A stretch of DNA of 64,000 bases, taken from the NCBI GenBank assembly GCA_965249035.1, contig CBDFKV010000005.1, positions 50,463 through 114,462 of the forward strand, in the 5' to 3' direction. The stretch comes from Candidatus Poriferihabitaceae bacterium (GTDB taxonomy: Bacteria; Pseudomonadota; Gammaproteobacteria; Arenicellales; Poriferihabitantaceae). Within the stretch, counting starts at the first letter, position 1. Each line of letters begins with the position of its first letter. A program made the position numbers and the translations under genes. Below are positions 1 to 64,000 of the stretch, in pieces. The notes under the pieces were generated by a model. The model was not told the origin of the DNA. It saw nothing but the letters and a program-made list of their open reading frames with translations, and searched no databases.

Positions 1-1692
1 GATCGGGAGGGAGAAGTCATAGCGCGTGAAGTCTTGGACTTTTGCGCCTATCGTGGCTCGCTGCAACGCTTGTGGTTATCATCATTGGACGATGCATCTA
101 TACGCAAGGCGCTTGGAGCGTTGCGTGATCAGAGTAGCACTGAAGCGTTGTATTACGCTGGTCTAGGACGTGCCAGAAGTGATTGGCTGGTAGGTATGAA
201 TCTGACAAGAGCCTATACCTGTCTGGGCCGCGATGCAGGCTTTGACGGTGTACTGTCCGTCGGGCGCGTACAAACGCCGACGCTTGCGCTGGTGGTTCAG
301 CGTGATCTCCTGATCGAGAATTTCACTCCTAGCGACTACTACGTAGTTATTGCAGCGCTAGACCATTCAGGTGAGCGGTTTTCAGCAACATGGGTGCCTA
401 ATGCTGATGAACTAGCCACGATCTGTGATGATCAGCGCCGCTGTACCAGTCAGAAATCGGCGATGCAAGTGGCGCAGAATTTAGCTAACTCAACCGCTGT
501 GGTTACATCTTTTGATCGACGCAACAAGTCAAAATCTGCACCACTGCTTTTTTCTTTGTCAGCCCTGCAAAAAGCAGCCTCTTCCCGATGGGGCTACGGT
601 GCTGAACAGACATTGAAGATTGCTCAGGCATTGTACGAGGGCTATAAGGCGACCAGCTATCCGCGCAGTGATTGCCAATATCTGCCGTTAGAGCAGCTGG
701 ACGAAGCATCTGACGTGCGTGATGCGCTGATGACGGTTCACCGCAGCGACAAGGCGTTGACCAGCCATATTGAGCGCATGGATATGTCGCTCAAAAGCCG
801 CGCATGGAACAACGCTAAAATCACGGCTCACCACGGCATTATTCCGACCACGAATGATCGGGTAGACGTAGCAAGTATGAGTGAGCCTGAACGCAATATC
901 TATGATCTGATTGTTCGGCACTATCTCGTGCAGTTTTATCCACCCTACATCGCTGAATACACCGAGATAAAGCTGTCTGCCAATGGCGTTGATTTACTTG
1001 CAAAAGGCATCCGTCCGGTTTCGTCGGGTTGGAAGTCTGTGTTGACGGTTGACAAGAAAGAGGATGCGCCAGAGCAACATTTACCGACTATGCAAAGTGG
1101 CGACCAGGCCCAGGTGGAAGATGCGTCGGTAGAGTCCAAGAAAACCAAACCACCGGCTCGATTTACCGAGGGAACACTGATTGACGCGATGGCGAATGTC
1201 GCTCGTTATGTTGAAGATGCGCAAGCAAAAGCAATACTCAAGGAAAACGAGGGAATTGGTACTGAAGCTACCCGTGCGGGAATTATCGAAACGCTGAAAA
1301 GCCGTAAGTATGTGCAGCCCAAAGGCAAGCAACTGATTTCAACCACTACAGGTCGAGAACTGATACAGATGCTACCGAAAGAGCTGACTGATCCAGTGAT
1401 GACAGCACTTATGGAGCGATTACTGAGCAAGATCGCCGATGGTGATCTTGACCTGGACAATTACATGCGGCGACAAACGCAGTATGTCACCCGTTTGATT
1501 GAATCGGCCAAAGCAAATGCCGGTCAGATTCAAATTACACCAGGCAAAAAGAAAGTGAAAGCTGTACCAGTCAAGACAGACAAAGTTTGCCCTGATTGCG
1601 GCAAGCAACTACTGAAGCGTAAGGGCAAGAAGGGGTATTTTCTCGGTTGTTCAGGCTTTCCGGATTGTCGGCACATTGAATTTTTGAACTAG
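1..1692 (+). CDS. topB: DNA topoisomerase III (5' end outside window)
   Basis: Frame is open from base 1 (DREGEVIAREVLD, Toprim); SVGRVQTPTL, catalytic SYPRSDC, GIGTEATRAGIIETL, C-terminal Zn ribbon CPDCG...FLGCSGFPDC. Confidence 0.96.
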   Translation, partial: DREGEVIAREVLDFCAYRGSLQRLWLSSLDDASIRKALGALRDQSSTEALYYAGLGRARSDWLVGMNLTRAYTCLGRDAGFDGVLSVGRVQTPTLALVVQRDLLIENFTPSDYYVVIAALDHSGERFSATWVPNADELATICDDQRRCTSQKSAMQVAQNLANSTAVVTSFDRRNKSKSAPLLFSLSALQKAASSRWGYGAEQTLKIAQALYEGYKATSYPRSDCQYLPLEQLDEASDVRDALMTVHRSDKALTSHIERMDMSLKSRAWNNAKITAHHGIIPTTNDRVDVASMSEPERNIYDLIVRHYLVQFYPPYIAEYTEIKLSANGVDLLAKGIRPVSSGWKSVLTVDKKEDAPEQHLPTMQSGDQAQVEDASVESKKTKPPARFTEGTLIDAMANVARYVEDAQAKAILKENEGIGTEATRAGIIETLKSRKYVQPKGKQLISTTTGRELIQMLPKELTDPVMTALMERLLSKIADGDLDLDNYMRRQTQYVTRLIESAKANAGQIQITPGKKKVKAVPVKTDKVCPDCGKQLLKRKGKKGYFLGCSGFPDCRHIEFLN

Positions 1693-1700
1693 ATTATTTA

Positions 1701-1717
1701 TGGCCACAGTGTGGCCA
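1701..1717. promoter_or_regulatory. 17-bp palindrome TGGCCACA-G-TGTGGCCA, copy 1 (parS/operator-like)
   Basis: Perfect 8-1-8 dyad; identical at 3153 and 6440, variant at 5775. Confidence 0.7.
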
Positions 1718-1736
1718 CAAATCCACACTAAAAACT

Positions 1737-2120
1737 ATGAACGCAGCAAAACAACTTTTGATCGACCTGCAAACGCTGGATATTGAAGCCAGGCTGATAA
1801 CCTGCGCGAGTGTGGACTACCCTAAAAGTGTCGTTCCCACCTATACCTTTTCGTTGTCCCTTGAGCGCGCTGTTCATTTACACAGGATGATTGACGGGGA
1901 TACACAGCTTTTTAACTACTGGTATTTATCTGGCATTCAACATCCCGACAGGATCAGCTGGCACCTTGAAACCACGCACTTGTCGCGGTTTATCAAAGGA
2001 ATCATAGGAAAGCGTTCGCGCCCAGATTTTGACCTGATTTATCACATGGTGAGGCAAGCTAAGGAAGAATCGCTTGAAGACTTGCGAGCAGCTTTGGTAG
2101 CGCCTCTTTCAGTCCAGTGA
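1737..2120 (+). CDS. Hypothetical protein, possible distant paralog of the next two ORFs
   Basis: 127-aa ORF directly after topB; PTYTFSLS...LFNYWYL loosely parallels PYLGIYS...LNYHWYI. Confidence 0.6.
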   Translation: MNAAKQLLIDLQTLDIEARLITCASVDYPKSVVPTYTFSLSLERAVHLHRMIDGDTQLFNYWYLSGIQHPDRISWHLETTHLSRFIKGIIGKRSRPDFDLIYHMVRQAKEESLEDLRAALVAPLSVQ

Positions 2121-2314
2121 AAATCGAATACAGCAATACTGCCATGATTGTCAGACCTATGGCTTTCAGTAGCAAAATTTGTCGATATCGTTTAATACAT
2201 GGATACTTCGCTTTGCATATGCATTTTCTAGCCGTATTGCTAACTTCTCTTTTGCATACGCGGCAATTAACAACATGTTCTTTTTCAAAAATCATAGCCT
2301 ACTCCTGTTTATAG

Positions 2315-2689
2315 ATGTGTTTCCCAAAAAACCGGATGGAAAGACGTTTTAGCGCGCTCCGTGATGTCCTGGAATCGGCGGATGGAATCAAGGTCAAATG
2401 GGTTTTTATTGGCACACTTGATCTGAAAGGGCGGTTGTATTCTCAGCCTTATCTGGGCATTTATTCGTCAGCCCAGAAAGCACAACATATCGCCCGAACC
2501 ATTGCTGAAACAGACAAGCTCAACTATCACTGGTATATCACTGTTCAATGGAGTGACTGCTTACGCCCATACTACGCAATCAAGTTGAAACACGGGTTTT
2601 GTATCCTGGACGAAATTGCCACTCCGCGTGTCAAGCAAGTATGCCAGGACATTGAACAGATCACTGAATCGATACGCGCCAACGCATGA
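2315..2689 (+). CDS. Hypothetical protein, paralog of 2753..3139
   Basis: Shared DGIxxKW, PYLxxYxSA, KLxYxWxIxV, QDIExIxESxRA. Confidence 0.75.
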   Translation: MCFPKNRMERRFSALRDVLESADGIKVKWVFIGTLDLKGRLYSQPYLGIYSSAQKAQHIARTIAETDKLNYHWYITVQWSDCLRPYYAIKLKHGFCILDEIATPRVKQVCQDIEQITESIRANA

Positions 2690-2752
2690 CTATAGCAATT
2701 GCTGGCAATTACGGCCAGAGATTTATCTCCAGCAAGTGATCACGCAAACTAC

Positions 2753-3139
2753 ATGAGAAGAAGCATTGACCCAAAAATTCGAGTCCTGACCGATGCCTTG
2801 AATGATATCGACGGCATCAGTACCAAATGGTCTTGCAGCGGACATCCACCCCCTTTGGGCTGGGCTGGACTACTGTTACCAATGGTCGAACTGCCATACC
2901 TGAGTTTTTACGCGTCTGCCAAGCAGGGGCGGAAAATTGCGCAGATAATTGCCAAAACCCCGAAACTGAAATATCGATGGAACATCGAAGTGGATTTTTC
3001 GATCTGTCTTCATGCCAGATATACCATTCGACTGCCTGGCGGCGTTTGGCATGATGCTTTATTGTATCGCGCCTGGCCGATATGGCAAGATATCGAACGT
3101 ATCGCTGAATCTGTACGAGCATATCCCTGGAACGAATAG
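2753..3139 (+). CDS. Hypothetical protein with IDPKI..LN..GISTKWSCSGH motif (TYW3-N-like)
   Basis: Motif read from translation; ATG 2753 preferred to the TTG at 2699. Confidence 0.75.
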   Translation: MRRSIDPKIRVLTDALNDIDGISTKWSCSGHPPPLGWAGLLLPMVELPYLSFYASAKQGRKIAQIIAKTPKLKYRWNIEVDFSICLHARYTIRLPGGVWHDALLYRAWPIWQDIERIAESVRAYPWNE

Positions 3140-3152
3140 TTGTCCGAATCTA

Positions 3153-3169
3153 TGGCCACAGTGTGGCCA
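3153..3169. promoter_or_regulatory. 17-bp palindrome, copy 2
   Basis: TGGCCACAGTGTGGCCA. Confidence 0.7.
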
Positions 3170-3249
3170 TTAGAAAAGACCCATAGTACGTGTACGGCCT
3201 TGAAATTCTTTTTCTGCGGCCGTAATATGGCCGCGTTGAACAATTTACT

Positions 3250-3353
3250 GTGGACTGCCAGCGCCCCGAAGTTTCTGGCATAGAGCGATGAATACTGGAT
3301 TTATCCAGTACCGACCGAAGAAAACATCGTCATAGGGTAAAACCTACTCGGTC
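3250..3353 (+). ncRNA. 104-nt structured element, copy 1 (candidate cis-regulatory RNA)
   Basis: Duplicated at 6618-6721 with only two differences, which form one compensatory pair; stems TGCCAG/CTGGCA, CGATG/CATCG, TACTGGA/TCCAGTA, TAGG/CCTA, GACCGA/TCGGTC. Confidence 0.65.
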
Positions 3354-3369
3354 ATATTCAATACTTTTC

Positions 3370-3443
3370 AACCCTATCGGGGATGTACTCATCCCGTAGG
3401 GGTTAGTGCATCCCTTTTTTATTATTAAATCGGAGATGTACCA
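3370..3443 (+). promoter_or_regulatory. Repeated structured 5' leader, copy A
   Basis: AACCC..GGGATGTACTCATCCCGTAGGGGTTAGTGCATCCCTTTTTT..AAATCGGAGATGTACCA then ATG. Confidence 0.8.
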
Positions 3444-4199
3444 ATGAATAACTCAACTCAAAACGCAACCAACAAAACTTACGACGTTCACACGACTGGA
3501 TTCGGATACTTAAACCGTATTCGTGAGGTCACACCTTCACATGGTGGTAAGCCGTACTTATCTTGCGATATCACATTGCAGGAAGGCGTTGCAAAAGATG
3601 GCGATTTTTCTACGATCAAAAAGATTTACTTTCAAGCTAACGTAGTTGGCACGAAGGCAATCGAGGTGATGCGTGAGCATTTCACCAATGATCAAGGAAA
3701 AGTAGCTTCACCGGATGAGCCAGTAACCGCAGCTGTCCGCCTTGGCGGAATTGATGTGGATCAGTGGACTTATCAAAAAGGCGATAAAGCGGGTCAACCA
3801 GGCGTGACACTTAAAACGCGCTTGTTAAAGCTCACCTATCTCGCTATTGGTGGTAACGCTATCGATCTGGGCGAAGATGAAGATAATGCCGAGACAGCAC
3901 AGGAGCCTTCCGAGGAACCTACTGCCGAAGCACAGTCTGAACCTGAACTCTCGCAAATCGAGGGGGATACGCAGCCGGAATCTGAGTCGCAAGACGAAGA
4001 ACCCGAAGCGGTATCAATCGAAGATATGCAGGACGATAGCGGTAAACTGTGTGAAATCCATCTCTCTAAAGACGATCCAGAGTTTGACGCAAAGCGCGTC
4101 ATGGTAAAACAACTGGGCTATCGTTGGAACAGTGACAGTCAGTCCTGGCTACCACCTGTCCAACAAGCGAATGAGCAGGCAGCGCAAGCAGCTGGTTAA
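3444..4199 (+). CDS. DUF3577 (STY4534-like) ICE protein with acidic linker and extra C-terminal domain
   Basis: YDVHTTGFGYLNRIREV..YLSCDI, WTYQKGDKAGQPGVTLKTRLLK are typical of DUF3577; position after topB. Confidence 0.85.
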   Translation: MNNSTQNATNKTYDVHTTGFGYLNRIREVTPSHGGKPYLSCDITLQEGVAKDGDFSTIKKIYFQANVVGTKAIEVMREHFTNDQGKVASPDEPVTAAVRLGGIDVDQWTYQKGDKAGQPGVTLKTRLLKLTYLAIGGNAIDLGEDEDNAETAQEPSEEPTAEAQSEPELSQIEGDTQPESESQDEEPEAVSIEDMQDDSGKLCEIHLSKDDPEFDAKRVMVKQLGYRWNSDSQSWLPPVQQANEQAAQAAG

Positions 4200-4212
4200 T
4201 TCGTTAGTTGAT

Positions 4213-4238
4213 ACATCACAGCCTTCGGGCTGTGATGT
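4213..4238 (+). terminator. 11-bp perfect hairpin with C(UUCG)G tetraloop after DUF3577
   Basis: ACATCACAGCC-TTCG-GGCTGTGATGT; U-tract is weak, so it may be a stability or processing hairpin. Confidence 0.55.
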
Positions 4239-4278
4239 TGATATTAGAGTAAAATCATCATTTTTTGAGGACATACCA

Positions 4279-4461
4279 ATGTCTACTGATAAACCCTTAC
4301 CTGCTGGCGATTCAATTTCAGAACTCAGCACCGAGCAGTTGGAGAATACGCTTGATTCCGTTCGTTTTGACATCGTTAAGCACAAGCTAGATCGTGATTC
4401 GATTCTGGACATTTGGGAAGCAGGTCTGAAACAGCATTTGCTGAAGGTTAGCAAAAGCTAA
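4279..4461 (+). CDS. Small hypothetical protein (60 aa)
   Basis: GAGG RBS before ATG 4279 (MSTDKPL...). Confidence 0.65.
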   Translation: MSTDKPLPAGDSISELSTEQLENTLDSVRFDIVKHKLDRDSILDIWEAGLKQHLLKVSKS

Positions 4462-4481
4462 GTAGCTACAAATACAATTCA

Positions 4482-4553
4482 AACCCACACGGGATGCACT
4501 CATCCCATTGGGGTGGTACGTCCTTTTTAAATTTTTAAATCGGAGATGTACCA
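4482..4553 (+). promoter_or_regulatory. Repeated structured 5' leader, copy B
   Basis: AACCC..GGGATGCACTCATCCCATTGGGGTGGTACGTCCTTTTT..AAATCGGAGATGTACCA then ATG. Confidence 0.8.
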
Positions 4554-4826
4554 ATGAATTTTCTAAAATCTAAACGCACGATCGCAAAACTGGAAGCTTA
4601 CAGTGACTTCGCCAATTCATACGGCGTATGGCTTTTTATGATCTTTTTGTCAGCATCAATGTTGGCACTAATGATATATGGAGCCTATACAAAGTGGGAT
4701 TCACCGGAGTTCACCACCTTTCATGTTTATACGCTGGCACTTTTAATTATCGTGATACTCGCTTGCCTATTTACAGCTCTAGTCGAGCTAGTAAGCGAGC
4801 TATACAGAAACCAGGCTATCCACTAG
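4554..4826 (+). CDS. Small two-TM membrane protein
   Basis: Two hydrophobic stretches; starts exactly at the end of leader B. Confidence 0.75.
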   Translation: MNFLKSKRTIAKLEAYSDFANSYGVWLFMIFLSASMLALMIYGAYTKWDSPEFTTFHVYTLALLIIVILACLFTALVELVSELYRNQAIH

Positions 4827-4842
4827 CGGAGCCTTCAATTCA

Positions 4843-4913
4843 AACCTTATTGGGATGCATTCATCCCATTGGGGTGGTACGTCCCTTTTTAATTTTTAAA
4901 TCGGAGATGTACT
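4843..4913 (+). promoter_or_regulatory. Repeated structured 5' leader, copy C
   Basis: AACC..GGGATGCATTCATCCCATTGGGGTGGTACGTCCCTTTTT..AAATCGGAGATGTACT then ATG. Confidence 0.8.
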
Positions 4914-5141
4914 ATGAACACTAAAATCGAAGAAATTGGACTCTATCTGGTCGGAGCGTTTGTAACTCTGACAATAGCAGCCATAGTCGCGTTTGGATGG
5001 CTTCTTGCTTCCATTCTTGGCAGTGCAGTAGCATCAATGTACTCAGCAATGGTTGATGCGATGCTTCGTTCGCCTATTTGCACTCTTTTCTTTTCACCGT
5101 GGCTTAAAGCAAACATGCTTGCTCAATTGAAGCAGTCATAG
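4914..5141 (+). CDS. Small membrane protein (75 aa)
   Basis: Long hydrophobic segment; starts at the end of leader C. Confidence 0.7.
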   Translation: MNTKIEEIGLYLVGAFVTLTIAAIVAFGWLLASILGSAVASMYSAMVDAMLRSPICTLFFSPWLKANMLAQLKQS

Positions 5142-5157
5142 CTAATCAAGCTGCGTT

Positions 5158-5228
5158 AACCCAGACGGGAATCACCATTCCCGTTTACGGGCTTGGTATT
5201 CCCGTCGTAATCATTATTGGAGGCGACA
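5158..5228 (+). promoter_or_regulatory. Repeated structured 5' leader, divergent copy D
   Basis: AACCC-AGACGGGAAT-CACC-ATTCCCGT..TGGT-ATTCCCGTC: same layout with compensatory sequence changes. Confidence 0.65.
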
Positions 5229-5411
5229 ATGGAAAAGCTAGCCTGGCAAGAGTTTCTGACTTTTTGCGATACTGCAATAACGAATGAATTACTCGAAAAA
5301 CGAGGACGAATCCTTGATCTGATTCCGAAGTTGCAAGACGAAGATGTTATTCGTGATGCGCACAGGATGGTGAAAACTATCGATCAGGAATTGATGGGGC
5401 GAGTTCTTTAG
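5229..5411 (+). CDS. Small helical hypothetical protein (60 aa)
   Basis: GGAGG RBS before ATG 5229 (MEKLAWQEF...). Confidence 0.65.
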   Translation: MEKLAWQEFLTFCDTAITNELLEKRGRILDLIPKLQDEDVIRDAHRMVKTIDQELMGRVL

Positions 5412-5710
5412 TCTTTTCCGTGTCGGCGCATGATTGCGTCGGCACGGTCAGGATTACCTTTGGCAATTTCAATCAACGCCTGACGCTCAGGATTAGAGCA
5501 GTCACCGTCTGATGCGATTGCGGCCAGGAAATCATTAATAAACGGACGTGATTTTCCCCAGGCATGATCAAACTGCTGTTCGGTTTTGATACTGTCAATG
5601 TGGATGCCAACTTTAGCAAAATGCTGGGCGTATTTAGCTCGGTCTTTGCGTGTAAATACCAGTGTTCCATTACTGGATACCAGGCATCCGGTGTGATGTT
5701 TCGTATTCAT
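5408..5710 (-). CDS. Hypothetical protein (100 aa), the only minus-strand gene in the small-gene array
   Basis: ATG start, protein-like composition, convergent overlap with 5229..5411. Confidence 0.6.
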   Translation of the reverse strand: MNTKHHTGCLVSSNGTLVFTRKDRAKYAQHFAKVGIHIDSIKTEQQFDHAWGKSRPFINDFLAAIASDGDCSNPERQALIEIAKGNPDRADAIMRRHGKD

Positions 5711-5774
5711 TCGTCAATCATATCACAAGGATGGTGAAGTCAATCAGGTGCCGATCCAATCTTTCTTAATCTTG

Positions 5775-5791
5775 TGGCCAGACTCTGGCCA
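5775..5791. promoter_or_regulatory. 17-bp palindrome, symmetric variant TGGCCAGA-C-TCTGGCCA
   Basis: Both arms changed together (CACA/TGTG to CAGA/TCTG), preserving the dyad. Confidence 0.65.
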
Positions 5792-5804
5792 GCAAATTCA
5801 ATTT

Positions 5805-5871
5805 AACCTTTACGGGATGCATTCACACCCCGTTGGGTTGGTGCATTCCTTTTTCTATGGAGGAAATTCAA
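5805..5871 (+). promoter_or_regulatory. Repeated structured 5' leader, copy E
   Basis: AACC..ACGGGATGCATTCACACCCCGTTGGGTTGGTGCATTCCTTTTT..GGAGG then ATG. Confidence 0.75.
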
Positions 5872-5964
5872 ATGGCAGAAATGCTAATCGCGCTACTGGT
5901 ACTCGTTTTAATTGGCGGTTACCTTGCTTCATGTTGTTGGTTAGCCAGCAACTATCACAGATGA
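5872..5964 (+). CDS. 30-aa single-TM peptide MAEMLIALLVLVLIGGYLASCCWLASNYHR (not in the ORF track)
   Basis: Hand translation; GGAGG RBS at 5859-5863; follows leader E. Confidence 0.6.
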   Translation: MAEMLIALLVLVLIGGYLASCCWLASNYHR

Positions 5965-5998
5965 ATCAGGACTGGATAATTTAGTCCAAAATGTTGTT

Positions 5999-6076
5999 AA
6001 CCCTGCCGGGATGTACTCATCCCGTAGGGGTTAGTGCATCCCTTTTTTATTTTTATTTTAAATCGGAGATGTACCA
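5999..6076 (+). promoter_or_regulatory. Repeated structured 5' leader, copy F (near-identical to A)
   Basis: AACCC..GGGATGTACTCATCCCGTAGGGGTTAGTGCATCCCTTTTTT..AAATCGGAGATGTACCA then ATG. Confidence 0.8.
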
Positions 6077-6424
6077 ATGAATAACTTAACTCAATCCGCC
6101 GCACAGCATGATGCAGAGCATTTCAATGTAGGCGACATACTCGAAGCCCCCTGGGGCTTTAGTGTGTCAGGCGTTGATTTTTATCAAGTTGTACGCATTA
6201 CTGCTTCAGGCAAATCAGTAGCTCTCAAAAAACTTGCCAAACGACATAAAGGCGTTGGGCAGCTGAATGGGAATTCAGAGCCTATACAACACAAGTTTGT
6301 TGGTGAAGCATTGATGCGCCGTGTTAAGCCTTACGATGCTACCAGCCCACAAGTCAGAATTGACGGATTTACAATCGCAACACGATGGACGGGTGTTCCG
6401 TTCTTTGAAAGCCATGATCAATAA
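6077..6424 (+). CDS. Hypothetical mobile-element protein (VGDIL..WG....VDFYQVV motif)
   Basis: Motif recalled from phage/plasmid hypothetical proteins; starts at the end of leader F. Confidence 0.75.
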   Translation: MNNLTQSAAQHDAEHFNVGDILEAPWGFSVSGVDFYQVVRITASGKSVALKKLAKRHKGVGQLNGNSEPIQHKFVGEALMRRVKPYDATSPQVRIDGFTIATRWTGVPFFESHDQ

Positions 6425-6439
6425 TGATGCTAAATAACG

Positions 6440-6456
6440 TGGCCACAGTGTGGCCA
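6440..6456. promoter_or_regulatory. 17-bp palindrome, copy 4
   Basis: TGGCCACAGTGTGGCCA. Confidence 0.7.
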
Positions 6457-6550
6457 TTAATTTTTCTTCGGTGATAGCGCAATAGTGCGCTGTCACCAAG
6501 GGGATTTCTGTGCGGATAGCATGGGAATTTATAAATTCGACTGTCCAGGT

Positions 6551-6592
6551 ATTCATTAGCTTTCTTGCTCTACCACAAGAAAGCTAATGAAT
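6551..6592. repeat. Perfect 17-bp inverted repeat with 8-nt loop
   Basis: ATTCATTAGCTTTCTTG-ctctacca-CAAGAAAGCTAATGAAT. Confidence 0.85.
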
Positions 6593-6617
6593 GCTAAGAT
6601 CAGCACATCGATATACG

Positions 6618-6721
6618 GTGGACTGCCAGCGCCCCGAAGTTTCTGGCATAGAGCGATGAATACCGGATTTATCCGGTACCGACCGAAGAAAACATCGTCA
6701 TAGGGTAAAACCTACTCGGTC
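6618..6721 (+). ncRNA. 104-nt structured element, copy 2
   Basis: Direct repeat of 3250-3353; C6664/G6675 replaces T3296/A3307. Confidence 0.65.
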
Positions 6722-7245
6722 TATCGCACGATACGGAGTGGTCACCAAACAGGCTGCGAACCTATCGTGTTGTAACCTATAGAACTCCATGATGATTATG
6801 GAGCGTCTATATTTTCAAGCCTTACACCGGCCGCAATCCCCGTGATTGTGGTCGGTGTCTTGGGAAAAGATAACCTTCACAAGCTGGGACTGATGGTGTC
6901 TCGGTTTGTGAAGGCTATCTTAGCCGTCAACTCACCAGTCAAGGCTGCTGGAAAATAGCCTGCCCTTAGTGCGGTTCTGCCCGTGCCACCACATGATTAA
7001 ACAGATCATAGCCCCGTCTATCGGGGCTATATCTTCATTTACCATCCGCAATAGCCTTTCTTCCTGGTCACACTTATCTGGTTGGCCACGTCACACTTTA
7101 TGCGCTCGATGCGTCACATCGCCGTACCACAAAAATATACCGCTTGTCAATAGATAACCCAATATTGCCCATATAGGGTTTTCTGTTCCTTTTCCCGTGT
7201 TTGTGTGAATAATGGTGCAGCATCTAAATAGCGCAACTTATTTAT

Positions 7246-7848
7246 ATGCTTCATCTTCCCGTTGATTGTCTCCTCCTTCATTGTGGTAAGGCTTGGATCG
7301 CTTCGTGCCGTAGTTTTCTCAGTTACATTTTCTCCGGCGGCGCGAATGCGATCTTTTTTTCTTTATCGCTAACATTACCCATTAATACCGCGTTCGCGGC
7401 TGATACACAGGCTGTGGGGCGCTATATCGACGTATCGGTTAAAGCCGAGCATGAACAGCTTTGGCCTCTGAATGAAGTCGTTAGTCCAGCCTTTGGTAGC
7501 TGTCCGAGCATTGCATGTGCAATAACCAGCGCGATCAGTTTAGTCGGCTACACACTCTATCCAGGTCAAAAGCACGTATCAGTGCTGAATACTCTGAACA
7601 AGCCGATTCCGACAAACCATTTACGCCTGAACAATTTAACGATTATTGAGGCGATCCACACCCTGATCGGGCCAGCCTATCAAATATTGGTTGATCCCTA
7701 TGATCGCTTAATCTCTTTTGAGCTAATTCAGTCGCCTGTGGTTATTACCACACAAAGCACAACCGCTACGCACTCCGAGGCGCAGACGATTCGACTCAAA
7801 ACGACCAAACCCAATTACCCACCGGATATCGACGGAGGTCGCCGCTAA
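7246..7848 (+). CDS. pilL: PilL-like ICE protein (true start may be downstream)
   Basis: GRYIDVSVKAEHEQLWPLNEVV and LIGPAYQILVDPYDRLISF match PFGI-1-class PilL; first gene of the transfer operon. Confidence 0.75.
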   Translation: MLHLPVDCLLLHCGKAWIASCRSFLSYIFSGGANAIFFSLSLTLPINTAFAADTQAVGRYIDVSVKAEHEQLWPLNEVVSPAFGSCPSIACAITSAISLVGYTLYPGQKHVSVLNTLNKPIPTNHLRLNNLTIIEAIHTLIGPAYQILVDPYDRLISFELIQSPVVITTQSTTATHSEAQTIRLKTTKPNYPPDIDGGRR

Positions 7849-8084
7849 TGAAGCCATTGTATTTAGTTACTGTCAGCGCAGCGTTGATTCTTAGCGGATG
7901 CGTCACTCATACGACTGTTACGACAACCGTCACGGATGTACCTGCAAGCCAGGGCAGTCAGATCGCACCAGCCTGGTTAGCTGATCAATCTCAGTATCCA
8001 CCCTATGTCACTTTAACCAAGCTATCTGACGTACATCGCAACACCAAAGTGTTTCGCATGGGTTCAACCCAAAACGAGGAATAA
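7848..8084 (+). CDS. Small lipoprotein
   Basis: Lipobox LILSG-C. Confidence 0.65.
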   Translation: MKPLYLVTVSAALILSGCVTHTTVTTTVTDVPASQGSQIAPAWLADQSQYPPYVTLTKLSDVHRNTKVFRMGSTQNEE

Positions 8085-8086
8085 CC

Positions 8087-8908
8087 ATGAGCATAGCAAT
8101 TGGTAGTTGGATAAACAAAGTCGGCGCACTGATCGTCATTGCTACCGTGATGGGTTATTTAATCATTCCCCAAGTTTCCCAAGCTCAAGAGGTCGCCAAT
8201 ACCACCATCACCCAGACTGCTACTGGTAATGCCGGTATTAGCACTGTCGATCTAGCCAATAGCACCGCCACACAATGGGGTGTATCCGAAACGGACTGGA
8301 CTCGCTACCAAACATTGATGACGGGGGAAGCAGGACTTCATTACCGTCACCTTGAGCCAGCTTTCGTATTAGGAATTTATTCGGACACTGAGGCAGATCG
8401 GGAGAAATACGCCGAAATATATTATCGCCAGGAAAAAGCGCGCCTGGCTCGATTGTTTGCCTTCAACCGCGCCTATATGCGGCACGCGACCGAGATTGAT
8501 GGTGACAAACGTCTGATCAATACCGTGCAAGTAGCAGAACGCAAGGCGCAGCTTGAAATTGCACCCAAACCCCTGTCAGCGGGTGTATCGCTGTCAGCGA
8601 CCAATGATCGTCATGTGGTCTTTGTTAAACGCAATTGCAGCTTATGCGATACGGCAGTCAAGCGCCTGGTCGATGCACGGCGGCGTTTTGAAATCTACTA
8701 TTCCGGTGCGGACAAGGCAGATGAAATTCGTAATTGGGCTTCCGTGCTCAATATTCCACCTGAGCGAGTGAAAAGTGGTGATATCTCCCTGAACTTCGAT
8801 CAGGGCTTTTCAACCCAACTTGGTATCACAGAATTTCCAGCGGTTTACCGTACTACCAAGCTCGAAGAACAGATCAGTGTTGATGATGCAGTCAAAGGCG
8901 CTCAGTAG
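8087..8908 (+). CDS. ICE protein, TIGR03759-like
   Basis: QWGVSETDWTRYQTLM, LGIYS...REKYA, FVKRNCSLC, IRNWA...IP...V..G.I.LN.D. Confidence 0.85.
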   Translation: MSIAIGSWINKVGALIVIATVMGYLIIPQVSQAQEVANTTITQTATGNAGISTVDLANSTATQWGVSETDWTRYQTLMTGEAGLHYRHLEPAFVLGIYSDTEADREKYAEIYYRQEKARLARLFAFNRAYMRHATEIDGDKRLINTVQVAERKAQLEIAPKPLSAGVSLSATNDRHVVFVKRNCSLCDTAVKRLVDARRRFEIYYSGADKADEIRNWASVLNIPPERVKSGDISLNFDQGFSTQLGITEFPAVYRTTKLEEQISVDDAVKGAQ

Positions 8909-9446
8909 GCTGCAACATACGATTGCAGCTGTATTGATCAGCGCGATGCTGATGACGCCAGCTTGGGCAGAAATTTCAGTACCGAATGCTTATGAACAGG
9001 AAGCACGAATAAACCATATCCCGCCCGTGGTGTTGTTTGCATTAGCACTGGTTGAATCAGGTCGAACCTTGCCGAACAAGGTGTATCGCCCCTGGCCCTG
9101 GACGTTGACGATCAACGCCAAGCCGTATTTCTTCAATAACCGCGAAGATGCAAGCACCAAGTTGCAAGAAGTGCTTGCAGGAGAAATACCGGAACAACTC
9201 GGCGTTGGCTTAATGCAGGTTGAGTGGCGCTTTCATAAACAACGCTTTGCGAGTGCAGCGGCAGCGCTTGATCCGTATCAAAACCTTAAGGTCGGTGCAG
9301 CGATCTTCTCCGAATACTGGAAAGAGACTGGCAACTTGTGGGAAGCCATTGGTCGCTATCACTCGAAAACCCCGAAGTATGCAGCCAAGTACAAGAACCT
9401 GGTCGGTGATCGCTTGCTGCGCTTGTTGGCTCAAAACGTCGAATGA
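8883..9446 (+). CDS. Lytic transglycosylase (SLT) of the ICE T4SS
   Basis: ALVESG catalytic Glu, PWPWTL, GLMQV, ALDPYQNL, AIGRYHS. Confidence 0.92.
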   Translation: MMQSKALSRLQHTIAAVLISAMLMTPAWAEISVPNAYEQEARINHIPPVVLFALALVESGRTLPNKVYRPWPWTLTINAKPYFFNNREDASTKLQEVLAGEIPEQLGVGLMQVEWRFHKQRFASAAAALDPYQNLKVGAAIFSEYWKETGNLWEAIGRYHSKTPKYAAKYKNLVGDRLLRLLAQNVE

Positions 9447-10042
9447 ACATGAGAACTTACATAGGGCCACTGGCATTGCTTGCCTGCCAGATTTTCATAT
9501 TTAGTTGTACGCTGTTATTAATGGCTAAAGCTGATCTGTACGAGCTAGGGCGCGGTGTTGGTATTACTGAGACAGATCAAGCGCTGAAAGAAATGGGCTT
9601 GCTGGACAGGCTGATTAATCCCGACAAGATTAATCTTGAAGCTCCTGCCAATAATCGTGTGAATACTCCATCGGCAGCATTTTTCCGTGATGCATTGAAT
9701 AGCTTGGTACGTCCAGAGTTTCCTGTCCGAACTTCATTGCGCTATTCCGATACCAGTACCACCAGGGAAGTCGGTGTGTATCTGAAAGTACCACTGTGTA
9801 TTGTTGGTACCAACGAGGGATCGCTGCGCTGGATGGAGCAAAACAAGGACTTACTGACACAGCACGAAGCCGTATGCGCGATTGCTGATGCAGACAATGA
9901 ATCGGCATTGCTGACAATGCAAAAGCTGGCTGCACCTGTTCCTGTGGTGGTAATCCCACTGGAAGAAATCGCAGCCAGGCACGGGATTGACCAGTATCCG
10001 GTACTGGTCACGGGTTCAATTCAGAATCTGAGGCAGAACTAA
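9443..10042 (+). CDS. ICE protein, TIGR03765-like
   Basis: FPVRT, PLCIVG....SLRWM, GIDQYPVLVT; position before traD. Confidence 0.8.
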   Translation: MNMRTYIGPLALLACQIFIFSCTLLLMAKADLYELGRGVGITETDQALKEMGLLDRLINPDKINLEAPANNRVNTPSAAFFRDALNSLVRPEFPVRTSLRYSDTSTTREVGVYLKVPLCIVGTNEGSLRWMEQNKDLLTQHEAVCAIADADNESALLTMQKLAAPVPVVVIPLEEIAARHGIDQYPVLVTGSIQNLRQN

Positions 10043-10044
10043 CG

Positions 10045-12306
10045 ATGACAGCCAAGTATCAAATCGAAGCACTGTTAAGACCTGCGATTGAAGGCACGTC
10101 GGCGGTGTTTGCGCTGTTGATGGCCTTAACCATCTTCCTGGCGCATAGCAATCTGCTGATGCCAACACCAGTCGCCTTGTGGTCATCATCATTTTTTATT
10201 GCCTATGCGCTGTGGCGAGCCTGGCAATGGTATCGGATCAAGCGCTATCACCGGCTGCTGTTAAGACAGCCACGCTATGCCCTGAAGCAAAACAAAATCC
10301 CCGTGTCCAGGAAAGCGCTGTTTCTGGGCAAGGGTTTTCGATGGTCGCAAAAGCATACACAGCGACTGCGAGATTGTCTGTTGCCGGAGAATGAAGCGTA
10401 TCTCAGGGAAGGAACCTGGTATCGCAGAGCGCGAAACCTGGAACTTCGCTTTGAGGGTACAACACTAGAAAAGCTCTTATCGAGCCAATGGGTTTTGAAT
10501 CCAGTACGTCCGAAGCCAGAAGTTGGTGGACGCCCTGAAATTCATGGGGTGGGCATGTATGAGGGTGAACAGAAAGTCTATTTGCCGTTGTTTGAGCGAG
10601 TCGGTCATACGCTGGTGTTGGGTACTACGCGAGTCGGCAAAACTCGCCTGGCAGAAGTGATGGCCACTCAGGATATCGCTCGCGGCGAAACCGTGATTTT
10701 CTTTGATCCCAAAGGCGATGCTGATTTAGTTAAGTCGCTGTATGCCGCTGCGCGTGAGGCTGGGCGCCTGGATAACTTCTATATCTTTCACCTGGCGTAT
10801 CCAGAGGTGTCGGCCCGATATAACCCGCTTGGCTCGTATTCGCGGATTACGGAACCGGCGACCCGTATTGCCAACGGCTTGCCAAATGAGGGCAATTCGG
10901 CAGCGTTCAAGGAATTCGGCTGGCGGTTCACAAACATCATTACCCGGGCGTTGCATTTCCTGGGCAAACGTCCTTCGTATGAGGCGATTGCCAAGTACAT
11001 CGATAACATCGACGTGCTGCTGATCGAATACGGAATTGCCTGGCTGAAAGAGGTAGACCTCGAAAACTACGAATCGGGTATTGCCCGAATCAAGTACGGC
11101 TTGACCGGCAACAAAGATGACCCCAACAAACCTAACGTACCGGCACTTGTCCCTACCGAGCGTGGTCGAGATATGGATGCAGTCTGCACTGCGCGATATC
11201 TCAAGCAGTACATGCAGGAAACTGATCAACACGAACCTGTCGCGGCTGGATTGCTATCGGCGTTCAAATACGACAAGGCGTATTTCGACAAAATCGTTTC
11301 TTCACTTGGCCCGTTCCTGGAAAAATTGACTGCTGGCAAGGTCAGTGAATTACTAAGCCCAGACTATAACGATCTGACTGATGAGCGCCCGATATTCGAT
11401 TGGCGCGATGTGATCCGCACCAACGGTATTGTTTACGTTGGCCTGGCTGCGTTGACGGATGTCACCGTCGCATCTGCGGTCGGCAATGCCATGTTTTCCG
11501 ACTTGACCGCCGTTGCGGGTGATTTGTATGCGCATGGCACGGGATCGGACGCTATCGGTGACGCTGGCTATGCCAAGGTATCGATACATGCCGACGAATT
11601 CAATGAATTGATCGGTGATGAATTTGTGCCGATGTTGAATAAGGCAGGTGGTGCCGGTTATCAGGTAACGGCTTACACCCAAACCTGGGCAGATATCGAG
11701 GCGCGTATTGGTAGTCGCGCCAAGGCTGAACAGGTTGGCGGTAACTTCAACACGCTGGCGATGTTGCGGGTTTTACGAACCGACACCGCTGAAATGTTGA
11801 CGGATAAATTGCCAAAAGTGCAAGTTAATCAAATCACCACTTTGTCCGCAGCCAGTCATTCCGACACACCCGAGGACGGTACACCGTTTTCATCCAGGGT
11901 TGAAGATCGTATTACGACTGCTGATGTGCCGATGATCGATCCGTCTGATTTAACTCGTTTGCCCAAAGGCCAGGCGTTCATCTTGAAAGAAGGTGGGCAA
12001 CTGTTCAAGGTGCGTTTGCCATTGGCAGTTGCCGACGATGAAGGCATACCCGACCAGGTACGTGGGCTGGTCGAGAATATGCGCAAGGATAGCGATACCC
12101 GCAATTCCGATACCTGGTATCGGGATGAGTGGTGGCAAAGCACCGTTGGCGGTGCGGTCAATACCCGTAATTTCCGTGATCTGGTTTTTGGCAACAAACA
12201 AGACGAAGCCCAAAATCCAGAGGATTTGGTGAGTCAGGATGATGCTGATCCGTCAAATAATGTTGACAGCGCTCAGGAGCCTGATATGGAGGCTTTCAAT
12301 GGTTGA
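10045..12306 (+). CDS. traD: Type IV coupling protein TraD (GI-type)
   Basis: IEALLRP, Walker A GTTRVGKT, FDPKGD, HADEFNEL, LPKGQAF. Confidence 0.96.
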   Translation: MTAKYQIEALLRPAIEGTSAVFALLMALTIFLAHSNLLMPTPVALWSSSFFIAYALWRAWQWYRIKRYHRLLLRQPRYALKQNKIPVSRKALFLGKGFRWSQKHTQRLRDCLLPENEAYLREGTWYRRARNLELRFEGTTLEKLLSSQWVLNPVRPKPEVGGRPEIHGVGMYEGEQKVYLPLFERVGHTLVLGTTRVGKTRLAEVMATQDIARGETVIFFDPKGDADLVKSLYAAAREAGRLDNFYIFHLAYPEVSARYNPLGSYSRITEPATRIANGLPNEGNSAAFKEFGWRFTNIITRALHFLGKRPSYEAIAKYIDNIDVLLIEYGIAWLKEVDLENYESGIARIKYGLTGNKDDPNKPNVPALVPTERGRDMDAVCTARYLKQYMQETDQHEPVAAGLLSAFKYDKAYFDKIVSSLGPFLEKLTAGKVSELLSPDYNDLTDERPIFDWRDVIRTNGIVYVGLAALTDVTVASAVGNAMFSDLTAVAGDLYAHGTGSDAIGDAGYAKVSIHADEFNELIGDEFVPMLNKAGGAGYQVTAYTQTWADIEARIGSRAKAEQVGGNFNTLAMLRVLRTDTAEMLTDKLPKVQVNQITTLSAASHSDTPEDGTPFSSRVEDRITTADVPMIDPSDLTRLPKGQAFILKEGGQLFKVRLPLAVADDEGIPDQVRGLVENMRKDSDTRNSDTWYRDEWWQSTVGGAVNTRNFRDLVFGNKQDEAQNPEDLVSQDDADPSNNVDSAQEPDMEAFNG

Positions 12307-12985
12307 TCGTACCCGTGAGTCCAAACCGGAAAGCAAGGCGTTCCTGGCGCGTCTGTCGCGCATTCCACTGCATTTAATCCTGTGGGTTTTTGGTTCACTG
12401 CTTGTCTCTTTGATACTGGAATGGCTGTTGATGTCCTTTGTCTGGTACGACCAAGGCGCTGAGCACTCGCGCCAGGTATTGATCAAGGAATGGGGATTCA
12501 TCAATAGCCACTTCACCCGTGCAGCATTTGGGATTACTTCACCGTCCGAAATAGCCGCCTTTCTCGCCGAGAAAATGCATTACTGGATATTCACCTGGAC
12601 AGGGCTGGAATCGCTGCTGCTGTCCATTGGCAAGTTCGGCAATCTGATCGGTGAGTACATCAATGCATCGCTGAATATCACGCAAGTGTTCTTTTTGCGC
12701 TTGTCGATCACGATTGCATCGCTACCGTTATTTGTTCTGTTTGGCTATTGGGGCTTTTTTGAAGGCTTGGTACGCCGCGATCTGAGGCGCTACGGCGCGG
12801 ATTACGAGCGCGGGCTGTTGTTTTCATGGGCCAAGTATCTAACTGGCTCAGTCATTATTTTGCCGATCATTTTCTATCTGACCATACCCGTCACCCTGAA
12901 CCCTGCACTGGTTTTTATTCCGTTCGCGGCTTTGTTGGCGATTGTCCTGATGGTCGTGTCATCCACTTTCACCAAATACGTTTGA
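12299..12985 (+). CDS. ICE membrane protein, TIGR03747-like
   Basis: GAEHS, EGLVRRDLRRYGA, FTKYV C-terminus; follows traD. Confidence 0.88.
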   Translation: MVDRTRESKPESKAFLARLSRIPLHLILWVFGSLLVSLILEWLLMSFVWYDQGAEHSRQVLIKEWGFINSHFTRAAFGITSPSEIAAFLAEKMHYWIFTWTGLESLLLSIGKFGNLIGEYINASLNITQVFFLRLSITIASLPLFVLFGYWGFFEGLVRRDLRRYGADYERGLLFSWAKYLTGSVIILPIIFYLTIPVTLNPALVFIPFAALLAIVLMVVSSTFTKYV

Positions 12986-12996
12986 GGTTTTATCTC

Positions 12997-13356
12997 ATGA
13001 GTTTTACCAAATTGTTCCGCATCACCTTGCTGGCAAGCCTGCTGACCGCGCCATTAATGGTTAGCGCCGATCAGGTTCCAGGCTTTGTACGGGATGGGGA
13101 AGATAATCAGTTTTTCCAGAGCAGAGCGGAAGGCTTGAGTGTGGTGGTCAAGGAAATCACCGCGCTCAAGCAATTGATTCAAATCGTTCAGTCACTGCCC
13201 GATGAACGTGGTCGTTATCGCGTTTCATTTGATCGCATGTTGACCGACCTTGATCTGATTCAAAAAGGTGTACTGGAGACTATTAACCTTCCGACAACTG
13301 CGCCCGTTCAGGGCATTCAGGAGTATCCGGCATTGACAGCGGACTACATGGAGTAA
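12997..13356 (+). CDS. RAQPRD-family ICE protein
   Basis: Signal peptide; RYRVSFDRMLTDLDLIQKGV; gene order. Confidence 0.75.
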   Translation: MSFTKLFRITLLASLLTAPLMVSADQVPGFVRDGEDNQFFQSRAEGLSVVVKEITALKQLIQIVQSLPDERGRYRVSFDRMLTDLDLIQKGVLETINLPTTAPVQGIQEYPALTADYME

Positions 13357-13359
13357 GAC

Positions 13360-13623
13360 ATGGCAGCACTAGGCACAGATACGATCACCTCTAACGTGTC
13401 CTCTGCATTTGATGCGGCTTCGGGCACGACTACAACGGCAGTCTTCGGTTTGATTGTTGCTGCTGCTGCGGTGGGCGTATTCGTGTGGGCTGGCAGTTAC
13501 GTGATTCGGACGTTTGCGACCGGGCTTCAAAGTGGCGACGTTAAGCACATTTTCAGCGGAATCGTCATGGTGGTTCTGGTCGTGTTTACGATGCTCTACA
13601 TAATTAACTACATCAAACCTTAA
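13360..13623 (+). CDS. ICE membrane protein, TIGR03758-like
   Basis: SAFDAASG followed by two TM segments. Confidence 0.78.
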   Translation: MAALGTDTITSNVSSAFDAASGTTTTAVFGLIVAAAAVGVFVWAGSYVIRTFATGLQSGDVKHIFSGIVMVVLVVFTMLYIINYIKP

Positions 13624-13652
13624 CTACTTTTTATTTAACGGAGATCAATCCA

Positions 13653-14075
13653 ATGACTACCAATAAAACACTTACTATTTTCAAGAAATACTCGATGCCC
13701 CTGCTAATTGCGCTCGGTCTGTTTGGCCTGGCTAAAGTGGGCTTTGCCGATATTACCACACCGACTTTGCCCGACGGTTCGGCAGCGTCCGATAACTTTA
13801 TCGGTGATATGGGCAAGGTGCTTAAAGGTGCCTTTCAGTTGGGTATCTATGCGCTGCTGGCCGGTGGTTGGCTGGTCGCGGGTTATCTGATCATTCAAGG
13901 CGCAATCGCCATGTTTCAGTCAAAGGGTGGTGCTGGACAATTCTTCATGGGCATATTTGTCGCCTTTGTGATGGTACTGGCGATGACGTACTTCCTGGAC
14001 AAAGGTGAGACTGCACTGGACGATATTGGCGTTTCGTCGCTGTATCAGCCTGCTTCAATCACTTCGATTGCATAG
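13653..14075 (+). CDS. ICE pilin-like membrane protein, TIGR03745-like
   Basis: Signal peptide plus two TM segments; gene order. Confidence 0.72.
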   Translation: MTTNKTLTIFKKYSMPLLIALGLFGLAKVGFADITTPTLPDGSAASDNFIGDMGKVLKGAFQLGIYALLAGGWLVAGYLIIQGAIAMFQSKGGAGQFFMGIFVAFVMVLAMTYFLDKGETALDDIGVSSLYQPASITSIA

Positions 14076-14084
14076 GGATTAGCA

Positions 14085-14459
14085 ATGGCTAAGCCACAAC
14101 AACGCTTACCCCTAACCACACGGGTTGGACGCCAGCCCGTGATGGCGATGGGCTTGAATGGGTCAGAATTTATGCTCGTTATCGGTATCGGATTCATAGC
14201 GATGATTGTGTTCACCATTCTCGGCTTTGTTGTGCTTGGCAAATTCCATTATGGAATGCTGTTTGGGTTTATGGCGGCTTTATTGGTTGGCTATATCACG
14301 AAGCTGTTATTCGTAGCCTACAAACGCCAAACCCCAGACGGGTATTTCCAACAAATTCTTTATCGCCTGCAACGCGATACCACCGGCAACAAAAAGCTGA
14401 TTACTCACCAGGGTAATTGGGATGCGCTGCGCGTGATTAAACGACCTCAACTTACATAG
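14085..14459 (+). CDS. ICE VirB3-like protein, TIGR03750-like
   Basis: QPVMAMGLNGSE, two TM segments, KRQTPDGY. Confidence 0.82.
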   Translation: MAKPQQRLPLTTRVGRQPVMAMGLNGSEFMLVIGIGFIAMIVFTILGFVVLGKFHYGMLFGFMAALLVGYITKLLFVAYKRQTPDGYFQQILYRLQRDTTGNKKLITHQGNWDALRVIKRPQLT

Positions 14460-14467
14460 AACCGACG

Positions 14468-15142
14468 ATGCTAAACACAACTGACACTAGCAACCAGGCG
14501 GCTATGCCTGGTACGGCTTATAGCCGTGAAACCCATACCCTTAAAGCGATTAATCGAGGTTTGATGTTGGTCATCATGCTGATGGCTTTGGCATTGGTCG
14601 GCTCTATCGGCCTTTACTGGAATCTGTCAAAGACCGATACCTTATGGGTTCCACCGGATACCAGCAACGGTGCAATGGTGCAAAAGAATATGCCGGACAA
14701 GGCCAATATCTACGGCTTTTCCAACTACATCATGCAATACCTGTATCACTGGCCTATTGATGGGGCAGAGGATTACAAGAAGAATGTTTTTGATCTGTCT
14801 TTTTACATCACGCCGAATTTCAAGGCGTGGCTGGATAAAGACTACGGCACCTCCGCGAACTTCGCTGGCATTAACGAGCTGTCTGGACGCCAGAGAATGC
14901 TGTTGCCATTAGACCAGAAACGCTATAGCTCGGCGAGTGTTAAGCCCTTGGCTGATGGCGTTTGGGAAATCACGCTGTATTACCAGCTGCGCGAGCATTA
15001 CAAGCGCGAAAAAATCAAGGATACGCCGATGCGATATCGGCTGCGCGTCGTGCGCTCAGAAGTCGATCCCGAACGCAATGCCTGGGGATTGAAGATCGAC
15101 GGTTTTGTGGAGTCACCAAGCCGTGTCGAGATAGGAGACTGA
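14468..15142 (+). CDS. ICE protein, TIGR03746-like (DUF2895)
   Basis: VPPD..NG, NIYGF..YI.QYL..WP.DG..DY, DPERNAWGL. Confidence 0.9.
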   Translation: MLNTTDTSNQAAMPGTAYSRETHTLKAINRGLMLVIMLMALALVGSIGLYWNLSKTDTLWVPPDTSNGAMVQKNMPDKANIYGFSNYIMQYLYHWPIDGAEDYKKNVFDLSFYITPNFKAWLDKDYGTSANFAGINELSGRQRMLLPLDQKRYSSASVKPLADGVWEITLYYQLREHYKREKIKDTPMRYRLRVVRSEVDPERNAWGLKIDGFVESPSRVEIGD

Positions 15143-15145
15143 AGA

Positions 15146-15391
15146 ATGGGCCAAACCGTCAGATTTGCACATTTGCATGAAACAGATTTCGGTCAAGTCG
15201 TGGTGATCAAGCAGGGACAGCACCACGATCCAGCGATATCAGTGATTTATCGTGTCGATGGCATCACCGTCGATGCAGGCAGCACGGTCGGTTCTGAAGC
15301 AGAACTCAACCAGCTCTTTGATCAACTTGCCGACCCCACGTTCGTCAGTCGAACCGTGGAGTCGTTCAATAAACAGTTACTACAAAGGTAG
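15146..15391 (+). CDS. Hypothetical 81-aa protein inserted in the transfer operon
   Basis: GGAG RBS; fills the gap between the TIGR03746-like and TIGR03749-like genes. Confidence 0.65.
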   Translation: MGQTVRFAHLHETDFGQVVVIKQGQHHDPAISVIYRVDGITVDAGSTVGSEAELNQLFDQLADPTFVSRTVESFNKQLLQR

Positions 15392-15396
15392 TCACC

Positions 15397-16353
15397 ATGA
15401 ATAAACCCTCGTTACCACTGTTGGCAATTGCCCTGGTATTACCTTTGTTGGTCTGCATGGGCAATGTTGCTACAGCACAAAACGCCGATGCAGTCGTTAA
15501 TAGCGACTTTGGTCTGAGCGATGAGCCAAAACCAAAGCAGCTTGAGCCACAGCAAATCATTTATCACGGTGCGCCGATTTCAATCACCATGAGTGCAGGC
15601 CAGGAGCGCCGGATTGTCTTTGATGGAGCATTTGAGATCGGTATTGATTCCAAGCTAACGCCGGAAGATCAGGCCGCATTCAGGCCGCAAATCTTCGGCA
15701 ATAATTTGCTGTTGACCGTTGATCATCCGCTGGCATTGCGTGTCATTGCCAACGTAGCGGGAGAAAGCGTACCGATTGATTTAGCCGTAGTTGAGGAAGC
15801 AAGCGATCATTATCCAGTGGCGATAGTCCGCAAGTCGGTGATTGAGGCTGAACAACGCCTCAATGCCGAGATTGAGCCGCCGATAGTTCCCACATCGGCA
15901 TTGCATTATCCAGGCAAGGCCAAGCCTCCAGGCTACGTAGACCTGGTGCGCTTTGCTGCGCAAAAAATGTATGCGCCGAAACGCTACCAAAAGGACTTGA
16001 AGGCAGCAAAGCCGGTTGATGTTGATCCTGCGCCGGTACGCCTGATGCGCTTTGATGCGGTTGAAACCAAAGCCATTGGTACCTGGAAATTCGGAGAGCT
16101 GTTTGTCACTGCGGTTGAAGTCACAAACAAACATGCCAGGCCGATCAATCTTGATCCACGACTACTGATCGGTCGCTGGAATGCAGCCAGCTTTCATCAC
16201 AACCGCCTGGGGCCAGTCGGCAGTCGCTTTGATCGAACCATGTTGTACCTGGTATCGACCAAGACCTTCGATGATGCGCTCGGTGTCTATCGCAAGGTAG
16301 CGGCGAACAAGAAGGATACAGACGTCGATATGTCACAAGGTGGGAGGCGGTAG
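15397..16353 (+). CDS. ICE protein, TIGR03749-like (DUF3438)
   Basis: GQERRIVF, LVRFAAQKMYAPKR, LDPRLLIG.W..ASF.H.RLG. Confidence 0.9.
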   Translation: MNKPSLPLLAIALVLPLLVCMGNVATAQNADAVVNSDFGLSDEPKPKQLEPQQIIYHGAPISITMSAGQERRIVFDGAFEIGIDSKLTPEDQAAFRPQIFGNNLLLTVDHPLALRVIANVAGESVPIDLAVVEEASDHYPVAIVRKSVIEAEQRLNAEIEPPIVPTSALHYPGKAKPPGYVDLVRFAAQKMYAPKRYQKDLKAAKPVDVDPAPVRLMRFDAVETKAIGTWKFGELFVTAVEVTNKHARPINLDPRLLIGRWNAASFHHNRLGPVGSRFDRTMLYLVSTKTFDDALGVYRKVAANKKDTDVDMSQGGRR

Positions 16354-16355
16354 AC

Positions 16356-17663
16356 ATGGCTAAACCCAAGAGTAATATGCTCGTTCTGGTCGGTGCTGGT
16401 TTTCTGGCATTGATCGTGATTGCTGGCCTTATGTTTCGTTTCTACGGTGCTGATATCAGTGATCGGATCACCGGCAAGAATAAGGTGCAGGATGCCAAAG
16501 ATACCCCGCGTGAATCCCTCACCGCGATGTCATCAAAGCTGACCGGCGTTCGTGAAACCGTTGACGAACTTGCTAAGAAAATGGCGGCTGGTACTGAGGC
16601 GTCGGCTGAAGAACAGGCAAAACTGCTGGAACGGGCGCGTAAGGAAGCCGCAGCGAGCAACAAAAATGTTCTGGACGTTGTTCAGCAACAATTTGAAGCG
16701 CTGTCCAAGAAGATCGAGCAACAGAAGGAATACGAAGTCAATAAGCCAGTTCCCCAGGGTGGGCAACTGCGCAATGACGGTCGAATCTGGTTTGGACAGC
16801 CAGGTACAAGCGCTGCTGGCGGTACGGGTGGAATTCAAACCCTGCCTGACCGAATCAAGGGCAAACTTGGTTCACTCGACTTTGCTGGTATCCGCTCGGC
16901 TGGCGGTAATCCAGACGATGATAATCCACAGATTCCTGCGTACACGATTCCATCCAATTCGACCCTGATTGGCTCCAAAGCAATCACCGCCCTGATCGGA
17001 CGGGTGCCGATAGGTGGGCAATTGCGCGATCCAGTACCGTTCAAGATCGTCACGGGTGCTGAAAACCTGACCGCCAATGATATGTATCTGCCGGAAGTCG
17101 AAAAGATGATCTGGTCGGGTTACGCCGCTGGTGATGGAGCGATTAAATGCGCTACCGGCAAAGTTACCAGCGTCACCTTTGTATTCAGGGATGGAACGAT
17201 TCTGACTCAGGACGCCAAGCAACCTGATGTTGGTCTGGGCTGGATATCCAATGATCAGGGATATCCCTGCATTCCTGGTACCTATGTATCCAATGCACCG
17301 GAAGTCATGCGCAAACTGTTTGGTGCTGGATTCGCTAGTGGAGCTGCGGGTGCGCTTGCACAAGCTCAGACTCAAACAACTGTCACCACGGGCGGCGCAC
17401 TTGCAACTACAGTTACCGGCGATACCGGCGAATTTGCGATTGCACAAGGTTTAGCTGCTGGCTTTTCAGAATGGTCACGATACGTCGCTGAACGTGCGCG
17501 GGATCTGTTTGATGCGATTGTGGTTCACCCAGGTGAAGTGGTGGCGATCAACACCACAGAGCCAATACTGATCGACTATGGCGCTAGAGGCCGCAAAATT
17601 CGGCATGTCGCCAACCTCGCAATTCCCGCAACCAAAGTACCATCTAACGGAGGATTGGATTGA
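16356..17663 (+). CDS. VirB10/TraB-like ICE protein, TIGR03752-like
   Basis: N-terminal TM, coiled coil, YTIPSNSTLIGSKAITALIGRVP, IDY...GRK. Confidence 0.92.
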   Translation: MAKPKSNMLVLVGAGFLALIVIAGLMFRFYGADISDRITGKNKVQDAKDTPRESLTAMSSKLTGVRETVDELAKKMAAGTEASAEEQAKLLERARKEAAASNKNVLDVVQQQFEALSKKIEQQKEYEVNKPVPQGGQLRNDGRIWFGQPGTSAAGGTGGIQTLPDRIKGKLGSLDFAGIRSAGGNPDDDNPQIPAYTIPSNSTLIGSKAITALIGRVPIGGQLRDPVPFKIVTGAENLTANDMYLPEVEKMIWSGYAAGDGAIKCATGKVTSVTFVFRDGTILTQDAKQPDVGLGWISNDQGYPCIPGTYVSNAPEVMRKLFGAGFASGAAGALAQAQTQTTVTTGGALATTVTGDTGEFAIAQGLAAGFSEWSRYVAERARDLFDAIVVHPGEVVAINTTEPILIDYGARGRKIRHVANLAIPATKVPSNGGLD

Positions 17664-18070
17664 TGAAACCAGTCAGATTTACAGCCAAATTCACAGCCTT
17701 GATCGCAGGCGCATTGCTATTGACTGCTTGCCAGACACCGACGCCGCAGAAGGAAATCTTTAGACCAGACATTCCATCCATGTCGGAACTCGTCAACGGG
17801 ATGACTCACAGCGATACCGATGTGAGCATAACCCGCAGCCATTTTGGTCGCAGTTCGGGTGGCAACGTCCACCAATGGTCGCGTAGTCAAGCGACGGAAA
17901 TCAGCAACCTGTTTCCGACTATCGATAACCCTCGGATTAATATCTATGTGTACCCACACATTACCGAGCGTGGTGATCCCGTGCCAGGCTATAGCACTGC
18001 GTTCTATCTGTTTACCGAGTCCGGTCAGTTTGCATTGCCTGGTGAGTTTTATCAGGAGCCAGGACAGTGA
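17660..18070 (+). CDS. ICE lipoprotein, TIGR03751-like (TraV-like)
   Basis: Lipobox LLTA-C; NP.I.IYVYPH, PVPGYSTAF, ALPGE. Confidence 0.9.
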   Translation: MMKPVRFTAKFTALIAGALLLTACQTPTPQKEIFRPDIPSMSELVNGMTHSDTDVSITRSHFGRSSGGNVHQWSRSQATEISNLFPTIDNPRINIYVYPHITERGDPVPGYSTAFYLFTESGQFALPGEFYQEPGQ

Positions 18071-20847
18071 GTACAGACTCCGATCAAAGGTCTGATCACG
18101 TGTCTTTTGGCGCACGACTGCTCGGCAGTATCGGTCTGATGAGTGATGGTGAGCCAGTATTGAAAAAATCCGATGTCAGAAAATCCTATCAACGGCCACC
18201 AGCGTTCACCAACTTTTTGCCCTGGGTTAGTTACGACCACGAGTACAAAGTGTTTGGTTTTGATGATGCGGTTAGCTGCGGTGCCTTGTTGGAGCTAACG
18301 CCGCTAGATGCTGAAGCACGACCGTTCGATCAGCTGGAAGAAATGCTGGATAAGCTGGTGGCGGCGTTCACACCCGTACCTGAACGCGATGAAAATCCCT
18401 GGGTTATTCAGTTGTTCGTCGGTGATGAACCGCTGCTTGGATACGGTCAACACATACGTGAATACGCAGCTTCTGTTTCTGATCAAACATCTGATCTTGC
18501 CGATAACTACTTTCAGAAGATGGATGAGCATTTGCAACAAATTGGACAAGCAGGCGGCATCTTTCTCGATAAAAAGAGTGGGGTGCGCTGGAGTGGCAAG
18601 TACCGCAGAGTGCGAATGTGCGTGTACCGAAACTTCGGTAAAGCATCCGACTGGCCGGATCGTGCTCACCGCTATCCACCGGATGAACTTAACCAGCTGA
18701 TTGATTCCTTGTGCGTAGGCCTGAATGAAGCTGGCGTTGAATCAAAACGCCTCGGCCCTGCTGGACTCTATAACTGGATGGTCGCCTGGTTTAATCCAAA
18801 GCCACGGGGCTACAACAACCCTTGGGAGCTCTTAACTGAATATCCGGTCAGTGATGAAGAATTCAGATCAGGATACGATATCGCCCAGGGTGTGATCAAA
18901 AGCGCACCGAGCACTAAAAAAGGCGATGACGATAATGGCTGTTGGTATTTCGATGATATGCCGCACCGCTTCTTGCCGATCATGTCGTTTCGCAAGGAAC
19001 CACGACATGGTTCCTTGATGCTGGAAAAACAGGCCACGAAATCAAACACGGCTGGATTGTTCGACAAGTTTCCCGAAGGCACCATATTCACCACTACGAT
19101 TGTTTTTACTCCGCAGGATGTGGTTAAGGATCGCTTGCAGTTTATCTGGGGGCGATCAAGTTCTGATGATGCTGAATCAGTATTAACCAAAGAGGATGTA
19201 GAGGATTGCCAGGCAGCGATGGCGCGAGGGCATCCTATGTACCCAACAGTCATGGGTTTTTATATTCGTGGCGAGGATGACCGCGAGATTGAAGATAACA
19301 CCAACTCGGTATTCTCAAGCTGTGTGGGAGAAGGTATCGATGTTCTGTTACCCAAGTCTGGTGTATTCCCGCTTGATGAATATATCCGTTATCTGCCGAT
19401 GGCGTACAAGCCGGAATATGACAAATATCTGATGCGGGAAAAACTGCAATGGCTGATGAATGTCATGGCGCTATCCCCGCTGTGGGGAAAATCATCTGGT
19501 ACAGGACACCCTGGGTTTTTGTTCTATGACCGCTCAGGAAACCCCGTAAGTCTCGACATACTCAACGAAGCTGACCGAAAAATGGTTGCGCACATGCTGA
19601 TCTTTGGCCCGTCCGGTGCAGGCAAGTCAGCAATGCTTAATTATCTCGCCTTACAAACAATGGCGATCTACAAACCACATCTGTACATCATCGATGTCGG
19701 CGATTCGTTTCGCTTGTTGGGTGAACACTTCAAACGTCAGGGGCTTATCGTCGAGTATGTACGCCTCGACAAAGCCAATGTACCCCTGCCACCGTTTGTC
19801 GAGTCAGAGCGAATGTTGGCCGAGCAAATACTGGAAGAAAATGATCCTGATTACGTTTATGTAGATCCCGACGATCAGCGTGACTTTCTGGGCGAAATGG
19901 AAGTTGCCGCACATTTGATCATTACTGGTGGAGAAGATCGTGAAGAAGAAGACTATCGACGCCAGGACAAAACCATCGTTCGTGCTGCCATAGTTGATGC
20001 TGCATTTTATGCCAAAGAGCAAGGCAGAAAACATGCAACCATCGATGACTTTGCCAAAATGCTGGATGCCTATCTTGGTGGCAAGACACATTATGGCGCA
20101 CCCGATGGCAAAGTCATTGAGTCGGAAAAGCGAGAGCGGATCGCTGAAATCAGGGATTGCGCACGGTACTTTCTTGATGGTTTTCGGGGGAAGATATTTA
20201 ATACCGAAGGCGAAGCCCTGGGTGATGCTGATGTCACTATCGTTGATTTTGGCAAAATCGCCATGTCAAAAGACTATAACGACATCATGGTGCTGGCGTT
20301 TATCGGGATGATGAATACCATCCAGTCGGATGCTGAAAAACGCCGGGATTCAGGCCGTGAATCTGTAGCCATCATCGATGAAGGCCACGTAACCACTACC
20401 CACCCCATGCTGGCGGACTATCTGACCAAAGGCTCCAAAATGTGGCGAAAATGGGGTTTGTGGATGTGGCTGGCCACCCAGAATCTGGATGACTTCCCTG
20501 AAACATCAGCCAAGATTTTGAACATGGCTGAATTCTGGCTGTGTCTCAGTATGCCCAAGGCTGAAATCAAGGAAATTGCCCGATTCAGAGAGTTGACCGA
20601 AGAAGATGAATCATTGCTACTGCAAGCCCGAAAGGAACCTGGGAAATATGTTGAAGGAGTGATGCTGTCAACGGGTGATCCTGCACTAATTCGGAATGTA
20701 CCGCCAGCCATTGCACTCGCTCTTGCAATGACCAATGCAAAAGAAGTCGCCGAAAGACAGCAAATCATGCAAAAGCTCGGCCTTGATGAAGAAATCGACG
20801 CAGTTTACGAAGTCGAAAAGCGAATCATCGCAGGCAGGGTCAAGTGA
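18067..20847 (+). CDS. traC: VirB4/TraC-like conjugative ATPase, TIGR03744-like
   Basis: Walker A GPSGAGKS, Walker B IIDEGH, KMWRKWGLWMWLATQN. Confidence 0.95.
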   Translation: MSTDSDQRSDHVSFGARLLGSIGLMSDGEPVLKKSDVRKSYQRPPAFTNFLPWVSYDHEYKVFGFDDAVSCGALLELTPLDAEARPFDQLEEMLDKLVAAFTPVPERDENPWVIQLFVGDEPLLGYGQHIREYAASVSDQTSDLADNYFQKMDEHLQQIGQAGGIFLDKKSGVRWSGKYRRVRMCVYRNFGKASDWPDRAHRYPPDELNQLIDSLCVGLNEAGVESKRLGPAGLYNWMVAWFNPKPRGYNNPWELLTEYPVSDEEFRSGYDIAQGVIKSAPSTKKGDDDNGCWYFDDMPHRFLPIMSFRKEPRHGSLMLEKQATKSNTAGLFDKFPEGTIFTTTIVFTPQDVVKDRLQFIWGRSSSDDAESVLTKEDVEDCQAAMARGHPMYPTVMGFYIRGEDDREIEDNTNSVFSSCVGEGIDVLLPKSGVFPLDEYIRYLPMAYKPEYDKYLMREKLQWLMNVMALSPLWGKSSGTGHPGFLFYDRSGNPVSLDILNEADRKMVAHMLIFGPSGAGKSAMLNYLALQTMAIYKPHLYIIDVGDSFRLLGEHFKRQGLIVEYVRLDKANVPLPPFVESERMLAEQILEENDPDYVYVDPDDQRDFLGEMEVAAHLIITGGEDREEEDYRRQDKTIVRAAIVDAAFYAKEQGRKHATIDDFAKMLDAYLGGKTHYGAPDGKVIESEKRERIAEIRDCARYFLDGFRGKIFNTEGEALGDADVTIVDFGKIAMSKDYNDIMVLAFIGMMNTIQSDAEKRRDSGRESVAIIDEGHVTTTHPMLADYLTKGSKMWRKWGLWMWLATQNLDDFPETSAKILNMAEFWLCLSMPKAEIKEIARFRELTEEDESLLLQARKEPGKYVEGVMLSTGDPALIRNVPPAIALALAMTNAKEVAERQQIMQKLGLDEEIDAVYEVEKRIIAGRVK

Positions 20848-21275
20848 TGAGTCGCTTAACTGCACGGGTATTGATTTTGATTAGCTGCATTGCCAGCGTG
20901 ACAGCCAGCATATCAGCGGTTGAGGCAGTGACGATAGAGATGTATCACCACAACACCACACTGATCAAACCCGATCAGATCGATGGTAACAGCGTGACCT
21001 ATCACGATGTAAGCGCTGTGTGGGCCTTGGAACGTAATTTGGGCAGCGAGCTACCCGATGACGTAGAAAGTGCGAAATACGTGGCGCGAAACAGGATTAC
21101 GGACGATATCAGACGCCAGATCGTCGAAGCCTGGGCGGTACTGATAAAAATGCGCTTGCAGAAGGTCAAATACGTGCCTGCCATTGTCTTTGACGAGTCC
21201 TACGTTTATTACGGTCACGATCTTCGTCGGGCGATCAATCTGTATCAGGGCCACCTGGAGGATATTGCCCCATGA
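20844..21275 (+). CDS. ICE protein, TIGR03757-like (DUF1525)
   Basis: Signal peptide; VKYVPAIVFDESYVYYG..D. Confidence 0.82.
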   Translation: MMSRLTARVLILISCIASVTASISAVEAVTIEMYHHNTTLIKPDQIDGNSVTYHDVSAVWALERNLGSELPDDVESAKYVARNRITDDIRRQIVEAWAVLIKMRLQKVKYVPAIVFDESYVYYGHDLRRAINLYQGHLEDIAP

Positions 21276-22009
21276 GCAAGACCACCAGTGCCAGTCAACC
21301 ACTACCGACGCTGCTTGATCGCGCGCTTGAACAAGCACCGCATTGGGCAGAGGAGAAGATTTTGACTTGGGATGAGAACGACTTTGATCAGAATGTCGCA
21401 CCATTCGTGATCAGCGAATACTGGAACGATAGTGATTCCGTCAATGTTTTTCGGATTGTCGGAACCAAACACTGGAATTATCAGGGCAAGACCTGGATCA
21501 ACATGCTGCAAACCGGCAAACGGATGGCAATTAACTTGCCGCTGCATCAGTCCAACCCAGGCTACTACCTGGATCAGAAACACAAAAAACCAACCATGTC
21601 TTACGTGACACTGGATGGAATTACTTACTACGTTGCGGACGATGGCAATCATCGTTCGACCATCGCCCGATTTGATTTCCATTATGCCGCCCGAACCATG
21701 CTGCACGGGGTTCGCACGACACATTATTCAATCTGTCATCCATCCAAAGCGCTGTATGACGTGATTACTGAATGGTTAAACCAGGAACCCCAACGCAAGG
21801 CACGATACCGCATCGAGCCGCGCCGAATTGGCCGAAATCGTGAAGATGAATCCGGCTGGAAACAGGATCACTACCAGATTGTTTTTGATGTGGATGATCA
21901 CCTCAAGCAGCAATATCTCACCAATATGTCATTGGATAAAGTATCTGCTTTGTGGGAAGCGTGGAAACAGCCAACCAAGCGCGGACTGTTTAGTGGATGG
22001 AGAAAATGA
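21272..22009 (+). CDS. Hypothetical protein with ParB/Srx-like DGNHR motif
   Basis: YYVADDGNHRS; ATGA overlap with the upstream gene. Confidence 0.65.
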   Translation: MSKTTSASQPLPTLLDRALEQAPHWAEEKILTWDENDFDQNVAPFVISEYWNDSDSVNVFRIVGTKHWNYQGKTWINMLQTGKRMAINLPLHQSNPGYYLDQKHKKPTMSYVTLDGITYYVADDGNHRSTIARFDFHYAARTMLHGVRTTHYSICHPSKALYDVITEWLNQEPQRKARYRIEPRRIGRNREDESGWKQDHYQIVFDVDDHLKQQYLTNMSLDKVSALWEAWKQPTKRGLFSGWRK

Positions 22010-22677
22010 TGAACGGTAAGCAATACAACCATCAAGCACCCGATTCAGTCAAGCTGGTCGAAAAAGCAATTGCCAATAATCCAGAGTGCAAGCTCGGCAT
22101 TCTTCATCAGTTTGGTTATGCATACACCAATCATGGCGAGTGCTCTGATTGTGATCAGCCCGAACTTATCGTGCTGATGACACCACAGCATGGTGACTCA
22201 CAGAATACTTGGTATGGCCATGTACTGTGCAGGGAGATGGAAGAGGGTGAGTTGGCCTGGATAGCTGTATTGGTGCGCAGTACAGCACAATATATCGATG
22301 ATTATACTGTTCAGGGAGTCTTCAGATGTTTTAAGAGCTTTATTGAAGAAGGTGGACAGTGGGAGCCACCATTCGCCCAACTCGACGATGATATCAAAAG
22401 CATGCACGACACTTTTGATGAGGCTGTTATCGCTCTGGCTGACAAGATCAATCGCTTCGAGCTTGCGCTTAGACAACACGTAGAGGAAAAGTGTGTCCGA
22501 GTAGTGGAGTCCAATGGTCGCGTAGTTTACTTCCCCAGCCCAGAGGAGCCAGAAAACAGCTTTTCAGATTTTTGCTACTGCGAGATTTACAGGATTGGTG
22601 GACGAACTGACTACAGCAAAGAACCACCAGTTGATGGTCGAATCGGAGCTAAAACGGAGCTTCCAAATGATGAGTAG
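21997..22677 (+). CDS. Hypothetical protein
   Basis: 226-aa ORF coupled to the upstream gene; no motif recognised. Confidence 0.6.
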   Translation: MEKMMNGKQYNHQAPDSVKLVEKAIANNPECKLGILHQFGYAYTNHGECSDCDQPELIVLMTPQHGDSQNTWYGHVLCREMEEGELAWIAVLVRSTAQYIDDYTVQGVFRCFKSFIEEGGQWEPPFAQLDDDIKSMHDTFDEAVIALADKINRFELALRQHVEEKCVRVVESNGRVVYFPSPEEPENSFSDFCYCEIYRIGGRTDYSKEPPVDGRIGAKTELPNDE

Positions 22678-22681
22678 CTCC

Positions 22682-23431
22682 CTACCGGTGTTGTTCGCAA
22701 CACTCCTGAATTCTTTCGATCAATCCTCTAGACATCCAGTTGGTTATCGACCTTCTAGCTTCAATTCTCTCGTCAGGAATAAATACAGGGCTGTGAATCA
22801 TCTCTTGACCCACAGTACCATCAGATTTAACGAACTTAATCTTCAGCTTGCATTGTCGCGGACGCTCCCAAGCCGCATCTACCGTTTCTCCACGGGGTTT
22901 GTGCAAGGTTGCGCGCATTGTATAGCTGACTTGGCCCCCGTCTTTTTTGGTGCGCTCAATGGGGATATCAGCAAGCGTGGCCAGCAGGTAGGGTACAGCC
23001 CACAACTCAATCCCCGCATAGTTCCAAATGTTACGCCCATTTGCGCGCTCACAAAGAGTGAGAAAACCATCGGCATTGAGATGCGTCAAAATCTTGTGAC
23101 AAACATTAAATGCTTCTTGCAGATTTTCTTCCTTACAGAACTCACTATAGATTATTCGGCCTCGCGCTACATCATGTCCGCGTGGCTTCAGCATATTGCT
23201 GATTCGGTCGGGTATCTTGGCAAAACATTCCGTTTCTTGATGATGCCTAAAGTGAGTTGCTACGTTTACAGAGGACTTTGCATCAATTTTCAGTCTATGA
23301 GGAGAATCAAGCGGGCTTTCGGGGCAAATAGCATAGTACCCATGACCGTCATGATCGTTGCCATACTTTTCAATAAATTCCTCAGCGTTCAACATCGCGT
23401 CCGAAAGTGGATCCTCTACTTTTTCTACCAT
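22682..23431 (-). CDS. Hypothetical protein inserted opposite to the transfer operon
   Basis: GGAG RBS upstream of the minus-strand ATG; globular composition. Confidence 0.7.
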   Translation of the reverse strand: MVEKVEDPLSDAMLNAEEFIEKYGNDHDGHGYYAICPESPLDSPHRLKIDAKSSVNVATHFRHHQETECFAKIPDRISNMLKPRGHDVARGRIIYSEFCKEENLQEAFNVCHKILTHLNADGFLTLCERANGRNIWNYAGIELWAVPYLLATLADIPIERTKKDGGQVSYTMRATLHKPRGETVDAAWERPRQCKLKIKFVKSDGTVGQEMIHSPVFIPDERIEARRSITNWMSRGLIERIQECCEQHR

Positions 23432-23531
23432 CGCTCATTCTCCATTAATTGCCTTTACAAAGAGATTACCTTAATCAACAGATATTGGCAAAAATCAGCA
23501 GGTAAGGAACCGTCTTACTGGGTGATTGATC

Positions 23532-24911
23532 ATGTCTGATATCAAACATAAGCTATTAGTCTGTACGCTCGGCCTGTTTGCTGTGTTCGGTATGAACAAT
23601 AGTAGTCGTGCCGAATACACGACCGCAGATATCATTGCGGCGACATTTTCACCGTCCTGCCTTGATTATTGTTTTACCGGCGTTTGTATCAAACTCGTAT
23701 GTAATCCGATTCCGGTACCGCCGTTTGTCGAATGCCACATTGAAACCACGCCATACGTCGAGCATAACCTACCCGATCTGATCGTTTCTTCTTATAACAA
23801 TCCAGGCGAGATATCCTGGGTTGAAGCGCGAAACCTGATCGGCACACCCATGCTTGGGATTATCACCGGCTTGCTATCGGGCCTGACCGGCTATGACCTG
23901 ATTGATGGTGGCTACAAAGATGCTGCTGGCAAGACCGCGACTGCGGACGATGACGAAACGCAGATGACCAATAACATGAAATTCAAGGAAGTTTCTGTGA
24001 TTGGTAATCCAGTGATTGATGCCGTAGAAGCGGCATTACCGGATGAATACTTTTGTGAGTCAGAAGTAGAACCTTTTTATCCCTATTTCCAGTCGGAAGC
24101 GGATGGTATTACCTGGCGCCTGGGTGTACCCGAACTACTCTATCCTGAAAGCTGGCTCCCAGGTGCGAGAGAGATCGGCACTTTGAGTCCACCGCAGTCC
24201 TGGGGTAGTGTCCATCCACGCACGGGATGGGTATTGCAGGAATACGATAGCTTCGCTGCTGCGGTAACTGCCCAACGTGCTATCGATGTGACCACTCGAA
24301 GCGGTCAGCCGCATATCTATACCAAAGCGCCTGGCGTTGAGGAGTCGGATGAAAACACCGACAAGTGGGGCATGATCGCGCCCAAGCTCGAACCCAACTA
24401 CTGCACCGCTTTCGGTAAAGACCTGTACTACTACATCGACCGCGAAGGCCCAAAATCTGATGAAGGTTATGGCTGGATTTATTGGGCGCATCACGAATGC
24501 TGTGTTGGTGATGGCTTTACCCTCGAAACCATCCATACAACGCCGATCTGCTTTGATTTCCCCGCAAACGAACCGGAGGAACAGCCTGAAGAACCGAATG
24601 AGATCGAACCCGATCCCGCCGCACCGATTGCTACGGTTGGACTTGTCGGTGCTGGCTTTGTATGGAAGCCAGTATCCGAAGGAGATGGCAACCTGGCCAT
24701 CCTTCTGCCTCGTGAATCCGCCAACGTCACCGTTGCCCTGTACACAATGGACGGCACTCTGATTGAGCAGTGCCGGTACGTGGGCAGAACCAACGGACAC
24801 CGCCCGACTTACCGGTGTAGCCGACCAGGTGGAGCTTATCCATCACCACTGGTTCTAAAAATTGGTAACGAACAAATGATAGTCCAAAACCCTGGGGATC
24901 GAATTGATTAA
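23532..24911 (+). CDS. traU: TraU-family ICE protein (TIGR03756-like) with C-terminal extension
   Basis: CLDYCFTGVCIKL.C, H.LPDLIVSSY, PYFQSEAD...WR, WGSVHPRTGW, AQRA.D. Confidence 0.88.
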   Translation: MSDIKHKLLVCTLGLFAVFGMNNSSRAEYTTADIIAATFSPSCLDYCFTGVCIKLVCNPIPVPPFVECHIETTPYVEHNLPDLIVSSYNNPGEISWVEARNLIGTPMLGIITGLLSGLTGYDLIDGGYKDAAGKTATADDDETQMTNNMKFKEVSVIGNPVIDAVEAALPDEYFCESEVEPFYPYFQSEADGITWRLGVPELLYPESWLPGAREIGTLSPPQSWGSVHPRTGWVLQEYDSFAAAVTAQRAIDVTTRSGQPHIYTKAPGVEESDENTDKWGMIAPKLEPNYCTAFGKDLYYYIDREGPKSDEGYGWIYWAHHECCVGDGFTLETIHTTPICFDFPANEPEEQPEEPNEIEPDPAAPIATVGLVGAGFVWKPVSEGDGNLAILLPRESANVTVALYTMDGTLIEQCRYVGRTNGHRPTYRCSRPGGAYPSPLVLKIGNEQMIVQNPGDRID

Positions 24912-24924
24912 CTGGAATACTGAT

Positions 24925-26268
24925 ATGAAAAAATACCTTATCCATGCAATGACCACTGCATTGATGTCGATTCTATTAATCACATCCACTGTAAGTGCTC
25001 AGTCAAACCAGTTGACCGACCTGGTTTATTACGAGATCGGTGGTGGTAAAGCCTTTTCAGGGCCACCGTCATACATCGAAACACTGAATATCAATGCAGC
25101 TGCTGACCTCAAGCTCGGCTATTCCTGCGGTGCCTTCGATCTTGAGGAAAGCATCACATCGATGTTCGACAATCTGAAAGACAGTGCGGATAAGGCGATC
25201 AACGTACTTGCGTATGCCGTTGAAGCGGGTATCTCATCGATACCGCTGTATTTGTTACGTCGCGCTGATCCGAACCTGGCCTCAATGCTCGAAAATATGC
25301 TGCTGCGCTATGAAGAAGTATTCAATATCGGGGTTAAGAACTGCAAAATCGCAGAGCGCGAAATCCTTGCTGGAAAGAACCCCTACTACGATTGGGTGTC
25401 CTGGGGGGTAGCCAACAAGTGGAAGGAAAAAGCCGAAGAAAAAGCGGGTGGTGCAGAAGTACCTATTCAGGATGCTCAGGAAGCAGTCGATACTGAGACA
25501 GGTTGTGTTGTTTGGATTGAAGGTGAAAAACGCATGTGTGACGATGCAGCCATCAAAAGCATTACCGTGGTTGAGGATATCGTCACGCATGGATACGAGC
25601 AAATCGTTGATCTTGGTGGTGGTGGTACTGAACTCGGAACCGATGACCATCGGCTTGGAACAATCTGGCCCACGGCTGAAGCTGCTGTAGAAGCAATACA
25701 GCTGTTAGTTGGTGAGTATGAGTTTACCGACATGCGTACTACCGAACCGGCCTCACTCGCTCCGGTTGGTGCTTTGCCAGGCATGTTTTTGGATGCAAAG
25801 GTTATCAAGGAAAATATCGTTGCAGCCACGACCAAAGGTGCGGTTGTAAGCGATGCTGAAATCGATGGAATGTCGGTGCCAGGCTTGGCGGTTAATCAAA
25901 CCCTGATCGATGCACTCAAGAACCTGCCGCCCGGCATTCGAGATGCGGCTACGAACCGTATTGCCACCGAGCTTGCGTTGATCAATGCGACCGAGCAAGT
26001 CAATCTGGCGAGGCGATTGATCATTGTCGGTTCGTCTGATCCAAACGTGGCAGCGTCGCCAGCAAGGAATGTCATCAATGATGAAATCCTGCCTCGGCTG
26101 GAAGCCGAATCCAGGCTGCTGAAAGATGAATTTGACTTGCGTGATCGAATAGCAAAGTCAACAGCATTCACTTTGATCACCAACGATATCCAACGTGCTC
26201 ACAGACGAACACAGTCAAGCGGTGGAAGATCTGTGACGCCGATTCAAGGTGGTGCGGTTAATCCATAG
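24925..26268 (+). CDS. ICE protein, TIGR03755-like
   Basis: YYEIGGG, CGAFD, RADPNL...L; follows traU. Confidence 0.88.
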   Translation: MKKYLIHAMTTALMSILLITSTVSAQSNQLTDLVYYEIGGGKAFSGPPSYIETLNINAAADLKLGYSCGAFDLEESITSMFDNLKDSADKAINVLAYAVEAGISSIPLYLLRRADPNLASMLENMLLRYEEVFNIGVKNCKIAEREILAGKNPYYDWVSWGVANKWKEKAEEKAGGAEVPIQDAQEAVDTETGCVVWIEGEKRMCDDAAIKSITVVEDIVTHGYEQIVDLGGGGTELGTDDHRLGTIWPTAEAAVEAIQLLVGEYEFTDMRTTEPASLAPVGALPGMFLDAKVIKENIVAATTKGAVVSDAEIDGMSVPGLAVNQTLIDALKNLPPGIRDAATNRIATELALINATEQVNLARRLIIVGSSDPNVAASPARNVINDEILPRLEAESRLLKDEFDLRDRIAKSTAFTLITNDIQRAHRRTQSSGGRSVTPIQGGAVNP

Positions 26269-26582
26269 TGATGAAGGCAAAAACCACCAAAATGCTGCTA
26301 ATCCTCCTGGGGGTTGGTGTGGCCCTACCCACAGTAACCATGCTTGTATTGCCGCTGCTGTCATCGGTAGACAAGGGCGAGTTGATCAATACCCGACAAT
26401 CAATGCGCGAAATGTCTGGAACGCTGATCTGGGTGCGTATGGCTGTTTATGCGGCAATGATTTTTATCATGCCGGTTGCAATGGGTTTACCGCCAGGTGG
26501 CCGCAGGATGGCTCGATGGTATGCGGTGCTGTTGGTCGCTGTGGTTGAAGTGATCCTGGTGCAACGACTTTGGCTGTTCTAA
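26268..26582 (+). CDS. Small ICE membrane protein
   Basis: Three hydrophobic segments; usual position before traG_N. Confidence 0.75.
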   Translation: MMKAKTTKMLLILLGVGVALPTVTMLVLPLLSSVDKGELINTRQSMREMSGTLIWVRMAVYAAMIFIMPVAMGLPPGGRRMARWYAVLLVAVVEVILVQRLWLF

Positions 26583-26594
26583 CGAGACTCTGAT

Positions 26595-28157
26595 ATGTAT
26601 GTATTCTCCTATCTCGAACTACACACCACTCTGATCGGCTGGATGCTGTACGACCTGCTGTGGTTGGCATTTGCTGAGTCCGGTTTGGTTGCATTGCCGT
26701 TCTTGTGGATACTCTTGCAACACTGGCGCGATGCCAGTGCCAAACAGGATTCGGTTACTCGTAACTCGCATACGGATGGCAAGGTGCTGTTTATCAAGCT
26801 GGCACTGGCGTTTCTAGTGCTGCTATTCGTTGCCTTGCCGCTAACGACTATCCAGCCCACAACGCTTAAATTTTCTCCGCAACCGTCATTCTCAAACAGA
26901 ACGCCAGCCGACGTGACTGCTGCCAGCGATACCAGTACCTATCAGCAAAATCTAGGCACGGTTGCAGCGTCTTCCGCAGCTGAAATACCGTTGTGGTGGC
27001 GCTTGGTTATCGGAGTTTCATCCGGCATTACCAATGCGGTGATTGAGAATCTGCCAGTACCAGGCGATTTGCGTGAAGCCAAGGTACTGCTGTCCTCGAA
27101 TAATATCGAGCAACCTGATCTAGCCCATGAGTACCGATCCTTTATTCAGAACTGCTATGTACCCGCCAAAAACCGATTTGAAGATTGGGCGGTGGATGGG
27201 CGGATTGATTCAAGCAGCGCTGATGCTGATGATATTGATTGGGCGGGTTCGTCCTTCCTGTTAACCATGCCTGGCGGCTATGCGGCTTGTCCTGGCGGCA
27301 GTGTCGATAGCTGCGGTAGCACCATCCATCCACCGCCAGGGGTGCGTGGCCTCGGTGCGGATGCGACCTGCGCGGATTGGTGGCGCTTGCTGGAAAATGA
27401 TATTTATGTCGCTGACAGCGCTAATGACGGTCTTTGGCAGAACATGACCGATACCGTCAACCTGCTGAGTTCATTTAGCCCTGAAAAGGTGCGCACAGGC
27501 CGAGTCAAGAACTTGCTGAACAATCTGGTTGCGGGTGAAGTGTTGGTAGAACGCAAGTATGGGCAGGCCGGTGTTCTTGATGGCATGTGGGGAATGGTAG
27601 AGGATGTTGCCGGTGCTGTAGCGGTTGGTAGTGAAGCGATATCCCGCGCTGGATTTCTGAACATTATGCGGCAGGCGGTGCCGATTATGATGGCGATCAT
27701 CCTGCTGGTGGTCTACTTCATGTTACCGGCTGCACTGGTGTTCACGCTGTTTAGCCTGGAGGCGGTGGTTGCGTTTTCGTTCGTGATCTTCAGCCTGATC
27801 TTTACCCATGCCCTACTTGCCGTTGCCAGCTGGCTCGACTACTACCTGATTGTCTCTTTGTTTGATGACTTCACCTTGATGAGCTGGTTATCGTCTGATG
27901 GCCACACACTTGGTACCGCCCAGAAACGATGGTTGATTAATATCATCGTTGGAATGCTGTACGTGGGGATGCCAATGATTTGGATTTATATGATGGGGAT
28001 AGCCGGGTTGGGCGCTGCAAGGGCTACTGGTTATATGGTTGGCAGTGTTACCGGGGATACATCGGGCGCAGGCGGTGCAGGCAAAAATACTTTGAATGCC
28101 GCAAAGAAAGGTGGTGGCGCCGCCATAGATCGAGCTAAACAGGCGTACAGTCGATGA
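26595..28157 (+). CDS. traG: TraG N-terminal-domain (mating-pair stabilisation) protein
   Basis: SYLELHTTLIGW, GLVALPF, IPLWW, F...CY.PA, DIDWAGS, CADWW, multiple C-terminal TMs. Confidence 0.92.
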   Translation: MYVFSYLELHTTLIGWMLYDLLWLAFAESGLVALPFLWILLQHWRDASAKQDSVTRNSHTDGKVLFIKLALAFLVLLFVALPLTTIQPTTLKFSPQPSFSNRTPADVTAASDTSTYQQNLGTVAASSAAEIPLWWRLVIGVSSGITNAVIENLPVPGDLREAKVLLSSNNIEQPDLAHEYRSFIQNCYVPAKNRFEDWAVDGRIDSSSADADDIDWAGSSFLLTMPGGYAACPGGSVDSCGSTIHPPPGVRGLGADATCADWWRLLENDIYVADSANDGLWQNMTDTVNLLSSFSPEKVRTGRVKNLLNNLVAGEVLVERKYGQAGVLDGMWGMVEDVAGAVAVGSEAISRAGFLNIMRQAVPIMMAIILLVVYFMLPAALVFTLFSLEAVVAFSFVIFSLIFTHALLAVASWLDYYLIVSLFDDFTLMSWLSSDGHTLGTAQKRWLINIIVGMLYVGMPMIWIYMMGIAGLGAARATGYMVGSVTGDTSGAGGAGKNTLNAAKKGGGAAIDRAKQAYSR

Positions 28158-28162
28158 GCAGG

Positions 28163-28399
28163 TTAATCGTCGTACAAATAGTCCATTTTGAGCATACGTG
28201 TGTGACGTTGCTTAGAAGTCAATTCATGGTTCGGAATTGGCAATCCGTATTCATCTTGATCACTCCAGTCGCTATCGTACTGAGTGCCTCGGTCATCCGC
28301 GTCTTCATCATCCGTCTGAGCGGTAAGCACCACCAAGCCATCCACCACCTTTTCAGCGGCGAATCGCAGGACTTTCAGGGCTGTATCGACTTTGCTCAT
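28163..28399 (-). CDS. Small acidic protein convergent on traG (entry-exclusion candidate)
   Basis: MSKVDTALKV... with Asp-rich C-half; function inferred from position only. Confidence 0.5.
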   Translation of the reverse strand: MSKVDTALKVLRFAAEKVVDGLVVLTAQTDDEDADDRGTQYDSDWSDQDEYGLPIPNHELTSKQRHTRMLKMDYLYDD

Positions 28400-28583
28400 G
28401 GGAAAAGTGTAGCACAGAAATATGAACCAAAGCAAAACCCGGATAAATCATGGTGGGAATACCTAATTACTCCAAGTTTCTATAGATATTGCACGATGAA
28501 TATACGTCCAAATCAGACCAAAAGCGAAAACGCACTCCGAACCGTACTACGTACCCAAATGAACACCCAGGAGGAAATCGATA

Positions 28584-28922
28584 GTGACTACTGAAAGCGC
28601 ACCAAATTGGCATTTTATACGAGAGAAAGAGGCAGGTTTCAGTGCATTTGAATCGCTTGTTCAAGATCCAAGAACACTGGCCTTGTTAACGCTCATCAGC
28701 ACCTATGCTGAAGGGTGCTACGAATTCACCACAATGAACAATATTGAGGGGTCGATGGATGATCAAGGCATTTTAGGACAGCGCATAGACAGGAACAAAG
28801 AAATGGTGACGTGGGAACCCTTTAACACGGTTGCAGAAGTGTTCCAGGAAAAAGGTCTACTTATCTTCGCCACCAGGGATTTGGAGATGATTCTGGATCG
28901 CATTCGCGCACTGACTCAATAA
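28584..28922 (+). CDS. Hypothetical protein
   Basis: GGAGG RBS before GTG start; 112 aa. Confidence 0.65.
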   Translation: MTTESAPNWHFIREKEAGFSAFESLVQDPRTLALLTLISTYAEGCYEFTTMNNIEGSMDDQGILGQRIDRNKEMVTWEPFNTVAEVFQEKGLLIFATRDLEMILDRIRALTQ

Positions 28923-28944
28923 ATTTCATCAGAGGACTACCAAC

Positions 28945-29964
28945 ATGGGAAAGACACCAGAACCCACAATGTTTGTAAATAAAATTATCATGGTATTTGC
29001 GCTGCTGATGTCAGTTAATGCCAACGCATTGGAACTGCTGGATTATCGGCAATATAACCCTGGCAGTTACCAAGGGATAATACCTGTCAGTTTTGATATC
29101 AAGTATAACCAGGCGGTCAGCGTGACAGTAACAGGTGCCGAAACGGTAGTGGACTATAAGTTGGTACAGACTGAACGCGGAGTAAACATCCTTTTGGATG
29201 ACGTTACGACTGCACATGATACGGGCATCAATGTTGATGTCGGGATTGATAATAAATCCAGCCAGCGCTCTTATCTGGTGTATGCAGATGTTGGTCATTT
29301 CTATCAGGCAGGTTTGAAACTCACCCCACCAGTGATACCAATTCAAACTGCGAAGATTGACCCAGCCAAGGATGTTGAAGTAACCCCGACAATTCCAAAA
29401 CCTCCAGCTCAACGGGCCATGCAATATCTCTCAGTGGAAGATCAGCTAAATGCAGAGATTGGCCGCATTAAAAATGAACCACGAACGAAGGCAAATAGTG
29501 CAGCGGTTGAGCAAGAACACAAGAAGATAGTTAACGAGCAAACAACAGAAACGAAAAGCCCCCAATCGAACACCGAGGCCGTAACGGTAGCGAAGCCAAC
29601 AAAAATTAGGACGGTGAAATACCAAACAACGAAAAAAAAGGAATTGCCTGCGGCAACGACCACAATTAGCAAAGAAAACAATCCAGCTAAACCGGTAAAG
29701 CTCGCTCAACCCCTTGTGGTTAAACCGGAAGTAGCCACCGAAAACGAGCAGGAAGTGAAAGCAAAGGTTGCGACAGAAGTCGCGCTACAACAAGCAATAG
29801 GAAAGGCAAATCAAGAATGGCTGGCACTTGAGCAATCAGCGCAGCCACAACCCGAAAAAATATACGCGGACTGGATACCGAAAATCCGTCCGTGGACAGC
29901 AACGATGGTCGAGATATTCGGCCCAGCCCGCGAAACCAACACAACAGAAGGAGTTAACCAATGA
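28945..29964 (+). CDS. Secreted/periplasmic hypothetical protein with Pro/Lys/Thr-rich linker
   Basis: Signal peptide ending ANA; low-complexity middle; RBS AGAGGA. Confidence 0.7.
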   Translation: MGKTPEPTMFVNKIIMVFALLMSVNANALELLDYRQYNPGSYQGIIPVSFDIKYNQAVSVTVTGAETVVDYKLVQTERGVNILLDDVTTAHDTGINVDVGIDNKSSQRSYLVYADVGHFYQAGLKLTPPVIPIQTAKIDPAKDVEVTPTIPKPPAQRAMQYLSVEDQLNAEIGRIKNEPRTKANSAAVEQEHKKIVNEQTTETKSPQSNTEAVTVAKPTKIRTVKYQTTKKKELPAATTTISKENNPAKPVKLAQPLVVKPEVATENEQEVKAKVATEVALQQAIGKANQEWLALEQSAQPQPEKIYADWIPKIRPWTATMVEIFGPARETNTTEGVNQ

Positions 29965-30452
29965 GTAAAGAAAACGCAGCCAACACCCAACCAGCCCCAG
30001 AATTCCAACAACTACCTTTGTTTTTTAGCTGTCTCATGAATGGCAAGGAAAAAACATTTCCAGCCGGTGCGGCAGTGTATTACCCAGAAACAAACGGGTA
30101 CACGCTGATACCAGGGTTAACGCCTCCCGTGGCCGAAAAGACCGACCTTGTAATTCGGCATGACAATAACGGAATGCCAGGACGATCTTTCTTTCTTCGG
30201 TATGTGTTCCATGAATATAACGCGGCAACGAAGCAAGCAGAAGATAAGGTAATGGATCACACAGACATCATTGCCACCTGGGACGAAGCTAACCCTTCGT
30301 TATTACGCCTATCACCGCTTCCGCCGATGCCCATTCCAAGAGTAATGCGCCGCGACGGAAAATTGGAGTGGAGAGTACACCTGATACCCGTCCAACCGAA
30401 GAAGGCAATCAAGACCAGCGTTAAGATTGTGAACAAGCCCAAAAAGGATTAG
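29961..30452 (+). CDS. Hypothetical protein directly upstream of the giant protein gene
   Basis: AGGAG RBS and ATGA overlap. Confidence 0.7.
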   Translation: MSKENAANTQPAPEFQQLPLFFSCLMNGKEKTFPAGAAVYYPETNGYTLIPGLTPPVAEKTDLVIRHDNNGMPGRSFFLRYVFHEYNAATKQAEDKVMDHTDIIATWDEANPSLLRLSPLPPMPIPRVMRRDGKLEWRVHLIPVQPKKAIKTSVKIVNKPKKD

Positions 30453-30456
30453 AAAA

Positions 30457-33400
30457 ATGCCAAACAACCAACTATTAGGAATTACTAAAAAAAGTGGCGA
30501 TTTATCTCTAGTCGCTGAAATATCAATGTTCGATGCCGCCGATGTTGCGCCGGTAGCTGAAGCCACGCCGACGATTCCACCACCGCCCGAACCAACCACT
30601 GAGGAAGTTCAAGCTCCTGAAGAAGAAACAAGCAGCTCAGAATCAGCCGAAGCCGAAGTGCCAGCGTCGGAACCGGATAGTGGCGACGACTCAAGCGCAG
30701 CAACCACTGAAGAAGTGGCTGCAGACGGGGAGCAAGAACCCGAACCAGTGATCCCAACTTCTACAGAACCAGCGGCAACGGCTACTGATGAAGCCGTAGA
30801 AAGTGCTGACAGCGCGGAAGAAGACGCTACCGCCAATGTTGAGGAAACCGTCACCGAAGCTGAAGCCGTCGTAGAAACAGAAGCGGAAGCTACTGAAGAA
30901 GTAGCCGAAGTATTGCCCGTTGATAATTCTGAATCTGAGCAGGGAGGAAGCGACAACACGGAAGAAAAGACGCAGACCGAAACGGACGAAATAAAGAATG
31001 AAGATCAAACCCAGTCACCTGCCTCAGAAGCAGATACGGCGGCGCAAGAAGCGATAGTCGAAGAAAGGCCCACCTTGGCGCACATTCTAACCCCTAGCTT
31101 AGTATCCCAAGAAATTGGGCATTTAGTGCGCCCAGCAAATCCTATATTGATAGGCGACACGACCAATATATTTAATACTGGTGTGTACGGCAGACCAACA
31201 GGAGGAGAGTGGGCCGATATGTTCCCAACATATAGTTCGGTTGGGCTAGAACTTATCGAAGAGGCTCAAGTCGAAACAGCCAGCGCAAGCGAAGCTGTAA
31301 GCATTGTTAACTTTGACGCCTTGAATGATGCAGCCAGTAGCGATGCTCCAATAGCTGGCTTTATTGATGCGGACTTAATGGAAATGCTGGTGGCCCCCGT
31401 GCCATTAAACGCTATTCCACAAACAACCTCTGCCTTACCACTATTAGTTGATGAACAAACTATAGCGGCGCTGGAACCCAATACTGAGAAAGTAGAGCTG
31501 GTGGTTATTAATGACGATGGCCATAGAGACATCACCGAGATAGTCGAGGGTGAGCTGGAAGCGGGGCGAGAAGTTCTGATTATTAAGCCGAATCAAGACG
31601 GGATAGCCGTCATTAATGATTACCTCGACGAAAGCAACAAACAATATGACGCCGTGATTATTTACAGCCACGGGATCAACAATCAAATCATTCTTGGAGA
31701 TTACACGCTCACTAATGAAAATGTAGCAGACAGCGGGATTGATGGCTTTAGCGAACACTTGTCGGCAGGCGCGGACATCATCTTCGCGAGTTGTAACGCT
31801 GCGGAAAGCGATTCAGGCAAGGCTATGATCGACCAAATAGCCGAGCTAACCGGCGCAGATGTAGGCGCGTCAAGCGACTCAACCGGCAACTCTGAAACCG
31901 GCGATTGGGATTTAGAGTACCAGACGGGAGCGCTGGAAACAGACTTTGCTGAAGAAGTAAAGGCGAACTATACCGGCACTGATTTCGATAATGTATTACA
32001 GACGTGGGAGTGGACAGACCCACAAGGGCTAGTACATCAATACAAGTTTATTTTACATACTGGTAGCGATTATCAGTCATGGGCGGCTGCGGAAACCGAC
32101 GCCCATGCGTTTACCAGTGCCGAGTCTTCTGATTGGTATTTAGCAACATTCACCAGCCAAGCCGAGTACGACGCATACCTGGCGCTAATAAACGGCACTA
32201 ACGAAGGCCCAATAGACCAAACGAATTGGGCGGGAGCTTGGTTCGGCGCTGTTAGTGTTGCTGACGGGACAAATAATTACTACTGGGGTGACGACCAATC
32301 ACCTGAATACCTTGATGCAATAGCGAACAACAATCAGAATTGGGATCCGAACGACTCAAGCCCCGCTGGATCAAGCCCAAGCGGGGGCGGTGAAGCCGGT
32401 GGAAACGACTACGGCGCGGTCATATTGAATGACGTTCACAATAGTGGTGGAAGTCCTGCCGACTCTCCCGAACGCGAAGGGTTATGGCATACGGTGCCTC
32501 TCGACGGCTCGCATTCAGACAGCAATCCCAACCCAGGGGTATTCCAATCAGATGCGTACATTATCGAAACAATTTTGGCGGCTGAGCCACCAGTCATTGA
32601 TCCCGACCCCACCACACCTAACAACCTAGAAGGGTGTTTGGCGGTTTGGTACGAAGGTGACGGAGCGATAGCGATTGCCCCAAATATTTCAATCACCGAT
32701 CCAGACAGCACAAATTTCACACAGTTAGCCTTGTCGTTTACTGCTGGATGGGAAAGCACCGACGTTGTATCGTGGAGCGCGGGGGCAGTACCCGCCGGAG
32801 TATCAGTGTCGTTAGCTACCGCAGCGGATGGAACCCCAACAGGACTAACCGTAACCGGATCAGCTAGTGTCGCGGCGTACAACACACTTGCTCAATCCAT
32901 CACATTCGACTCAACAACGCAAGATGCGACAGAAGTAGATCGAGATATCACTTGGATGGTTTTGGACGATACCATAGCGATACTTGGAGGCCCACAAGCG
33001 AGCACAGTTGGAACATCCTCAGTCTGTGTCGATGCAGTGCCAGAACCCCCGGTAATCACGCCACCGACGTATGAGATACCTCCGGTACTGAGTGATCCTG
33101 ACGATCCAAACAGCCCGTTAGTAGGCGGCTGTACTGCGGTTTACACCGAGAATGGTGATCCCGTGCTATTGGCAGCGGATATCAATTTCACTGATATTGA
33201 TTCGGATAATCTGACAATGGCCACCATCGACATGACCGGCGCTTGGGAAGCAACTGACGTAGTTGCATGGGATGCAGCGGTAGTACCCGCAGGTGTGACC
33301 GTAACGCTGGCCACAGCAGCAGACGGTACGCCGACAGGCATTGTGATTGATGGCGAGGCCACCAAGGACGAGTATGTCGCAATCGCCCAAAGCCTTAACT

Positions 33401-36057
33401 ATATGTCCACCTCAGAAAATCCCAGCGAAGAACCTCGTGAGCTGACTTGGGAAATCTGGGATGACACGCCAGACGAGACTAATGCGGCGCATGAAACCTA
33501 TTTAGAGGAAGGCCCGTTGCCTTCTAACATTGTCGTTACCTCAGTCTGTGTTGATGCAGTGCCAGAACCCCCTGTAATCACGCCACCGACGTTTGAGCTT
33601 CCTCCGGTATTAAGTGATCCAAACGACCCGGACAGTCCGCTTGTAGGCGGCTGTACTGCGGTTTACACCGAGAACGGTGATCCCGTATTGCTGGCTGCAG
33701 ATATCAACTTCACCGATATCGATTCGGAAAACCTGACAATGGCCACCATCGACATGACCGGCGCTTGGGAAGCTACTGATGTAGTCGCGTGGGATACAGC
33801 GGTAGTACCTGCAGGGGTGACGGTGACGTTAGCAACAGCAGCGGATGGCACACCGACAGGCATTGTGATTGATGGCGAGGCCACCAAGGCCGAGTATGTC
33901 GCAATCGCCCAAAGCCTTAACTATATGTCCACCTCAGAAAATCCCAGCGAAGAACCTCGTGAGCTTACTTGGGAAATTTGGGACGATACACCGGATCAGG
34001 ATAACTACGCGCATGAAAATGCGCTGGAAGAAGGCCCATTACCTTCTAACATTGTAGTTACCTCAGTCTGTGTCGATGCGGTGCCGGATGCTCCGGTAAT
34101 CACGCCACCGACGTATGAGATTCCTCCGGTGCTGAGTGATCCTGACGATCCAAACAGCCCGTTAGTAGGCGGCTGTACTGCGGTTTACACCGAGAATGGT
34201 GATCCCGTGCTATTGGCAGCGGATATCAATTTCACTGATATTGATTCTGACAATCTAACGATGGCCACCATCGACATGACCGGCGCTTGGGAAGCTACTG
34301 ATGTAGTCGCGTGGGATACAGCGGTAGTACCTGCAGGGGTGACGGTGACGTTAGCAACAGCAGCGGATGGCACACCGACAGGTATCGTTATTGATGGCGA
34401 GGCCACCAAGGCCGAGTACGTGGCCATAGCGCAAAGCCTGAACTATATGTCCACGTCCGAAGAACCAAGCGAAGACCCAAGAGAGTTGACTTGGGAAATC
34501 TGGGACGACACGCCGGTCGAGGACAATTACGCGCATGAGAATGCGCTGGAAGAAGGCCCGTTGCCTTCTAACATTGTCGTTACCTCAGTTTGTGTGGACG
34601 CGGTGCCGGATGCGCCGGTAATCGTGAATGAATATCCACCAGAATTGAATGATCCTGACGACCCATTTCCAACATACCCGAACAATCCAGATTGTCCGTG
34701 TGACGTTATATTTGTAGAGAACGGCGAAGCTGTGTTGCTAATGCCAGCAATTGATTTCAGTGATTTGGATTCGGAATTCTTAACTTCTGCAACCATTGAT
34801 TTTAGTTCTCCATTAACAGAAGATTTCAGCGTCACAGGGGTTCAGGGATGGGAGCCAACAGATATAGTTACATGGGACGCCGCAGTAGTACCTGCAGGAG
34901 TGACCGTAACACTGGCAACGGCTGCGGACGGCACACCGACCGGGATAGTCATTGATGGCGAAGCCACACTAGCTGAATACGAAGCACTCTTTCAATCAAT
35001 TAGTTATGTGACTGAATCTGAGCGGCCAAGTGAGGGTGAGCGCGTGATAACCGTGCAAATCTGGGACGATACCCCGGTTGAGGACAATTACGCCTTCGAG
35101 AACGCACTGGAAGAAGGCCCACTGTCTTCTAATATTATTGTGATTAATCTGTGCGTGGATGCAGTACCAGACGCGCCCGATGTTGAACTAAATCCGAATA
35201 ACCTGCCATGTACTGAAATAGTTACAGGGCAAGGCCATGTCGATATGTTCCCGCAAGCGACGATTACCGATATTGATTCGGACAACCTCACCGCGATGAA
35301 TTTGGAGTTCACAGTCAACAATGGTGATGGTATTCGGTGGGACGATGCGCTGGTGCCGGAAGGCGTTAGCGTCCATGAAGCGTTTGATCCTGACGGTGTT
35401 TACTACGTCTACTTCACAGGCACAGCGCCGGTAGAAGAATACGAGGCATTGCTGCAATCGTTCCAGGTGCAGTCGAACTTTGTCGAAGGTACTCAGAGCC
35501 ACGAAATAGGTGTATCTGTGACCGTATTCGACGACACACCAGTAGAAGAAAACGGCTGCTACGAACAGTTTGGTGAAAATGGTGGAGTTACCTCTGCAGA
35601 GTTAGGGGCTTTAACAGACCATGACACCTTCTGCGCTCATGTTTACACACCGCCACCGCCACCATCTCCTGAACATCCGGCATCGTTCACAATGATTCCG
35701 ATTCCAGAAGAGGAATTATTCTTGCGGCATGTAGAGCCGGAAGAGATTCTGAGAAAGACAGATTATTCAATCCTGGAAGGTGATACCCCGGCGCACATCT
35801 TTATCCATGCGTTAGTCAACGGACAAGATGCAATCCTGAATGCTCAGTATGACGAAAACCATTTTGTGGATCAGCCCTTGCAACGAACATTGACGGATGG
35901 GCAGGCGCTATCAGCCTCTTTGCAAAATAGTATTGACGGGTTAGCCGCATCAGGCGTAAGCCCCGAAGGTATTGCCGAAGGGATGCGGAATGTTGACCCC
36001 GCGATTATCGGAGAACTTGACCAGGCGATGCGCTTAGAACACGCAATAGCTATCTAA
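30457..36057 (+). CDS. Giant acidic surface/adhesin-like protein: LEPRxLL-like N-terminal motif, DUF4347, C-type-lectin-like region, tandem Ig/cadherin-like repeats
   Basis: LVAEISMFDA; IIYSHG..LG..L..ADIIFASCN...IAELTGADVGASSDSTG...GDWDLE (DUF4347); SWAAAE..YLATFTSQAE..AWFG (CTL-like); repeats AVYTENGDPV..DIDS.NLT.ATI. Confidence 0.88.
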   Translation: MPNNQLLGITKKSGDLSLVAEISMFDAADVAPVAEATPTIPPPPEPTTEEVQAPEEETSSSESAEAEVPASEPDSGDDSSAATTEEVAADGEQEPEPVIPTSTEPAATATDEAVESADSAEEDATANVEETVTEAEAVVETEAEATEEVAEVLPVDNSESEQGGSDNTEEKTQTETDEIKNEDQTQSPASEADTAAQEAIVEERPTLAHILTPSLVSQEIGHLVRPANPILIGDTTNIFNTGVYGRPTGGEWADMFPTYSSVGLELIEEAQVETASASEAVSIVNFDALNDAASSDAPIAGFIDADLMEMLVAPVPLNAIPQTTSALPLLVDEQTIAALEPNTEKVELVVINDDGHRDITEIVEGELEAGREVLIIKPNQDGIAVINDYLDESNKQYDAVIIYSHGINNQIILGDYTLTNENVADSGIDGFSEHLSAGADIIFASCNAAESDSGKAMIDQIAELTGADVGASSDSTGNSETGDWDLEYQTGALETDFAEEVKANYTGTDFDNVLQTWEWTDPQGLVHQYKFILHTGSDYQSWAAAETDAHAFTSAESSDWYLATFTSQAEYDAYLALINGTNEGPIDQTNWAGAWFGAVSVADGTNNYYWGDDQSPEYLDAIANNNQNWDPNDSSPAGSSPSGGGEAGGNDYGAVILNDVHNSGGSPADSPEREGLWHTVPLDGSHSDSNPNPGVFQSDAYIIETILAAEPPVIDPDPTTPNNLEGCLAVWYEGDGAIAIAPNISITDPDSTNFTQLALSFTAGWESTDVVSWSAGAVPAGVSVSLATAADGTPTGLTVTGSASVAAYNTLAQSITFDSTTQDATEVDRDITWMVLDDTIAILGGPQASTVGTSSVCVDAVPEPPVITPPTYEIPPVLSDPDDPNSPLVGGCTAVYTENGDPVLLAADINFTDIDSDNLTMATIDMTGAWEATDVVAWDAAVVPAGVTVTLATAADGTPTGIVIDGEATKDEYVAIAQSLNYMSTSENPSEEPRELTWEIWDDTPDETNAAHETYLEEGPLPSNIVVTSVCVDAVPEPPVITPPTFELPPVLSDPNDPDSPLVGGCTAVYTENGDPVLLAADINFTDIDSENLTMATIDMTGAWEATDVVAWDTAVVPAGVTVTLATAADGTPTGIVIDGEATKAEYVAIAQSLNYMSTSENPSEEPRELTWEIWDDTPDQDNYAHENALEEGPLPSNIVVTSVCVDAVPDAPVITPPTYEIPPVLSDPDDPNSPLVGGCTAVYTENGDPVLLAADINFTDIDSDNLTMATIDMTGAWEATDVVAWDTAVVPAGVTVTLATAADGTPTGIVIDGEATKAEYVAIAQSLNYMSTSEEPSEDPRELTWEIWDDTPVEDNYAHENALEEGPLPSNIVVTSVCVDAVPDAPVIVNEYPPELNDPDDPFPTYPNNPDCPCDVIFVENGEAVLLMPAIDFSDLDSEFLTSATIDFSSPLTEDFSVTGVQGWEPTDIVTWDAAVVPAGVTVTLATAADGTPTGIVIDGEATLAEYEALFQSISYVTESERPSEGERVITVQIWDDTPVEDNYAFENALEEGPLSSNIIVINLCVDAVPDAPDVELNPNNLPCTEIVTGQGHVDMFPQATITDIDSDNLTAMNLEFTVNNGDGIRWDDALVPEGVSVHEAFDPDGVYYVYFTGTAPVEEYEALLQSFQVQSNFVEGTQSHEIGVSVTVFDDTPVEENGCYEQFGENGGVTSAELGALTDHDTFCAHVYTPPPPPSPEHPASFTMIPIPEEELFLRHVEPEEILRKTDYSILEGDTPAHIFIHALVNGQDAILNAQYDENHFVDQPLQRTLTDGQALSASLQNSIDGLAASGVSPEGIAEGMRNVDPAIIGELDQAMRLEHAIAI
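33019..34584 (+). repeat. Three near-identical 522-bp (174-aa) intragenic tandem repeats, with degenerate copies on both sides
   Basis: TCAGT(C/T)TGTGT (SVCV) recurs at 33019, 33541, 34063 and 34585. Confidence 0.93.
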
Positions 36058-36099
36058 AACCAGTAAACCAGATTAAATATTTTTAAAGGAGTAAACATT

Positions 36100-37623
36100 A
36101 TGAAAAAGATACTACAACCATTGGCAACACTGTCACTTGCTGGCGCAATAGCTGCAACAACAGCTTGTTCGCCAAGTCTGCAACCAAAAATCAACTCAGA
36201 CGATCTTTATAAAGCAAATAAAGCGAAGTATGAGGAAATTTATAACTCCCTGCCAACCGGCATAATTGTAGACGAGGGAAAGGCGGTGGCCTTGACCTTG
36301 TGGCGCAATCTTGACATCAAAGTGAAAGAAATAGAAAAGCTCGTTGAAGGCTCTCAATCAGCCGAGACTTTCCTAAAACACGCTCCATCTTTGATCTATA
36401 CCCATGATAAGCGTGAGCGTGACAAGCTGGCGCTTTCAACCAGCGAACGCTTGAATGACGATGGCACGGTAGAAGAAATCGATGGTGTAGATACGAATCC
36501 CTCGTATTCCAGCGATCTTGATTCTGAGACCAAAGACTTAACGCTACAAGTCGATTTGCTCAATCTCTGGCAATATTACTATGAATCGAAGATTCATAAG
36601 GCCAATGTAGAAATCCGCGCTCGCAACCGCGACAAAGCGGCACAAAACGTCACAGTGGACGCTATTGAGAATTTCAAGTTGGCACAGATAGCGCAAACAC
36701 TTAAAGCCGACATCGAGCGCTTAACAGCCACTACCACCCGCATTAAAAATGGTAGTTGTTCAGTCATTGGCACTGCAACTGAAGTAAAAGATGCACTATT
36801 ACGTCAATGCAAGGAAATTGTTGGTACGTCCCGCGACCTACCAGGCATTATGAACCAGCTCAATGAGGCCAGAATTAACTTCAATGCGTTGATAACGGCG
36901 CATCCGACTACAGAGATGACGCTAGCGCCGATCAATATGCAATCTATGCCTCAAATCAACAAGGATTTAGATGAATTGGTTGACATTGCTTTGTATAACT
37001 CGACCGAGTTGGAAATTGAGCGATTTAAGTACATTATTGCTAAGAATGAGCAGTACAAAGCATGGACAGACATCTTACCGTCGTTAACGATTGGCGTGTC
37101 TCGCAAAGAAGACGACAACCGATTTTTGGTTAACGATAACTGGGAAGAAGAATTTGCCACCCTGAATTTGAATTTCATTCAAAAGATGGTTAGCGCACCA
37201 TATCGCGCCAGAACAGCCAAGTACAAGGCGCTCGCCGCAGACGATGTTCGTAGCAAGGCTGCAATTGTAACCCTGGCAACCAAAGTAGCTTTGTCAGTTG
37301 ATGCCTACAATACGTCGATTGATAAGTGGGAAAACAGTAATCAACTAGCGTTGATATCAAAAGACGAATTCCATAAGGCCGACGCTAAAAAGCAATCGGG
37401 CAATGGAACAGAATTTGACCAAGCGAATGCTGAAACTCAGATGTTATTCCATCAGCTTCAGTCAATGCTCGACTACGCAAATATGTGGGGAGCTGCAGCA
37501 CGATTGTACGGAGCACTCGGTATGCGAATCATTCCAACCGATCAGCTTTACACAGATTACAGCGTTACCGATCTGGCAAAGGCGTTTAATGAGCAGTTAG
37601 CTTCTTTAGGGATTAAGGGCTAA
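36100..37623 (+). CDS. TolC-family outer-membrane channel (lipoprotein)
   Basis: Lipobox ATTA-C; ALYNSTELE, LPSLTIG; helical repeats; operon context. Confidence 0.85.
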   Translation: MKKILQPLATLSLAGAIAATTACSPSLQPKINSDDLYKANKAKYEEIYNSLPTGIIVDEGKAVALTLWRNLDIKVKEIEKLVEGSQSAETFLKHAPSLIYTHDKRERDKLALSTSERLNDDGTVEEIDGVDTNPSYSSDLDSETKDLTLQVDLLNLWQYYYESKIHKANVEIRARNRDKAAQNVTVDAIENFKLAQIAQTLKADIERLTATTTRIKNGSCSVIGTATEVKDALLRQCKEIVGTSRDLPGIMNQLNEARINFNALITAHPTTEMTLAPINMQSMPQINKDLDELVDIALYNSTELEIERFKYIIAKNEQYKAWTDILPSLTIGVSRKEDDNRFLVNDNWEEEFATLNLNFIQKMVSAPYRARTAKYKALAADDVRSKAAIVTLATKVALSVDAYNTSIDKWENSNQLALISKDEFHKADAKKQSGNGTEFDQANAETQMLFHQLQSMLDYANMWGAAARLYGALGMRIIPTDQLYTDYSVTDLAKAFNEQLASLGIKG

Positions 37624-38399
37624 TGAAGCGTCTAATCGGTTTAGTGATGGCCGTGTGCGCAGCCAGCGCGCACGGTCAAGAGGAGGTAGCCGGACAGTCA
37701 CTAGGCAGCCTATCAGCAATACAACAAACGGTAATGTCCGCGCCAACCAGTGGCGTTATTAACAGAATGGAAATATCGGCTTTATCTACAGCAGTAAAGC
37801 AAGGCGATACAATCGCAAAGCTAGACTGTAGTGTATTGGATGCAGAGCTGCGGGCAGAAAACGCAAAAGCCAGCAAAGCCTCGCACTCAGCAAAACAAGC
37901 GCAGATTGAGTACGATTATGTGACTAAAGACGGCCAGCACATGCCCGCTATCTCAAAAAATGATCTTGCATCAAGCAAAAACGAGTCTTCGGCTGCGTGG
38001 GCAAGCGCAAATGCGAAGAAGGCCGCACTTGCTCAGTGTACGATAAAGGCTCCGTATGATGGAGTAGTAGCCAACATTTACGCCCGTACAGGTCAGTACG
38101 TTAATGCTGGCGATCCAATTGTGGAGCTGGTGGATAACAGTCAGCTAATCGCAGAATTTAGGCCACCGGCATGGACGTGGGATAGGTTCCAAACAGGAGA
38201 ATTAGCGGACATCAACATCTTGCCGGAATCAACGGCTTCACGTAACGCGGTTGTAAAAGTAATTGAACGCGGCGGGTCAATGGACGCCAGCGGGCAATTC
38301 ACAGTTCGAGCCGTCATTCAAGACGGGGCAGACGGTTTAGTAACAGGGATGCCATTCCTGATAAGCCACGAGCAGCAAGAAGTCACGCAAACGCAATAA
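37623..38399 (+). CDS. Membrane-fusion (HlyD/RND adaptor) protein
   Basis: Split lipoyl motifs SAPTSGVI..VKQGDTIAKLDC and CTIKAPYDGVV..GQYVNAGDPIVEL. Confidence 0.9.
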   Translation: MKRLIGLVMAVCAASAHGQEEVAGQSLGSLSAIQQTVMSAPTSGVINRMEISALSTAVKQGDTIAKLDCSVLDAELRAENAKASKASHSAKQAQIEYDYVTKDGQHMPAISKNDLASSKNESSAAWASANAKKAALAQCTIKAPYDGVVANIYARTGQYVNAGDPIVELVDNSQLIAEFRPPAWTWDRFQTGELADINILPESTASRNAVVKVIERGGSMDASGQFTVRAVIQDGADGLVTGMPFLISHEQQEVTQTQ

Positions 38400-38413
38400 C
38401 AGCAAAATAGGGA

Positions 38414-39619
38414 GTGGAGTTGAACATGGGAAAAGACGAAACGGCGCAGATCGATTCGCGCCATCAAATCGGGATATTGCAAAAAACGCTGTATGCGTGG
38501 AAGACCACAGCAAGCACGTTTTCAGTCCACGCCCCTCGAAGAGCAAAGATGGAAGCCCTTATCGAGTTAGTGGAACAATCGCTAGGGTCTGAAATTGAGT
38601 GCTATGTGGCCAAAGGACGTAAGGTTGCTTATTGCCTACCGGGCAGGGAGATAAATAGCGACCATAAAAAATTAGCTGCGGTGCCGGATTCGTATGCCGA
38701 TGAAGACAATGCGATATTCGTGCGAAGAGTGCCGGTAACAGATCAAGAAGCGTTGATAATTGTCAATAACTTCGAGATCGAGGGAGAGGCAATACAGGAG
38801 CGCGTGAAAGCCTATGTTGAAGCGCTGAACATCACACCAAGGAAAGTGCCAGTAAAAGGCATCATGGCCGCAGTGGCGATTACAGCGCTGCTTTTCGTGC
38901 CGATTAAGTTGCCTACAACAGGAGAGGCAGAGGCGGTAGGCGAGCATCGCATGAATATCACGGCACTCAACGCCGGGATTGTGACGCCATTATCCGAACC
39001 GGGTATGGTAGCCAAAGGCCAACCGATTGCTAAAATAGAGTCAAACGAGCTAGATCGACAGATTGAACTATTGAGCGCCCGGATCGCGGAGCTACGTTCC
39101 CAATCAGCACAACCCGCCGAACAAGGAACTAATGTCTACACCAGGCTTGCGGCAATTCATTCCAGTGAAGCGGAAAAAGCAGGATTAGAAAAGCAACGAC
39201 AGGCCAATATTATTGGCGCTCCAATGGATGGAATGTTGGCTTGGGAAAGCGTTAAAAAACTCCGATATGCAAATGCCGGTGATTTGGTCGGAAGTACTGA
39301 TGCCCAGGAGCAAACTTTATTAGAGGTGCGAGTTGCGGCGAAAGATATCCGGCCACAACAGAACCAGCAGGGCGTGTTCTACCGGCAAGACGCGATAGAT
39401 AACGAGATGATCAATGGGTTCATCGAAAACACGCCGACAGTGATAGACGTTAGCAAGGGCCGGTCGGATTACTTGGTGAATTTTCGGCTGGAAAAGCCGG
39501 TACTAGTTGGCGATACCGGCATGGTTTCTTTCAATTCAGAGTACACCACTATTTTCAAAGTGTTGTTCAAAACTACTATTCTACATATCCGGTCATGGTA
39601 CAGCCTGTACTTCGATTAA
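38414..39619 (+). CDS. Second HlyD-like adaptor with N-terminal cytoplasmic domain and TM
   Basis: ALLFVPIKL, ITALNAGIV..GMVAKGQPIA, IGAPMDG. Confidence 0.78.
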   Translation: MELNMGKDETAQIDSRHQIGILQKTLYAWKTTASTFSVHAPRRAKMEALIELVEQSLGSEIECYVAKGRKVAYCLPGREINSDHKKLAAVPDSYADEDNAIFVRRVPVTDQEALIIVNNFEIEGEAIQERVKAYVEALNITPRKVPVKGIMAAVAITALLFVPIKLPTTGEAEAVGEHRMNITALNAGIVTPLSEPGMVAKGQPIAKIESNELDRQIELLSARIAELRSQSAQPAEQGTNVYTRLAAIHSSEAEKAGLEKQRQANIIGAPMDGMLAWESVKKLRYANAGDLVGSTDAQEQTLLEVRVAAKDIRPQQNQQGVFYRQDAIDNEMINGFIENTPTVIDVSKGRSDYLVNFRLEKPVLVGDTGMVSFNSEYTTIFKVLFKTTILHIRSWYSLYFD

Positions 39620-41520
39620 GACCGGGTGTCGCAATCGAGAAAGGCGACCCGACCTACCGCCAAGAAGATGGTAGCTATACCAGCCACTACCTGGTAGACC
39701 ACAGCCGCAACACCACGGTCGCTAGGTTGACCAAGCGGCAAGCTTTTGCGTTGCTTGGTCATGGAACCCTAACCGATGATGAATATGAACAGTTAAGCGC
39801 ATCGCTCAAGAAGAATCATTTACTACAGGGGCAATCTCCACCAAGCAAGACAAGCGGTAGTGTAGATCAAAAGATGCTGTTCCTCAGCATTCCAATCCCG
39901 TTCAAGCCCGACCGTTTAATAGGATCAATGAAATGGCTAGGTGCTGCGCTTTTTAACTACTACGCGCTGTCTGTGCTGGCAGTGCTAAGTATGTGCGGCA
40001 TTTTCCTGATTGCACGACAGTTCGAGTATTTCAGAACCTACACAAGCGCCACATTCTCAATAGATTATTTGTTGAGTAATGGGCTGGCTTTTGGAACGGC
40101 GTTTATTATTATTAGAGTGCTGCATGAATTAAGCCATGCGCTTGCGTGTAAAAAAGCTGGCGGTTTTGTCGAGCGCTTTGTCATTACTTTCATAGCTGGC
40201 GCTCCGCTACCATCCACAAAAATGAATTGGATGCACAAAGCCACCCGGCGACAAAAGATGATGGTTGCCGGGGCGGGAATATACATCGAGCTATGGATTG
40301 CGGCGATAGCAGCGATCATGTGGGCAATAACACCCGATGGAGCAGATAAGGCCTTGTGGCATTATCTGGCTGTGATCAACCCTATGCTAACGCTAAGTGC
40401 AAACTTGGTGCCACTAATGAAGTTTGACGGTTATCACCTATGGTCTGCAGCAACCAGGAACCCGCAGCTATATGAAATGGCGATTGAGCAATTTAGAAGC
40501 AGTGCTCATCGGCTTTTAGGGTTTTCAAGTGTCAAAGTGAATACCGGGCTGGGATATGAGCCCATATTGGCGGCATACGGGGCCGCAATTGTATTTTGGA
40601 AAGCAGTGGTGCTTCCGGGCGGCTTAATCGCAGGGATTATGATGCTATTCGAGCAAGATCGGATAGCTTATCTGTTTGTCGTTTTAGTAGCAGCGAACTT
40701 TTGGATCAAACCATTAATACGGGAAAAACGGAAAATGAAAAAATTTGCACCAGACCCAATAACGCTCATTCCTGCAGTGGCATTGGTCGGTTTAGCAATC
40801 TGGGCGATTGTACCTATGCAGCATATTGTTAAAGTCGAGGGGGCTGTACGGCACGAACAGAACAGCATTAGCGCCCTATACGACAGCGCCTATAGCTCGA
40901 TCCGACCCGCAGGAGAGGTTAGCGTAGGCGATACGGTAGCGAAGTTGTTACCTATATCCCATGAGACTGAACTTGCGGGGATAGGGTATGACAATGCCGG
41001 AGCTGACTACGATACGAACGAAAAAGCGTATTTGAAAAAGGCGCGCAAGGATACGTTCACAAAACAAGCCGCAATGCTGCAGAGCGAGGCAATCGAGCTT
41101 CAGCCAGCCGCGCAATCATCCGGGTACTGGTTGCCAGAACGAAGGCAAACAACGTACAAGGCGGGTACACCATTAGGTTCGATTATTGATGTAAGCGGAT
41201 CTAAATTAGATGTGTATATCCCTAAGCATCTCACGAAGGAAAATGAGGTTGAGGTGACGTATTACGCCAGCAATGGAGTTACGGGACGGAGCATTATCCA
41301 AAAAGCGAACAATTTAGTTGTAAGCAATGCCTTGCCAAAGTTCATGCTGGAAAAGGCGGGCGGGCCTTTCGATGGGAACAAGCCGTTGCATACGGTGCAA
41401 TTGTATAGTGCCGATATTCCCGCTCAAGCGGAATCGCAAGTATCTGTGCTAGTCAAAACACAATATTCCATCGCCGGGAAAATAACGAATCAGCTATACA
41501 ACAGGATAAAGATGCTATGA
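39595..41520 (+). CDS. Site-2 protease (peptidase M50) fused to an HlyD-like C-terminal region
   Basis: LHELSHALACKK (HExxH), VAGAGIYIEL, NLVPLMKFDGY (NxxPxxxxDG); N-terminal LRLRPG. Confidence 0.88.
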   Translation: MVQPVLRLRPGVAIEKGDPTYRQEDGSYTSHYLVDHSRNTTVARLTKRQAFALLGHGTLTDDEYEQLSASLKKNHLLQGQSPPSKTSGSVDQKMLFLSIPIPFKPDRLIGSMKWLGAALFNYYALSVLAVLSMCGIFLIARQFEYFRTYTSATFSIDYLLSNGLAFGTAFIIIRVLHELSHALACKKAGGFVERFVITFIAGAPLPSTKMNWMHKATRRQKMMVAGAGIYIELWIAAIAAIMWAITPDGADKALWHYLAVINPMLTLSANLVPLMKFDGYHLWSAATRNPQLYEMAIEQFRSSAHRLLGFSSVKVNTGLGYEPILAAYGAAIVFWKAVVLPGGLIAGIMMLFEQDRIAYLFVVLVAANFWIKPLIREKRKMKKFAPDPITLIPAVALVGLAIWAIVPMQHIVKVEGAVRHEQNSISALYDSAYSSIRPAGEVSVGDTVAKLLPISHETELAGIGYDNAGADYDTNEKAYLKKARKDTFTKQAAMLQSEAIELQPAAQSSGYWLPERRQTTYKAGTPLGSIIDVSGSKLDVYIPKHLTKENEVEVTYYASNGVTGRSIIQKANNLVVSNALPKFMLEKAGGPFDGNKPLHTVQLYSADIPAQAESQVSVLVKTQYSIAGKITNQLYNRIKML

Positions 41521-42689
41521 AAAGACACCTGCTAACAATAATAATATTGGTGCTGACTACAACGCAGCCTGTTTATGCTCGCAAACTTTCACCAGCCGCA
41601 CAAGCAGGGCTGATAAATGCAATATTTTTGGCGCTTGAAGACGAATCAGGGCCGCAGGACTGTTCTAGTCCGAAGGCCGATCTGAAGGCAGATTACGACA
41701 AAGACGGAATCGCTGACTGTGACGAGGAAAAAGGGGTTATGGGGTACATCACCAACCCTGCTAAAGCAGATACAGATGGTGATGCGCTTAATGATCGAGT
41801 GGAGCAAACGATACTGGCCAAGTACGGCACAAACCCACAGCACAAAGATATTTTAATTGAGTATGACTGGTTTGTTGGAGCCTATGGCCAAACCACAGTT
41901 AATGGCGAAATAGTCCCGTGTGAGACAAGTATGCAACTACAAGGCACAGACGCGGCAGAAATCATCCAAATGTTTGCGGCTTCCCCGGTAAAAAATATCG
42001 ACGGGAAGACCGGCATTAACTTAGTGCTGGACTATGGCCAAGGTGGTGCGTTAGTGGGCGGTAATGCGATAGCAGACGAGGACGGAGCGCCGGGAGGTGG
42101 CTTAGGCTCAACACAGTATCTTGAGCAGAGAAAGGCCAATTTCAGCGCAGCAAGGGAACCATATTTTCATTATATCCTTGGAACATTAGTTTACTCGATG
42201 AGCACTGGCCAACTAGGGAAAACCCAAGTTGGGTACTCGGATACGATAATCTCGCCTAGATGTAATAACACATCAAAACCAGGCTATACCGCAAAATTAT
42301 TTGTTCATGAGTTTGGCCATCAGCTAGGGCTGCGCCACGGAGGTAATAACGACTGTAACAACAAGCCCAACTACAACTCAACGATGAATTACCGATACGC
42401 AACCAGCGGCTTGGATACAAATTGTGATGGCATAGCTGACGGCTTGACAATGGGATACTCGGATGGAAAGCGCAGAGTGCTAAATGAAACGCTTCTGAAT
42501 GAATACTCCGGCATGTGTGGTACCCCGCTCGACCTTAATGGCGACCAGGTGATCAGCAACACAATTAAAGCGGACGTGAACAATCAAGAACCCATATACG
42601 CTCAAATTAAGTACTGTGGTGGACAGTACACAGAGCTTCGAGATCACAATGACTGGGCGTCATTAAATTACGTAATTAAACACCTTTAA
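41517..42689 (+). CDS. Secreted zinc metalloprotease (metzincin-like) with Ca-binding DxDxDG motifs
   Basis: Signal peptide; DYDKDGIADCDE, DTDGDALND; HEFGHQLGLRH; Met-turn STMNY. Confidence 0.85.
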   Translation: MKRHLLTIIILVLTTTQPVYARKLSPAAQAGLINAIFLALEDESGPQDCSSPKADLKADYDKDGIADCDEEKGVMGYITNPAKADTDGDALNDRVEQTILAKYGTNPQHKDILIEYDWFVGAYGQTTVNGEIVPCETSMQLQGTDAAEIIQMFAASPVKNIDGKTGINLVLDYGQGGALVGGNAIADEDGAPGGGLGSTQYLEQRKANFSAAREPYFHYILGTLVYSMSTGQLGKTQVGYSDTIISPRCNNTSKPGYTAKLFVHEFGHQLGLRHGGNNDCNNKPNYNSTMNYRYATSGLDTNCDGIADGLTMGYSDGKRRVLNETLLNEYSGMCGTPLDLNGDQVISNTIKADVNNQEPIYAQIKYCGGQYTELRDHNDWASLNYVIKHL

Positions 42690-42708
42690 CCAAGAAGAGG
42701 AAAACTCC

Positions 42709-42943
42709 ATGAACACATTAATTAAGCTAGTAGAAAATTCCAGAACAGGTGTTTTTTAAACGTAAATACTCAATCGCACAAGAAATGTTCAACCGGTATT
42801 TGATGCGGCTATTCACTGTGTTATCTGACAGACAGTTGCTTGAATTTTGGACATATCGATTGATGCCAGAGACAGCAAGCTATCCAGCTAAATGGATACC
42901 TATTTATCCACAGAATGTGTGGAGAACTTTTATCGAGGATTAA
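42709..42943 (+). pseudogene. Small gene apparently frameshifted at a T6 run
   Basis: AGAGG RBS and ATG 42709 read to TAA at 42757; removing one T from 42752-42757 joins it to the 42749 frame (..TGVFKRKYS..). Confidence 0.45.
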
Positions 42944-42946
42944 GTA

Positions 42947-44188
42947 ATGAAAACCGGATATAGAATGATATTGGCAGCAATGGTGACGTTTGGAGTCGCT
43001 AATTATGCCAATGCTGAGACAGCGACAACTTCAACTCACGATGCCTCTATAGTGGTTTATGAGACCGAGTGGAACACTACCCATAGTTCCGAAGCAGCCT
43101 ACAAGCTTGGGCTGATCTATGCTGCACAAGGCAGTAACAATACCAAAGCTACTGAGTGGTTCAAAAAAGCGGCTGATATGGGTCATACCCAAGCTGACAC
43201 ATTTTATCGTTATTTGAATGCTCAGGTTCAGCCACAAGCGGTGCCGATTGTCAAAGCGGCTGCAAAAACACCAGTAAGCAATCAGGTGACCAGATCCTCA
43301 GATGCCAGCAGGAAAACGGGATCACCTATTGCAACGGAGCTATACACAACTCGAAGCGGCGATACGCTGTATCACATCGCCATGCGCTATCTGCACGGGC
43401 AAGGCCGAAAAGCGACCAGAACGGAAACACTGGGGATAGCGTCACAAATTCATGCGAGCAATCTCCACGCTTTCTACGAAAGCAATCAGGACAAACTCCG
43501 GGTGGGCAAGGCGTTAACGATGCCTGGCGGGAGCAAAGATTTACCAGCAGAGTTGGTACTGGCCGATACCAGCATCGAGAAACCTGCTATGGCAGAATCA
43601 AGCCAGAAACAGGTATTGCAGCCAATTGGCATACCCCCTGCAATCAAGGCGGATATTGAAGCTGACTTGAAAGCTAAATACGAAATATTGTTGAGCGAGT
43701 TGGAGCAGAAGAAAAATGCTGAAATCGCTCAATTGAACAAGGAGAAAGAAACCGCCGAAAGTCAACTCAAGCTGGTGCAGTCAGAGAAAGATGCGTTGAT
43801 GGAGAAATACCTGAATCAGGATGTGATCATAGCAGGCTTGCAATCACAGAATAGCAAGCTCGTGGCTAAGTCTGAAACGGCCGCGCAAGACTTGCTGACG
43901 CTTCAAGCTGAGAATCAACTGTATCAGCAAACCACTGACCAATTGGAAGAGCAACTGGTGCAGAAAGACACTAAAATTGAGCAGACTGAAAACCAATTGT
44001 CTCTGTACAAGGAAAGCAGCCAGAGATATGAAACCCAGTTAGCCAACCTCAAGCAGTCGGTATCTCAGGTATCGCAATTGATTGCAGGAATTACGGCTGA
44101 AAATGACATGGATGCCAATGCCTCTCCAAAGCTGGTGAGTGTCGAGTCAGGTGAGCCGACCGAAGTTCCCGTTGACTCAAGCAATTGA
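42947..44188 (+). CDS. FimV-like periplasmic protein: Sel1 repeat, LysM, coiled coil
   Basis: AAYKLGLIY..ATEWFKKAADMGH; YTTRSGDTLYHIA..IHASNLHAF..LRVGKALTMP; long heptad region. Confidence 0.8.
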   Translation: MKTGYRMILAAMVTFGVANYANAETATTSTHDASIVVYETEWNTTHSSEAAYKLGLIYAAQGSNNTKATEWFKKAADMGHTQADTFYRYLNAQVQPQAVPIVKAAAKTPVSNQVTRSSDASRKTGSPIATELYTTRSGDTLYHIAMRYLHGQGRKATRTETLGIASQIHASNLHAFYESNQDKLRVGKALTMPGGSKDLPAELVLADTSIEKPAMAESSQKQVLQPIGIPPAIKADIEADLKAKYEILLSELEQKKNAEIAQLNKEKETAESQLKLVQSEKDALMEKYLNQDVIIAGLQSQNSKLVAKSETAAQDLLTLQAENQLYQQTTDQLEEQLVQKDTKIEQTENQLSLYKESSQRYETQLANLKQSVSQVSQLIAGITAENDMDANASPKLVSVESGEPTEVPVDSSN

Positions 44189-44231
44189 GTGATTAGCCCA
44201 AAACAGTAACTCAACCCCGGAGAGTCCAGAC

Positions 44232-44525
44232 ATGATAAACGATAAGACAATAGATTTGTGCCAGACCCATTTCCCGCTAGGTAAATGGAAAATACTTGAT
44301 GGCGAGATAATCAATGAGCAGTATCCATATAAAATCTTGAAGAATACCTGGGAAGAGCCAGTTGATGACGATCTATATGCTGCACATCTTTACGATGCCA
44401 ATGATGAGCTATGCGGCGGAACGGATGTACGCCAGCCATCTGATTTGGTAAGTTTCTTGCGTACTTACTACAAGCATGAGCTAGATATACAGAATCACTT
44501 TTCTGATCATAGTAACCAGACCTAG
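44232..44525 (+). CDS. Hypothetical protein
   Basis: GGAG RBS; 97 aa. Confidence 0.6.
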   Translation: MINDKTIDLCQTHFPLGKWKILDGEIINEQYPYKILKNTWEEPVDDDLYAAHLYDANDELCGGTDVRQPSDLVSFLRTYYKHELDIQNHFSDHSNQT

Positions 44526-44982
44526 CCTGGGGCAGAATATACAATTCCTGCAAGTACATACCAAACTATCGACATGATTTTATTCTTGGCAGCATTCGTA
44601 ACCGTTTTCTTGCTGGTGTTTCAACAGCAAAACATAATTAGGGACATTTTTTGATATGTCACTAGTGCCCGTTTCGTCATCGAACTGAGCGAAGCAAAGG
44701 CTGTTTATCCAGAGCCTGCATGCCGAACATCAATAGAGAAGACTAAGAGGTTTTAACTATTTGGCCAAAGTCATTGACGGGGTTCCATTCAAGGATGGAA
44801 TCGAGCATACTAACCTGAAATCAGATCAAGTCGAAGCCCCTTCAGTCAGCGATCTCAAACGCCACTTTCGGGCAAAACTCCGATACCTACAACGGTTTAA
44901 GAGCAGCAGCATTTGAAGAAGAAAATCATCTGGAAAACTCAGACCTTATCAAACACCATAAGTTTAATTAGGAATAGTAGCT

Positions 44983-46965
44983 ATGCAATGTCCATTTGTG
45001 CTGGATTGGAATGTGTTAAACCACTTAGGAGTGGGACTGTATACCAGTACCCCAGCGGTGTTGACTGAGCTAATTGCAAATGCCTACGATGCGGACGCAC
45101 CAGAAGTAAAAATTGATTTTGATATTGAGGGAGGAGAAATACGAATACTGGATAACGGTCATGGAATGGATGTTAATGCCCTAAAAGATCAATTCTTCAC
45201 TGTCGGTTACCAGCGTCGACTACATTCTGAGCTTGAGACAACACCAGGTGGACGCTATCCAATGGGGCGAAAGGGGCTAGGAAAACTGGCGATCTTTTCT
45301 CTAGCTAGTGAGTTCGCCATTTATTCCAAAATGGACGGAGGTGAGGAGGAAGCTACCAGGGTTGTGCGGGAAGATCTTGAAGAAAAAATCAGAATAAATG
45401 AACCATACGAGACTGAGGATTTAGGGGCAACTAACGAATTGGGAGAGCAGGAAAAAGGAACGCTATTGGTTCTAACCCAGCTCACAAACAGCATTACAGA
45501 AGCAACCTTAAGACACCTACGAGGTAGGATTGTAAGACGGTTTACAGTTTTGTCGGACAAGTTCCAAGTAATAATTGATGGTACTGCCTTGGATCGAAGC
45601 GACAAGGAATTTGAAAAAGACATTCAATGTTTGTGGTATTTGGATGATACAGCTCAACAACATTTTCTTGATCTAGGGACTGTAGGTAAATATGGCCCGG
45701 ATGAAAAAAACTGTATGGAAGAAATACCTAACGAAATTCCGTGTGGTGACTCTCCTCTTCGGATTAATGGGTACATAGGTACTGTTAAGGAACCGAAGCA
45801 ATTGAAGCGATACCAAGAAAATATAAACCAAGTTTCCATTTTTGCTAATGGCCGGGTTTTCGAAGAAAATGTGCTCTCACGAATTGGTGGAAGTAAACAC
45901 GTGTATCAATATATTTATGGGGAGATTGAGGCCGATTTTCTTGATAGAGATAATACTGATCGAGCGGTTACTAACAGAGAAGGAATTAAGAAGGAAGACC
46001 AAATTGTCAGCCTCCTAGTAGGCTATATCAAGGAAAAGATACTCCCGAAAATAGATGTGCAGTGGGACGATTGGCGAGCTAAGCTGGGATATGGCGAGAG
46101 CGCTGAGGAGATCAATCCCACCATTGCAAGTTGGATAGATACTCTGGAAGATGCTAGGGATAAAGAATTAGCAGATACCTTGATGTCGAAAATTTCTTCA
46201 GCTCGTTTTTCCGCAGATGAGCAAGAAAATTTAAGTCAACAAAAACACCTGTATAAATCCGCCGTGCTTGGCTTTGAAAGACTACGCAACAGGAATCAAC
46301 TGTCAAGATTGGACCAAATCCCAGATGTGGTCAGCCCGGAATTCCAATCTATTTTTCGACTTCACAATGATTTAGAAGAATCGTTTTATTACGATATCAC
46401 TACTGGCCGACTAAGAATTATCGAAAGACTTAAAGAAATACATAAAACAGAGCAATTAGAAAAAATAGCTGAAATTCATCTTTTTGATAATCTTTGGTTG
46501 TTAGACCCTACCTGGGGGAGAATAACTGGTAGTGAACAAATGGAACAAACATTATCTGATGTGGTTCGTAATGTAGAGCCAGACGATGACAAATCTGCTC
46601 GGTTGGATATTGCTTACAGAACAAGTTCGGGCCGCCATATTATAGTCGAACTAAAGCGCCCTGGTCTTCCTTATAATCCCGCTGATTTAATAGACCAAGG
46701 GGGAAGATATAAAGAGGCTGTAAAAGAATGGTACAAGCAACATCCCGATGCGTATGACAGAACACCCCCACCTATAGATGTATATTTCCTAGTAGAAAAA
46801 GATTTGTTTACAAACGAAACTCAGCAGCAATTACTTGATGTATTGGGATATGTTCTAACCTATGCCGGGCTAATTGAAAATGCGTTTAAAGCGTACGGCG
46901 AATACCTCAGTTCTGCAACTAGCTTGGGCAGAATTAATACAATTATTGATGAGATAGGTGATTGA
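44983..46965 (+). CDS. GHKL (MORC/MutL-like) ATPase fused to a PD-(D/E)xK nuclease; putative restriction endonuclease
   Basis: ELIANAYDADA, DNGHGM, GRKGLGKLA; C-terminal LWLLDP and RLDI...IIVELKRP. Confidence 0.87.
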   Translation: MQCPFVLDWNVLNHLGVGLYTSTPAVLTELIANAYDADAPEVKIDFDIEGGEIRILDNGHGMDVNALKDQFFTVGYQRRLHSELETTPGGRYPMGRKGLGKLAIFSLASEFAIYSKMDGGEEEATRVVREDLEEKIRINEPYETEDLGATNELGEQEKGTLLVLTQLTNSITEATLRHLRGRIVRRFTVLSDKFQVIIDGTALDRSDKEFEKDIQCLWYLDDTAQQHFLDLGTVGKYGPDEKNCMEEIPNEIPCGDSPLRINGYIGTVKEPKQLKRYQENINQVSIFANGRVFEENVLSRIGGSKHVYQYIYGEIEADFLDRDNTDRAVTNREGIKKEDQIVSLLVGYIKEKILPKIDVQWDDWRAKLGYGESAEEINPTIASWIDTLEDARDKELADTLMSKISSARFSADEQENLSQQKHLYKSAVLGFERLRNRNQLSRLDQIPDVVSPEFQSIFRLHNDLEESFYYDITTGRLRIIERLKEIHKTEQLEKIAEIHLFDNLWLLDPTWGRITGSEQMEQTLSDVVRNVEPDDDKSARLDIAYRTSSGRHIIVELKRPGLPYNPADLIDQGGRYKEAVKEWYKQHPDAYDRTPPPIDVYFLVEKDLFTNETQQQLLDVLGYVLTYAGLIENAFKAYGEYLSSATSLGRINTIIDEIGD

Positions 46966-47989
46966 TAATACTTTGCCCTATGACTTCCCCGAGTCTAACA
47001 GGAACCGCATTTCCAATTAGTCGGCCCAAGACTGTTTTCTTAGGCTCCTGATTTTCTGGCAAAAACTCGTAGTTTTCTGGAAAAGTTTGCAGGAGGGCTC
47101 CCTCCCTTAAACTCAGCCCTCTATCTTGTACTGGGTGCCCAAATCGCCCGTTTCCATAACCATAAAATTGAGTGGTTATGGTTGGAGATGGTTTATCCCA
47201 AGACATACGACCATAAACGCTTCCGTATCGCTCACCACTGTTTCGCTTATGACACTCTGCAACCAAATCACTCTCCCAATCTCTCCAAGTCCCTGCAGGT
47301 TTTGATTGTTTAATACGGGCTTGATTAATAGGTGACAATTTGGAGGACATGTGTAATCTGTCGTCCGAGTGTGTTTCCCCGGCCTTGATTTCTGGTAGGT
47401 GCCCGATTGCCTCACGAACAGTCTTTGAAGCGCTATTGCCTATTGCTGGAAGCAGCTTAATGGCTCCCAGCCTAGAAGCAAGTAATACTAAGCGAATGCG
47501 TTTCTGTGGTATGCCATACTGAGAGCAATCTACTAGAGAGAAAGAAGTGTAATACCCTAGAGCATTGAGAGAATCGAGAAATCGATGGAATATTGTTTGC
47601 TTAGAAAGCTGAGGTACATTTTCCATCGTGACAACGTCTGGCAATTGCTCGTCTACAATCTCACTGAATTTGTCTAATAGATACCACTTCTCGTTTTTCA
47701 GCTTTTGATTATTTTTACCCTTGCCAAGCATATAGGTAGAAAATGGTTGGCAAGGAGCGCAGCCAGCAAGGAGTCGTATTGAGTCTTTGCTCCAATACTT
47801 GGTGAAAGTAGCAGCTCTAACCTGCGCTATATCTGTATGAACGAATGAAGCTCCTACATTTTTCTTGAATGGATATCCGCATTCATCATCAATATCTAGC
47901 CCAGCAGAAATAGTGATACCAGCCTGTTTGAGGCCAAAACTGAGACCGCCAATTCCACAGAATAAATCAATACATTCGACATGTTTCAC
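46943..47989 (-). CDS. DNA (cytosine-5)-methyltransferase
   Basis: DLFCGIGG (I), PCQPFS (IV), MENV (VI), QKRIR (VIII), LSLREGALLQTFP (IX), IGNAVP (X). Confidence 0.96.
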   Translation of the reverse strand: MKHVECIDLFCGIGGLSFGLKQAGITISAGLDIDDECGYPFKKNVGASFVHTDIAQVRAATFTKYWSKDSIRLLAGCAPCQPFSTYMLGKGKNNQKLKNEKWYLLDKFSEIVDEQLPDVVTMENVPQLSKQTIFHRFLDSLNALGYYTSFSLVDCSQYGIPQKRIRLVLLASRLGAIKLLPAIGNSASKTVREAIGHLPEIKAGETHSDDRLHMSSKLSPINQARIKQSKPAGTWRDWESDLVAECHKRNSGERYGSVYGRMSWDKPSPTITTQFYGYGNGRFGHPVQDRGLSLREGALLQTFPENYEFLPENQEPKKTVLGRLIGNAVPVRLGEVIGQSIINHLSHQ

Positions 47990-48170
47990 AAAAAGCCGCT
48001 ATCCTCTAAAGAACCCGAATTTTATACCAAATAACGAAAGGCCGCATACAGCAATAGGTGGCATACCACCAAGACATTTGCTGAAAGCTGCCTAGACCCA
48101 GATCAGCTCCGGTGAGGGAAGTAATGCCGGATCAATTACTCATCTGCCTATGGAAGCTTCAACAGGTTTT

Positions 48171-49200
48171 TGGGTCTATCGGCACAAAGGTACCAAACGC
48201 ACCACAGGATTTCGTCTTAAGCCCCGTACTTATTGGGCTGAGATCGTTTTCGGTACTCCTAAAATCAAGCAATCTGAGAACTTCTTTTTTAGGAGAAGAA
48301 TTTAGCTCTAAAACTGACAGCCATGTTACTGTCATTAGTTATCGTAAAAACGAGCGTTTAAAGTGTTGAGTATGTTCTATGAAAAGCAACTTATAAACAA
48401 TATCTATAACTATAGTATTATTGATATAATTGAGTTATCTTCTAATTCATTTGAAACAACCGACTTCATGCCGACAATTCTCCCTAAAACCATTGGCTAT
48501 CTACGTGTATCGACTGCTGACCAGGACGTTCAGAAAAATAAGGCAGATATCCTGTCTCTGGCGAACCAGAAGAATCTAGGCCAGGTGCAGTTTGTTGAAG
48601 AAACGGCTTCAGGTAGAATTTCCTGGAAGAAACGAAAAATTGCTGATGTGATGGAAGCGGTGAATACCGGAGATAACATCATAGTAAGCGAGTTATCGCG
48701 CTTGGGACGATCCATGCTCGAGTGTATGGAAATACTTTCAATCGCTCTCGAGCGAAAGATAAACATCTATGCAATAAAAGGTAACTGGCAACTCGATCAA
48801 AGCATCCAGAGCAAAATCGTGGCCATGGCTTTTTCGATGGCTGCTGAGATTGAACGAGACTTGATCTCTCAGCGCACTAAAGAAGCCTTACGCGCCAGAA
48901 AAGCATCAGGCCTACCGCTTGGTAGGCCAAAAGGCCCAGGGAAAAGTAAGCTTGATCCATTCCGTGTTGAGATTGAGGCTTTGCTCGCAAATGGCTCAAC
49001 CCAGAAATTTATTGCTGCTCGCTATAAGACAACCGAGGCTAATTTGCATAATTGGATGAAGAAACGGGACATAATGAATGCAAAAAACCAGGCTCTCACG
49101 TGAATATTGTGTGTCTCAGCTCACATACCAGCCTAAATATGAGCGTGAGAAACCATCAAATTCCTATGGTGCGTTTGGTACCTTTGTGCCGATAGACCCA
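48171..49200. mobile_element. 1.03-kb unit bounded by 39-bp inverted repeats (38/39 match), carrying only a serine recombinase
   Basis: 48171-48209 TGGGTCTATCGGCACAAAGGTACCAAACGCACCACAGGA versus the reverse complement of 49162-49200; no target-site duplication seen. Confidence 0.85.
48468..49103 (+). CDS. Serine recombinase (resolvase/invertase, Mpi-like subfamily)
   Basis: GYLRVST catalytic Ser, SELSRLGRS, AEIERDLISQRTKEAL, LGRPKG, C-terminal HTH. Confidence 0.93.
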   Translation: MPTILPKTIGYLRVSTADQDVQKNKADILSLANQKNLGQVQFVEETASGRISWKKRKIADVMEAVNTGDNIIVSELSRLGRSMLECMEILSIALERKINIYAIKGNWQLDQSIQSKIVAMAFSMAAEIERDLISQRTKEALRARKASGLPLGRPKGPGKSKLDPFRVEIEALLANGSTQKFIAARYKTTEANLHNWMKKRDIMNAKNQALT

Positions 49201-49309
49201 TAATTTCTCGATGAGCACGGGGATTGCCCTATTGGTGCGTCTGAGGGATCACTAATTTTGGTGAATCTGCCCACTACAGCCAAATACAACTATGTGGGAT
49301 CGCCTGCAG

Positions 49310-49329
49310 CATAGATAGTTCTATCTATG
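49310..49329. promoter_or_regulatory. Palindrome CATAGATAG-TT-CTATCTATG upstream of the RM gene
   Basis: Perfect 9-bp arms, 65 bp before ATG 49395; abuts CTGCAG at 49304-49309. Confidence 0.45.
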
Positions 49330-49394
49330 TCAGTTCAAGTTTGTCGGGTGGCTTTCTTTATGCAGAATAGTTAAGTAGTGCTATAGTTGAAAGT

Positions 49395-51962
49395 ATGGCG
49401 CTATCAAATAAAAAATGCCCAAAAGAATCCCTCGGTACATTAGAGGGCTCTCTTCAAGCCCCTAACAAGTTTGATTACTTAGGCATGTCAGCACTTGGCC
49501 AAGCAGAGCTTTTAAGAATTAGAGCAAATAGTGGGCTTGATAAAAAAAGGAAAGCCGCACTAGGACAGTTTTTTACTCCCGGCGCGACCAGCTTATTTAT
49601 GGCCTCCTTGTTCAAGAGGATCAACGGCAAGGTGACATTGTTAGACCCTGGATGTGGCCCCTGCACGTTGACCGCTGCTTTTGTTGATGAGGCCGTGAAG
49701 AGACAATCTTGTAGTTCGATTATGGTAACTGCATACGATGTTGAAAGGCAGTTTGCCCCCGATGTTAAAGAAGCTCTTAGAGTTTGTAAAAAAGCAGCTC
49801 ACTCCGCAAATATTAAATTCGATGCAAATGTTTATCTTAAAGATTTCATCCTAGAGTATGTAGAGGTGTCGGGCTCTCAGAGTGGGTACTCTCATGTAAT
49901 TATGAACCCACCATATAAGAAAATTAACGGCACAAGTAATCATCGGAAAGCCTTACGAGATGTTGGGATTGAGGCGGTCAATCTGTACTCGGGGTTTGTG
50001 GCGCTGGCAATTCAAAAATTAGCTCCACAGGGTGAGCTTGTGGCCATAATCCCACGTTCGTTTTGTAATGGCCCATATTATCAGTCTTTTCGACAACTCC
50101 TTTTTGCTGAAACGGCCATTCGTCAAATCCATATTTTCGATGCCCGAAACCAAGCTTTTTCTGAAGATAAAGTATTACAAGAAAATATTATCCTTCATCT
50201 AGTGAAGGGCGATATACAAAAGGACATCACCATTACATCAAGCCCGGCTGCAGATTTCCATGTCGATGAGGAAACCGGAACGGTTACTGCTAGTGCACTG
50301 ACCACGCGCACAGTTCCATTTAGCTCTGTGGTCTACCCAAACGATACGGAACAGTTTATCCATATAGTCGCGAACAACCGAGACCAAGTTGTTGTCAATC
50401 AGATGGGGTCTTTTACTAACAGCTTAGATGACCTGGGCATATCGGTATCTACTGGCCCAGTAGTAGATTTTCGGATGAGGGAAGATTTGCGACAAGACAT
50501 CGAGGCACATGCGGTTCCGTTGCTTTACCCCGTCCATCTGAACAGAAAAGTATCTTGGCCGAAGCAGTCCAACAAACCAAACGCCATCATGGTTTCTGAA
50601 CGAACTAAGCCGTGGCTTTGGAGGAACGATGGATATTTTGTGGTGGTTCGTCGGTTTAGCTCAAAGGAAGAAAAACGTCGAATCGTCGCTACCCTGTACG
50701 ACAGCAAATTACCAGGGGAGCTCATTGGTTTTGAGAACAAGCTCAATGTCTTTCATCAAAACAAAAAAGGCATGGATCGAAAACTAGCAGTAGGGCTATA
50801 CATATATCTAAATTCTACATTGCTCGACAAATATTACCGCCTCTTTGGTGGGCACACGCAAGTCAATGTCACGGATTTAAAAAATGTTCGTTTTCCAAGC
50901 GCTGCCTCTTTGAGGAAAATTGGCGCTCGAGGCAACTACGAAGACTTAACTCAGGAACAAATTGATAATTTAATAAAAAAGGAAACCATCACTATGACAG
51001 GAAAAAATTTTAGCGACCCTATTAGTGCTCAAAAAATATTGGACCAGGCTCTTCAATTACTGAGGGCCCTAGGGTTACCTCGTGCCCAACAAAATGAGCG
51101 GTCCGCACTAACATTATTGGCACTATTAAATCTTTCTCCTAAAGGAACTTGGCAGGAGATCGAAAGGCCTATGATTGGCGTTACGCCAATAATGAATTGG
51201 TGTCGAGATAACTATGGAAAAAACTATGCCCCCAATACCCGCGAGACGTTTCGCCGGCAGACACTGCATCAATTTGTTGATGGGGGCCTTTGTTTATATA
51301 ACCCAGACTTACCCAGCCGACCTGTAAATAGTCCTAAAGCGTGTTATCAATTAGCTCCTGAGTTATTTGATACGCTAAAAACGTATGAAACTTCCGCTTG
51401 GGAAAAAAGCTTAGCGGCATGGCTCAAAAACAGAAAAACATTAGCTGCGCAGTACGCTAATGTGCGTAAAATGGAAATGATCCCATTGACCTTAGATGAT
51501 GGCATAGAAATAAGCCTGAGCCCCGGCGCTCATAGCCAACTTATCCACGATATTGTTACTGAATTTGGTCCTCGGTTTTCACCCGGATCTCAGGTTATTT
51601 ACTTGGGCGATACTGAGGCCAAAGAAGGTTTCATTCGAAAGGACAGGCTCTCAGAATTTGGGGTTATTGTCGATCGAAAGGGTAAAATGCCTGATGTCGT
51701 TCTATATGATTCAAGTCGAGATTGGTTGCTGCTGATTGAATCAGTTACAAGTCATGGGCCGGTTGATGGGAAAAGGCATGGTGAATTGGCTACTCTTTTT
51801 CAGGGCGCTAAGCCTGGTTTAGTATATGTAACTGCTTTTCCGGACAAGAAAATAATGGGGGAATATTTGTCAGATATTTCTTGGGAAACGGAAGTTTGGG
51901 TGGCAGATGCCCCAACCCATTTGATCCATTTCAACGGAGATCGCTTTTTAGGCCCTCACTAA
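49395..51962 (+). CDS. Fused N6-adenine methyltransferase plus BsuBI/PstI-family restriction endonuclease
   Basis: GQFFTP, LLDPGCG, NPPY; C-terminal YAPNTRETFRRQTLHQF, KMPDVV, ESVTSHGPVD, ISWETEVW. Confidence 0.92.
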   Translation: MALSNKKCPKESLGTLEGSLQAPNKFDYLGMSALGQAELLRIRANSGLDKKRKAALGQFFTPGATSLFMASLFKRINGKVTLLDPGCGPCTLTAAFVDEAVKRQSCSSIMVTAYDVERQFAPDVKEALRVCKKAAHSANIKFDANVYLKDFILEYVEVSGSQSGYSHVIMNPPYKKINGTSNHRKALRDVGIEAVNLYSGFVALAIQKLAPQGELVAIIPRSFCNGPYYQSFRQLLFAETAIRQIHIFDARNQAFSEDKVLQENIILHLVKGDIQKDITITSSPAADFHVDEETGTVTASALTTRTVPFSSVVYPNDTEQFIHIVANNRDQVVVNQMGSFTNSLDDLGISVSTGPVVDFRMREDLRQDIEAHAVPLLYPVHLNRKVSWPKQSNKPNAIMVSERTKPWLWRNDGYFVVVRRFSSKEEKRRIVATLYDSKLPGELIGFENKLNVFHQNKKGMDRKLAVGLYIYLNSTLLDKYYRLFGGHTQVNVTDLKNVRFPSAASLRKIGARGNYEDLTQEQIDNLIKKETITMTGKNFSDPISAQKILDQALQLLRALGLPRAQQNERSALTLLALLNLSPKGTWQEIERPMIGVTPIMNWCRDNYGKNYAPNTRETFRRQTLHQFVDGGLCLYNPDLPSRPVNSPKACYQLAPELFDTLKTYETSAWEKSLAAWLKNRKTLAAQYANVRKMEMIPLTLDDGIEISLSPGAHSQLIHDIVTEFGPRFSPGSQVIYLGDTEAKEGFIRKDRLSEFGVIVDRKGKMPDVVLYDSSRDWLLLIESVTSHGPVDGKRHGELATLFQGAKPGLVYVTAFPDKKIMGEYLSDISWETEVWVADAPTHLIHFNGDRFLGPH

Positions 51963-52174
51963 TGAGGGTTAAAATCTATCCGCCCTATACCGAAAACCTA
52001 CGGAAATTACGATGAGAAGAAGAACCACCACGCAATTATGAGTAATCGCCTCTTTTGGCTGCCGATCTCGGCAGATAGCTTCTATCCCCTGATGGAGTGC
52101 AATCAAGGTATAGTTAAAATGCTGGTACCAAAAGCGGAAAGTCTTCGCGCCTTAGCGGAGACTAAATAAATAGG

Positions 52175-52260
52175 TGTTCATTTAACGGTTCGATTTCCGG
52201 GCCAGTTTAGTCCAGTTTCTATGCGGGTTTACGAGGGCATGATAAACTGTTCATTTAACG
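52175..52260 (+). repeat. Direct repeat TGTTCATTTAACG x2 upstream of a resolvase (res-site-like)
   Basis: Copies at 52175-52187 and 52248-52260. Confidence 0.6.
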
Positions 52261-52889
52261 AACGTCTACTGAACGGTTTGAATACTCAAATTGAAACAAT
52301 TGCGATTTATGCTCGCATATCAACTGGCAAGCAGGAATCGCTCAACCAGCTGGATGAGCTGCGTAGCTTTGTTAATCGGCAAGGCTGGCAGATATTTGAT
52401 GAGTACATCGATCAACAATCTGGTGGTACCTCAGATCGAGATGAATTCAAGCGGCTATTCGCTGATGCCCACAAACAGAAATTTGATCTGGTACTGTTTT
52501 GGGCGCTTGATCGGTTTAGCCGCGAAGGTGTGCTTGCCACACTGAAGCACTTGGAGCTACTGAATGATTACAGTGTTGGCTATAAGTCATACACTGAGCA
52601 ATATATCGACTCCATCGGTATATTCCGCGAAGCCATCATTGCAATCCTAGCTGCACTAGCGAAGCAGGAACGTGTACGAATTTCTGAACGTACCATCGCG
52701 GGGCTGGTTCGTGCGAAAGCCCAGGGTAAACGTCTGGGAATGGCTCCGTTAGCTGATAGCAAGAAAGATGAAATACGACAATTAAGATTAGATAATATGA
52801 GTTATCGTCAGATAGCGAATGCAACTGGTGTCAGTGTTGGTAGTGTTTCCAACGTCCTAAACTCTCAAAAAACTAACAAGACAGTATGA
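52221..52889 (+). CDS. Serine recombinase/resolvase (true start probably near 52278-52290)
   Basis: AIYARIST, WALDRFSRE, ERTIAGL.RAKAQGKRLG, HTH SYRQIANATGVS. Confidence 0.9.
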   Translation: MRVYEGMINCSFNERLLNGLNTQIETIAIYARISTGKQESLNQLDELRSFVNRQGWQIFDEYIDQQSGGTSDRDEFKRLFADAHKQKFDLVLFWALDRFSREGVLATLKHLELLNDYSVGYKSYTEQYIDSIGIFREAIIAILAALAKQERVRISERTIAGLVRAKAQGKRLGMAPLADSKKDEIRQLRLDNMSYRQIANATGVSVGSVSNVLNSQKTNKTV

Positions 52890-53050
52890 TTTTAGAACGT
52901 GTTTTGTTTATCACCTTATGAAAAAGTCAGCGGAAAGTGATTTGCATTGAAATAATTGACTGTCTCAGACATACTCTTTGCGGATATTCACGGGTTTGAG
53001 TGTAACAGAGGAGATAAATACATACATTTGATCTGGACAGAATTAGGAAC

Positions 53051-53326
53051 ATGAAAAGTAAAAAAGGCAAACAAGGAAAAATTCATTCTGATGACTGGGA
53101 GCCACCCTGGATGAATCCGGCCAATGGTCGTAAGACCCCATACACAGAAGAAGAGTTAAAGAAATTTGCCCAAGGATTCATGGAAAATATGAGCGATACA
53201 GCAGCAGTGCAAAACTTGATCGAGAGGGAAGGAAAAGAAAGAGCAGAAGATATTATCAAAGCACGGTTGAAGAAAAGTGATATGAATAATCTAGAAAATA
53301 TTGAAGTCAAGGGTTTCAGGCATTGA
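53051..53326 (+). CDS. Hypothetical protein
   Basis: AGGA RBS; 91 aa. Confidence 0.6.
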   Translation: MKSKKGKQGKIHSDDWEPPWMNPANGRKTPYTEEELKKFAQGFMENMSDTAAVQNLIEREGKERAEDIIKARLKKSDMNNLENIEVKGFRH

Positions 53327-53491
53327 TAAAGTTCCATTTTATCAAGTTGGTAAGATGAAAAACTGGCTAACGAACAACGAACAATTGACTACAGCAGACC
53401 TTGAATCATGAAATCAGTCCAGCTTGACCTCCACAATTAGGCAGCTCTATACTCGTTACGGTCATTGCAATTGAGGTTACATATCTGAAAA

Positions 53492-53782
53492 ATGCTAACG
53501 AAGAAGCAACAGGAACGATATGACTCATTCTATCAATCCACTCATGAAAATGAATTTTTAGATGGGAAAACAGAACTTCTAGTGGGATTGTCAGCGGCTA
53601 TGGCCATGAATTGTTTACCCTGTACGAATTACTACCTGAAACAAGCCAAGTTGAAAGGGATATCTAAGGGTGAAATTTCAGAAGTTTTAGCTAAAGTCAT
53701 GGCTGTTGCGGCAGGCCAAAAGCGCTTACAACTACAAGAAGTGATTAACGATCATGGAATAGACTTATCATCCTATGGTTAA
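53492..53782 (+). CDS. Carboxymuconolactone decarboxylase/AhpD-family protein
   Basis: LDGKTELLVGL..A...NCLPC...A...GIS..EI.E. Confidence 0.85.
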   Translation: MLTKKQQERYDSFYQSTHENEFLDGKTELLVGLSAAMAMNCLPCTNYYLKQAKLKGISKGEISEVLAKVMAVAAGQKRLQLQEVINDHGIDLSSYG

Positions 53783-53812
53783 TTTCAGTGCATGTATGGT
53801 AGATAGAATTTA

Positions 53813-54058
53813 GTGGACAGTAAAACAAAAGAGCTTATTGCAATTGGTGCATCAGTTGCCGTTAATTGTATTCCATGCTTGGAGTTCCATATAGAAAAAG
53901 CTAAAGCTCTGGGCGCTAGCAAAAAGGAGTTGATTTTTGCATCAAAAATAGGCATGCAAGTTAAAGCCGGTGCTGCCATAAAAACAGAAAAACATACCTC
54001 TTCTATTATTAAGGGATTTGAGAAGGAAGATGTAAATGATGTCTGTAATTGTGAATAA
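53813..54058 (+). CDS. CMD/AhpD-family protein
   Basis: KTKELIAIGASVAVNCIPCLEFH..KA..LGAS. Confidence 0.88.
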   Translation: MDSKTKELIAIGASVAVNCIPCLEFHIEKAKALGASKKELIFASKIGMQVKAGAAIKTEKHTSSIIKGFEKEDVNDVCNCE

Positions 54059-54165
54059 ATTACCCATTGACCATATAGGGCAAGGTCTTGCCTTCCATTC
54101 ATTCAGTGTTATGCGACACGTTGTCGTAGAGTAACCTGTTTTAAACCTGCAGGAGGTGAACGATA

Positions 54166-54528
54166 TTGTCTGACTTAAGCTTTAAAAAAATAGATCAAAG
54201 CATAAAAGATCGCAAGAGATTACACTTGTCATTTCTTGAAAATGTCAAAACGTACAAGTCTTTTCTTGAGTTAGAGGAGAAGGCATTTTGTGATGGTGTA
54301 CTAGATAAAAAGACAAAAGAACTGATGGCTCTTTCTATTTCCATCGTTACAAAATGTGAACCCTGTATGGAATGGCATCTTGATCAAGCTATGAAAGCAG
54401 GTGCAACAGATGAGCAAATTTATGAGACCATTGATGTTGCAATTGAAATGGGTGGAGGTCAGGCCGGAGCGTATGCTCGTTTTGTGCTAAAGGCGCTTGA
54501 ATATTTTAAAGAAAGAAATGATAAATAA
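54166..54528 (+). CDS. CMD/AhpD-family protein
   Basis: GVLDKKTKELMAL..S...KCEPCMEWH..A..AGATDEQI.E. Confidence 0.9.
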   Translation: MSDLSFKKIDQSIKDRKRLHLSFLENVKTYKSFLELEEKAFCDGVLDKKTKELMALSISIVTKCEPCMEWHLDQAMKAGATDEQIYETIDVAIEMGGGQAGAYARFVLKALEYFKERNDK

Positions 54529-54799
54529 ATATTTGAGAAAGCATCAATGGCGGCTCAGGGCAACTTTCCGCCAATGGACTTTACTTGTCAATCGGGCAGA
54601 AACACACTTATTACCGATCTTCAGCCAAATTGAATATCGAGAGCATCGATACAAAAACAGACGTTTAAGTTCTTGTTAGATTGTGTAAAATTTCGTAGAT
54701 ACTAAGGTTATCTAATGCTTGGAGTATGTATTGATTTTGTGTCATATCTATCAATCTAAATTAAATTCCAACCAACTGTATACTAATAAGACCTTGCCT

Positions 54800-56113
54800 A
54801 TGACCAACTATCTTAAATCTCCCGCAGGTCTTCATCTATTATCACGATGGCAATCAGGCGATTTGGAAGCAAAGCAACAGATGCGCACCATTTTTGACGC
54901 TGCCATAGCGGGTAAGTATGATCCTAGTTTTGCAGTACCTGCCCCGTCAGATAGAGTGCACGTCACAGGTTCCGTGCATATGATCACACTTACTATCTTG
55001 CACGACCTGTATGGTGTTTCATCCGCTGACTATTACAAAACAGATCCTGAACGCTATGTGCGTGCTAATCTGATAACCAGTCGATTGCTGGGTATTGACA
55101 AGCTTTATATAACATGGGCTCTGTATGCCTTTACGTGTGAAGCCATTGGTCAGCCGATGATGTATACCGATAAATTTCCACCCGGATCAGATCCGGGCAA
55201 AGTATTAATCAACAAAGATAACTGGAAATCGTTGACTACACCGGATTTCAGTACTGGCATTCCCAAAATCATCAATGACATTTTGCGTGTTATGGAGCGA
55301 CTGACTGGCATGGAACCTTTGCTCCAAATATCCTCACCCTACAGCCTTGCTGCTGATATTTATGGTCAGGAACTGCTGCTGGACGATGTTTTACACGCTC
55401 CGGATTTTGTGAATGACCTTCTGGATCACTTGGCCGACCAGGTTCTTAGTCCGTGGATAGACCACTTTATTGGCGAATTCCCAAATGGTTGGGTAGAACT
55501 TTCTGATGCGTCTGGCTCACCTTTTTTTATCGGGCCGGACAATTGCAAGAATATGGCCATTCGCTCGATCAAACGTATGCTAAAGGGCAAGCCCTGGGCC
55601 ACGCGTGTTTTTGATTGCAATTATCGTGGTGATTATGTAACTCAGTCGAAAATGAAAAATCGTAAATCGCGGCGTCGACGTTCCGATGGGGATAGCCAGA
55701 GCAGCATTGATCTTTTACAACTGACCGACTTGAAATACAGCGTTTGTATCAATTTCATTATGCGACTTGAAGCAGATAAAGTACCCATTTCATTCTATGA
55801 AGAACAAGCCATTGCACGTAATATTCCCCTGACCACGGGTATTGGTTCCGGTCAGGTTGATCGTAACAGTGTTGGCGATTTAGATATTGCAAAAAAACAA
55901 ATTCGTGAAACAGCACTTGAATATGTTGATGCTATCAAAAACGTATGTAAAGCCATTGGTTTGCCGAACGACTCTATTCTGAATGAGCCTTGGCCCAGTC
56001 ACATTTATTTCGAAGATATTAGCTCCCAATCCCAATTTGAAATGATTGAGATAATTATCAAATCGGTGAGCGATCACGGCGTACTGACAGGTGCGGAAAA
56101 AGTACATATTTAA
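54800..56113 (+). CDS. URO-D/MtaA-CmuA-like TIM-barrel protein
   Basis: YKTDPE, YAFTCEAIGQ, PDF.TG, SPYSLAADIYG.E.LL.D....PDFV..LLD.L, LSDASGSP. Confidence 0.62.
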   Translation: MTNYLKSPAGLHLLSRWQSGDLEAKQQMRTIFDAAIAGKYDPSFAVPAPSDRVHVTGSVHMITLTILHDLYGVSSADYYKTDPERYVRANLITSRLLGIDKLYITWALYAFTCEAIGQPMMYTDKFPPGSDPGKVLINKDNWKSLTTPDFSTGIPKIINDILRVMERLTGMEPLLQISSPYSLAADIYGQELLLDDVLHAPDFVNDLLDHLADQVLSPWIDHFIGEFPNGWVELSDASGSPFFIGPDNCKNMAIRSIKRMLKGKPWATRVFDCNYRGDYVTQSKMKNRKSRRRRSDGDSQSSIDLLQLTDLKYSVCINFIMRLEADKVPISFYEEQAIARNIPLTTGIGSGQVDRNSVGDLDIAKKQIRETALEYVDAIKNVCKAIGLPNDSILNEPWPSHIYFEDISSQSQFEMIEIIIKSVSDHGVLTGAEKVHI

Positions 56114-56352
56114 TATGTACGGATAGGCAAAGAAGACTAAATTCAAGGGTCGGCCAGCTTGATTGAGCATATGCGTCTAATCGAATGTCCGTAAAGGGCA
56201 AAGTAGAGTCAGATTGAAGTTGCGCGACTGGCTATGGCATGCTCATACCAGCCTTAGATTGCGTCCAGAGCTATGCAACAGTGCAGGTGAAAGCAACCAT
56301 TCAAATATTATTTATAAGAAGCGAGAACTACGTTCATAATAAGTAAAGAATA

Positions 56353-57411
56353 TTAGATCATGCCGCCAAATAATTGGTATACCCACGCCGAAGCCATTGA
56401 TCCAGTCAGTCCCAAAGCCAAATAAAGCACAAATACCGGTTTCTTAACCAAAGCCCATACCGCAATTGCAGCCGGTATAGACGATACCGCGCCGGCAGTA
56501 ATGAATGCCATTGCGGCGCCGGGAGTCATGCCAATTTCTATGAGACCTGATATTAATGGAATCGCAGCGTAGCCATTCAAGTAGGAAGGCGCGCCGATAA
56601 TCGCCGCTAGAGGAATCGCAAACCAGTTTTCAGCACCGACGTAGCCAACGATCCAATCCGATGATACATAGGCCAACATTAGACTTTCCAGAAAAAATGC
56701 TAACGTTAGCCATTTACCCAAGAAAACACCAATTGATATTGATTCTGAATAAAATACGGAGACCCGTTTTTTTTCCGTCCAGAATTTCCATACTACACGA
56801 GACTCGTTTGTATCCAAGCAACTATTGCCACAGCTGTTGGTGACCTCTGCCCGCAAGGGAGATTCGAGTTTGCCGAAATGTTGGATTAACAAAACTGTAT
56901 AACCAGCAAATAAACCCATGGAAATTGCAGCCACCGTTTTGGCAAGTGCAAAGTTGAAGCCGATACCAGCCGCGGTAAGAATAAACATTTCTGGATCCAT
57001 GATCGGCGATGCAATCCAAAACGCCATTACCGGTGCTAACGGTACACCAGCACCCAGCATCGCCGCAATCAGTGGGATTACACCACAGGAACAAAATGGA
57101 GAAATAGCGCCTACTAACGCCGCCAATATAGTGGCGCGTACTGGGCTGCCACTAAAAGCCTTCGCAATTAATGCATCGGCGCTGGTCGCCTTGCTCAAAG
57201 CTGCGAAGCCTATCGCAATTGCGAAAAAGGGCAGCATTTCCCAGAGTGCATCGAGGGTAGACCTGATACTAACCGGCAGCTGGGGAGAGTCGATAAGCGC
57301 AAGCAGAATGGCTATAACCACCATTGCTTGAAACACACGGTCTTTAGCGATTGCCCAGATCGGTTGTAGCAACTGTTTGTGTTGATTCGAAGCTTCAATA
57401 TTAATATTCAT
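56353..57411 (-). CDS. arsP: ArsP/DUF318-family permease
   Basis: SPFCSCGVIP, MAFWIASP, GMTPGAAMAF..AG..SSIP; next to arsR. Confidence 0.82.
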   Translation of the reverse strand: MNINIEASNQHKQLLQPIWAIAKDRVFQAMVVIAILLALIDSPQLPVSIRSTLDALWEMLPFFAIAIGFAALSKATSADALIAKAFSGSPVRATILAALVGAISPFCSCGVIPLIAAMLGAGVPLAPVMAFWIASPIMDPEMFILTAAGIGFNFALAKTVAAISMGLFAGYTVLLIQHFGKLESPLRAEVTNSCGNSCLDTNESRVVWKFWTEKKRVSVFYSESISIGVFLGKWLTLAFFLESLMLAYVSSDWIVGYVGAENWFAIPLAAIIGAPSYLNGYAAIPLISGLIEIGMTPGAAMAFITAGAVSSIPAAIAVWALVKKPVFVLYLALGLTGSMASAWVYQLFGGMI

Positions 57412-57445
57412 ATTTCTAGTAATAAAGTAATGCTATGGATAAAAA

Positions 57446-57748
57446 TTACGCTGTATCGCTTACTACATCCGCGCAACATTCTTTTGTCAGGTAATCCACT
57501 AGATTTTGTAAGATACCGAACTCCACTTTGCAAATGAGCGTGGCTTGATGTCTATGCTTTGTGATTACACCGGCCGACTCCAAATAAGTAATGTGGTGAG
57601 TCAAGGTAGACCCGGGAATCTTGAGTTCTTTCTGAATTTCGCCTACCGCTAGTCCCACGTCGCCCGCCCGTACCAGCAGACGAACGATCTTGAGCCGAGT
57701 TGGATTGCCTATTTTGGCGAGAATGTTGGCGGCGGTTTCTAATCTCAT
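57446..57748 (-). CDS. arsR: ArsR/SmtB regulator with C-terminal Cys-Cys
   Basis: GNPTRLKIVRLLVRAG..GLAVGEI, STLTHH, YLTKECC. Confidence 0.9.
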   Translation of the reverse strand: MRLETAANILAKIGNPTRLKIVRLLVRAGDVGLAVGEIQKELKIPGSTLTHHITYLESAGVITKHRHQATLICKVEFGILQNLVDYLTKECCADVVSDTA

Positions 57749-57989
57749 GGCTACCAACATAAAGGTTTTCACCAAATGAGTCAACCATATTACTAGTATT
57801 TTGGTAATATATTTATTCCGTAGCTATACCTCAACTCTCGGAGGATAGGTTAATCCCAAAGTAAATGACCGCTTTTGATAGAAAATTAAGCTTATTGAAA
57901 CTTCGCGAACGGCAGAAATGGGCAAATAGCCGCTAAATAAAACATACCATTGTCGAGTTCGTGAAGAACCTTTAATGAAGAACTGTCTA

Positions 57990-58173
57990 GACCAAAATAG
58001 AAAGGCCTTTGGATAGGGAAGCGTCTCAGCAGTCTGACAAAGGCCAACTGATAACCAAAGCCAAATTGCTTATGTTCCTGACGTCGTTGTTTGATCACCC
58101 CTAAGACCTGGTTTGAAAATTGGGCAAGCTTTGCCAGTTGCTCACGATCATAGGGAAATGCACCCATCGACAA
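57990..58173 (-). pseudogene. Remnant of a Tn3-family transposase N-terminus (DUF4158-like)
   Basis: IKQRRQEHKQFGFGYQLAFVRLLRRFPIQRP, after which similarity is lost. Confidence 0.6.
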
Positions 58174-58405
58174 TGATTTGTATACTAAATTGTTATTGGG
58201 AGGTTTAACATACAGAGCATATGATACTGGTTAAGATACATATTATTGATGGGTTTACCCTACGTCTGTTCTTGTCTCATAAATGGTCGTCAATGAGGCT
58301 GATGAAAGCATGCTAATCGGTTATCTAGGGGCAACCAAAGGGACGGCTTCAAGGTACTAAGTGGGAGCAGACATTAGTACTCAAAGCGCCTATTGACGGA
58401 CGAAT

Positions 58406-61132
58406 ATGCACAGTACCCTTAGTAGTGCCAGCGGCGTTTTAATTGGTGGATTGCTGCCCAGTGGGCACATCGATATTCAGGTTGCGGCAGCGAACGATAG
58501 CCCGCCATTGCCGCCTGTGGTAATACGAAGCATTCTCGGCGCATTTGAGACAGGCCGCGGGCATGGTGTGTTGCACCTGGGCACAAAGGAGCTGGCCGCT
58601 AACCTTCATCCTTCACTAGCGTACTGGCGCGATATTGGCCAAGCGCTCGTGGTTAGGGTTTGCGGGGCGATCGATCCCACTGACCCAGCATCATTAATCG
58701 TTCCCGACCCCACTATCGATGAAATCACCGCTATGGTTCAGTCCGCGCCGCCCATGCTGGGGGCTGAGTTCATTACTCCCGAGTTGATTCGTGAAATATG
58801 GTTTGAAATCGGTGAGGCGTTGGCAGTTACGGCAAAGCGCTTTAAAGCAGGGGTCCAAGGGTATCTGACCAAGCAAAGCTCCGTCTGGAATGTGGTCGGT
58901 CGGGTTTGTTTTCATCTTGCTGAGAACAAACATGATTTGGATTTCCCATTCGCCTTCATCGCCACCTACGCGCACAAGGTTTCCCGGCAGGCTAAACCCC
59001 AGCATCGGCCACTTGGCCAAGCCCTGAAAGAATATGCCGGAGCTAAAAACCGGCAAAGGTTGCTCACTCTGCTTGCACCCTTGTCCCGGGCGTCTGAACA
59101 CAGCGCGTTTATCCGCGAACTGGCCGATAGCGGTGATATCTATCATCCACTGGCCTGGAGACCCAAGGAGGCTTATCGTTTCCTTTGCGAGAGTTCACAA
59201 TACGAACAAGCCGGCGTGGTCGTACGCATTCCAAACTGGTGGGATGCCGGCAACCGGCCCCGTCCCAAGGTCTCGGTAACGGTGGGCCACAAAGCGCCGT
59301 CTGTTCTGGGCATGGAGGCGTTGTTGGACTTTGACGTGCAACTCACACTCGACGGTAAAACTCTTTCCGGGCAGGAGATGAAAGCTCTGCTCGACGCCAA
59401 CGACGGTCTGGCGCTGATCAAGGGTAAGTGGGTCGAAGTTGATCATGCCAAGCTCGGCAACGTTCTAGACCAGTGGCGAGGTCTTCAGGAACAGGCGCTT
59501 GCCCAAGGCATGGGCTTTGGTGACGCCATGCGGTTGCTGGCTGGAGCGCAACTCAGTAATGACGGTGGAGCCGAAGCCGAGGATGCCCAGCAAGACTGGT
59601 CCGAGGTCATTGCTGGCAAATGGTTATCAACCAAGCTGGAGGCGCTCCACTCGCCCACGTTACAAAAACGGATTGGAGCGAATGCAGGTCTCAAGGCTGA
59701 ACTGCGCCCCTACCAAAAACTAGGGGTACAATGGCTCATGACTTTACGCAGTCTGACCCTCGGTGGTTGTCTCGCCGATGATATGGGCCTGGGTAAAACC
59801 ATCCAGGTGCTGGGCTTGCTATCCCTGTGCCATCGGGCCAGAGAAAAAGGCACCGACCTGCTGGTCGTACCAGCGTCGTTGGTAGACAACTGGCGTTTGG
59901 AAATTGAGCGCTTCGCCCCGCAACTGAAAATCCTGATTGCCCACCCGTCACGCATCCCCACCGCCGAGCTTCAACATTTGGCCCAGAGAAAAGTGGATGC
60001 CTGCAATACGGTGATCACCACCTACGGTACCTTGATGCGGGTCCAATGGATGCAGCAATATGCATGGCGTCATGTCATCCTCGACGAAGCCCAGGCGATC
60101 AAAAACCCTGCTGCCAAGCAAACCAAAGCGGTAAAAATGCTACGCTCGACATGGCGTCTTGCCTTGACGGGTACGCCGGTGGAAAACCGGCTCGGCGATC
60201 TGTGGTCGATTTTCGATTTTCTCAATCCCGGTCTGCTGGGGTCAGCCAAGGCATTCAATAGCCTATGTAAAACCATGGCCGCTGGAGACCGGGGTGGTTA
60301 TGCCCCACTCCGCCGGTTATTACAGCCCTATATCTTGCGCCGGCTTAAAACCGATAAGAAGATCATCGACGACCTGCCCGATAAGACTGAAATTAACGCC
60401 TATTGCCCGTTGAGCAAACACCAGGCTGCTTTGTATCAGCAATCGGTCGAAGAAATGAAATACGCCATCGAGAACCTTGATGGCATTAAGCGACGCGGCA
60501 TGATTCTGGCCTTTTTGCTGCGTTTCAAGCAAATCTGTAACCACCCGTCTCAATGGCTGGGGGACGGTCGTTATGAACCCGAGGATAGTGGCAAATTTTT
60601 ACGGCTTCAAGAACTCTGTGAACCGATCGCCGCCCGCCAGAATAAAATACTGGTTTTTACCCAATACCGCGAAATGATGGCCCCGTTGACCCATTCCCTC
60701 ACTGCGGCTTTCGGCCACGATGGTCTTGCACTGCATGGTGGTACCCCGGTTATAAAACGCCACGATCTGGTGCGGCGCTTTCAGGAAGACGAACGGATTC
60801 CGTTTATGGTGCTCTCCCTCAAGGCTGGCGGCACCGGACTAAATCTGACCGCCGCCTCGCATGTCATTCATTTCGATCGCTGGTGGAACCCCGCCGTGGA
60901 AAACCAGGCCACTGACCGCGCTTTTCGTATAGGCCAAAAGAAAAACGTGCTGGTGCATAAGTTCGTTTGCCGAGGCACCATAGAAGAGCGTATCGATCAA
61001 ATGATTACCGACAAGCAACAGCTTTCGGATGAGATACTGACCGGCGGGGCAGAGTCGGTCTTGACCGAGATGGGGAACGAGGAATTAATCGCGATGGTCT
61101 CGCTTGATCTGCATAGCGTTGGCGTAGAGTAA
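58406..61132 (+). CDS. SNF2-family helicase/ATPase
   Basis: LRPYQ, LADDMGLGKT, LDEAQAIKN, LTGTPVEN, LKAGGTGLNL, WWNPAVENQATDRAFRIGQ. Confidence 0.95.
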   Translation: MHSTLSSASGVLIGGLLPSGHIDIQVAAANDSPPLPPVVIRSILGAFETGRGHGVLHLGTKELAANLHPSLAYWRDIGQALVVRVCGAIDPTDPASLIVPDPTIDEITAMVQSAPPMLGAEFITPELIREIWFEIGEALAVTAKRFKAGVQGYLTKQSSVWNVVGRVCFHLAENKHDLDFPFAFIATYAHKVSRQAKPQHRPLGQALKEYAGAKNRQRLLTLLAPLSRASEHSAFIRELADSGDIYHPLAWRPKEAYRFLCESSQYEQAGVVVRIPNWWDAGNRPRPKVSVTVGHKAPSVLGMEALLDFDVQLTLDGKTLSGQEMKALLDANDGLALIKGKWVEVDHAKLGNVLDQWRGLQEQALAQGMGFGDAMRLLAGAQLSNDGGAEAEDAQQDWSEVIAGKWLSTKLEALHSPTLQKRIGANAGLKAELRPYQKLGVQWLMTLRSLTLGGCLADDMGLGKTIQVLGLLSLCHRAREKGTDLLVVPASLVDNWRLEIERFAPQLKILIAHPSRIPTAELQHLAQRKVDACNTVITTYGTLMRVQWMQQYAWRHVILDEAQAIKNPAAKQTKAVKMLRSTWRLALTGTPVENRLGDLWSIFDFLNPGLLGSAKAFNSLCKTMAAGDRGGYAPLRRLLQPYILRRLKTDKKIIDDLPDKTEINAYCPLSKHQAALYQQSVEEMKYAIENLDGIKRRGMILAFLLRFKQICNHPSQWLGDGRYEPEDSGKFLRLQELCEPIAARQNKILVFTQYREMMAPLTHSLTAAFGHDGLALHGGTPVIKRHDLVRRFQEDERIPFMVLSLKAGGTGLNLTAASHVIHFDRWWNPAVENQATDRAFRIGQKKNVLVHKFVCRGTIEERIDQMITDKQQLSDEILTGGAESVLTEMGNEELIAMVSLDLHSVGVE

Positions 61133-61181
61133 AATATCATCATGGGATCCTATTCTTTTCAACCAATAACCGGATAAAATT

Positions 61182-62147
61182 ATGTCTTGGTATTCGAACG
61201 ACTGGCCCCCTTATGTTCCGGTAGCCGAGCGCCGTCGCCAAGCGGCAAAGCAAGTCGCCAAGATGAAAAGGGCCGGAGAAAAAATTACACCGGTTGAGAT
61301 TGCTGGCCGCAAGATCACCACCACCTTTTGGGGTAATGCCTGGTGCAAAAACTTGGAGGCTTATAGCGACTACGCCAATCGTTTACCCCGCGGCAGAACC
61401 TACGTACGCAACGGTTCGGTGATTGACCTGCAGATCGAGAACGGCCAGGTTCACGCCCAGGTCAGCGGTTCAGAGATCTATCGAGTCGAGGTTGAAATCA
61501 AATCCCTAGCCGAACGGCGATGGACCGATATCAAGCATCAGTGCGGAGGTCAAATCGGATCTTTGGTAGAACTCCTGCAGGGCAGGCTTTCCAAGGGCGT
61601 CATGGAGATCGTCACCCGCAAAGGTGAGGGACTATTCCCATCACCACAGGACATTTCGCTGTATTGCTCTTGCCCTGACTGGGCGACGATGTGCAAGCAT
61701 GTGGCGGCCACACTTTACGGTGTAGGTGCACGAATCGACCATGAACCGGAACTGCTGTTCATATTACGCGGCGTCAATTCTGCCGAAATGGTTGATGCCG
61801 TGATTGATGGTTCATCAGTCGTACGCAAAACAAAAAAAAGACGCAGCCTCAGCACCGACGAGTTGTCATCCGTCTTCGGTGTTGATATTGATATGGATGA
61901 AACAGCCATGAAAAGCACCCCAACATCAGTGAAAAAAAAGCGCCCGGCACAGATCCAGAAAAAACCCATCGCCAAAACTAGCAAGATATCCAAGGTAAAA
62001 TCCGCACCAAAGAAAAAAACCGTGAAGAAAGCTACCTCAGTAAAATCGGTCGCAAAAAAGAAAGCTGTAGCTAAGCGAACTTCGCGAAAACAAATGCCCG
62101 CACCAACAAAAAAACGAACAAAAAACGAACAAAAAACCTTAACTTAA
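61182..62147 (+). CDS. SWIM zinc-finger protein with Lys-rich C-terminal tail
   Basis: NRLPRGRTYVRNGSV, CSCPDWATMCKHVAA. Confidence 0.9.
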   Translation: MSWYSNDWPPYVPVAERRRQAAKQVAKMKRAGEKITPVEIAGRKITTTFWGNAWCKNLEAYSDYANRLPRGRTYVRNGSVIDLQIENGQVHAQVSGSEIYRVEVEIKSLAERRWTDIKHQCGGQIGSLVELLQGRLSKGVMEIVTRKGEGLFPSPQDISLYCSCPDWATMCKHVAATLYGVGARIDHEPELLFILRGVNSAEMVDAVIDGSSVVRKTKKRRSLSTDELSSVFGVDIDMDETAMKSTPTSVKKKRPAQIQKKPIAKTSKISKVKSAPKKKTVKKATSVKSVAKKKAVAKRTSRKQMPAPTKKRTKNEQKTLT

Positions 62148-62344
62148 GCTCCCTAATCCTTAAACTGATTCACTATCTGAATCTCTGGCAAAAGGGGACG
62201 CTATTTCAAGGTCTCCGACCCTAATGGCATGATCGCTCTGCGAGTGGATGTGAATCGGCTCCGATCGGCTGTTGAGGGCAAGAAAGCGCCAAAACAAGGT
62301 CTCAGGAGCATACTAGATACCCATAATCGAAATGAGGTATCACA

Positions 62345-62971
62345 ATGGGAAACTCGAACGCACAATCACGTAATGTAGTTCCATGGAACAAGGGTAAACT
62401 AGTAGGCCAACGTCCTGCTCTCAAGCTTAAGGAAGTCTGGGCGATACGTATACGACTAGAATTATCCGAAAACCTTCAGGAGCTTGCACTTTTCAACCTA
62501 GCAATCGATAGCAAACTAAGAAGCTGTGATTTGGTGAAATTGAAGATTAGCGATATTTCAAATTTGGGCTCTATTTCCAGCAGAGCCATGGTGTTGCAGC
62601 AAAAAACAAAGATACCAGTTCAGTTTGAAATTACACCAGGAACCCGAGACTCTCTCCGAGCCCACATTGATTCGAATAATCTCAATCAATCAGACTATTT
62701 GTTTAAAAGCAGACTATCCGTATCAGATCATATCTCGACTAGGCAATATGCTCGAATTTTAAAGCGTTGGGTTGCAGCTATTGGTCTTGATCCTGCGATA
62801 TACGCAACCCATTCCATGAGGCGCACAAAACCAACATTAATCTATAAACGCACCAAGAATCTCAGGGCAGTTCAGCTGTTGCTCGGACATACCAAATTGG
62901 AAAGTACAGTTAAATATCTAGGTATTGAGGTGGAGGACGCTCTTGAAATTGCAGAGCAAACCGAAATATAG
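62345..62971 (+). CDS. Small tyrosine recombinase (catalytic domain only)
   Basis: PWNKGKLVG, DSKLRSCDL, HSMRRTK, LLGHTKLESTVKY. Confidence 0.92.
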   Translation: MGNSNAQSRNVVPWNKGKLVGQRPALKLKEVWAIRIRLELSENLQELALFNLAIDSKLRSCDLVKLKISDISNLGSISSRAMVLQQKTKIPVQFEITPGTRDSLRAHIDSNNLNQSDYLFKSRLSVSDHISTRQYARILKRWVAAIGLDPAIYATHSMRRTKPTLIYKRTKNLRAVQLLLGHTKLESTVKYLGIEVEDALEIAEQTEI

Positions 62972-62978
62972 GATAATT

Positions 62979-63013
62979 ATCGGCAGCTAGGCTTTACATT
63001 CTTGGCTGTCGGT
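62979..63013 (+). terminator. Hairpin after the tyrosine recombinase gene
   Basis: ATCGGCAGCTAGG...CTTGGCTGTCGGT with G-U pairs; no clear U-tract. Confidence 0.4.
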
Positions 63014-63204
63014 AAGATACTCGAAGCGGCCGTTCAGATTTTGAGCTGAATATAAGGGAAAGAGCACTTATCGGGGTGTCTGGTGCTCGTCAATTAAACG
63101 GCTAGTTGTAATCAAAACTATTTGAACGCTGTCTATTGCCATAAGTAGTATTATGTTTATTGCCACATCATTTCTGACGTTCGTTATTATGGGGGAAGTT
63201 CGAA

Positions 63205-64000
63205 ATTAAACCACTTGGCCTGACACTGATTTTTATCGCTGTAGCTGTGCCACTTTATTGGTTCATTCCGCAAGCAGGGCAGTATGATAGCCTTGCAACC
63301 TTCAGCCAGTACCTCGGATCAGTCTCACTAATTTTAATGGGTATAGTGCAGTTTTTGGCGACTCGTGCCCGAGGTATTGAGGCCGTTTTTGGAGGAATGG
63401 ATCGCATCTATGTCTTGCACAAGTGGCTTGCGATAACAGCAATTATCTTCGCCGCCATCCATGACACAGTTGATGCAGATATGGAAGAGCTTGGTGCTGA
63501 AACATTCCTTACAGACTTTGCTGAAACCTTGGGAGAGCTTGGTTTTTACGGCCTTCTAGTCCTCGGTGTCATCACGATTATCACCTTTGTGCCTTATCAT
63601 TATTGGAAATGGTCGCACCGTTTTATGGGCTTATGTTTTGCCTCAGCTGCAGTGCACTTTGCTTTTATTCTTAAGCCTTTCAGCAATGCTGATCCATTAG
63701 GTTTATACGTTTTGGCTTTCTGCGCACTAGGTGTTTTAAGCTATTGTTACCTGCTCTTACCAAAACAATGGACCAGTCAAACCATTGATTATAATGTCAC
63801 TAACATTGTACGTTCAGGTGATACTACCGAAATCCAATTAAGCCCAAAAGGTCGTGGCATTAAGCATAAAGCCGGGCAATTTGCTTTTGTTACTTTTGAT
63901 ACCAAAGAGAAAAAAGGGCCTCATCCATTCACGATAAGTTCCGCCCCTAATCAACAAGGCGATATTCGTTTTACTATTAAGAATTTGGGTGACTACACTG
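63205..64000 (+). CDS. Ferric-reductase-like transmembrane/FAD-binding oxidoreductase (3' end outside window; not in the ORF track)
   Basis: Hand translation: FGGMDRIYVLHKWL, WKWSHRFMG, AGQFAFV, HPFTISS, IKNLGDYT. Confidence 0.88.
   Translation, partial: MKPLGLTLIFIAVAVPLYWFIPQAGQYDSLATFSQYLGSVSLILMGIVQFLATRARGIEAVFGGMDRIYVLHKWLAITAIIFAAIHDTVDADMEELGAETFLTDFAETLGELGFYGLLVLGVITIITFVPYHYWKWSHRFMGLCFASAAVHFAFILKPFSNADPLGLYVLAFCALGVLSYCYLLLPKQWTSQTIDYNVTNIVRSGDTTEIQLSPKGRGIKHKAGQFAFVTFDTKEKKGPHPFTISSAPNQQGDIRFTIKNLGDYT

Follow-up and report, generated by a model that had tools for sequence, protein, structure and literature searches.

MPF_G elements (pKLC102, PAPI-1, ICEclc and relatives of SPI-7) spread virulence, resistance and catabolic genes. 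To our knowledge, radC and STAXI are the only RNAs catalogued in such elements, and both have been without a known function since 2010. The radC motif was described in Weinberg et al. (2010; PMC2864571), and no functional study of this RNA was found in the literature. It occupies the 5′ UTRs of accessory and DNA-processing genes in proteobacterial conjugative elements, in multiple copies. STAXI is presented in the same source as a pseudoknot-based motif that neighbours genes for ssb, topoisomerase and anti-restriction functions in conjugative elements, and its discoverers raised the question of whether it acts as RNA or as single-stranded DNA (PMC2864571). According to PMC5587801, the two motifs together account for 80% of the RNAs detected in MPF_G ICEs.

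The 64-kb stretch of DNA analysed here (the window) carries two copies of a 104-nt repeat, for which a first-pass annotation had proposed a scan against Rfam. None of the 4227 covariance models of Rfam 15 matched the window at gathering, a relaxed threshold returned chance-level matches only, elsewhere in 3100–7300, and no family matches the element. The radC model (RF01754, gathering threshold 40 bits) was unmatched at E-values up to 10 on 3190–3450 (261 nt) and on 3100–7300 (4.2 kb); as a positive control, it gave three matches of 82–97 bits in pKLC102. The STAXI model (RF01728, >40.5 bits) was also unmatched in the window. STAXI consists of a small pseudoknot unit repeated in tandem, whereas the element described here has no tandem unit structure. 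Neither RNA was found in any of the five genomes that carry the element (0/5 each).

A conserved fold with crossing helices

The two copies, at 3250–3353 and 6618–6721, are 104 nt each and differ only at T3296/C6664 and A3307/G6675, with identity ending at both 104-nt borders; a repeat search lists the pair as 111 nt with 96% identity (family D3). Since the two differing bases pair with one another in TACTGGA-TTTA-TCCAGTA (3293–3310), the difference is compensatory, and direct comparison bears out the first-pass description of a duplicate differing by one compensatory base pair. Both copies lie on the forward strand, where the covariance model matches copy 1 (type A) at 3240–3358 with 149.1 bits and copy 2 (type B) at 6608–6726 with 146.8 bits. 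Copy 1 has a U-rich tract plus UGUGG (the latter at 3249–3253) and the helices P1 (3256–3261 with 3275–3280), P2 (3293–3299 with 3304–3310), P3 (3313–3318 with 3348–3353) and P3a (3333–3336 with 3343–3346), each read from pair counts in 11 copies and from an independent MFE fold. The crossing helix (5′ strand 3286–3290 with 3325–3329), assigned by covariation, pairs the junction with the P3 internal loop. Copy 2 has the same helices at +3368, its P2 containing the C6664–G6675 pair.

The repeat is a conserved structured element. Among 11 aligned copies (pairwise identity 44–94%), pairing is kept in 94.3% of cells across five helices including the crossing pair, and 18 of 29 base pairs have changed on both sides, against 0–3 in slid controls. 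None of 500 shuffles matched this level of covariation, a count that overstates significance because the copies are kin and the nested helices guided the alignment. The pseudoknot was left out of the model used to build the alignment; its seven sequence variants are all complementary, and own-copy partners were outdone by just 5 of 5040 permutations. Both crossing helices covary, which therefore indicates a pseudoknot or two successive states, not a chance alternative, in keeping with the earlier suggestion of a pseudoknot or mutually exclusive folds. Every helix named in the first-pass annotation is present and backed by comparison of relatives, which preserve the helices by compensatory change, and its proposal of a functional structured nucleic acid is supported.

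G010_B is the only copy whose helices are not recovered by independent MFE folding. Single-sequence RNA folding is mildly better than that of shuffles (z of −1.5 and −2.0), so the structural case rests on comparison with relatives. In 11 copies, 13 unpaired bases are invariant, among them UGG, a P1-loop CCC and the G-AA of the P3 internal loop. Conservation of the P1 loop does not extend to G233, and P2 is dispensable (G010_B and G233).

Alternatively, direct repeats of this kind could be there so that the intervening genes can be lost or exchanged, and the fold would then be incidental. The direct orientation of 104 shared nucleotides with two differences would fit such a recombination substrate, as would the gene content between A and B copies, which varies among genomes (about 3.4 kb in the window, 2.0 kb in G027, 2.7 kb in G033 and 2.4 kb in G010), and the seeming homogenisation of some same-genome copies (A/B of G000, A/C of G010). 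However, copies A, B and C of G033 are strongly diverged with every helix retained through compensatory change, a sign that selection acts on the fold rather than on sequence identity, and the third G000 copy heads a different operon on another contig; we consider this explanation extremely improbable. The loss of about 3.4 kb by recombination, as raised in the first-pass annotation, is possible in principle, but no 3250/6618 deletion junction was seen in contigs from four runs of one sample.

Genomic placement and downstream modules

Fourteen copies of the element were found in five genomes, all within PFGI-1/pKLC102-type (MPF_G) conjugative elements at two to three copies each; this count includes copies from G233, whose three copies score below covariance-model significance (12–16 bits), two of them being admitted by hand parse and synteny. 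Each of the 13 well-parsed copies points in the same direction as the next gene, which follows at a distance of 78 to about 520 nt. Extra copies occur where transcription has to restart past an antisense gene. Copy 1 heads a DUF3577 small-gene array and copy 2 the long leader of a pilL2/type IV secretion operon, while the third copy of the same genome (contig C3) heads a DUF2958-DUF3275-methyltransferase-helicase operon.

Copy 1 ends 90 nt ahead of the DUF3577 gene (3444–4199, forward strand; Pfam PF12101, E = 2.4e-23), the first gene of its unit, for which the name STY4534-type comes from plasmid annotation. Between the two sits a hairpin module, leader A (3369–3443, forward strand; repeat families D1, D2 and D4), which is terminator-like with a U-run and has a 3′ strand complementary to the Shine-Dalgarno region. 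Further leader A copies start at 4475, 4836, 5804 and 5997, without the 104-nt domain beside them, and a terminator scan gives calls at 3398–3415, 4510–4524, 4871–4885 and 6026–6043. Copy 2 is followed by a long leader (6727–7245, forward strand), delimited by a four-genome alignment with consensus fold, inverted repeat I7 and the terminator scan. It comprises a covarying hairpin whose CACCAAACA loop is invariant (6727–6769), a long hairpin (6867–6921), an invariant block (6922–6987) and a terminator-like hairpin (7008–7030); the four-genome alignment has no conserved ORF in about 520 nt past copy 2. The PilL2-like gene beyond it (7246–7848, forward strand) was assigned by synteny and a below-cut-off match to NCBIfam TIGR03748 (E = 1.3e-13). 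It is the first gene of an MPF_G type IV secretion operon, the next genes of which match TIGR03759 and traC_PFL_4706 above cut-offs. The contexts given in the first-pass annotation, with copy 1 before leader A and DUF3577 and copy 2 before an ORF-free run of hairpins, are thus as described.

The arrangement around copy 1 recurs in pKLC102, where the order is promoter, radC RNA, the same RBS-hiding leader A hairpin and a DUF3577/STY4534-type gene, and where three radC copies lie inside 4 kb, each preceding a gene. The distance from radC to DUF3577 is 104 nt in G421 and 117 nt in G148. The element is a previously uncatalogued RNA in the slot held by radC in pKLC102, G148 and G421; beyond what the first-pass annotation had noted, the repeat belongs to a set of 14 copies and replaces the radC RNA in the same slot, with the same placement in multiple 5′ UTRs. 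At least one further candidate type of head domain is seen on Shewanella and Aliivibrio plasmids.

A 105-nt domain ahead of a hairpin able to hide a ribosome-binding site or to terminate also recalls a metabolite or second-messenger riboswitch, with leader A or the long type B leader as expression platform. The compact pseudoknotted domain and its 13 invariant unpaired bases would suit an aptamer. However, four more leader A modules in the window lack the domain and type B copies occur without leader A, and because each occurs without the other, the two are independent modules. The dispensable P2 and the unconserved P1 loop of G233 also argue against an aptamer, the downstream genes (DNA-processing, secretion, methyltransferase) hint at no ligand, and the same slot is filled by an unrelated fold, radC. 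A riboswitch is accordingly judged quite unlikely, and nothing specifically indicates either the metabolite riboswitch or the ribozyme that had been suggested earlier.

Strand, promoters and a probable mRNA leader

A promoter-like site (TTGAAA-17-TAATAT; 3200–3228, forward strand) was identified by a −35/−10 scan directly upstream of copy 1, and the type A promoter is called in all four genomes compared (the window; L065, 8707–8735; L066, 12075–12047; L067, 8849–8877), with agreement from a second scan. As the −35/−10 scan gives no score to extended −10 sites, the site upstream of copy 2 (TGcTAAGAT; 6592–6600, forward strand) comes from a separate scan; the B copies of G027, G033 and G010 retain TGtTAAGAT or TGtTATTAT. 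A sigma-70-like promoter ends 8–27 nt upstream of UGUGG in 9 of the 14 copies, compared with 131 among 5000 randomly chosen points, and a qualifying promoter is absent by the scan criteria in the other five. We infer from these sites that the element is transcribed as part of an mRNA; no RNA run was found to contain this stretch.

The first-pass annotation had left open whether the repeat is a structured RNA or a single-stranded DNA signal. As DNA, it could be a primase or primosome entry site (ssi) or an Frpo-like promoter on the transferred or lagging strand. Like Frpo and ssi sequences, it is structured and repeated and belongs to the region of a conjugative element that serves DNA processing or establishment; two or three copies on the same strand lie no more than a few kb from ssb/topB/DUF3577. 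DNA also tolerates G-T wobbles, and folding with DNA parameters gives z of −1.6 to −2.5; a comparable idea was voiced for STAXI by its discoverers (PMC2864571). The aligned copies, however, contain 13 G-U cells and one A-C cell, so that the structured strand, judged relative to the genes, is the mRNA-sense strand. An Frpo-type promoter has to fold on the template strand, i.e., the transferred strand. Conserved promoters of the ordinary duplex type directly precede the element, its copies are restricted to 5′ UTRs, for which an ssi would have no need, and the variants include one UUCG and one GNRA tetraloop. A DNA signal is thus considered very unlikely. Given sense-strand G-U pairs, upstream promoters and constant co-oriented placement in 5′ UTRs, the element is most likely an mRNA leader domain; the RNA half of the earlier proposal stands, and the DNA half is disfavoured.

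Such a leader domain might also be a passive 5′ stabiliser or folding aid, protecting the mRNA from 5′-end-dependent decay or the leader from misfolding without any specific partner. Its 5′-terminal place in each unit and the interchangeability of unrelated folds (radC and others) in the slot would agree with this role. However, the predicted transcripts leave 2–18 unpaired nt ahead of the domain, and 5′-end sensing by RNase E would not be blocked by a domain that unpaired nucleotides precede. The invariant unpaired bases and the conserved UGUGG argue for specific recognition, to judge from the alignment, and a pseudoknot maintained by covariation exceeds what a stabiliser requires; passive protection is therefore an unlikely function.

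Proposed role and comparison with known systems

The element probably helps to switch on genes of the conjugative element, because it lies at the predicted mRNA start, in the slot where relatives carry radC. A tentative reading, to which we give slightly less than an even chance, is that of a shared cis-acting regulon tag at the mRNA 5′ end, recognised by a partner and licensing expression through blocking hairpins. In the mechanism that we infer, the domain would be transcribed as the first roughly 105–120 nt of several ICE mRNAs, each from its own promoter, and would fold at the 5′ end of the nascent transcript and act in cis. The folded domain would be recognised by a trans partner, either RNA polymerase itself or a protein of the element or host, and recognition would license expression past the terminator-like and ribosome-binding-site-hiding hairpins downstream. 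Put-like processive antitermination would be the most specific form of this mechanism. No NusG/RfaH paralogue beyond the housekeeping gene was found in the genome. Alternatively, and with rather low probability, the element may be a self-sufficient RNA device of a new class, riding RNA polymerase or the first ribosome and taking it past the hairpins that block the genes of the conjugative element, as one of several interchangeable heads (radC, STAXI and others) before the same RBS-hiding hairpin.

For the partner-recognised tag, the put RNAs of phage HK022 offer a possible working likeness, together with conAn and the Tn916 RNA: all are cis-acting, lie early in a mobile-element operon and act by terminator read-through. 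The put RNAs come as two copies, one per early operon, and their structure is two stem-loops without a pseudoknot. An RNA of the put type sits between a promoter and the terminators that it suppresses, and it binds RNA polymerase and renders it resistant to termination with no need of protein factors. None of these RNAs is related to the element in sequence or fold. The element sits after promoters. At 1600–7400 of the window, 16 terminator-like sites were called where 4.9 ± 1.9 would be expected, and the majority are sense-strand sites downstream of the copies; three relatives show no such enrichment (4 against 2.4 ± 1.7, 4 against 3.4 ± 1.8 and 6 against 3.0 ± 1.9). This, and the lack of a U-run in some leader A copies, weakens antitermination as a general role. 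Antitermination RNAs have been described for Gram-positive conjugative elements (conAn of pLS20, PMC8191782; Tn916, PMC11658703); conAn needs a protein partner encoded alongside, whereas no candidate has been identified for the element. If control of read-through is its true function, the element would be the first RNA of this type to be known from conjugative elements of proteobacteria.

The radC RNA is nearest in position and may be the functional equivalent of the element in the same slot of other conjugative elements. Both are multi-hairpin folds of comparable size (149 nt for radC, about 105 nt here), but radC is built of three hairpins in succession and a further one on the 3′ side, so that the order of helices differs, and its pseudoknot in pKLC102, viewed by eye, appears to join the loop GAUC to a 3′ single strand rather than a junction to the P3 internal loop. 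The slot behind promoters of DNA-processing, accessory and secretion operons can thus hold an unrelated, strongly covarying fold, which argues that the function of the slot matters more than any single RNA family. With about 105 nt, five helices and a dispensable P2, the element is a small and well-defined object on which that function can be tested. Were the element a self-sufficient device among interchangeable heads, working out how it acts would explain the orphan RNAs radC and STAXI and would uncover a common post-initiation switch for MPF_G transfer and establishment genes.

The repeated domain and its pseudoknotted fold

Comparative sequence evidence indicates that the 104-nt element is real: a pseudoknotted leader RNA, not catalogued before, that belongs to a conjugative element. 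Its two copies in the window, copy 1 (type A, 3250-3353) and copy 2 (type B, 6618-6721), had been described in the first-pass annotation as nearly identical, and direct comparison confirmed T3296/C6664 and A3307/G6675 as their sole differences. The differing bases lie opposite each other in the hairpin TACTGGA-TTTA-TCCAGTA, as a compensatory pair. Identity between the two stretches, which form repeat family D3 of the repeat search, stops sharply at either end. The window belongs to a PFGI-1/pKLC102-type (MPF_G) conjugative element and contains genes for topoisomerase III (34-1692), DUF3577 (3444-4199), a PilL2-like protein (from 7246), a TIGR03759 protein (from 8087), the coupling protein (10045-12306) and a traC_PFL_4706 ATPase (from 18067). 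The cargo region of this conjugative element encodes a BbrUII/HgiDII-type restriction enzyme and has an Alw26I-type methyltransferase-like gene (44983-46965, 49395-51962), while a large SNF2-type helicase gene is located farther along the window (58406-61132).

All five helices that had been proposed for the element were found in place; they are designated here P1 (3256-3261/3275-3280 in copy 1), P2, P3, P3a and the crossing helix (3286-3290/3325-3329). Single copies fold just slightly better than shuffled sequences (z -1.46 and -2.04 as RNA, -1.65 and -2.44 as DNA), so that one sequence is insufficient to settle whether the fold is real. In an alignment of 11 copies with pairwise identities of 44-94%, standard pairs occupy 94.3% of cells and 18 of 29 pairs have double-sided changes (P1 4/6, P2 4/7, P3 3/6, P3a 4/4, crossing helix 3/6). 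These figures are inflated by the fitting of the alignment to its nested helices and by the relatedness of the copies. None of 500 shuffles reached the observed pairing values, and sliding the partners by 1-3 columns left just 0-3 double-changed pairs. Plain minimum free energy folds contain P1 in 13/13 copies and, in almost every copy, the remaining nested helices. P2, which carries the compensatory pair, is missing from three copies (G010_B and two copies in genome G233) and is thus the least essential part. The invariant unpaired bases include UGG, CCC in the P1 loop and G-AA in the P3 loop; among the variant loops are one UUCG and one GNRA.

The crossing helix, which was not part of the covariance model and was tested separately, joins the junction after P1 to the 5' half of the P3 internal loop. 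It comprises 4-6 bp in 13/13 copies, in seven sequence versions, and the energy sum of the copies with their own partners (-45.8 kcal/mol) was matched by just 5 of 5040 partner permutations. Together with the covariation, this test argues that both of the mutually crossing helices noted earlier are under selection, and the two combined are an H-type pseudoknot into which P2 and P3a are inserted as hairpins.

Occurrence in related genomes and stability of the repeat

The element is rare and known so far from five genomes. A covariance model of the first six sequences, applied to whole genomes and loci, detected 11 copies at significant scores, spread over four genomes: three in the genome of the window itself, two in G027, three in G033 and three in G010. 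Within the family the model matched 4 of 69 genomes, and within the order 4 of 151. The third copy in the window's own genome, 89% identical, is located on contig C3. Two further copies, scoring 12-16 bits and hence below significance, were found in G233 (loci L047/L077), a genome of another family. They were accepted by hand parse because the U-rich tract with CUGUGG, P1, a 6-bp pseudoknot, P3 and P3a are all present, and because each stands ahead of the leader hairpin seen with the other copies and of syntenic genes; an additional, more divergent variant in G233 keeps just the 5' motif and P1. A MAFFT alignment of all 13 copies misplaces those that lack P2.

DUF3577 was found in 23 of 400 genomes across the class, a tally that takes in two genomes flagged as unpublished (G201 and G099), which no other result uses. 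Weak model matches in two of 20 other DUF3577 genomes (E 0.04 and 0.14) were judged to be chance, and none was accepted among the 20. A pattern scan of genome contigs gave 13 stretches. Twelve, from GC-rich genomes, matched by chance (at most 16 bits with the model), and the other, L020, is the same sequence as the G010 type B copy, which was counted once. The scan for relatives with a single DUF3577 protein gave none that was confirmed. Scanning genome contigs with a DUF3577 alignment gave seven loci, of which L071 duplicates G010 and L077 includes L047. No copy was found in L072, L074, L075 or L076, and two short look-alikes in L073 (UGUGG plus hairpin, on the opposite strand) were not accepted. 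The element had no blastn match in the plasmid collection and none in the one metagenome pattern scan, and the single locus from the metagenome protein scan was without a copy.

Recombination between the two direct repeats, with deletion of the intervening genes, had been suggested in the first-pass annotation. Such recombination is plausible, but the corresponding joint was absent from the contigs of four runs of one sample, in which rare deletions would escape because contigs cannot reveal rare forms. In those runs the contigs break at the repeat, and the depth of a 104-nt unitig is roughly double that of its flanks. Gene content between type A and type B copies differs across genomes. The copies in G033 are strongly diverged yet keep every helix, which shows that the fold is selected and not identity.

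Strand, promoters and downstream leaders

The first-pass annotation had left a choice between a structured RNA and a single-stranded DNA signal. G-U combinations occupy 13 cells of the alignment and A-C combinations one, an excess that assigns the fold to the sense strand of the downstream genes. This argues against a single-strand promoter of the Frpo type, for which the template strand must be the folded one; a sense-strand priming signal is an unlikely alternative. A sigma-70-like site with its -10 box ending 8-27 nt before UGUGG was found for 9 of 14 copies, against 131 of 5000 random window points. The promoter scan called a TTGNAA-17-TAWTAT site at the DUF3577-proximal copy in 4/4 genomes, and the secretion-operon copy has likewise retained an extended -10 (TGN-TAAGAT or TGN-TATTAT) in 4/4. 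Every one of the 13 parsed copies has the same orientation as the next gene and lies within its 5' UTR, and the extra copies in G033 and G010 are placed exactly where transcription must restart past an antisense gene. Strand, promoters, 5' UTR placement and the UUCG and GNRA loops together favour an RNA that forms the first part of the transcript. The element is thus, with high probability on this comparative evidence, a cis-acting mRNA leader domain.

The leaders that follow are of different kinds. Type A, type C and C3 copies have leader A within the next 15-60 nt. This hairpin module includes a U-run, and its 3' strand is the complement of the Shine-Dalgarno region. Its layout is ACCC..GGGGA..UCCCC..GGG, the anti-Shine-Dalgarno UCUCC and the U-run, then GGAGA and the start codon (window 3369-3443, 4475-4551, 4836-4912, 5804-5860 and 5997-6076; loci L078 6925-7000, L079 6935-7005 and L080 6930-6998). 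Four further window genes have leader A without the 104-nt domain. Leader A, which has no Rfam match, heads many accessory genes here, as it does in pKLC102 and in plasmids of Shewanella and Aliivibrio, and is much more widespread than the element. Type B copies precede 380-520 nt with covarying hairpins and no conserved ORF, which bears out the ORF-free hairpin run noted past copy 2. A 66-nt block within this leader (window 6922-6987) is invariant in four genomes in which the flanking proteins share just about 50-80% identity. Candidate roles are those of a second promoter, a protein site or a further RNA domain. By eye, the block contains TGG-N9-TGC, spaced as in a sigma-54 -24/-12 promoter. 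The third copy in the window's genome heads an operon of DUF2958, DUF3275, a DUF6094 methyltransferase and an SNF2 helicase. Transposase genes lie immediately upstream of it (L068 on contig C3, 9745-10941 and 12346-13728), so this accessory operon may belong to a rearranged element or to a second one. Since its copies precede differing leaders, the 104-nt domain can be described as a common head to which leaders of various kinds are joined. A palindrome, TGGCCA-N5-TGGCCA, ends four transcription units of the window (1700-1716, 3152-3168, 5774-5790 and 6439-6455) and also occurs 3' of the type C copy in G033. The palindrome may be a terminator that lacks a U-run, or it may serve a dimeric regulator as operator.

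Proposed role and comparison with radC and STAXI

Rfam, to which the first-pass annotation had pointed, holds no known family that matches the element: the window gave no match at gathering thresholds, and a search around the element at E up to 10 gave chance matches elsewhere and none on it. Plasmid pKLC102 contains three matches to radC (RF01754; 82-97 bits), each ahead of a different gene in the equivalent module. In one case radC is flanked by a TTGACA promoter and the leader A hairpin described above, ahead of the DUF3577/STY4534 gene, and in G148 and G421 radC ends 117 nt and 104 nt before DUF3577. Neither radC nor STAXI (RF01728) was found in the five carrier genomes (0/5 each), and 17 of 19 other DUF3577 genomes have neither radC nor the present element. 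With the same slot, another fold (the radC pseudoknot, as compared here, was read by eye from one pKLC102 copy) and no Rfam match, the element is a positional analogue of radC outside the radC family. Yet another apparent head domain precedes leader A and DUF3577 in the Aliivibrio and Shewanella plasmids (L079 6770-6870, L080 6760-6850). It comprises a hairpin followed by AAGCACACGG and then by a possible partner, GTGTCGCG; it matches no Rfam family and could represent one more family that occupies this slot.

The constant head on differing leaders, the invariant unpaired bases and the interchangeability with radC suggest that the element could act as a constant 5' tag recognised by a common partner, a model to which we give slightly less than even odds. 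Terminator-like hairpins are enriched in the element-headed units of the window (16, against 4.9 +/- 1.9 expected). With precedents in other mobile elements, these hairpin-rich units make processive antitermination, like that of put in phage HK022, the most concrete proposal: the tag would carry transcription through the terminator-like hairpins of the units that it heads. Antitermination specifically is nevertheless unlikely, and a bound protein that controls translation or stability is about equally probable, since the enrichment was not significant in three relatives and some leader A copies lack the U-run. Pairing of the P1 loop with the downstream leader was rejected (own-partner sum -44.9 against a permutation mean of -48.1, with 4576 of 5040 permutations as good), as was an element-borne NusG/RfaH-like factor acting on UGUGG as an ops-like site, the genome having housekeeping NusG only.

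The literature search found no functional study of radC or STAXI. According to Cury et al. (PMC5587801), the two account for 80% of RNAs in MPF_G elements, and STAXI RNA has been reported in vesicle preparations on the basis of RT-PCR (PMC12370729). In kind, the element belongs with the ICE leaders of the radC/STAXI type, which are known but unexplained, and it is probably a functional analogue of radC.

Follow-up and report, generated by a model that had tools for sequence, protein, structure and literature searches.

Why should the same sequence of about 85 bases stand in front of six different genes of one mobile element? The window, a 64,000-nucleotide stretch of DNA from a Candidatus Poriferihabitaceae bacterium (contig CBDFKV010000005.1), carries this mRNA leader six times, always on the plus strand and at the positions that an earlier note on this DNA had given; the copies are recovered by reading of the sequence and as repeat families D1-D4. 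The host element is a GI-type (ICEclc/SPI-7-like) integrated conjugative element (ICE), and the six leaders occupy a variable spot with topB/STY4534 on one side and transfer genes on the other. The leader core, GGGATG-N4-CATCCC with up to two mismatches, is found eight times in the window where 2.18 are expected, and none of 100 shuffled sequences reached eight.

All six leaders run up to the ATG of an open reading frame (251, 90, 75, 60, 30 and 115 aa), and the encoded proteins are unrelated to each other by BLASTP, as had been claimed, except for an eight-residue N-terminal match between the genes behind copies A and F. Copy A (3360..3446; 94.3 bits with model R1) precedes a DUF3577/STY4534-family ICE replication protein of 251 aa (3444..4199; PF12101, E 2.4e-23), so the description of the genes as small holds for the others but not for this one. 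Copy B (4472..4556) is followed by a 90 aa protein with two hydrophobic stretches (4554..4826), copy C (4833..4916) by a 75 aa protein with one long hydrophobic stretch (4914..5141), copy D (5148..5231) by a 60 aa protein (5229..5411), and copy F (5989..6079) by a 115 aa protein whose first eight codons are like those of the DUF3577 gene (6077..6424); none of these four has a family match. Homologues of the D gene also stand behind leaders in two relatives, and the D leader is likewise common to relatives. Copy E (5795..5874) precedes a 30-aa hydrophobic peptide (5872..5964) and is the first leader 3' of a minus-strand ORF.

Folding bears out segments 1 to 4 as the earlier note described them and the mutually exclusive pairings 1:2, 3:4 and 1:3, but the segments number six in all, 0 and 2' having been missed. 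In copy A these are segment 0 (AACCC, 3370-3374), segment 1 with the P1 loop (3378-3389), segment 2 (3390-3396), segment 2' (GGGGTT, 3399-3404), segment 3, the anti-Shine-Dalgarno arm (3405-3415), which runs into a U-run (3415-3420), and segment 4 (3432-3442), which holds the Shine-Dalgarno sequence (SD) GGAG upstream of the ATG at 3444. Hairpin P1 is composed of an outer helix AACCC/GGGG (0:2') and an inner helix GGGAUG/CAUCCC (1:2), and hairpin P2 is formed by the anti-SD arm and the SD arm (3:4). In the alternative fold, 1:3 and 2:2' together make a single long hairpin and the SD is unpaired. P1 plus P2 is the minimum free energy (MFE) fold of copies A, B, C and F, the last three with U-runs at 4524-4528, 4886-4890 and 6043-6048, respectively. 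Folding z-scores lie between -3.5 and -5.5 in five copies; that of copy E is -1.6. In copy D segments 1-3 are rewritten together (GGGAAU/AUUCCC) and P2 is lost; its global minimum is the 1:3 state, with the SD largely free. Copy E has a weaker P1, a U-run (5850-5854) and a short hairpin, UUCCUUU/GGAGGAA, that hides the SD, where the earlier note had seen no clear segment 4. As the transcript of copy A grows, the MFE fold is first P1 (-16.8 kcal/mol), then the 1:3 and 2:2' hairpin (-24.1 kcal/mol, at transcript lengths 47-73), and finally P1 plus P2 at full length (-29.4 kcal/mol).

The leader is not confined to this window: related elements of many bacteria carry it too. Model R1, built from the six window copies only, found copies in 4 of 150 related genomes, and the P2 arms of these relatives carry compensating changes, for example GUAUGUCC/GGAGAUAUAC and UCUAUCUCC/GGAAAUAGA. 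A second covariance model, R2, used at a cut-off of E<=0.01 on 713,856 bases around DUF3577 genes, gave 324 same-strand matches; at the 80 loci oriented by DUF3577 all of the matches listed lie on the gene strand. Behind the best 150 of the 324 lie genes of 30 or more protein families, ArdC, ArdB/KlcA-type proteins, RadC and DUF932 among them, in keeping with the proposal of a portable module before unrelated genes. Many of the genes so equipped are typical early or establishment genes (ArdC, antirestriction protein, RadC, DUF932, DUF3577). Judged by sequence comparison, each copy is an mRNA 5' leader and a member of a large GI-type ICE leader family outside Rfam.

The structure is supported by covariation. 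In the best 150 of the 324 matches (125 distinct), in an alignment fitted to the very P1/P2 structure being counted, both sides change in 18 of 20 P1/P2 pairs; the covariation score in this structure-fitted alignment is 0.355, against 0.128 for shuffles (reached in 0 of 500) and at most 0.135 when the partners are slid. The check on homologues suggested by the earlier note came out in favour of P1 and P2. A canonical SD core lies 5-9 nt 5' of the start codon in 124 of 124 leaders, and the SD region is paired in the MFE fold of every one, which agrees with the claim that 1:2 together with 3:4 hides the ribosome binding site. What the model consensus conserves, one loop A and the U-rich P2 loop aside, is the C/G blocks of the helices, the SD and the AUG, and the internal and hairpin loops of P1 differ between copies. 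Conserved unpaired nucleotides of the kind that make a ligand pocket were looked for in the consensus and none were found; the leader was accordingly rejected as a riboswitch. The C/G blocks (AACCC, CGGG, CCCG, GGGG, CUCC) are explained by successive complementarities that go back to the SD, without need of a protein or ligand site. On the folding models, a P1 plus P2 structure that hides the SD is almost certainly what the leader forms.

Evidence on the alternative 1:3 pairing comes from duplex energies, in which each leader's own segments were compared with those of other copies among 28 representatives more than 30% apart, with 5000 permutations. Own segments pair better than foreign ones for 1:3 (-11.67 vs -7.68 kcal/mol), 3:4 (-9.59 vs -5.28) and 1:2 (-9.77 vs -7.77), and in no case was the difference reached in 5000 permutations; the match between the P1 loop and the 5' half of segment 3 is copy-specific at the same level. 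The result is unchanged when each downstream protein family is represented by a single leader (n=30), and also when the GC-rich leaders (n=19) and the AT-rich ones (n=11) are taken separately. When 1:3 is instead counted in fixed columns in the register of copy A, 69.5% of cells are paired vs 69.3% in shuffles (229/500), and the covariation score gives a weak signal, reached in 24 of 500. Freeing the SD costs a mean of 8.5 kcal/mol across the 124 leaders if segment 3 is allowed to re-pair and 14.5 if it is not, and the SD-free optimum uses 1:3 in 88 of them. Before segment 4 has been made, the MFE fold is 1:3 in 53 of the 124 and 1:2 in 68; at full length the P1 plus P2 state leads by a mean of 8.5 kcal/mol.

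These folds suggest the following mechanism. In the ground state (state I), 0:2' and 1:2 would form P1 and 3:4 would form P2; with the SD held in P2, the ribosome would be excluded and translation would be OFF by default. In state II, segment 1 with the P1 loop would pair with segment 3, and 2 with 2', leaving the SD single-stranded and translation ON. P1 would serve both as a lock and as a stored competitor for the anti-SD, as its 5' arm and its loop are similar to the SD arm. State II is, on these models, quite likely functional, and the reading of the leader as a default-OFF translational lock with a built-in release is the one we favour, with somewhat less assurance. Use of the switch in cells we infer from the models. 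Spontaneous switching between the states is unlikely on the predicted energies, since barriers on nested folding paths are 17-24 kcal/mol; such direct paths ignore pseudoknotted intermediates and hence give no verdict on invasion from the P1 loop.

The U-runs raise the question whether the leader works on transcription instead. A U-run lies 3' of the alternative hairpin in five of the six window copies, all but D. It could be that the 1:3 and 2:2' hairpin, or a small 2':3 hairpin, with its U-run stops transcription between cassettes as an attenuator or insulator, P1 being the antiterminator and P2 merely silencing read-through. In the 3.5-kb region a terminator scan yielded 8 sites where 3.0 are expected, and it flagged a hairpin with a T-run in each of copies A, B, C and F. 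In A, B, E and F, and not in D, the long hairpin is the MFE fold at just those lengths at which the U-run is made, and most copies of this lineage have at least five U after segment 3. Across the family, however, a run of four or more U after segment 3 is limited to 41 of 124 leaders, yet the 1:3 complementarity persists in the GC-rich subset; the U-tract was rejected as a family trait, and with it the earlier label of a transcriptional attenuator for the family. In addition, P1 is predicted to form first and to face a large barrier to the terminator fold, copy D lacks a U-run, no leader peptide is present, and upstream stop codons are not placed to act on P1 (median gap 116 nt; less than 20 nt in 11 of 111). 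As the leader's main function, attenuation is unlikely. Genuine termination in this AT-rich lineage is a somewhat better prospect, though the models put it at rather less than an even chance, and it may be an extra feature of that lineage rather than of the leader family. With a U-run behind it, state II would stop transcription short of the SD, so the earlier proposal that the same fold is terminator-like and frees the ribosome binding site is in conflict with itself. A role of state II as the ON state in this window is for that reason doubtful, unless the fold arises only once the polymerase has moved on.

The leader might also never switch, being a static damper and a pair of mRNA-stabilising hairpins that fix a low output for each cistron, with 1:3 tuning only the opening of P2. 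All 124 leaders have state I as their ground state, allowing 1:3 makes the SD about 6 kcal/mol cheaper to open, the consensus lacks sensor-like conserved unpaired nucleotides, and copy D resembles a permanently open variant. A weaker SD would nevertheless be a simpler route to low output, and the mutual compatibility of six segments, kept over at least 30 gene families, suggests selection for two defined states. This explanation we hold improbable, to the same degree as attenuation.

Much less likely is a function of the leader as single-stranded DNA, with hairpins in the transferred strand for priming, as a single-strand promoter or as a site for cassette recombination. In its favour, the genes are of a kind typical of leading regions, the copies are placed between cassettes, and their sequences suggest recombination with each other. 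The wobble statistics are also compatible with DNA or with the other strand: column counts give 126 G-U vs 213 A-C, and the MFE is -33.6 for sense and -34.1 for antisense, so that the strands are not told apart. One arm of P2, however, is the SD at canonical spacing in all 124 leaders, for which a DNA site offers no rationale. A Frpo-type promoter was rejected: the helices, of at most about 16 bp, are too short for -35 and -10 boxes, and a scan found no promoter-like site in any of the leaders. Integron attC sites have an inverse core RYYYAAC and a core GTTRRRY at the ends of an imperfect hairpin. The outer arms of the leader, AACCC...GGGG(U), place AAC distally and have no conserved GTTRRRY, unlike that consensus, and attC was set aside. 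Least probable of all is a double-stranded operator with inverted repeats under a repressor and a promoter in the AT-rich stretch, since, for all its palindromes and AT-rich spacer 5' of the SD, the stems covary rather than conserve sequence, the P2 loops of GC-rich members shrink to about 8 nt and leave no room for a promoter, and no sigma-70-like sites were found in the leaders.

What, then, could release the translational lock? Because nothing unpaired is conserved, we infer a generic trigger rather than a factor that recognises a particular sequence: the RNA might be remodelled, the pyrimidine-rich loop of P2 cleaved, or the folds partitioned during transcription. The earlier idea of an ICE-encoded control fares poorly: the leader has no conserved unpaired site for a binder, the window has no gene for AlpA, CsrA or ProQ, the AlpA-family and CsrA genes that the genome does have all lie on other contigs, and ProQ was not found. 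Translational coupling was rejected as a general trigger on the broad range of gaps between upstream stop and segment 0 given above; in the window copies this gap is about 17-35 nt. A leader peptide was also rejected (a short ORF starts at the segment 1 AUG in A and B, and GC-rich members have no such AUG), as was a fold-back type promoter in the P2 loop, which is too short in many members.

Several known systems share parts of this design. The trp-type attenuators have consecutive segments with mutually exclusive pairings, one fold being a hairpin with a U-run. The leader too has exclusive pairings and, in some copies, a hairpin and U-run, but it lacks a leader peptide, exchanges 1:2/3:4 for 1:3/2:2' and not for 2:3, and has SD occlusion as its conserved output. 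In the phage MS2 maturation gene, the tac and fbi elements of hok mRNA and the fold-back inhibition of IS10, the SD is hidden through alternative or metastable folds. There, as here, an upstream complement pairs with the SD, a rival hairpin decides and the ground state is OFF; the leader differs in that the competing element, a copy-specific imitation of the SD arm, sits inside a locked hairpin of its own, and in that one element family carries the module in front of dozens of unrelated genes. The B. subtilis trp leader with TRAP, a protein bound to triplet repeats, both terminates and hides the SD. A single leader able to do both is the likeness; in TRAP the two OFF outputs go together, whereas here the terminator-like fold leaves the SD free, and nothing in the leader looks like a protein site. 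At the DNA level, EGeRS of pLS20-family plasmids and Reg576 operators are described as promoters or operators repeated before establishment genes (PMC8708921, PMC6294495), and Frpo is described as a single-strand promoter. These resemble the leader as one regulatory sequence repeated before variable anti-restriction or establishment genes of a conjugative element, but the leader includes the SD and covaries like an RNA structure.

The closest neighbour is the radC RNA motif (RF01754; Weinberg et al. 2010, PMC2864571). Rfam 15 gave no match in the window at the gathering score and nothing relevant at E<=10 in 3200-6200; in 20 related loci it gave only radC and one group II intron, and at E<=1 nothing on the leader in loci L027 and L050. 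A match to a characterised Rfam family, which the earlier note had named as the end of its novelty, did not turn up in these scans. The radC scan (gathering score 40 bits) found 20 matches of 60.8-130.5 bits in 10 of the 20 ICE loci and none in the window, nor any at E<=10 in 3200-6200; the leader is therefore not radC RNA. For seventeen of the 20, a leader copy comes directly after the match or overlaps its 3' end. The two share elements, strand, downstream gene classes and position upstream of DNA-handling genes of a mobile element, but the leader is a separate RNA that lies 3' of the 149-nt radC model and often occurs without radC. Beside radC it looks like a separate expression platform. 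The leader was not found in the literature on RNA motifs of these conjugative elements, where the supplements of the 2010 and 2017 motif papers may cover the sequence 3' of radC; the main text of Weinberg 2017 makes no mention of conjugative, DUF3577, DUF3085 or radC, and the titles and abstract openings of the DUF3577 literature name no RNA.

A more ambitious reading, offered tentatively, is that of a self-contained strand-exchange RNA switch that allows translation of early and anti-defence genes of the ICE in one physiological situation only, and that also supplies the missing expression platform of radC. Candidate situations would be transcription directly following transfer, or processing of the transcript in the P2 loop, upon which intramolecular 1:3 pairing would expel the SD arm. 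Expression just after transfer, as suggested earlier, is plausible from the gene content. If this reading is true, solving the leader would explain radC too, and the leader provides a concrete, mutable test bed for that motif, unexplained since 2010. The leader is also present in E. coli ICEs and can hence be tested in standard strains. GI-type ICEs, relatives of ICEclc, SPI-7 and PAPI-1, carry catabolic, virulence and resistance traits between hosts, and the timing of their anti-restriction and DNA-handling genes is so far poorly understood. A single portable leader shared by 30 or more unrelated gene families would give this gene set a common point of control, and it offers a handle for new early or anti-defence genes, any gene behind it being a candidate.

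The earlier note had also proposed that the leaders serve as homology for gene shuffling. Copies A and F are 85% identical across the entire leader and B and C 86%, whereas A is 77% identical to the orthologous leader of a relative. Both pairs within the window are thus closer than A and this orthologue, and A and F share the likeness of their first eight codons, a pattern that fits recombination between leaders. The same genome has, on another contig, a second element with three weaker leader copies.

Six copies of the leader, an RNA element of about 85 nt, were located by sequence reading and repeat comparison on the plus strand of the region 3360-6079. Each copy ends at the ATG of a different ORF: leader A (3360-3446) at that of a DUF3577/STY4534 ORF, B (4472-4556) at that of a 90-aa ORF, C (4833-4916) a 75-aa ORF, D (5148-5231) a 60-aa ORF, E (5795-5874) a 30-aa ORF and F (5989-6079) a 115-aa ORF. 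The ORF behind A encodes a DUF3577/STY4534 protein of 251 aa (PF12101, E 2.4e-23). A Pfam search assigned no family to the ORFs behind B-F, and BLASTP detected no relatedness among the six products, except that the first and the last match over 8 N-terminal residues. The core GGGATG-N4-CATCCC, counted over the whole window with up to 2 mismatches tolerated, occurs 8 times against 2.18 expected, and none of 100 shuffles reached 8. The six copies reported in the earlier note, each in front of its own gene, are thereby confirmed, and the family extends beyond the window.

In copies A, B, C and F the minimum-energy fold consists of two hairpins, P1 and P2 (z-scores -4.0 to -5.5). P2 pairs segment 3, the anti-SD (GUGCAUCC or GUACGUCC), with segment 4 (GGAGAUGUAC), burying the SD. 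The inner helix of P1 joins segments 1 and 2, and its outer helix joins AACCC (segment 0) with GGGG(UU) (segment 2'). The four-segment scheme of the earlier note is thus recovered in these copies as 1:2 and 3:4, but it had overlooked the outer helix, 0:2'. A simple scan calls a hairpin followed by a T-run in the same four copies. The alternative state was sought by folding transcripts of increasing length. In copy A, P1 appears earliest (-16.8 kcal/mol); between 47 and 73 nt the optimum is a single long hairpin (-24.1 kcal/mol), held together by 11 bp of segment 3 with segment 1 and the P1 loop, and by 5 bp between segments 2 and 2'; six U residues lie directly 3' of it; with segment 4 present, P1 plus P2 is best (-29.4 kcal/mol). 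Copies B, E and F follow A, C remains in P1, and in D, which has neither P2 nor a U-run, the global minimum is the 1:3 state. Five of the 6 copies, which belong to an AT-rich lineage, have a U-run after the long hairpin.

The comparison with Rfam that had been proposed gave no Rfam 15 family: none reached the gathering score anywhere in the window, and none matched at E≤10 in 3200-6200. R1, a covariance model built solely from the six window copies, found these copies plus one weak match and nothing else in the 3.0-Mb genome, and copies in 4 of 150 related genomes. In the relatives so found, the arms of P2 are altered in step, e.g., GUAUGUCC/GGAGAUAUAC, UCUAUCUCC/GGAAAUAGA and GAGUCUCC/GGAGAUAUCUC. 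Eighty loci around DUF3577 genes were then drawn from, among others, Pseudomonas, Thauera, Serratia, Enterobacter, Bordetella and Gluconacetobacter; 41 matches served to build a second model, R2, which gave 324 matches (E≤0.01) in 713,856 bases. Among the 300 matches listed of these 324, all in DUF3577-oriented loci are on the gene strand, and an 8-kb locus often holds 5-8 of the matches listed. When 150 other genomes were sampled evenly across the phylum, 4 had a match at E≤1e-4. In an E. coli ICE, a single copy sits precisely between the STY4534 gene and the gene after it, a spot without RefSeq annotation. A literature search through abstracts and main text found no description of the leader. 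The family is widespread and uncatalogued in Rfam.

Detailed analysis was confined to the best 150 of the 324 R2 matches, which make 125 distinct rows, or 124 after removal of one 5'-truncated row. Within this set, a start codon closes all 124 leaders (123 ATG, 1 GTG) and opens an ORF of at least 30 codons, and the SD core lies 5-9 nt before the start in every case, with a peak at 7. Single-linkage BLASTP sorts the proteins behind these 124 leaders into 30 families; Pfam named four of 20 family representatives (ArdC, Antirestrict PF03230, RadC and DUF932) and gave no family for the remaining 16.

A second element of the same genome (L007, contig C3:141079-144161) has three weaker copies on the minus strand, at 2361-2279, 1583-1501 and 883-807 (25.9-32 bits with R2). 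The genes behind them are a DUF2958-like ORF, by reading of its translation, a 191-aa ORF similar at its C-terminus to the DUF3577 protein of the window, and an ORF of 82 aa; next to the three copies is a methyltransferase-like ORF.

Over the 125 distinct rows from the best 150 of 324 matches, 18 of the 20 P1/P2 pairs have changed on both sides. The P1/P2 covariation score is 0.355 vs 0.128 in shuffles, none of 500 of which reached it, and sliding the partners by 1-3 columns brings it to 0.135 or less; the alignment was fitted to the model and is biased toward the structure, and compensating changes were already present in the matches of the six-copy model. Because the register of 1:3 differs between copies, that pairing was examined by comparing the duplex energy of a leader's own segments with that of segments from other copies, using 28 representatives more than 30% apart. 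Own duplexes are the stronger for 1:3 (-11.67 vs -7.68 kcal/mol), 3:4 (-9.59 vs -5.28), 1:2 (-9.77 vs -7.77) and the P1 loop with the 5' half of segment 3 (-2.01 vs -0.59), each with 0 of 5000 permutations reaching the observed value. The result stands when each downstream protein family is represented by a single leader (n=30), and in the GC-rich (n=19, 0/5000) and AT-rich (n=11, 8/5000) subsets. The proposed 1:3 alternative is supported by copy-specific energies, but not by a fixed-column count in the register of copy A, where 69.5% of cells are paired vs 69.3% in shuffles and the covariation score is weak (reached by 24 of 500 shuffles). We read the fixed-column outcome as a register problem, which keeps the 1:3 claim short of formal proof. 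There is good evidence, from modelled folds and energies, for two states of the leader.

The SD region is paired in the minimum-energy fold of all 124 leaders from the best 150 of 324. The mean cost of freeing it is 8.5 kcal/mol with segment 3 allowed to re-pair and 14.5 kcal/mol with re-pairing barred, and the best SD-free fold uses 1:3 in 88 of the 124. Before segment 4 is made, the two options are near balance (1:3 optimal in 53 of 124, 1:2 in 68). Nested-path barriers are 17-24 kcal/mol from P1 to the long hairpin and 10-15 kcal/mol from the long hairpin to P1 plus P2; both states would therefore be long-lived, and since P1 is made first it should normally win.

Computation thus shows a predicted default fold that hides the SD and a second, matched within each copy, that frees it, and in the same models the SD arm is mimicked by P1, through its 5' arm and loop. 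The SD (GGAG) dictates CUCC/CCC in segment 3, hence GGG in segment 1, CCC in segment 2, GGG in segment 2' and CCC in segment 0. The conserved blocks can be explained without a binding factor; in the leader copies and the model consensus, no unpaired position is conserved except one loop A and the U-rich P2 loop. The leader would act as a default-OFF translational lock, whose release would require an active but generic input. The preferred candidate is remodelling of the RNA, or loading of 30S/S1 on the P2 loop, which is rich in pyrimidines; 1:3 would then serve as a latch holding the anti-SD away. Next comes an endonuclease cutting the P2 loop, after which P2 would be a two-molecule duplex, displaceable by intramolecular 1:3 and 2:2'. 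Co-transcriptional partition at a pause is the third choice.

A static damper is one rival to such a lock. Another is a pure attenuator. The attenuator-like reading of the earlier note is partly supported: the models recover its SD-hiding default and the alternative fold freeing the SD, but most of the family lacks the U-run, with at least 4 U after segment 3 in 41 of the 124 leaders (best 150 of 324). Termination is for this reason treated as lineage-specific; in the AT-rich lineage the U-run after the long hairpin may terminate a share of transcripts, an addition to which we give slightly less than an even chance. A single-stranded DNA structure and a DNA operator are disfavoured because one P2 arm is always a correctly spaced SD; wobble statistics do not discriminate between strands.

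The closest catalogued RNA is the radC motif (RF01754), and the leader tests outside that family. Rfam placed 20 radC matches in 10 of 20 loci scanned (within L015-L094). Among the leader matches listed, radC is followed by a leader in at least 17 of the 20 cases, the leader starting from about 45 nt before to 55 nt after the radC 3' end (17 cases). For example, in locus L027 radC occupies 3739-3888 and the leader 3912-4003, with the start codon (ATG) at 4001; in L058 the pair spans 364-588. Such an arrangement looks like a composite 5' region. Since the window has no radC match in Rfam and many leaders elsewhere likewise have no upstream radC, the leader is, on this distribution, a separate module, which often closes a 5' region that contains radC. 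The MS2 maturation gene, hok mRNA and IS10 fold-back inhibition also hide an SD through competing folds, and the leader resembles them, and four-segment attenuators, in logic; its mechanism belongs to a kind already known. Its setting is similar to that of the regulatory sequences repeated in front of plasmid establishment genes; those sequences act on DNA (PMC8708921, PMC6294495).

Leader copies may recombine within the element and move onto new genes. Leaders A and F are 85% identical overall and 98% from P1 through segment 3, and B and C are 86% identical, whereas identity is only 77% between A and the leader of the orthologous DUF3577 gene in a relative. The genes behind A and F share their first 8 codons (3444-3467 and 6077-6100; MNNSTQNA and MNNLTQSA), as though a leader and the gene start behind it had been copied to a new gene. 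The A/F homology reaches about 20 nt into both ORFs, DUF3577 and the unrelated 115-aa gene. D and its gene have been inherited together in three genomes. These identities fit the recombination part of the gene-shuffling proposal; they do not imply that shuffling is a selected function.

By its gene content the window is a GI-type ICE, with TopB, an STY4534-family protein, TIGR03759, TraD (TIGR03754), TIGR03749, TIGR03752, TraC_PFL_4706 and TIGR03756. The gene order is the same in an annotated E. coli ICE, where the position corresponding to the array is a variable spot between topB/STY4534 and pilL. An 1866-aa ORF inside the ICE (30457-36057) has no NCBIfam match at E≤1e-5. Within the array, a 100-aa minus-strand ORF (5408-5710), for which Pfam gives no family, breaks the same-strand order between genes D and E. 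A 60-aa ORF at 4279-4461 has no leader copy; its SD region (GAGGACATACCAATG) is similar to segment 4, and upstream of it, directly 3' of the DUF3577 stop, lies a hairpin (4213-4237) with a UUCG loop and a perfect stem of 10 bp. Some 140 nt ahead of leader A, at 3200-3228, is a sigma-70-like site (TTGAAA-17-TAATAT, 9/12); sites of this kind are no more frequent in the region than chance predicts. The palindrome TGGCCACAGTGTGGCCA stands in identical form on both sides of the array (3153-3169 and 6440-6456), and could bound it as an operator or as a bidirectional terminator. The copy at 6440 is followed by a T-run and scored terminator-like on both strands, and a variant, TGGCCAGACTCTGGCCA, lies at 5775-5791, 14 nt upstream of leader E.

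Follow-up and report, generated by a model that had tools for sequence, protein, structure and literature searches.

A conserved locus described by Kamneva, Poudel and Ward (2015, PLoS One, PMC4452313) combines a secondary SecA_DEAD protein, a Peptidase_M50/HlyD fusion, a GAF/HlyD protein and a HlyD/Biotin_lipoyl protein, with or without an OEP, and its function is termed completely unknown in the available part of that paper. The operon analyzed here lies in a 64,000-nt stretch of DNA (the window, to whose whole length all positions refer) on a 130-kb contig (C5). As far as the available part of the published description extends, the two have in common the M50/HlyD fusion, the short HlyD adaptor, a second anchored adaptor, the OEP, the absence of an ABC protein and a patchy spread across Proteobacteria and PVC phyla. 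In contrast to the published locus as described there, the defining secondary SecA_DEAD is lacking in both operon and genome, and the anchored adaptor aligns with its GAF/HlyD counterpart over the TM and periplasmic part only; that part of the description names no cargo, leader or PqqD-like domain. The module type is already in print, and so is not wholly new, and the present copy is a stripped-down form. Three features distinguish it: a SecA-less clade, a degenerate cargo tag, and a position just downstream of traG.

Type I secretion systems (HlyB-HlyD-TolC; LapB-LapC-LapE/LapA) resemble the operon in placing an outer-membrane factor and MFP-type adaptors beside a giant, acidic, repeat-rich and signal-less substrate, and in their one-step trans-envelope logic. 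Their signals are C-terminal, whereas the candidate signal of the giant protein in the window is N-terminal; the operon also lacks an ABC protein, RTX repeats and a conserved C-terminal region, and holds three adaptor-type domains instead of one. It thus has the MFP and TolC-family components of a canonical Type I system but no ABC transporter, and this assignment was rejected. In the colicin V CvaAB-TolC type, as in our proposal, the inner-membrane component contains a protease domain that cleaves off an N-terminal leader, linking this step to export. There an ABC transporter carries a cytoplasmic cysteine peptidase (C39) and handles small peptides, whereas in the window an M50 metalloprotease of the intramembrane type, with no ABC protein, is encoded beside an 1866-aa protein. 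RiPP leader-processing M50 proteases and PqqD-type recognition elements resemble the fusion family in the implied leader binding and cleavage, but the fusion has a periplasmic adaptor domain, an OEP neighbour, and a giant protein rather than a peptide as candidate substrate. Finally, the aggregation substance PrgB/Asa1 of enterococcal plasmids is a surface adhesin on a conjugative element. Its likeness to the giant protein is one of gene context, both being large surface-type proteins encoded beside mating genes, and no homology is claimed; in contrast to PrgB/Asa1, the host of the window is Gram-negative, the export apparatus appears dedicated, and a mating role is purely inferred.

Results

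Organization of the operon

Positions 30457–42689 of the forward strand hold one tightly coupled operon of six intact reading frames, separated in gene order by 42, −1, 14, −25 and −4 nt. The first gene encodes a giant DUF4347 repeat protein (30457–36057; 1866 aa), followed by an OEP/TolC-like outer-membrane factor (36100–37623; 507 aa), a short periplasmic adaptor (adaptor 1; 37623–38399; 258 aa), an anchored adaptor (adaptor 2; 38414–39619; 401 aa), a PqqD-like/M50/adaptor fusion (39595–41520; 641 aa) and a translationally coupled, secreted metzincin-like protease (41517–42689; 390 aa). The ORF calls over the window, the gaps, and the Pfam and NCBIfam matches agree on the tight operon of giant, TolC, two adaptors and M50 fusion described in the original prediction. 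The assignment of the fusion as inner-membrane component also holds, insofar as, in a hydropathy scan, no other product of the operon is a polytopic inner-membrane protein.

The sixth gene (41517–42689) was absent from the initial gene list. Its product has a signal peptide and an HEFGHQLGLRH motif, with weak matches to the Reprolysin/M10 Pfam models, all under cut-off; no counterpart was found in the related locus L004 and no homologue in the related genome G030.

Outer-membrane factor and adaptors

The TolC-like protein matches Pfam OEP (32.3 bits; cut-off 22) and its L004 counterpart (28% identity, E 7.5e-55); with an N-terminus ending in ...ATTAC, it is probably a lipoprotein. Adaptor 1 begins with a signal peptide, MKRLIGLVMAVCAASAHG, exceeds the TIGR01730 cut-off (102.3 versus 94.9 bits), and matches HlyD_3 (E 3.6e-15), HlyD_D23 and Biotin_lipoyl_2 in Pfam. 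Adaptor 2 matches HlyD models only weakly (21.8 and 20.4 bits, under the Pfam cut-off in either case), and comprises a cytoplasmic domain of ~145 aa, one TM segment (aa 146–164) and a periplasmic MFP part; judged from alignment A9, its true start is likely the ATG at 38426. It aligns with the long GAF-MFP family at 99.3% probability (hhalign), restricted to the TM and periplasmic part (aa 151–397). The mainstream long-adaptor family profile matches the GAF structure 3ci6 (E 2.2e-4), and the GAF lead from the atlas scores only 0.84.

The giant protein and its N-terminus

The giant protein is acidic (D+E 18.6%, K+R 1.7%), and only eight in-frame codons lie upstream of its start, giving an open frame of 1874 aa. 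It contains a DUF4347 domain (PF14252; aa 350–507; 31504–31977; E 1.1e-31, 110.2 bits against a cut-off of 24.6, and 115.8 bits in the genome-wide profile search) and five to six tandem repeats of 522 nt (174 aa) each (32749–35177), which form the direct repeat families D1–D3 with 522-nt spacing and 62–97% identity. The hydropathy scan revealed no hydrophobic segment over threshold in the 1866 residues and the motif search no RTX GGxGxD repeats, in agreement with the initial description of a protein without classical signal peptide or RTX repeats. The last ~125 residues are not conserved relative to the L004 giant in a pairwise comparison, though a cryptic C-terminal signal that escapes sequence analysis may be present.

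The string LVAEISMFDA, originally regarded as an LEPRxLL-like motif, is present in the N-terminus, but its identification as LEPR-XLL lacks statistical support: NF012209 (LEPR-XLL; cut-off 17 bits) has no match at E≤1 within residues 1–200 of either the window giant or the L004 giant, and the leader HMM built in this analysis does not match the N-terminus of the window giant. NF012209 likewise has no match in genomes G000 and G030, and the leader HMM detects no leader-bearing small ORF in the window or the genome. The longest identical island in the N-termini of the window and L004 giants, which are otherwise 23% identical, is S-[MY]-F-D-A-A. On this six-residue island, common to two proteins, we base a putative, degenerate N-terminal export tag (aa 1–31, ...LVAEISMFDAADVA; 30457–30549).

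Domains of the M50 fusion

The fusion matches Pfam Peptidase_M50 (32.8 bits; cut-off 27.2), and aligns with the mainstream M50 fusion family over columns 5–580 (hhalign; probability 100, E 1.1e-77). The HELSH zinc-binding motif (aa 177–181; 40123–40137) and the NLVPLMKFDG motif with the third zinc ligand (aa 270–279; 40402–40431) are intact, as first reported, and His177, Glu178, His181, Asn270 and Asp278 are invariant across 66 relatives, the former three also in alignments A1, A2 and A4. About six hydrophobic segments (aa 115–412) flank the zinc motifs, and the subfamily profile matches structure 3b4r, the S2P of M. jannaschii (E 5.9e-5 over 152–276). With zinc ligands in membrane segments, the protein is predicted to be an M50 site-2 protease. 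Its best NCBIfam match, NF041824 (daptide HExxH protease, an equivalog model), reaches 97.9 bits, far under the cut-off of 300, and that identity was rejected; a further match, to NF058609 (YydH/LiaK), scores 23.6 bits against a cut-off of 225.

At the level of family profiles, the fusion is predicted to join a PqqD-like leader-binding domain, the M50 protease and an adaptor. The N-terminal cytoplasmic PqqD/RRE-like domain (aa ~5–85; 39607–39849) is suggested by transitive homology only: family profiles match PqqD 3g2b (E 7.4e-5 and 6.2e-5, profile positions 12–101), and the N-terminus of the window subfamily aligns with the PqqD-matching part of the mainstream profile, while the nine-sequence subfamily profile alone gives no PqqD match at E≤10. 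For the C-terminal periplasmic adaptor-like part (aa 413–641; 40831–41517), the family profile matches MacA (9e-19), HlyD (6e-8), EmrA and MexA, the subfamily profile alone matches EmrA (E 0.0012), and HlyD_3 is detected in 54 of 66 relatives; this part of the window protein itself has no Pfam HlyD match.

Conjugative element

Directly upstream of the operon, on the same strand, lie conjugative (MPF-G/ICEclc-like) transfer genes (8087–28157), with profile matches to SLT, DUF2859, a TraD-type coupling protein, DUF4400, DUF2895, DUF3438, TrbI, TraC_F_IV, TraU and TraG_N. The region is syntenic with G030 (40–69% identity), and this MPF-G/ICEclc-like T4SS gene set indicates that the element is an ICE or a plasmid. 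In G030 all five machine and cargo genes are retained intact, at 23–37% identity, in the same position just downstream of traG. The proposed status as ICE cargo next to mating genes is thus upheld as to position, but the genome has a single TraI_2 relaxase match, which lies on a different contig (C3); no tRNA was found in the window. The module is an accessory of the conjugative element.

ATPases in the genome and in related loci

None of the 64 ABC_tran matches in the genome is on the 130-kb contig, and no SecA_DEAD match occurs in the window, which corroborates the reported absence of ABC and SecA-like genes nearby. The genome contains no HlyB/PrtD-type exporter (best score with the PrtD model TIGR01842, 246.5 bits; cut-off 510.15). 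Neither of its two exporter-type ABC frames (627–640 aa) has an adaptor within 6 kb, and an ABC gene lies within 6 kb of only one of 12 adaptor/OEP-like ORFs, encoding a 227-aa MacB/LolD-like NBD. The single SecA_DEAD match is the 920-aa housekeeping frame on contig C7, with no second SecA in the genome; at a completeness of 94%, however, the genome could lack a gene.

This type of module is widespread, with 5284 cluster representatives at E≤1e-3; 557 relatives were confirmed in genome contigs and 518 in metagenome contigs. ABC genes occur in none of the surveyed related operons (0/79 and 0/75, together 0/154) and anywhere in the flanks of 6/79 and 3/75 loci, the one flanking ABC examined by Pfam being an ABC-F protein. 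This survey relied on crude ORF calling in loci that are often truncated, and it can miss a SecA outside the locus, as in L072. The recurrence of DUF4347-TolC-HlyD-M50-type clusters stated in the original prediction is borne out, and widely so, without ABC genes. A SecA-like translocation ATPase, in truncated form, is nevertheless present in many related loci; the lack of an ATPase is therefore a property of the clade of the window and not of the system, and the idea of an ATPase-less system is narrowed to that clade.

The window and nine other SecA-less loci group together with support of 98 (FastTree, 76 rows) and 99 (IQ-TREE, 42 rows), or 96 with L004 removed, and the group spans several phyla. 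A second SecA_DEAD over cut-off occurs in 0 of the 10 SecA-less-locus genomes in which the housekeeping SecA was found, whereas control genomes L008, L026 and L072 do contain one, in L072 far from the fusion locus. These trees and counts argue that the SecA-less state marks a lineage rather than decay, although the placement of the window and L004 in the clade is not secure because both sit on long branches.

Leader and fusion co-occur among the relatives. The leader motif is found in the N-terminal 130 aa of 23/128 large non-component ORFs (overall, 38 matches per 695,167 residues), NF012209 scores over cut-off in 4/10 giants tested beside fusion relatives, and 47/82 DUF4347 homologues carry the leader. 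Leader-bearing giants flank the fusion across phyla; in a sample of 201 genomes, 10 of the 11 with LEPR-XLL have the fusion, and LEPR-XLL occurs in one of 178 fusion-less genomes. The suggestion that the M50 protein processes an N-terminal leader thus finds support at the family level, from this co-occurrence and the PqqD-like domain, but not from the N-terminus of the window giant, which fails both leader models.

Discussion

We propose, with a probability of roughly 0.6, that the operon encodes a leader-guided, ABC-independent tripartite TolC-type exporter and processor dedicated to the neighbouring giant protein. In the cytoplasm, the PqqD-like domain of the fusion would recognize the short N-terminal tag of the giant, which is devoid of a Sec signal; the cytoplasmic part of the anchored adaptor may assist. 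The giant would then enter an inner-membrane assembly formed by the adaptor anchors together with the membrane domain of the M50 fusion. The periplasmic duct would be built from three adaptor-type domains, contributed by the short adaptor, the anchored adaptor and the C-terminus of the fusion, and docked to a TolC-like trimer. The M50 site would remove the tag, and once exported the protein, which is most likely an adhesin, may be trimmed or released by the co-transcribed secreted metzincin. In many relatives the truncated SecA-like ATPase presumably drives export; in the SecA-less clade of the window, the candidate drives are housekeeping SecA, proton-motive force or folding outside the cell. 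The absence of an encoded motor is awkward for a substrate of 1866 aa.

The same absence favors a module that is no conduit at all, in which the fusion, adaptors and OEP govern how the giant is matured, anchored or released, in a LapG/LapD-like manner, while translocation takes a different route. The second, secreted protease coupled to the operon fits this explanation, and M50 (S2P family) enzymes are proteases and are not known to act as channels. We nevertheless consider it unlikely, given that no other route is visible (neither a signal peptide nor a T1SS ABC/HlyD pair in the genome), that an OEP combined with three adaptor-type domains has the layout of a trans-envelope duct, and that a SecA-like translocation ATPase accompanies the module in many relatives. 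Decidedly unlikely is ATP-driven export in trans, in which an ABC protein or the housekeeping SecA/SecYEG moves the giant and the local genes supply only duct and peptidase. The 64 ABC domains with their two exporter-type frames, the housekeeping SecA, the incompleteness of the genome and the remote SecA-like gene of L072 leave room for such a motor, but the PrtD-model score is less than half of the cut-off, both exporter-type frames lack a nearby adaptor, ABC genes are absent from all surveyed related operons, and the giant has no hydrophobic Sec-type signal. It is very improbable that the giant is a mere neighbour and that the true substrate of the machine is a non-protein compound or small leader peptide: the best NCBIfam matches of the fusion are indeed RiPP-maturation proteases, but no small leader-bearing ORF was detected, the giant heads the operon, its pairing with the machine is kept in G030 despite the low identity, and leader-bearing giants accompany the fusion across phyla. 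Least credible is a decaying, non-functional remnant that has lost its motor and eroded its leader, as the degenerate leader, missing motor and long branches might suggest, given six intact frames with invariant catalytic residues, an equally intact and much diverged G030 copy, and a multi-phylum group of SecA-less loci.

Returning to the dedicated exporter and processor, we put forward a more specific version only tentatively, and regard it as doubtful in its entirety: the motor-less system of the conjugative element (RRE-M50-adaptor fusion, two further adaptors and TolC-like channel) would export the 1866-aa adhesin N-terminus first without a dedicated ATPase, drawing on housekeeping SecA, proton-motive force or extracellular folding, and the adhesin would hold mating partners or host surfaces together, a part in mating aggregation that we only infer. 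If this is true, the SecA-less clade would represent the minimal form of an undescribed type of secretion system, in which a private, non-LEPR leader would have co-evolved with its recognition domain.

Architecture of the six-gene operon

The operon at 30457–42689 comprises six open reading frames on the + strand (12.2 kb), separated by successive gaps of 42, −1, 14, −25 and −4 nt. It is headed by the gene for a giant protein (1866 aa) with a DUF4347 domain at residues 350–507 (Pfam, E 1.1e-31), followed by a TolC-like outer-membrane factor (OEP; 507 aa, 32.3 bits against a cut-off of 22) whose N-terminus resembles a lipoprotein signal, and a short adaptor with a signal peptide (258 aa; TIGR01730, 102.3 bits against 94.9). 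A second adaptor (401 aa, weak HlyD matches) consists of an N-terminal domain of ~145 aa, one TM segment and a periplasmic part; the M50 fusion protein follows (641 aa; Peptidase_M50, 32.8 bits against 27.2). These five genes were borne out as the original prediction had listed them, but its list lacked the sixth coupled gene, which encodes a metzincin-like protein of 390 aa with a signal peptide and an HEFGHQLGLRH motif. A promoter scan gave 22 against 23.8 in shuffled sequences, which does not exceed the shuffles, and one weak terminator-like site lies at 42907–42923. No RNA data are listed among the sequencing runs, all four of which stem from a single sample. A compositional anomaly of the operon was ruled out (GC 0.49, compared with 0.46–0.49 for the contigs).

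The giant was expected to lack both a classical signal peptide and RTX repeats. No segment exceeds the hydropathy threshold that detects the membrane segments of the neighboring proteins, and there is no GGxGxD motif. Only eight in-frame codons precede the ATG, and therefore no longer leader is hidden in the giant. The protein is strongly acidic (Asp+Glu 18.6%, Lys+Arg 1.7%) and contains five to six repeats of 522 nt each, which TRF did not report because the repeat period exceeds 500 nt. A comparison of the giant with PDB sequences gave no match.

Absence of an ABC motor

The own genome (3.01 Mb, seven contigs, 94% complete), in which the window occupies C5:50463–114462, contains 64 ABC_tran matches, none of them on C5, the 130-kb contig carrying the operon. 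The best score for the type-I exporter model PrtD is 246.5 bits (cut-off 510), in line with the expectation that no ABC gene lies nearby. Own profiles recovered 12 adaptor- or OEP-like frames in the genome, only one of which has an ABC gene within 6 kb: a 227-aa MacB/LolD-like nucleotide-binding protein on contig C7. The absence of a nearby SecA-like gene likewise held, the single SecA_DEAD match of the genome being the 920-aa housekeeping frame.

We surveyed fusion relatives by a pattern scan that confirmed 557 in species genomes and 518 in metagenome contigs, 80 of each being kept. Open reading frames were called crudely, by keeping the longest frames that do not overlap (minimum 70 aa), and labeled with phmmer and hmmsearch, using the window proteins, an own-genome nucleotide-binding-domain profile, and locus-derived queries for SecA-like proteins, OEPs and long adaptors. 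In the 79 genome loci with a called fusion (one dropped), no same-strand run contains an ABC gene and six loci have one anywhere in the flanks; a SecA-like gene occurs in the run at 22 loci and anywhere at 24, and an OEP in the run at 21. The 75 metagenome loci (five dropped) give an ABC gene in no run and in the flanks of three, a SecA-like gene in 19 runs and at 21 loci anywhere, and an OEP in 14 runs. Many loci are incomplete, so the presence counts are floors. The lack of an ABC gene envisaged for the window thus extends to 0 of 79 and 0 of 75 same-strand runs. One flank ABC match taken to Pfam was an ABC-F protein. At L008 and L026, two of the surveyed loci, Pfam confirmed the SecA-like proteins (SecA_DEAD, PP_bind, P-loop_SecA; ~635 aa) and the 670-aa OEPs.

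Loci of this kind have been described before. Kamneva, Poudel and Ward (2015; PMC4452313) reported SecA_DEAD proteins encoded with M50/HlyD, GAF/HlyD, HlyD/Biotin_lipoyl and sometimes OEP proteins; in the portions of the article consulted, the authors remark on the missing ABC transporter, propose that SecA_DEAD acts as the ATPase and that the M50 protein could be a pore, and describe the biological role as completely unknown. The original prediction had held such clusters to be recurrent and mechanistically uncharacterized: recurrence stands, with 5284 representatives of the fusion, but the locus was already in print. The window operon differs from it in that a secondary SecA_DEAD protein belongs to the published locus, whereas neither the window operon nor its genome has one. 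Those portions of the article name no cargo or leader. Literature searches found no functional follow-up since 2016 on secondary SecA, and no relevant work on M50/site-2 protease with HlyD/membrane fusion protein and TolC secretion, or on daptide metalloprotease and leader peptide. A study of giant genes (10.1101/2023.11.21.568195) deals with other systems in the portions consulted.

A lineage of fusion loci without SecA

Loci laid out as OEP (~500 aa), adaptor (270–370 aa), adaptor (445–480 aa) and fusion (~711 aa) occur without SecA-like genes, and their neighbors are unrelated housekeeping genes. Ten genomes of this layout yielded a housekeeping SecA (the own genome and those of loci L004, L030, L050, L056, L046, L034, L059, L038 and L061), and none of the ten has a second SecA_DEAD match above cut-off; in the incomplete genomes of L047 and L041 no SecA of any kind was seen. 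Control genomes yielded one extra copy (L008) and three (L026). The latter genome, a planctomycete (G207), has three secondary SecA-like genes (641–671 aa) besides a housekeeping SecA of 1183 aa, which implies several parallel modules. The genome of L072, that of the cultured Neptuniibacter caesariensis MED92 with a LEPR-XLL giant, has one extra SecA_DEAD copy far from its locus, elsewhere on the scaffold; absence of SecA at a locus therefore does not prove absence from the genome.

A FastTree phylogeny of 76 fusions, 41 SecA-linked and 35 with long SecA-free flanks (54 short-flank rows were left out), places the window fusion and that of L004, the operon locus of a second genome (G030), inside a ten-member group of SecA-free loci only (support 98), with all 41 SecA-linked fusions on the opposite side. 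IQ-TREE recovered the same group (support 99) from 42 rows, the ten plus 32 drawn at random from the other 66, and after removal of L004 the window remained in a nine-member SecA-free set (support 96). The predicted placement of the window and L004 is provisional, since both are long branches with odd composition.

Domain composition of the M50 fusion

Both motifs described earlier for the fusion are intact, HELSH at residues 177–181 and NLVPLMKFDG at residues 270–279, and His177, Glu178, His181, Asn270 and Asp278 are invariant across 66 aligned relatives. Among 1.84 billion representatives, HMMER gave the 5284 matches at E<=1e-3; their number falls to 2662 at E<=1e-10 and to just 12 at E<=1e-30, which marks the window fusion as a divergent member of a very large family. 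Most members have 700–730 aa, compared with 641 aa in the window. A 66-member family profile (window included) searched against solved chains matched adaptors over positions 445–697 (MacA 9e-19, EmrA, MexA, HlyD 6e-8), the M. jannaschii site-2 protease around HExxH (1.6e-4) and PqqD (3g2b) at positions 12–101 (7.4e-5). The PqqD match persists (6.2e-5) in a profile of 40 mainstream members without the window. The profile of the nine-member close subfamily that includes the window matched the site-2 protease (5.9e-5, positions 152–276) and EmrA (0.0012), and gave no PqqD match at E<=10; in an alignment to the mainstream profile (hhalign, 571 columns, probability 100, E 1.1e-77) its N-terminus pairs with the PqqD-like part. 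Residues ~5–85 of the window fusion are thus a candidate PqqD-like, leader-binding region, a reading that is transitive rather than direct because the subfamily profile lacks a PqqD match of its own and is aligned to the mainstream PqqD-like part. The best NCBIfam matches of the fusion are RiPP leader proteases, far under their cut-offs.

The mainstream long adaptor matches a GAF structure (3ci6, 2.2e-4). The anchored adaptor of the window aligns with that family only from the membrane segment onward, and its cytoplasmic domain has a GAF lead (0.84, atlas) under the tool's own bar. A single-protein scan of genome contigs found no close relatives, a metagenome scan with the TolC-like alignment found no match, and one with the fusion alignment added only one close-subfamily member (L094, on a 3.8-kb contig).

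N-terminal leaders of the associated giants

Environmental and symbiotic bacteria commonly encode giant surface proteins that lack a signal peptide and are headed by LEPR-XLL or DUF4347. Our searches for LEPR-XLL and DUF4347 found no export route assigned to such giants in the portions of the literature consulted, nor do those of PMC13723633 name one. At the surveyed loci, large frames adjoining the fusion often start L-E-x-R-x-L-L-S/D-A. A strict leader pattern gave 38 matches in 695,167 residues, 32 of them within the first 130 aa of non-component frames: 23 of 128 frames with 700 aa or more and 9 of 1065 shorter frames. The LEPR-XLL model NF012209 scored above cut-off in four of ten tested N-termini of fusion-adjoining giants. 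In one sample of 201 genomes from the window's order, the fusion occurs in 23, NF012209 in 11 and both in 10, leaving NF012209 in 1 of 178 fusion-free genomes; kin genomes are not independent, and hence no P value is given. LEPR-XLL also heads open frames of 13,078 and 11,998 codons (G036:C20:7553 and G022:C17:54303), with fusion genes on the same contigs.

The leader is present on 47 of 82 DUF4347 homologues of the giant. Many of the others start straight with DUF4347, several of these bearing RTX repeats, and DUF4347 giants form two N-terminal classes, leader-bearing and DUF4347-first. This suggests that the same head domain may serve two export routes. The second DUF4347 protein of the own genome (353 aa; C7:981828–982889, locus L002 1039–2100, minus strand) has an ordinary Sec signal peptide and adjoins a transposase-like gene; the domain is thus not bound to a single export route.

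For the window giant itself, an N-terminal LEPRxLL-like motif had been proposed. The longest identical island between the window and L004 giants, whose N-termini align at 23% identity, is S-[MY]-F-D-A-A (residues 23–28), followed by a Pro/Glu-rich acidic linker. As a lead from two sequences, it appears to resemble the latter half of the canonical motif, but neither giant is matched by NF012209 or by an HMM built from 25 leader instances, and NF012209 has zero matches in either genome, G000 (own) and G030.

Setting on a conjugative element

Upstream of the operon lie genes for SLT, DUF2859, a TraD-type coupling protein, DUF4400, DUF2895, DUF3438, TrbI, TraC_F_IV, TraU and TraG_N, with topoisomerase III and DUF3577 further upstream. 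The gap between traG and the giant (28154–30452) holds four open reading frames (146, 112, 339 and 163 aa) without Pfam match or counterpart in G030; 4 nt separate the end of the last one from the start codon of the giant. The genes downstream encode an HATPase_c_3 protein and a C5 methylase, two resolvases with a fused type IIG restriction-modification enzyme, and also an ArsP permease and an SNF2 helicase. The 660-aa HATPase_c_3 protein (MORC/GHKL-like; 44983–46965, +) is convergent with the C5 cytosine methyltransferase (46943–47989, −; 23-nt overlap), and the two may be a pair, carried by the element, that acts in defence or modification. At 48363–52889, serine resolvases (246 and 222 aa) stand on either side of an 855-aa chain of Eco57I/N6 methylase and BsuBI/PstI endonuclease-HTH, apparently a type IIG-like restriction-modification fusion in a possible invertible or mobile cassette.

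G030, from the same family, carries the same operon directly behind the same transfer genes, its giant beginning 1.9 kb past TraG_N, and has no counterpart of the metzincin. Its transfer proteins are 40–69% identical to those of the window (8087–28157; TraG_N 58%), compared with only 23–37% for the five operon proteins (30457–41520); the module either evolves much faster or has been replaced at the same site. The proposed cargo position beside mating genes is supported by the transfer genes directly upstream here and in G030. The element may be integrative or a plasmid; the sole TraI_2 relaxase of the genome lies on another contig.

The fusion module is not general to such conjugative elements. 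TraG_N matches occur in 27 genomes of a class-level sample of 400 (a tally that counts the two unpublished genomes G351 and G517, neither of which was used further); the 30 matches outside the own genome are at most 33% identical, and the module was absent from the 14 kb downstream at all 20 matches examined (17 genomes). A TraG_N pattern scan found only G030, and the fusion is present in 2 of 40 other genomes of the family. The flanks of 160 fusion loci contain no T4SS homologue (0/160). With flanks of 10 kb, this test could not have seen the arrangement in the window itself, where the end of traG is 11.4 kb upstream of the fusion gene.

Proposed export route

Taken together, the gene and domain content is best fitted by a dedicated ABC-independent TolC-type apparatus that would export and process the giant at the operon head, guided by an N-terminal tag, with the window copy as a putative minimal variant that is mobile and motor-less. 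In this scheme we infer every step between recognition and cleavage of the giant, as well as the direction of threading, the stoichiometry and the energy source. An adhesin role for the giant and its use in mating are both speculation from the acidic repeat architecture and the conserved position beside the transfer genes.

The window gives a compact six-gene unit suited to reconstitution. It adds that the fusion module travels on a conjugative element (ICE or plasmid), and that a whole clade lacks a SecA-like ATPase, which sharpens the questions of the minimal machine and of how it is energised. If the module is an exporter of such giants, it would constitute a secretion route that newly combines parts already known, namely TolC, adaptors, a leader reader of the RiPP style and an intramembrane protease.
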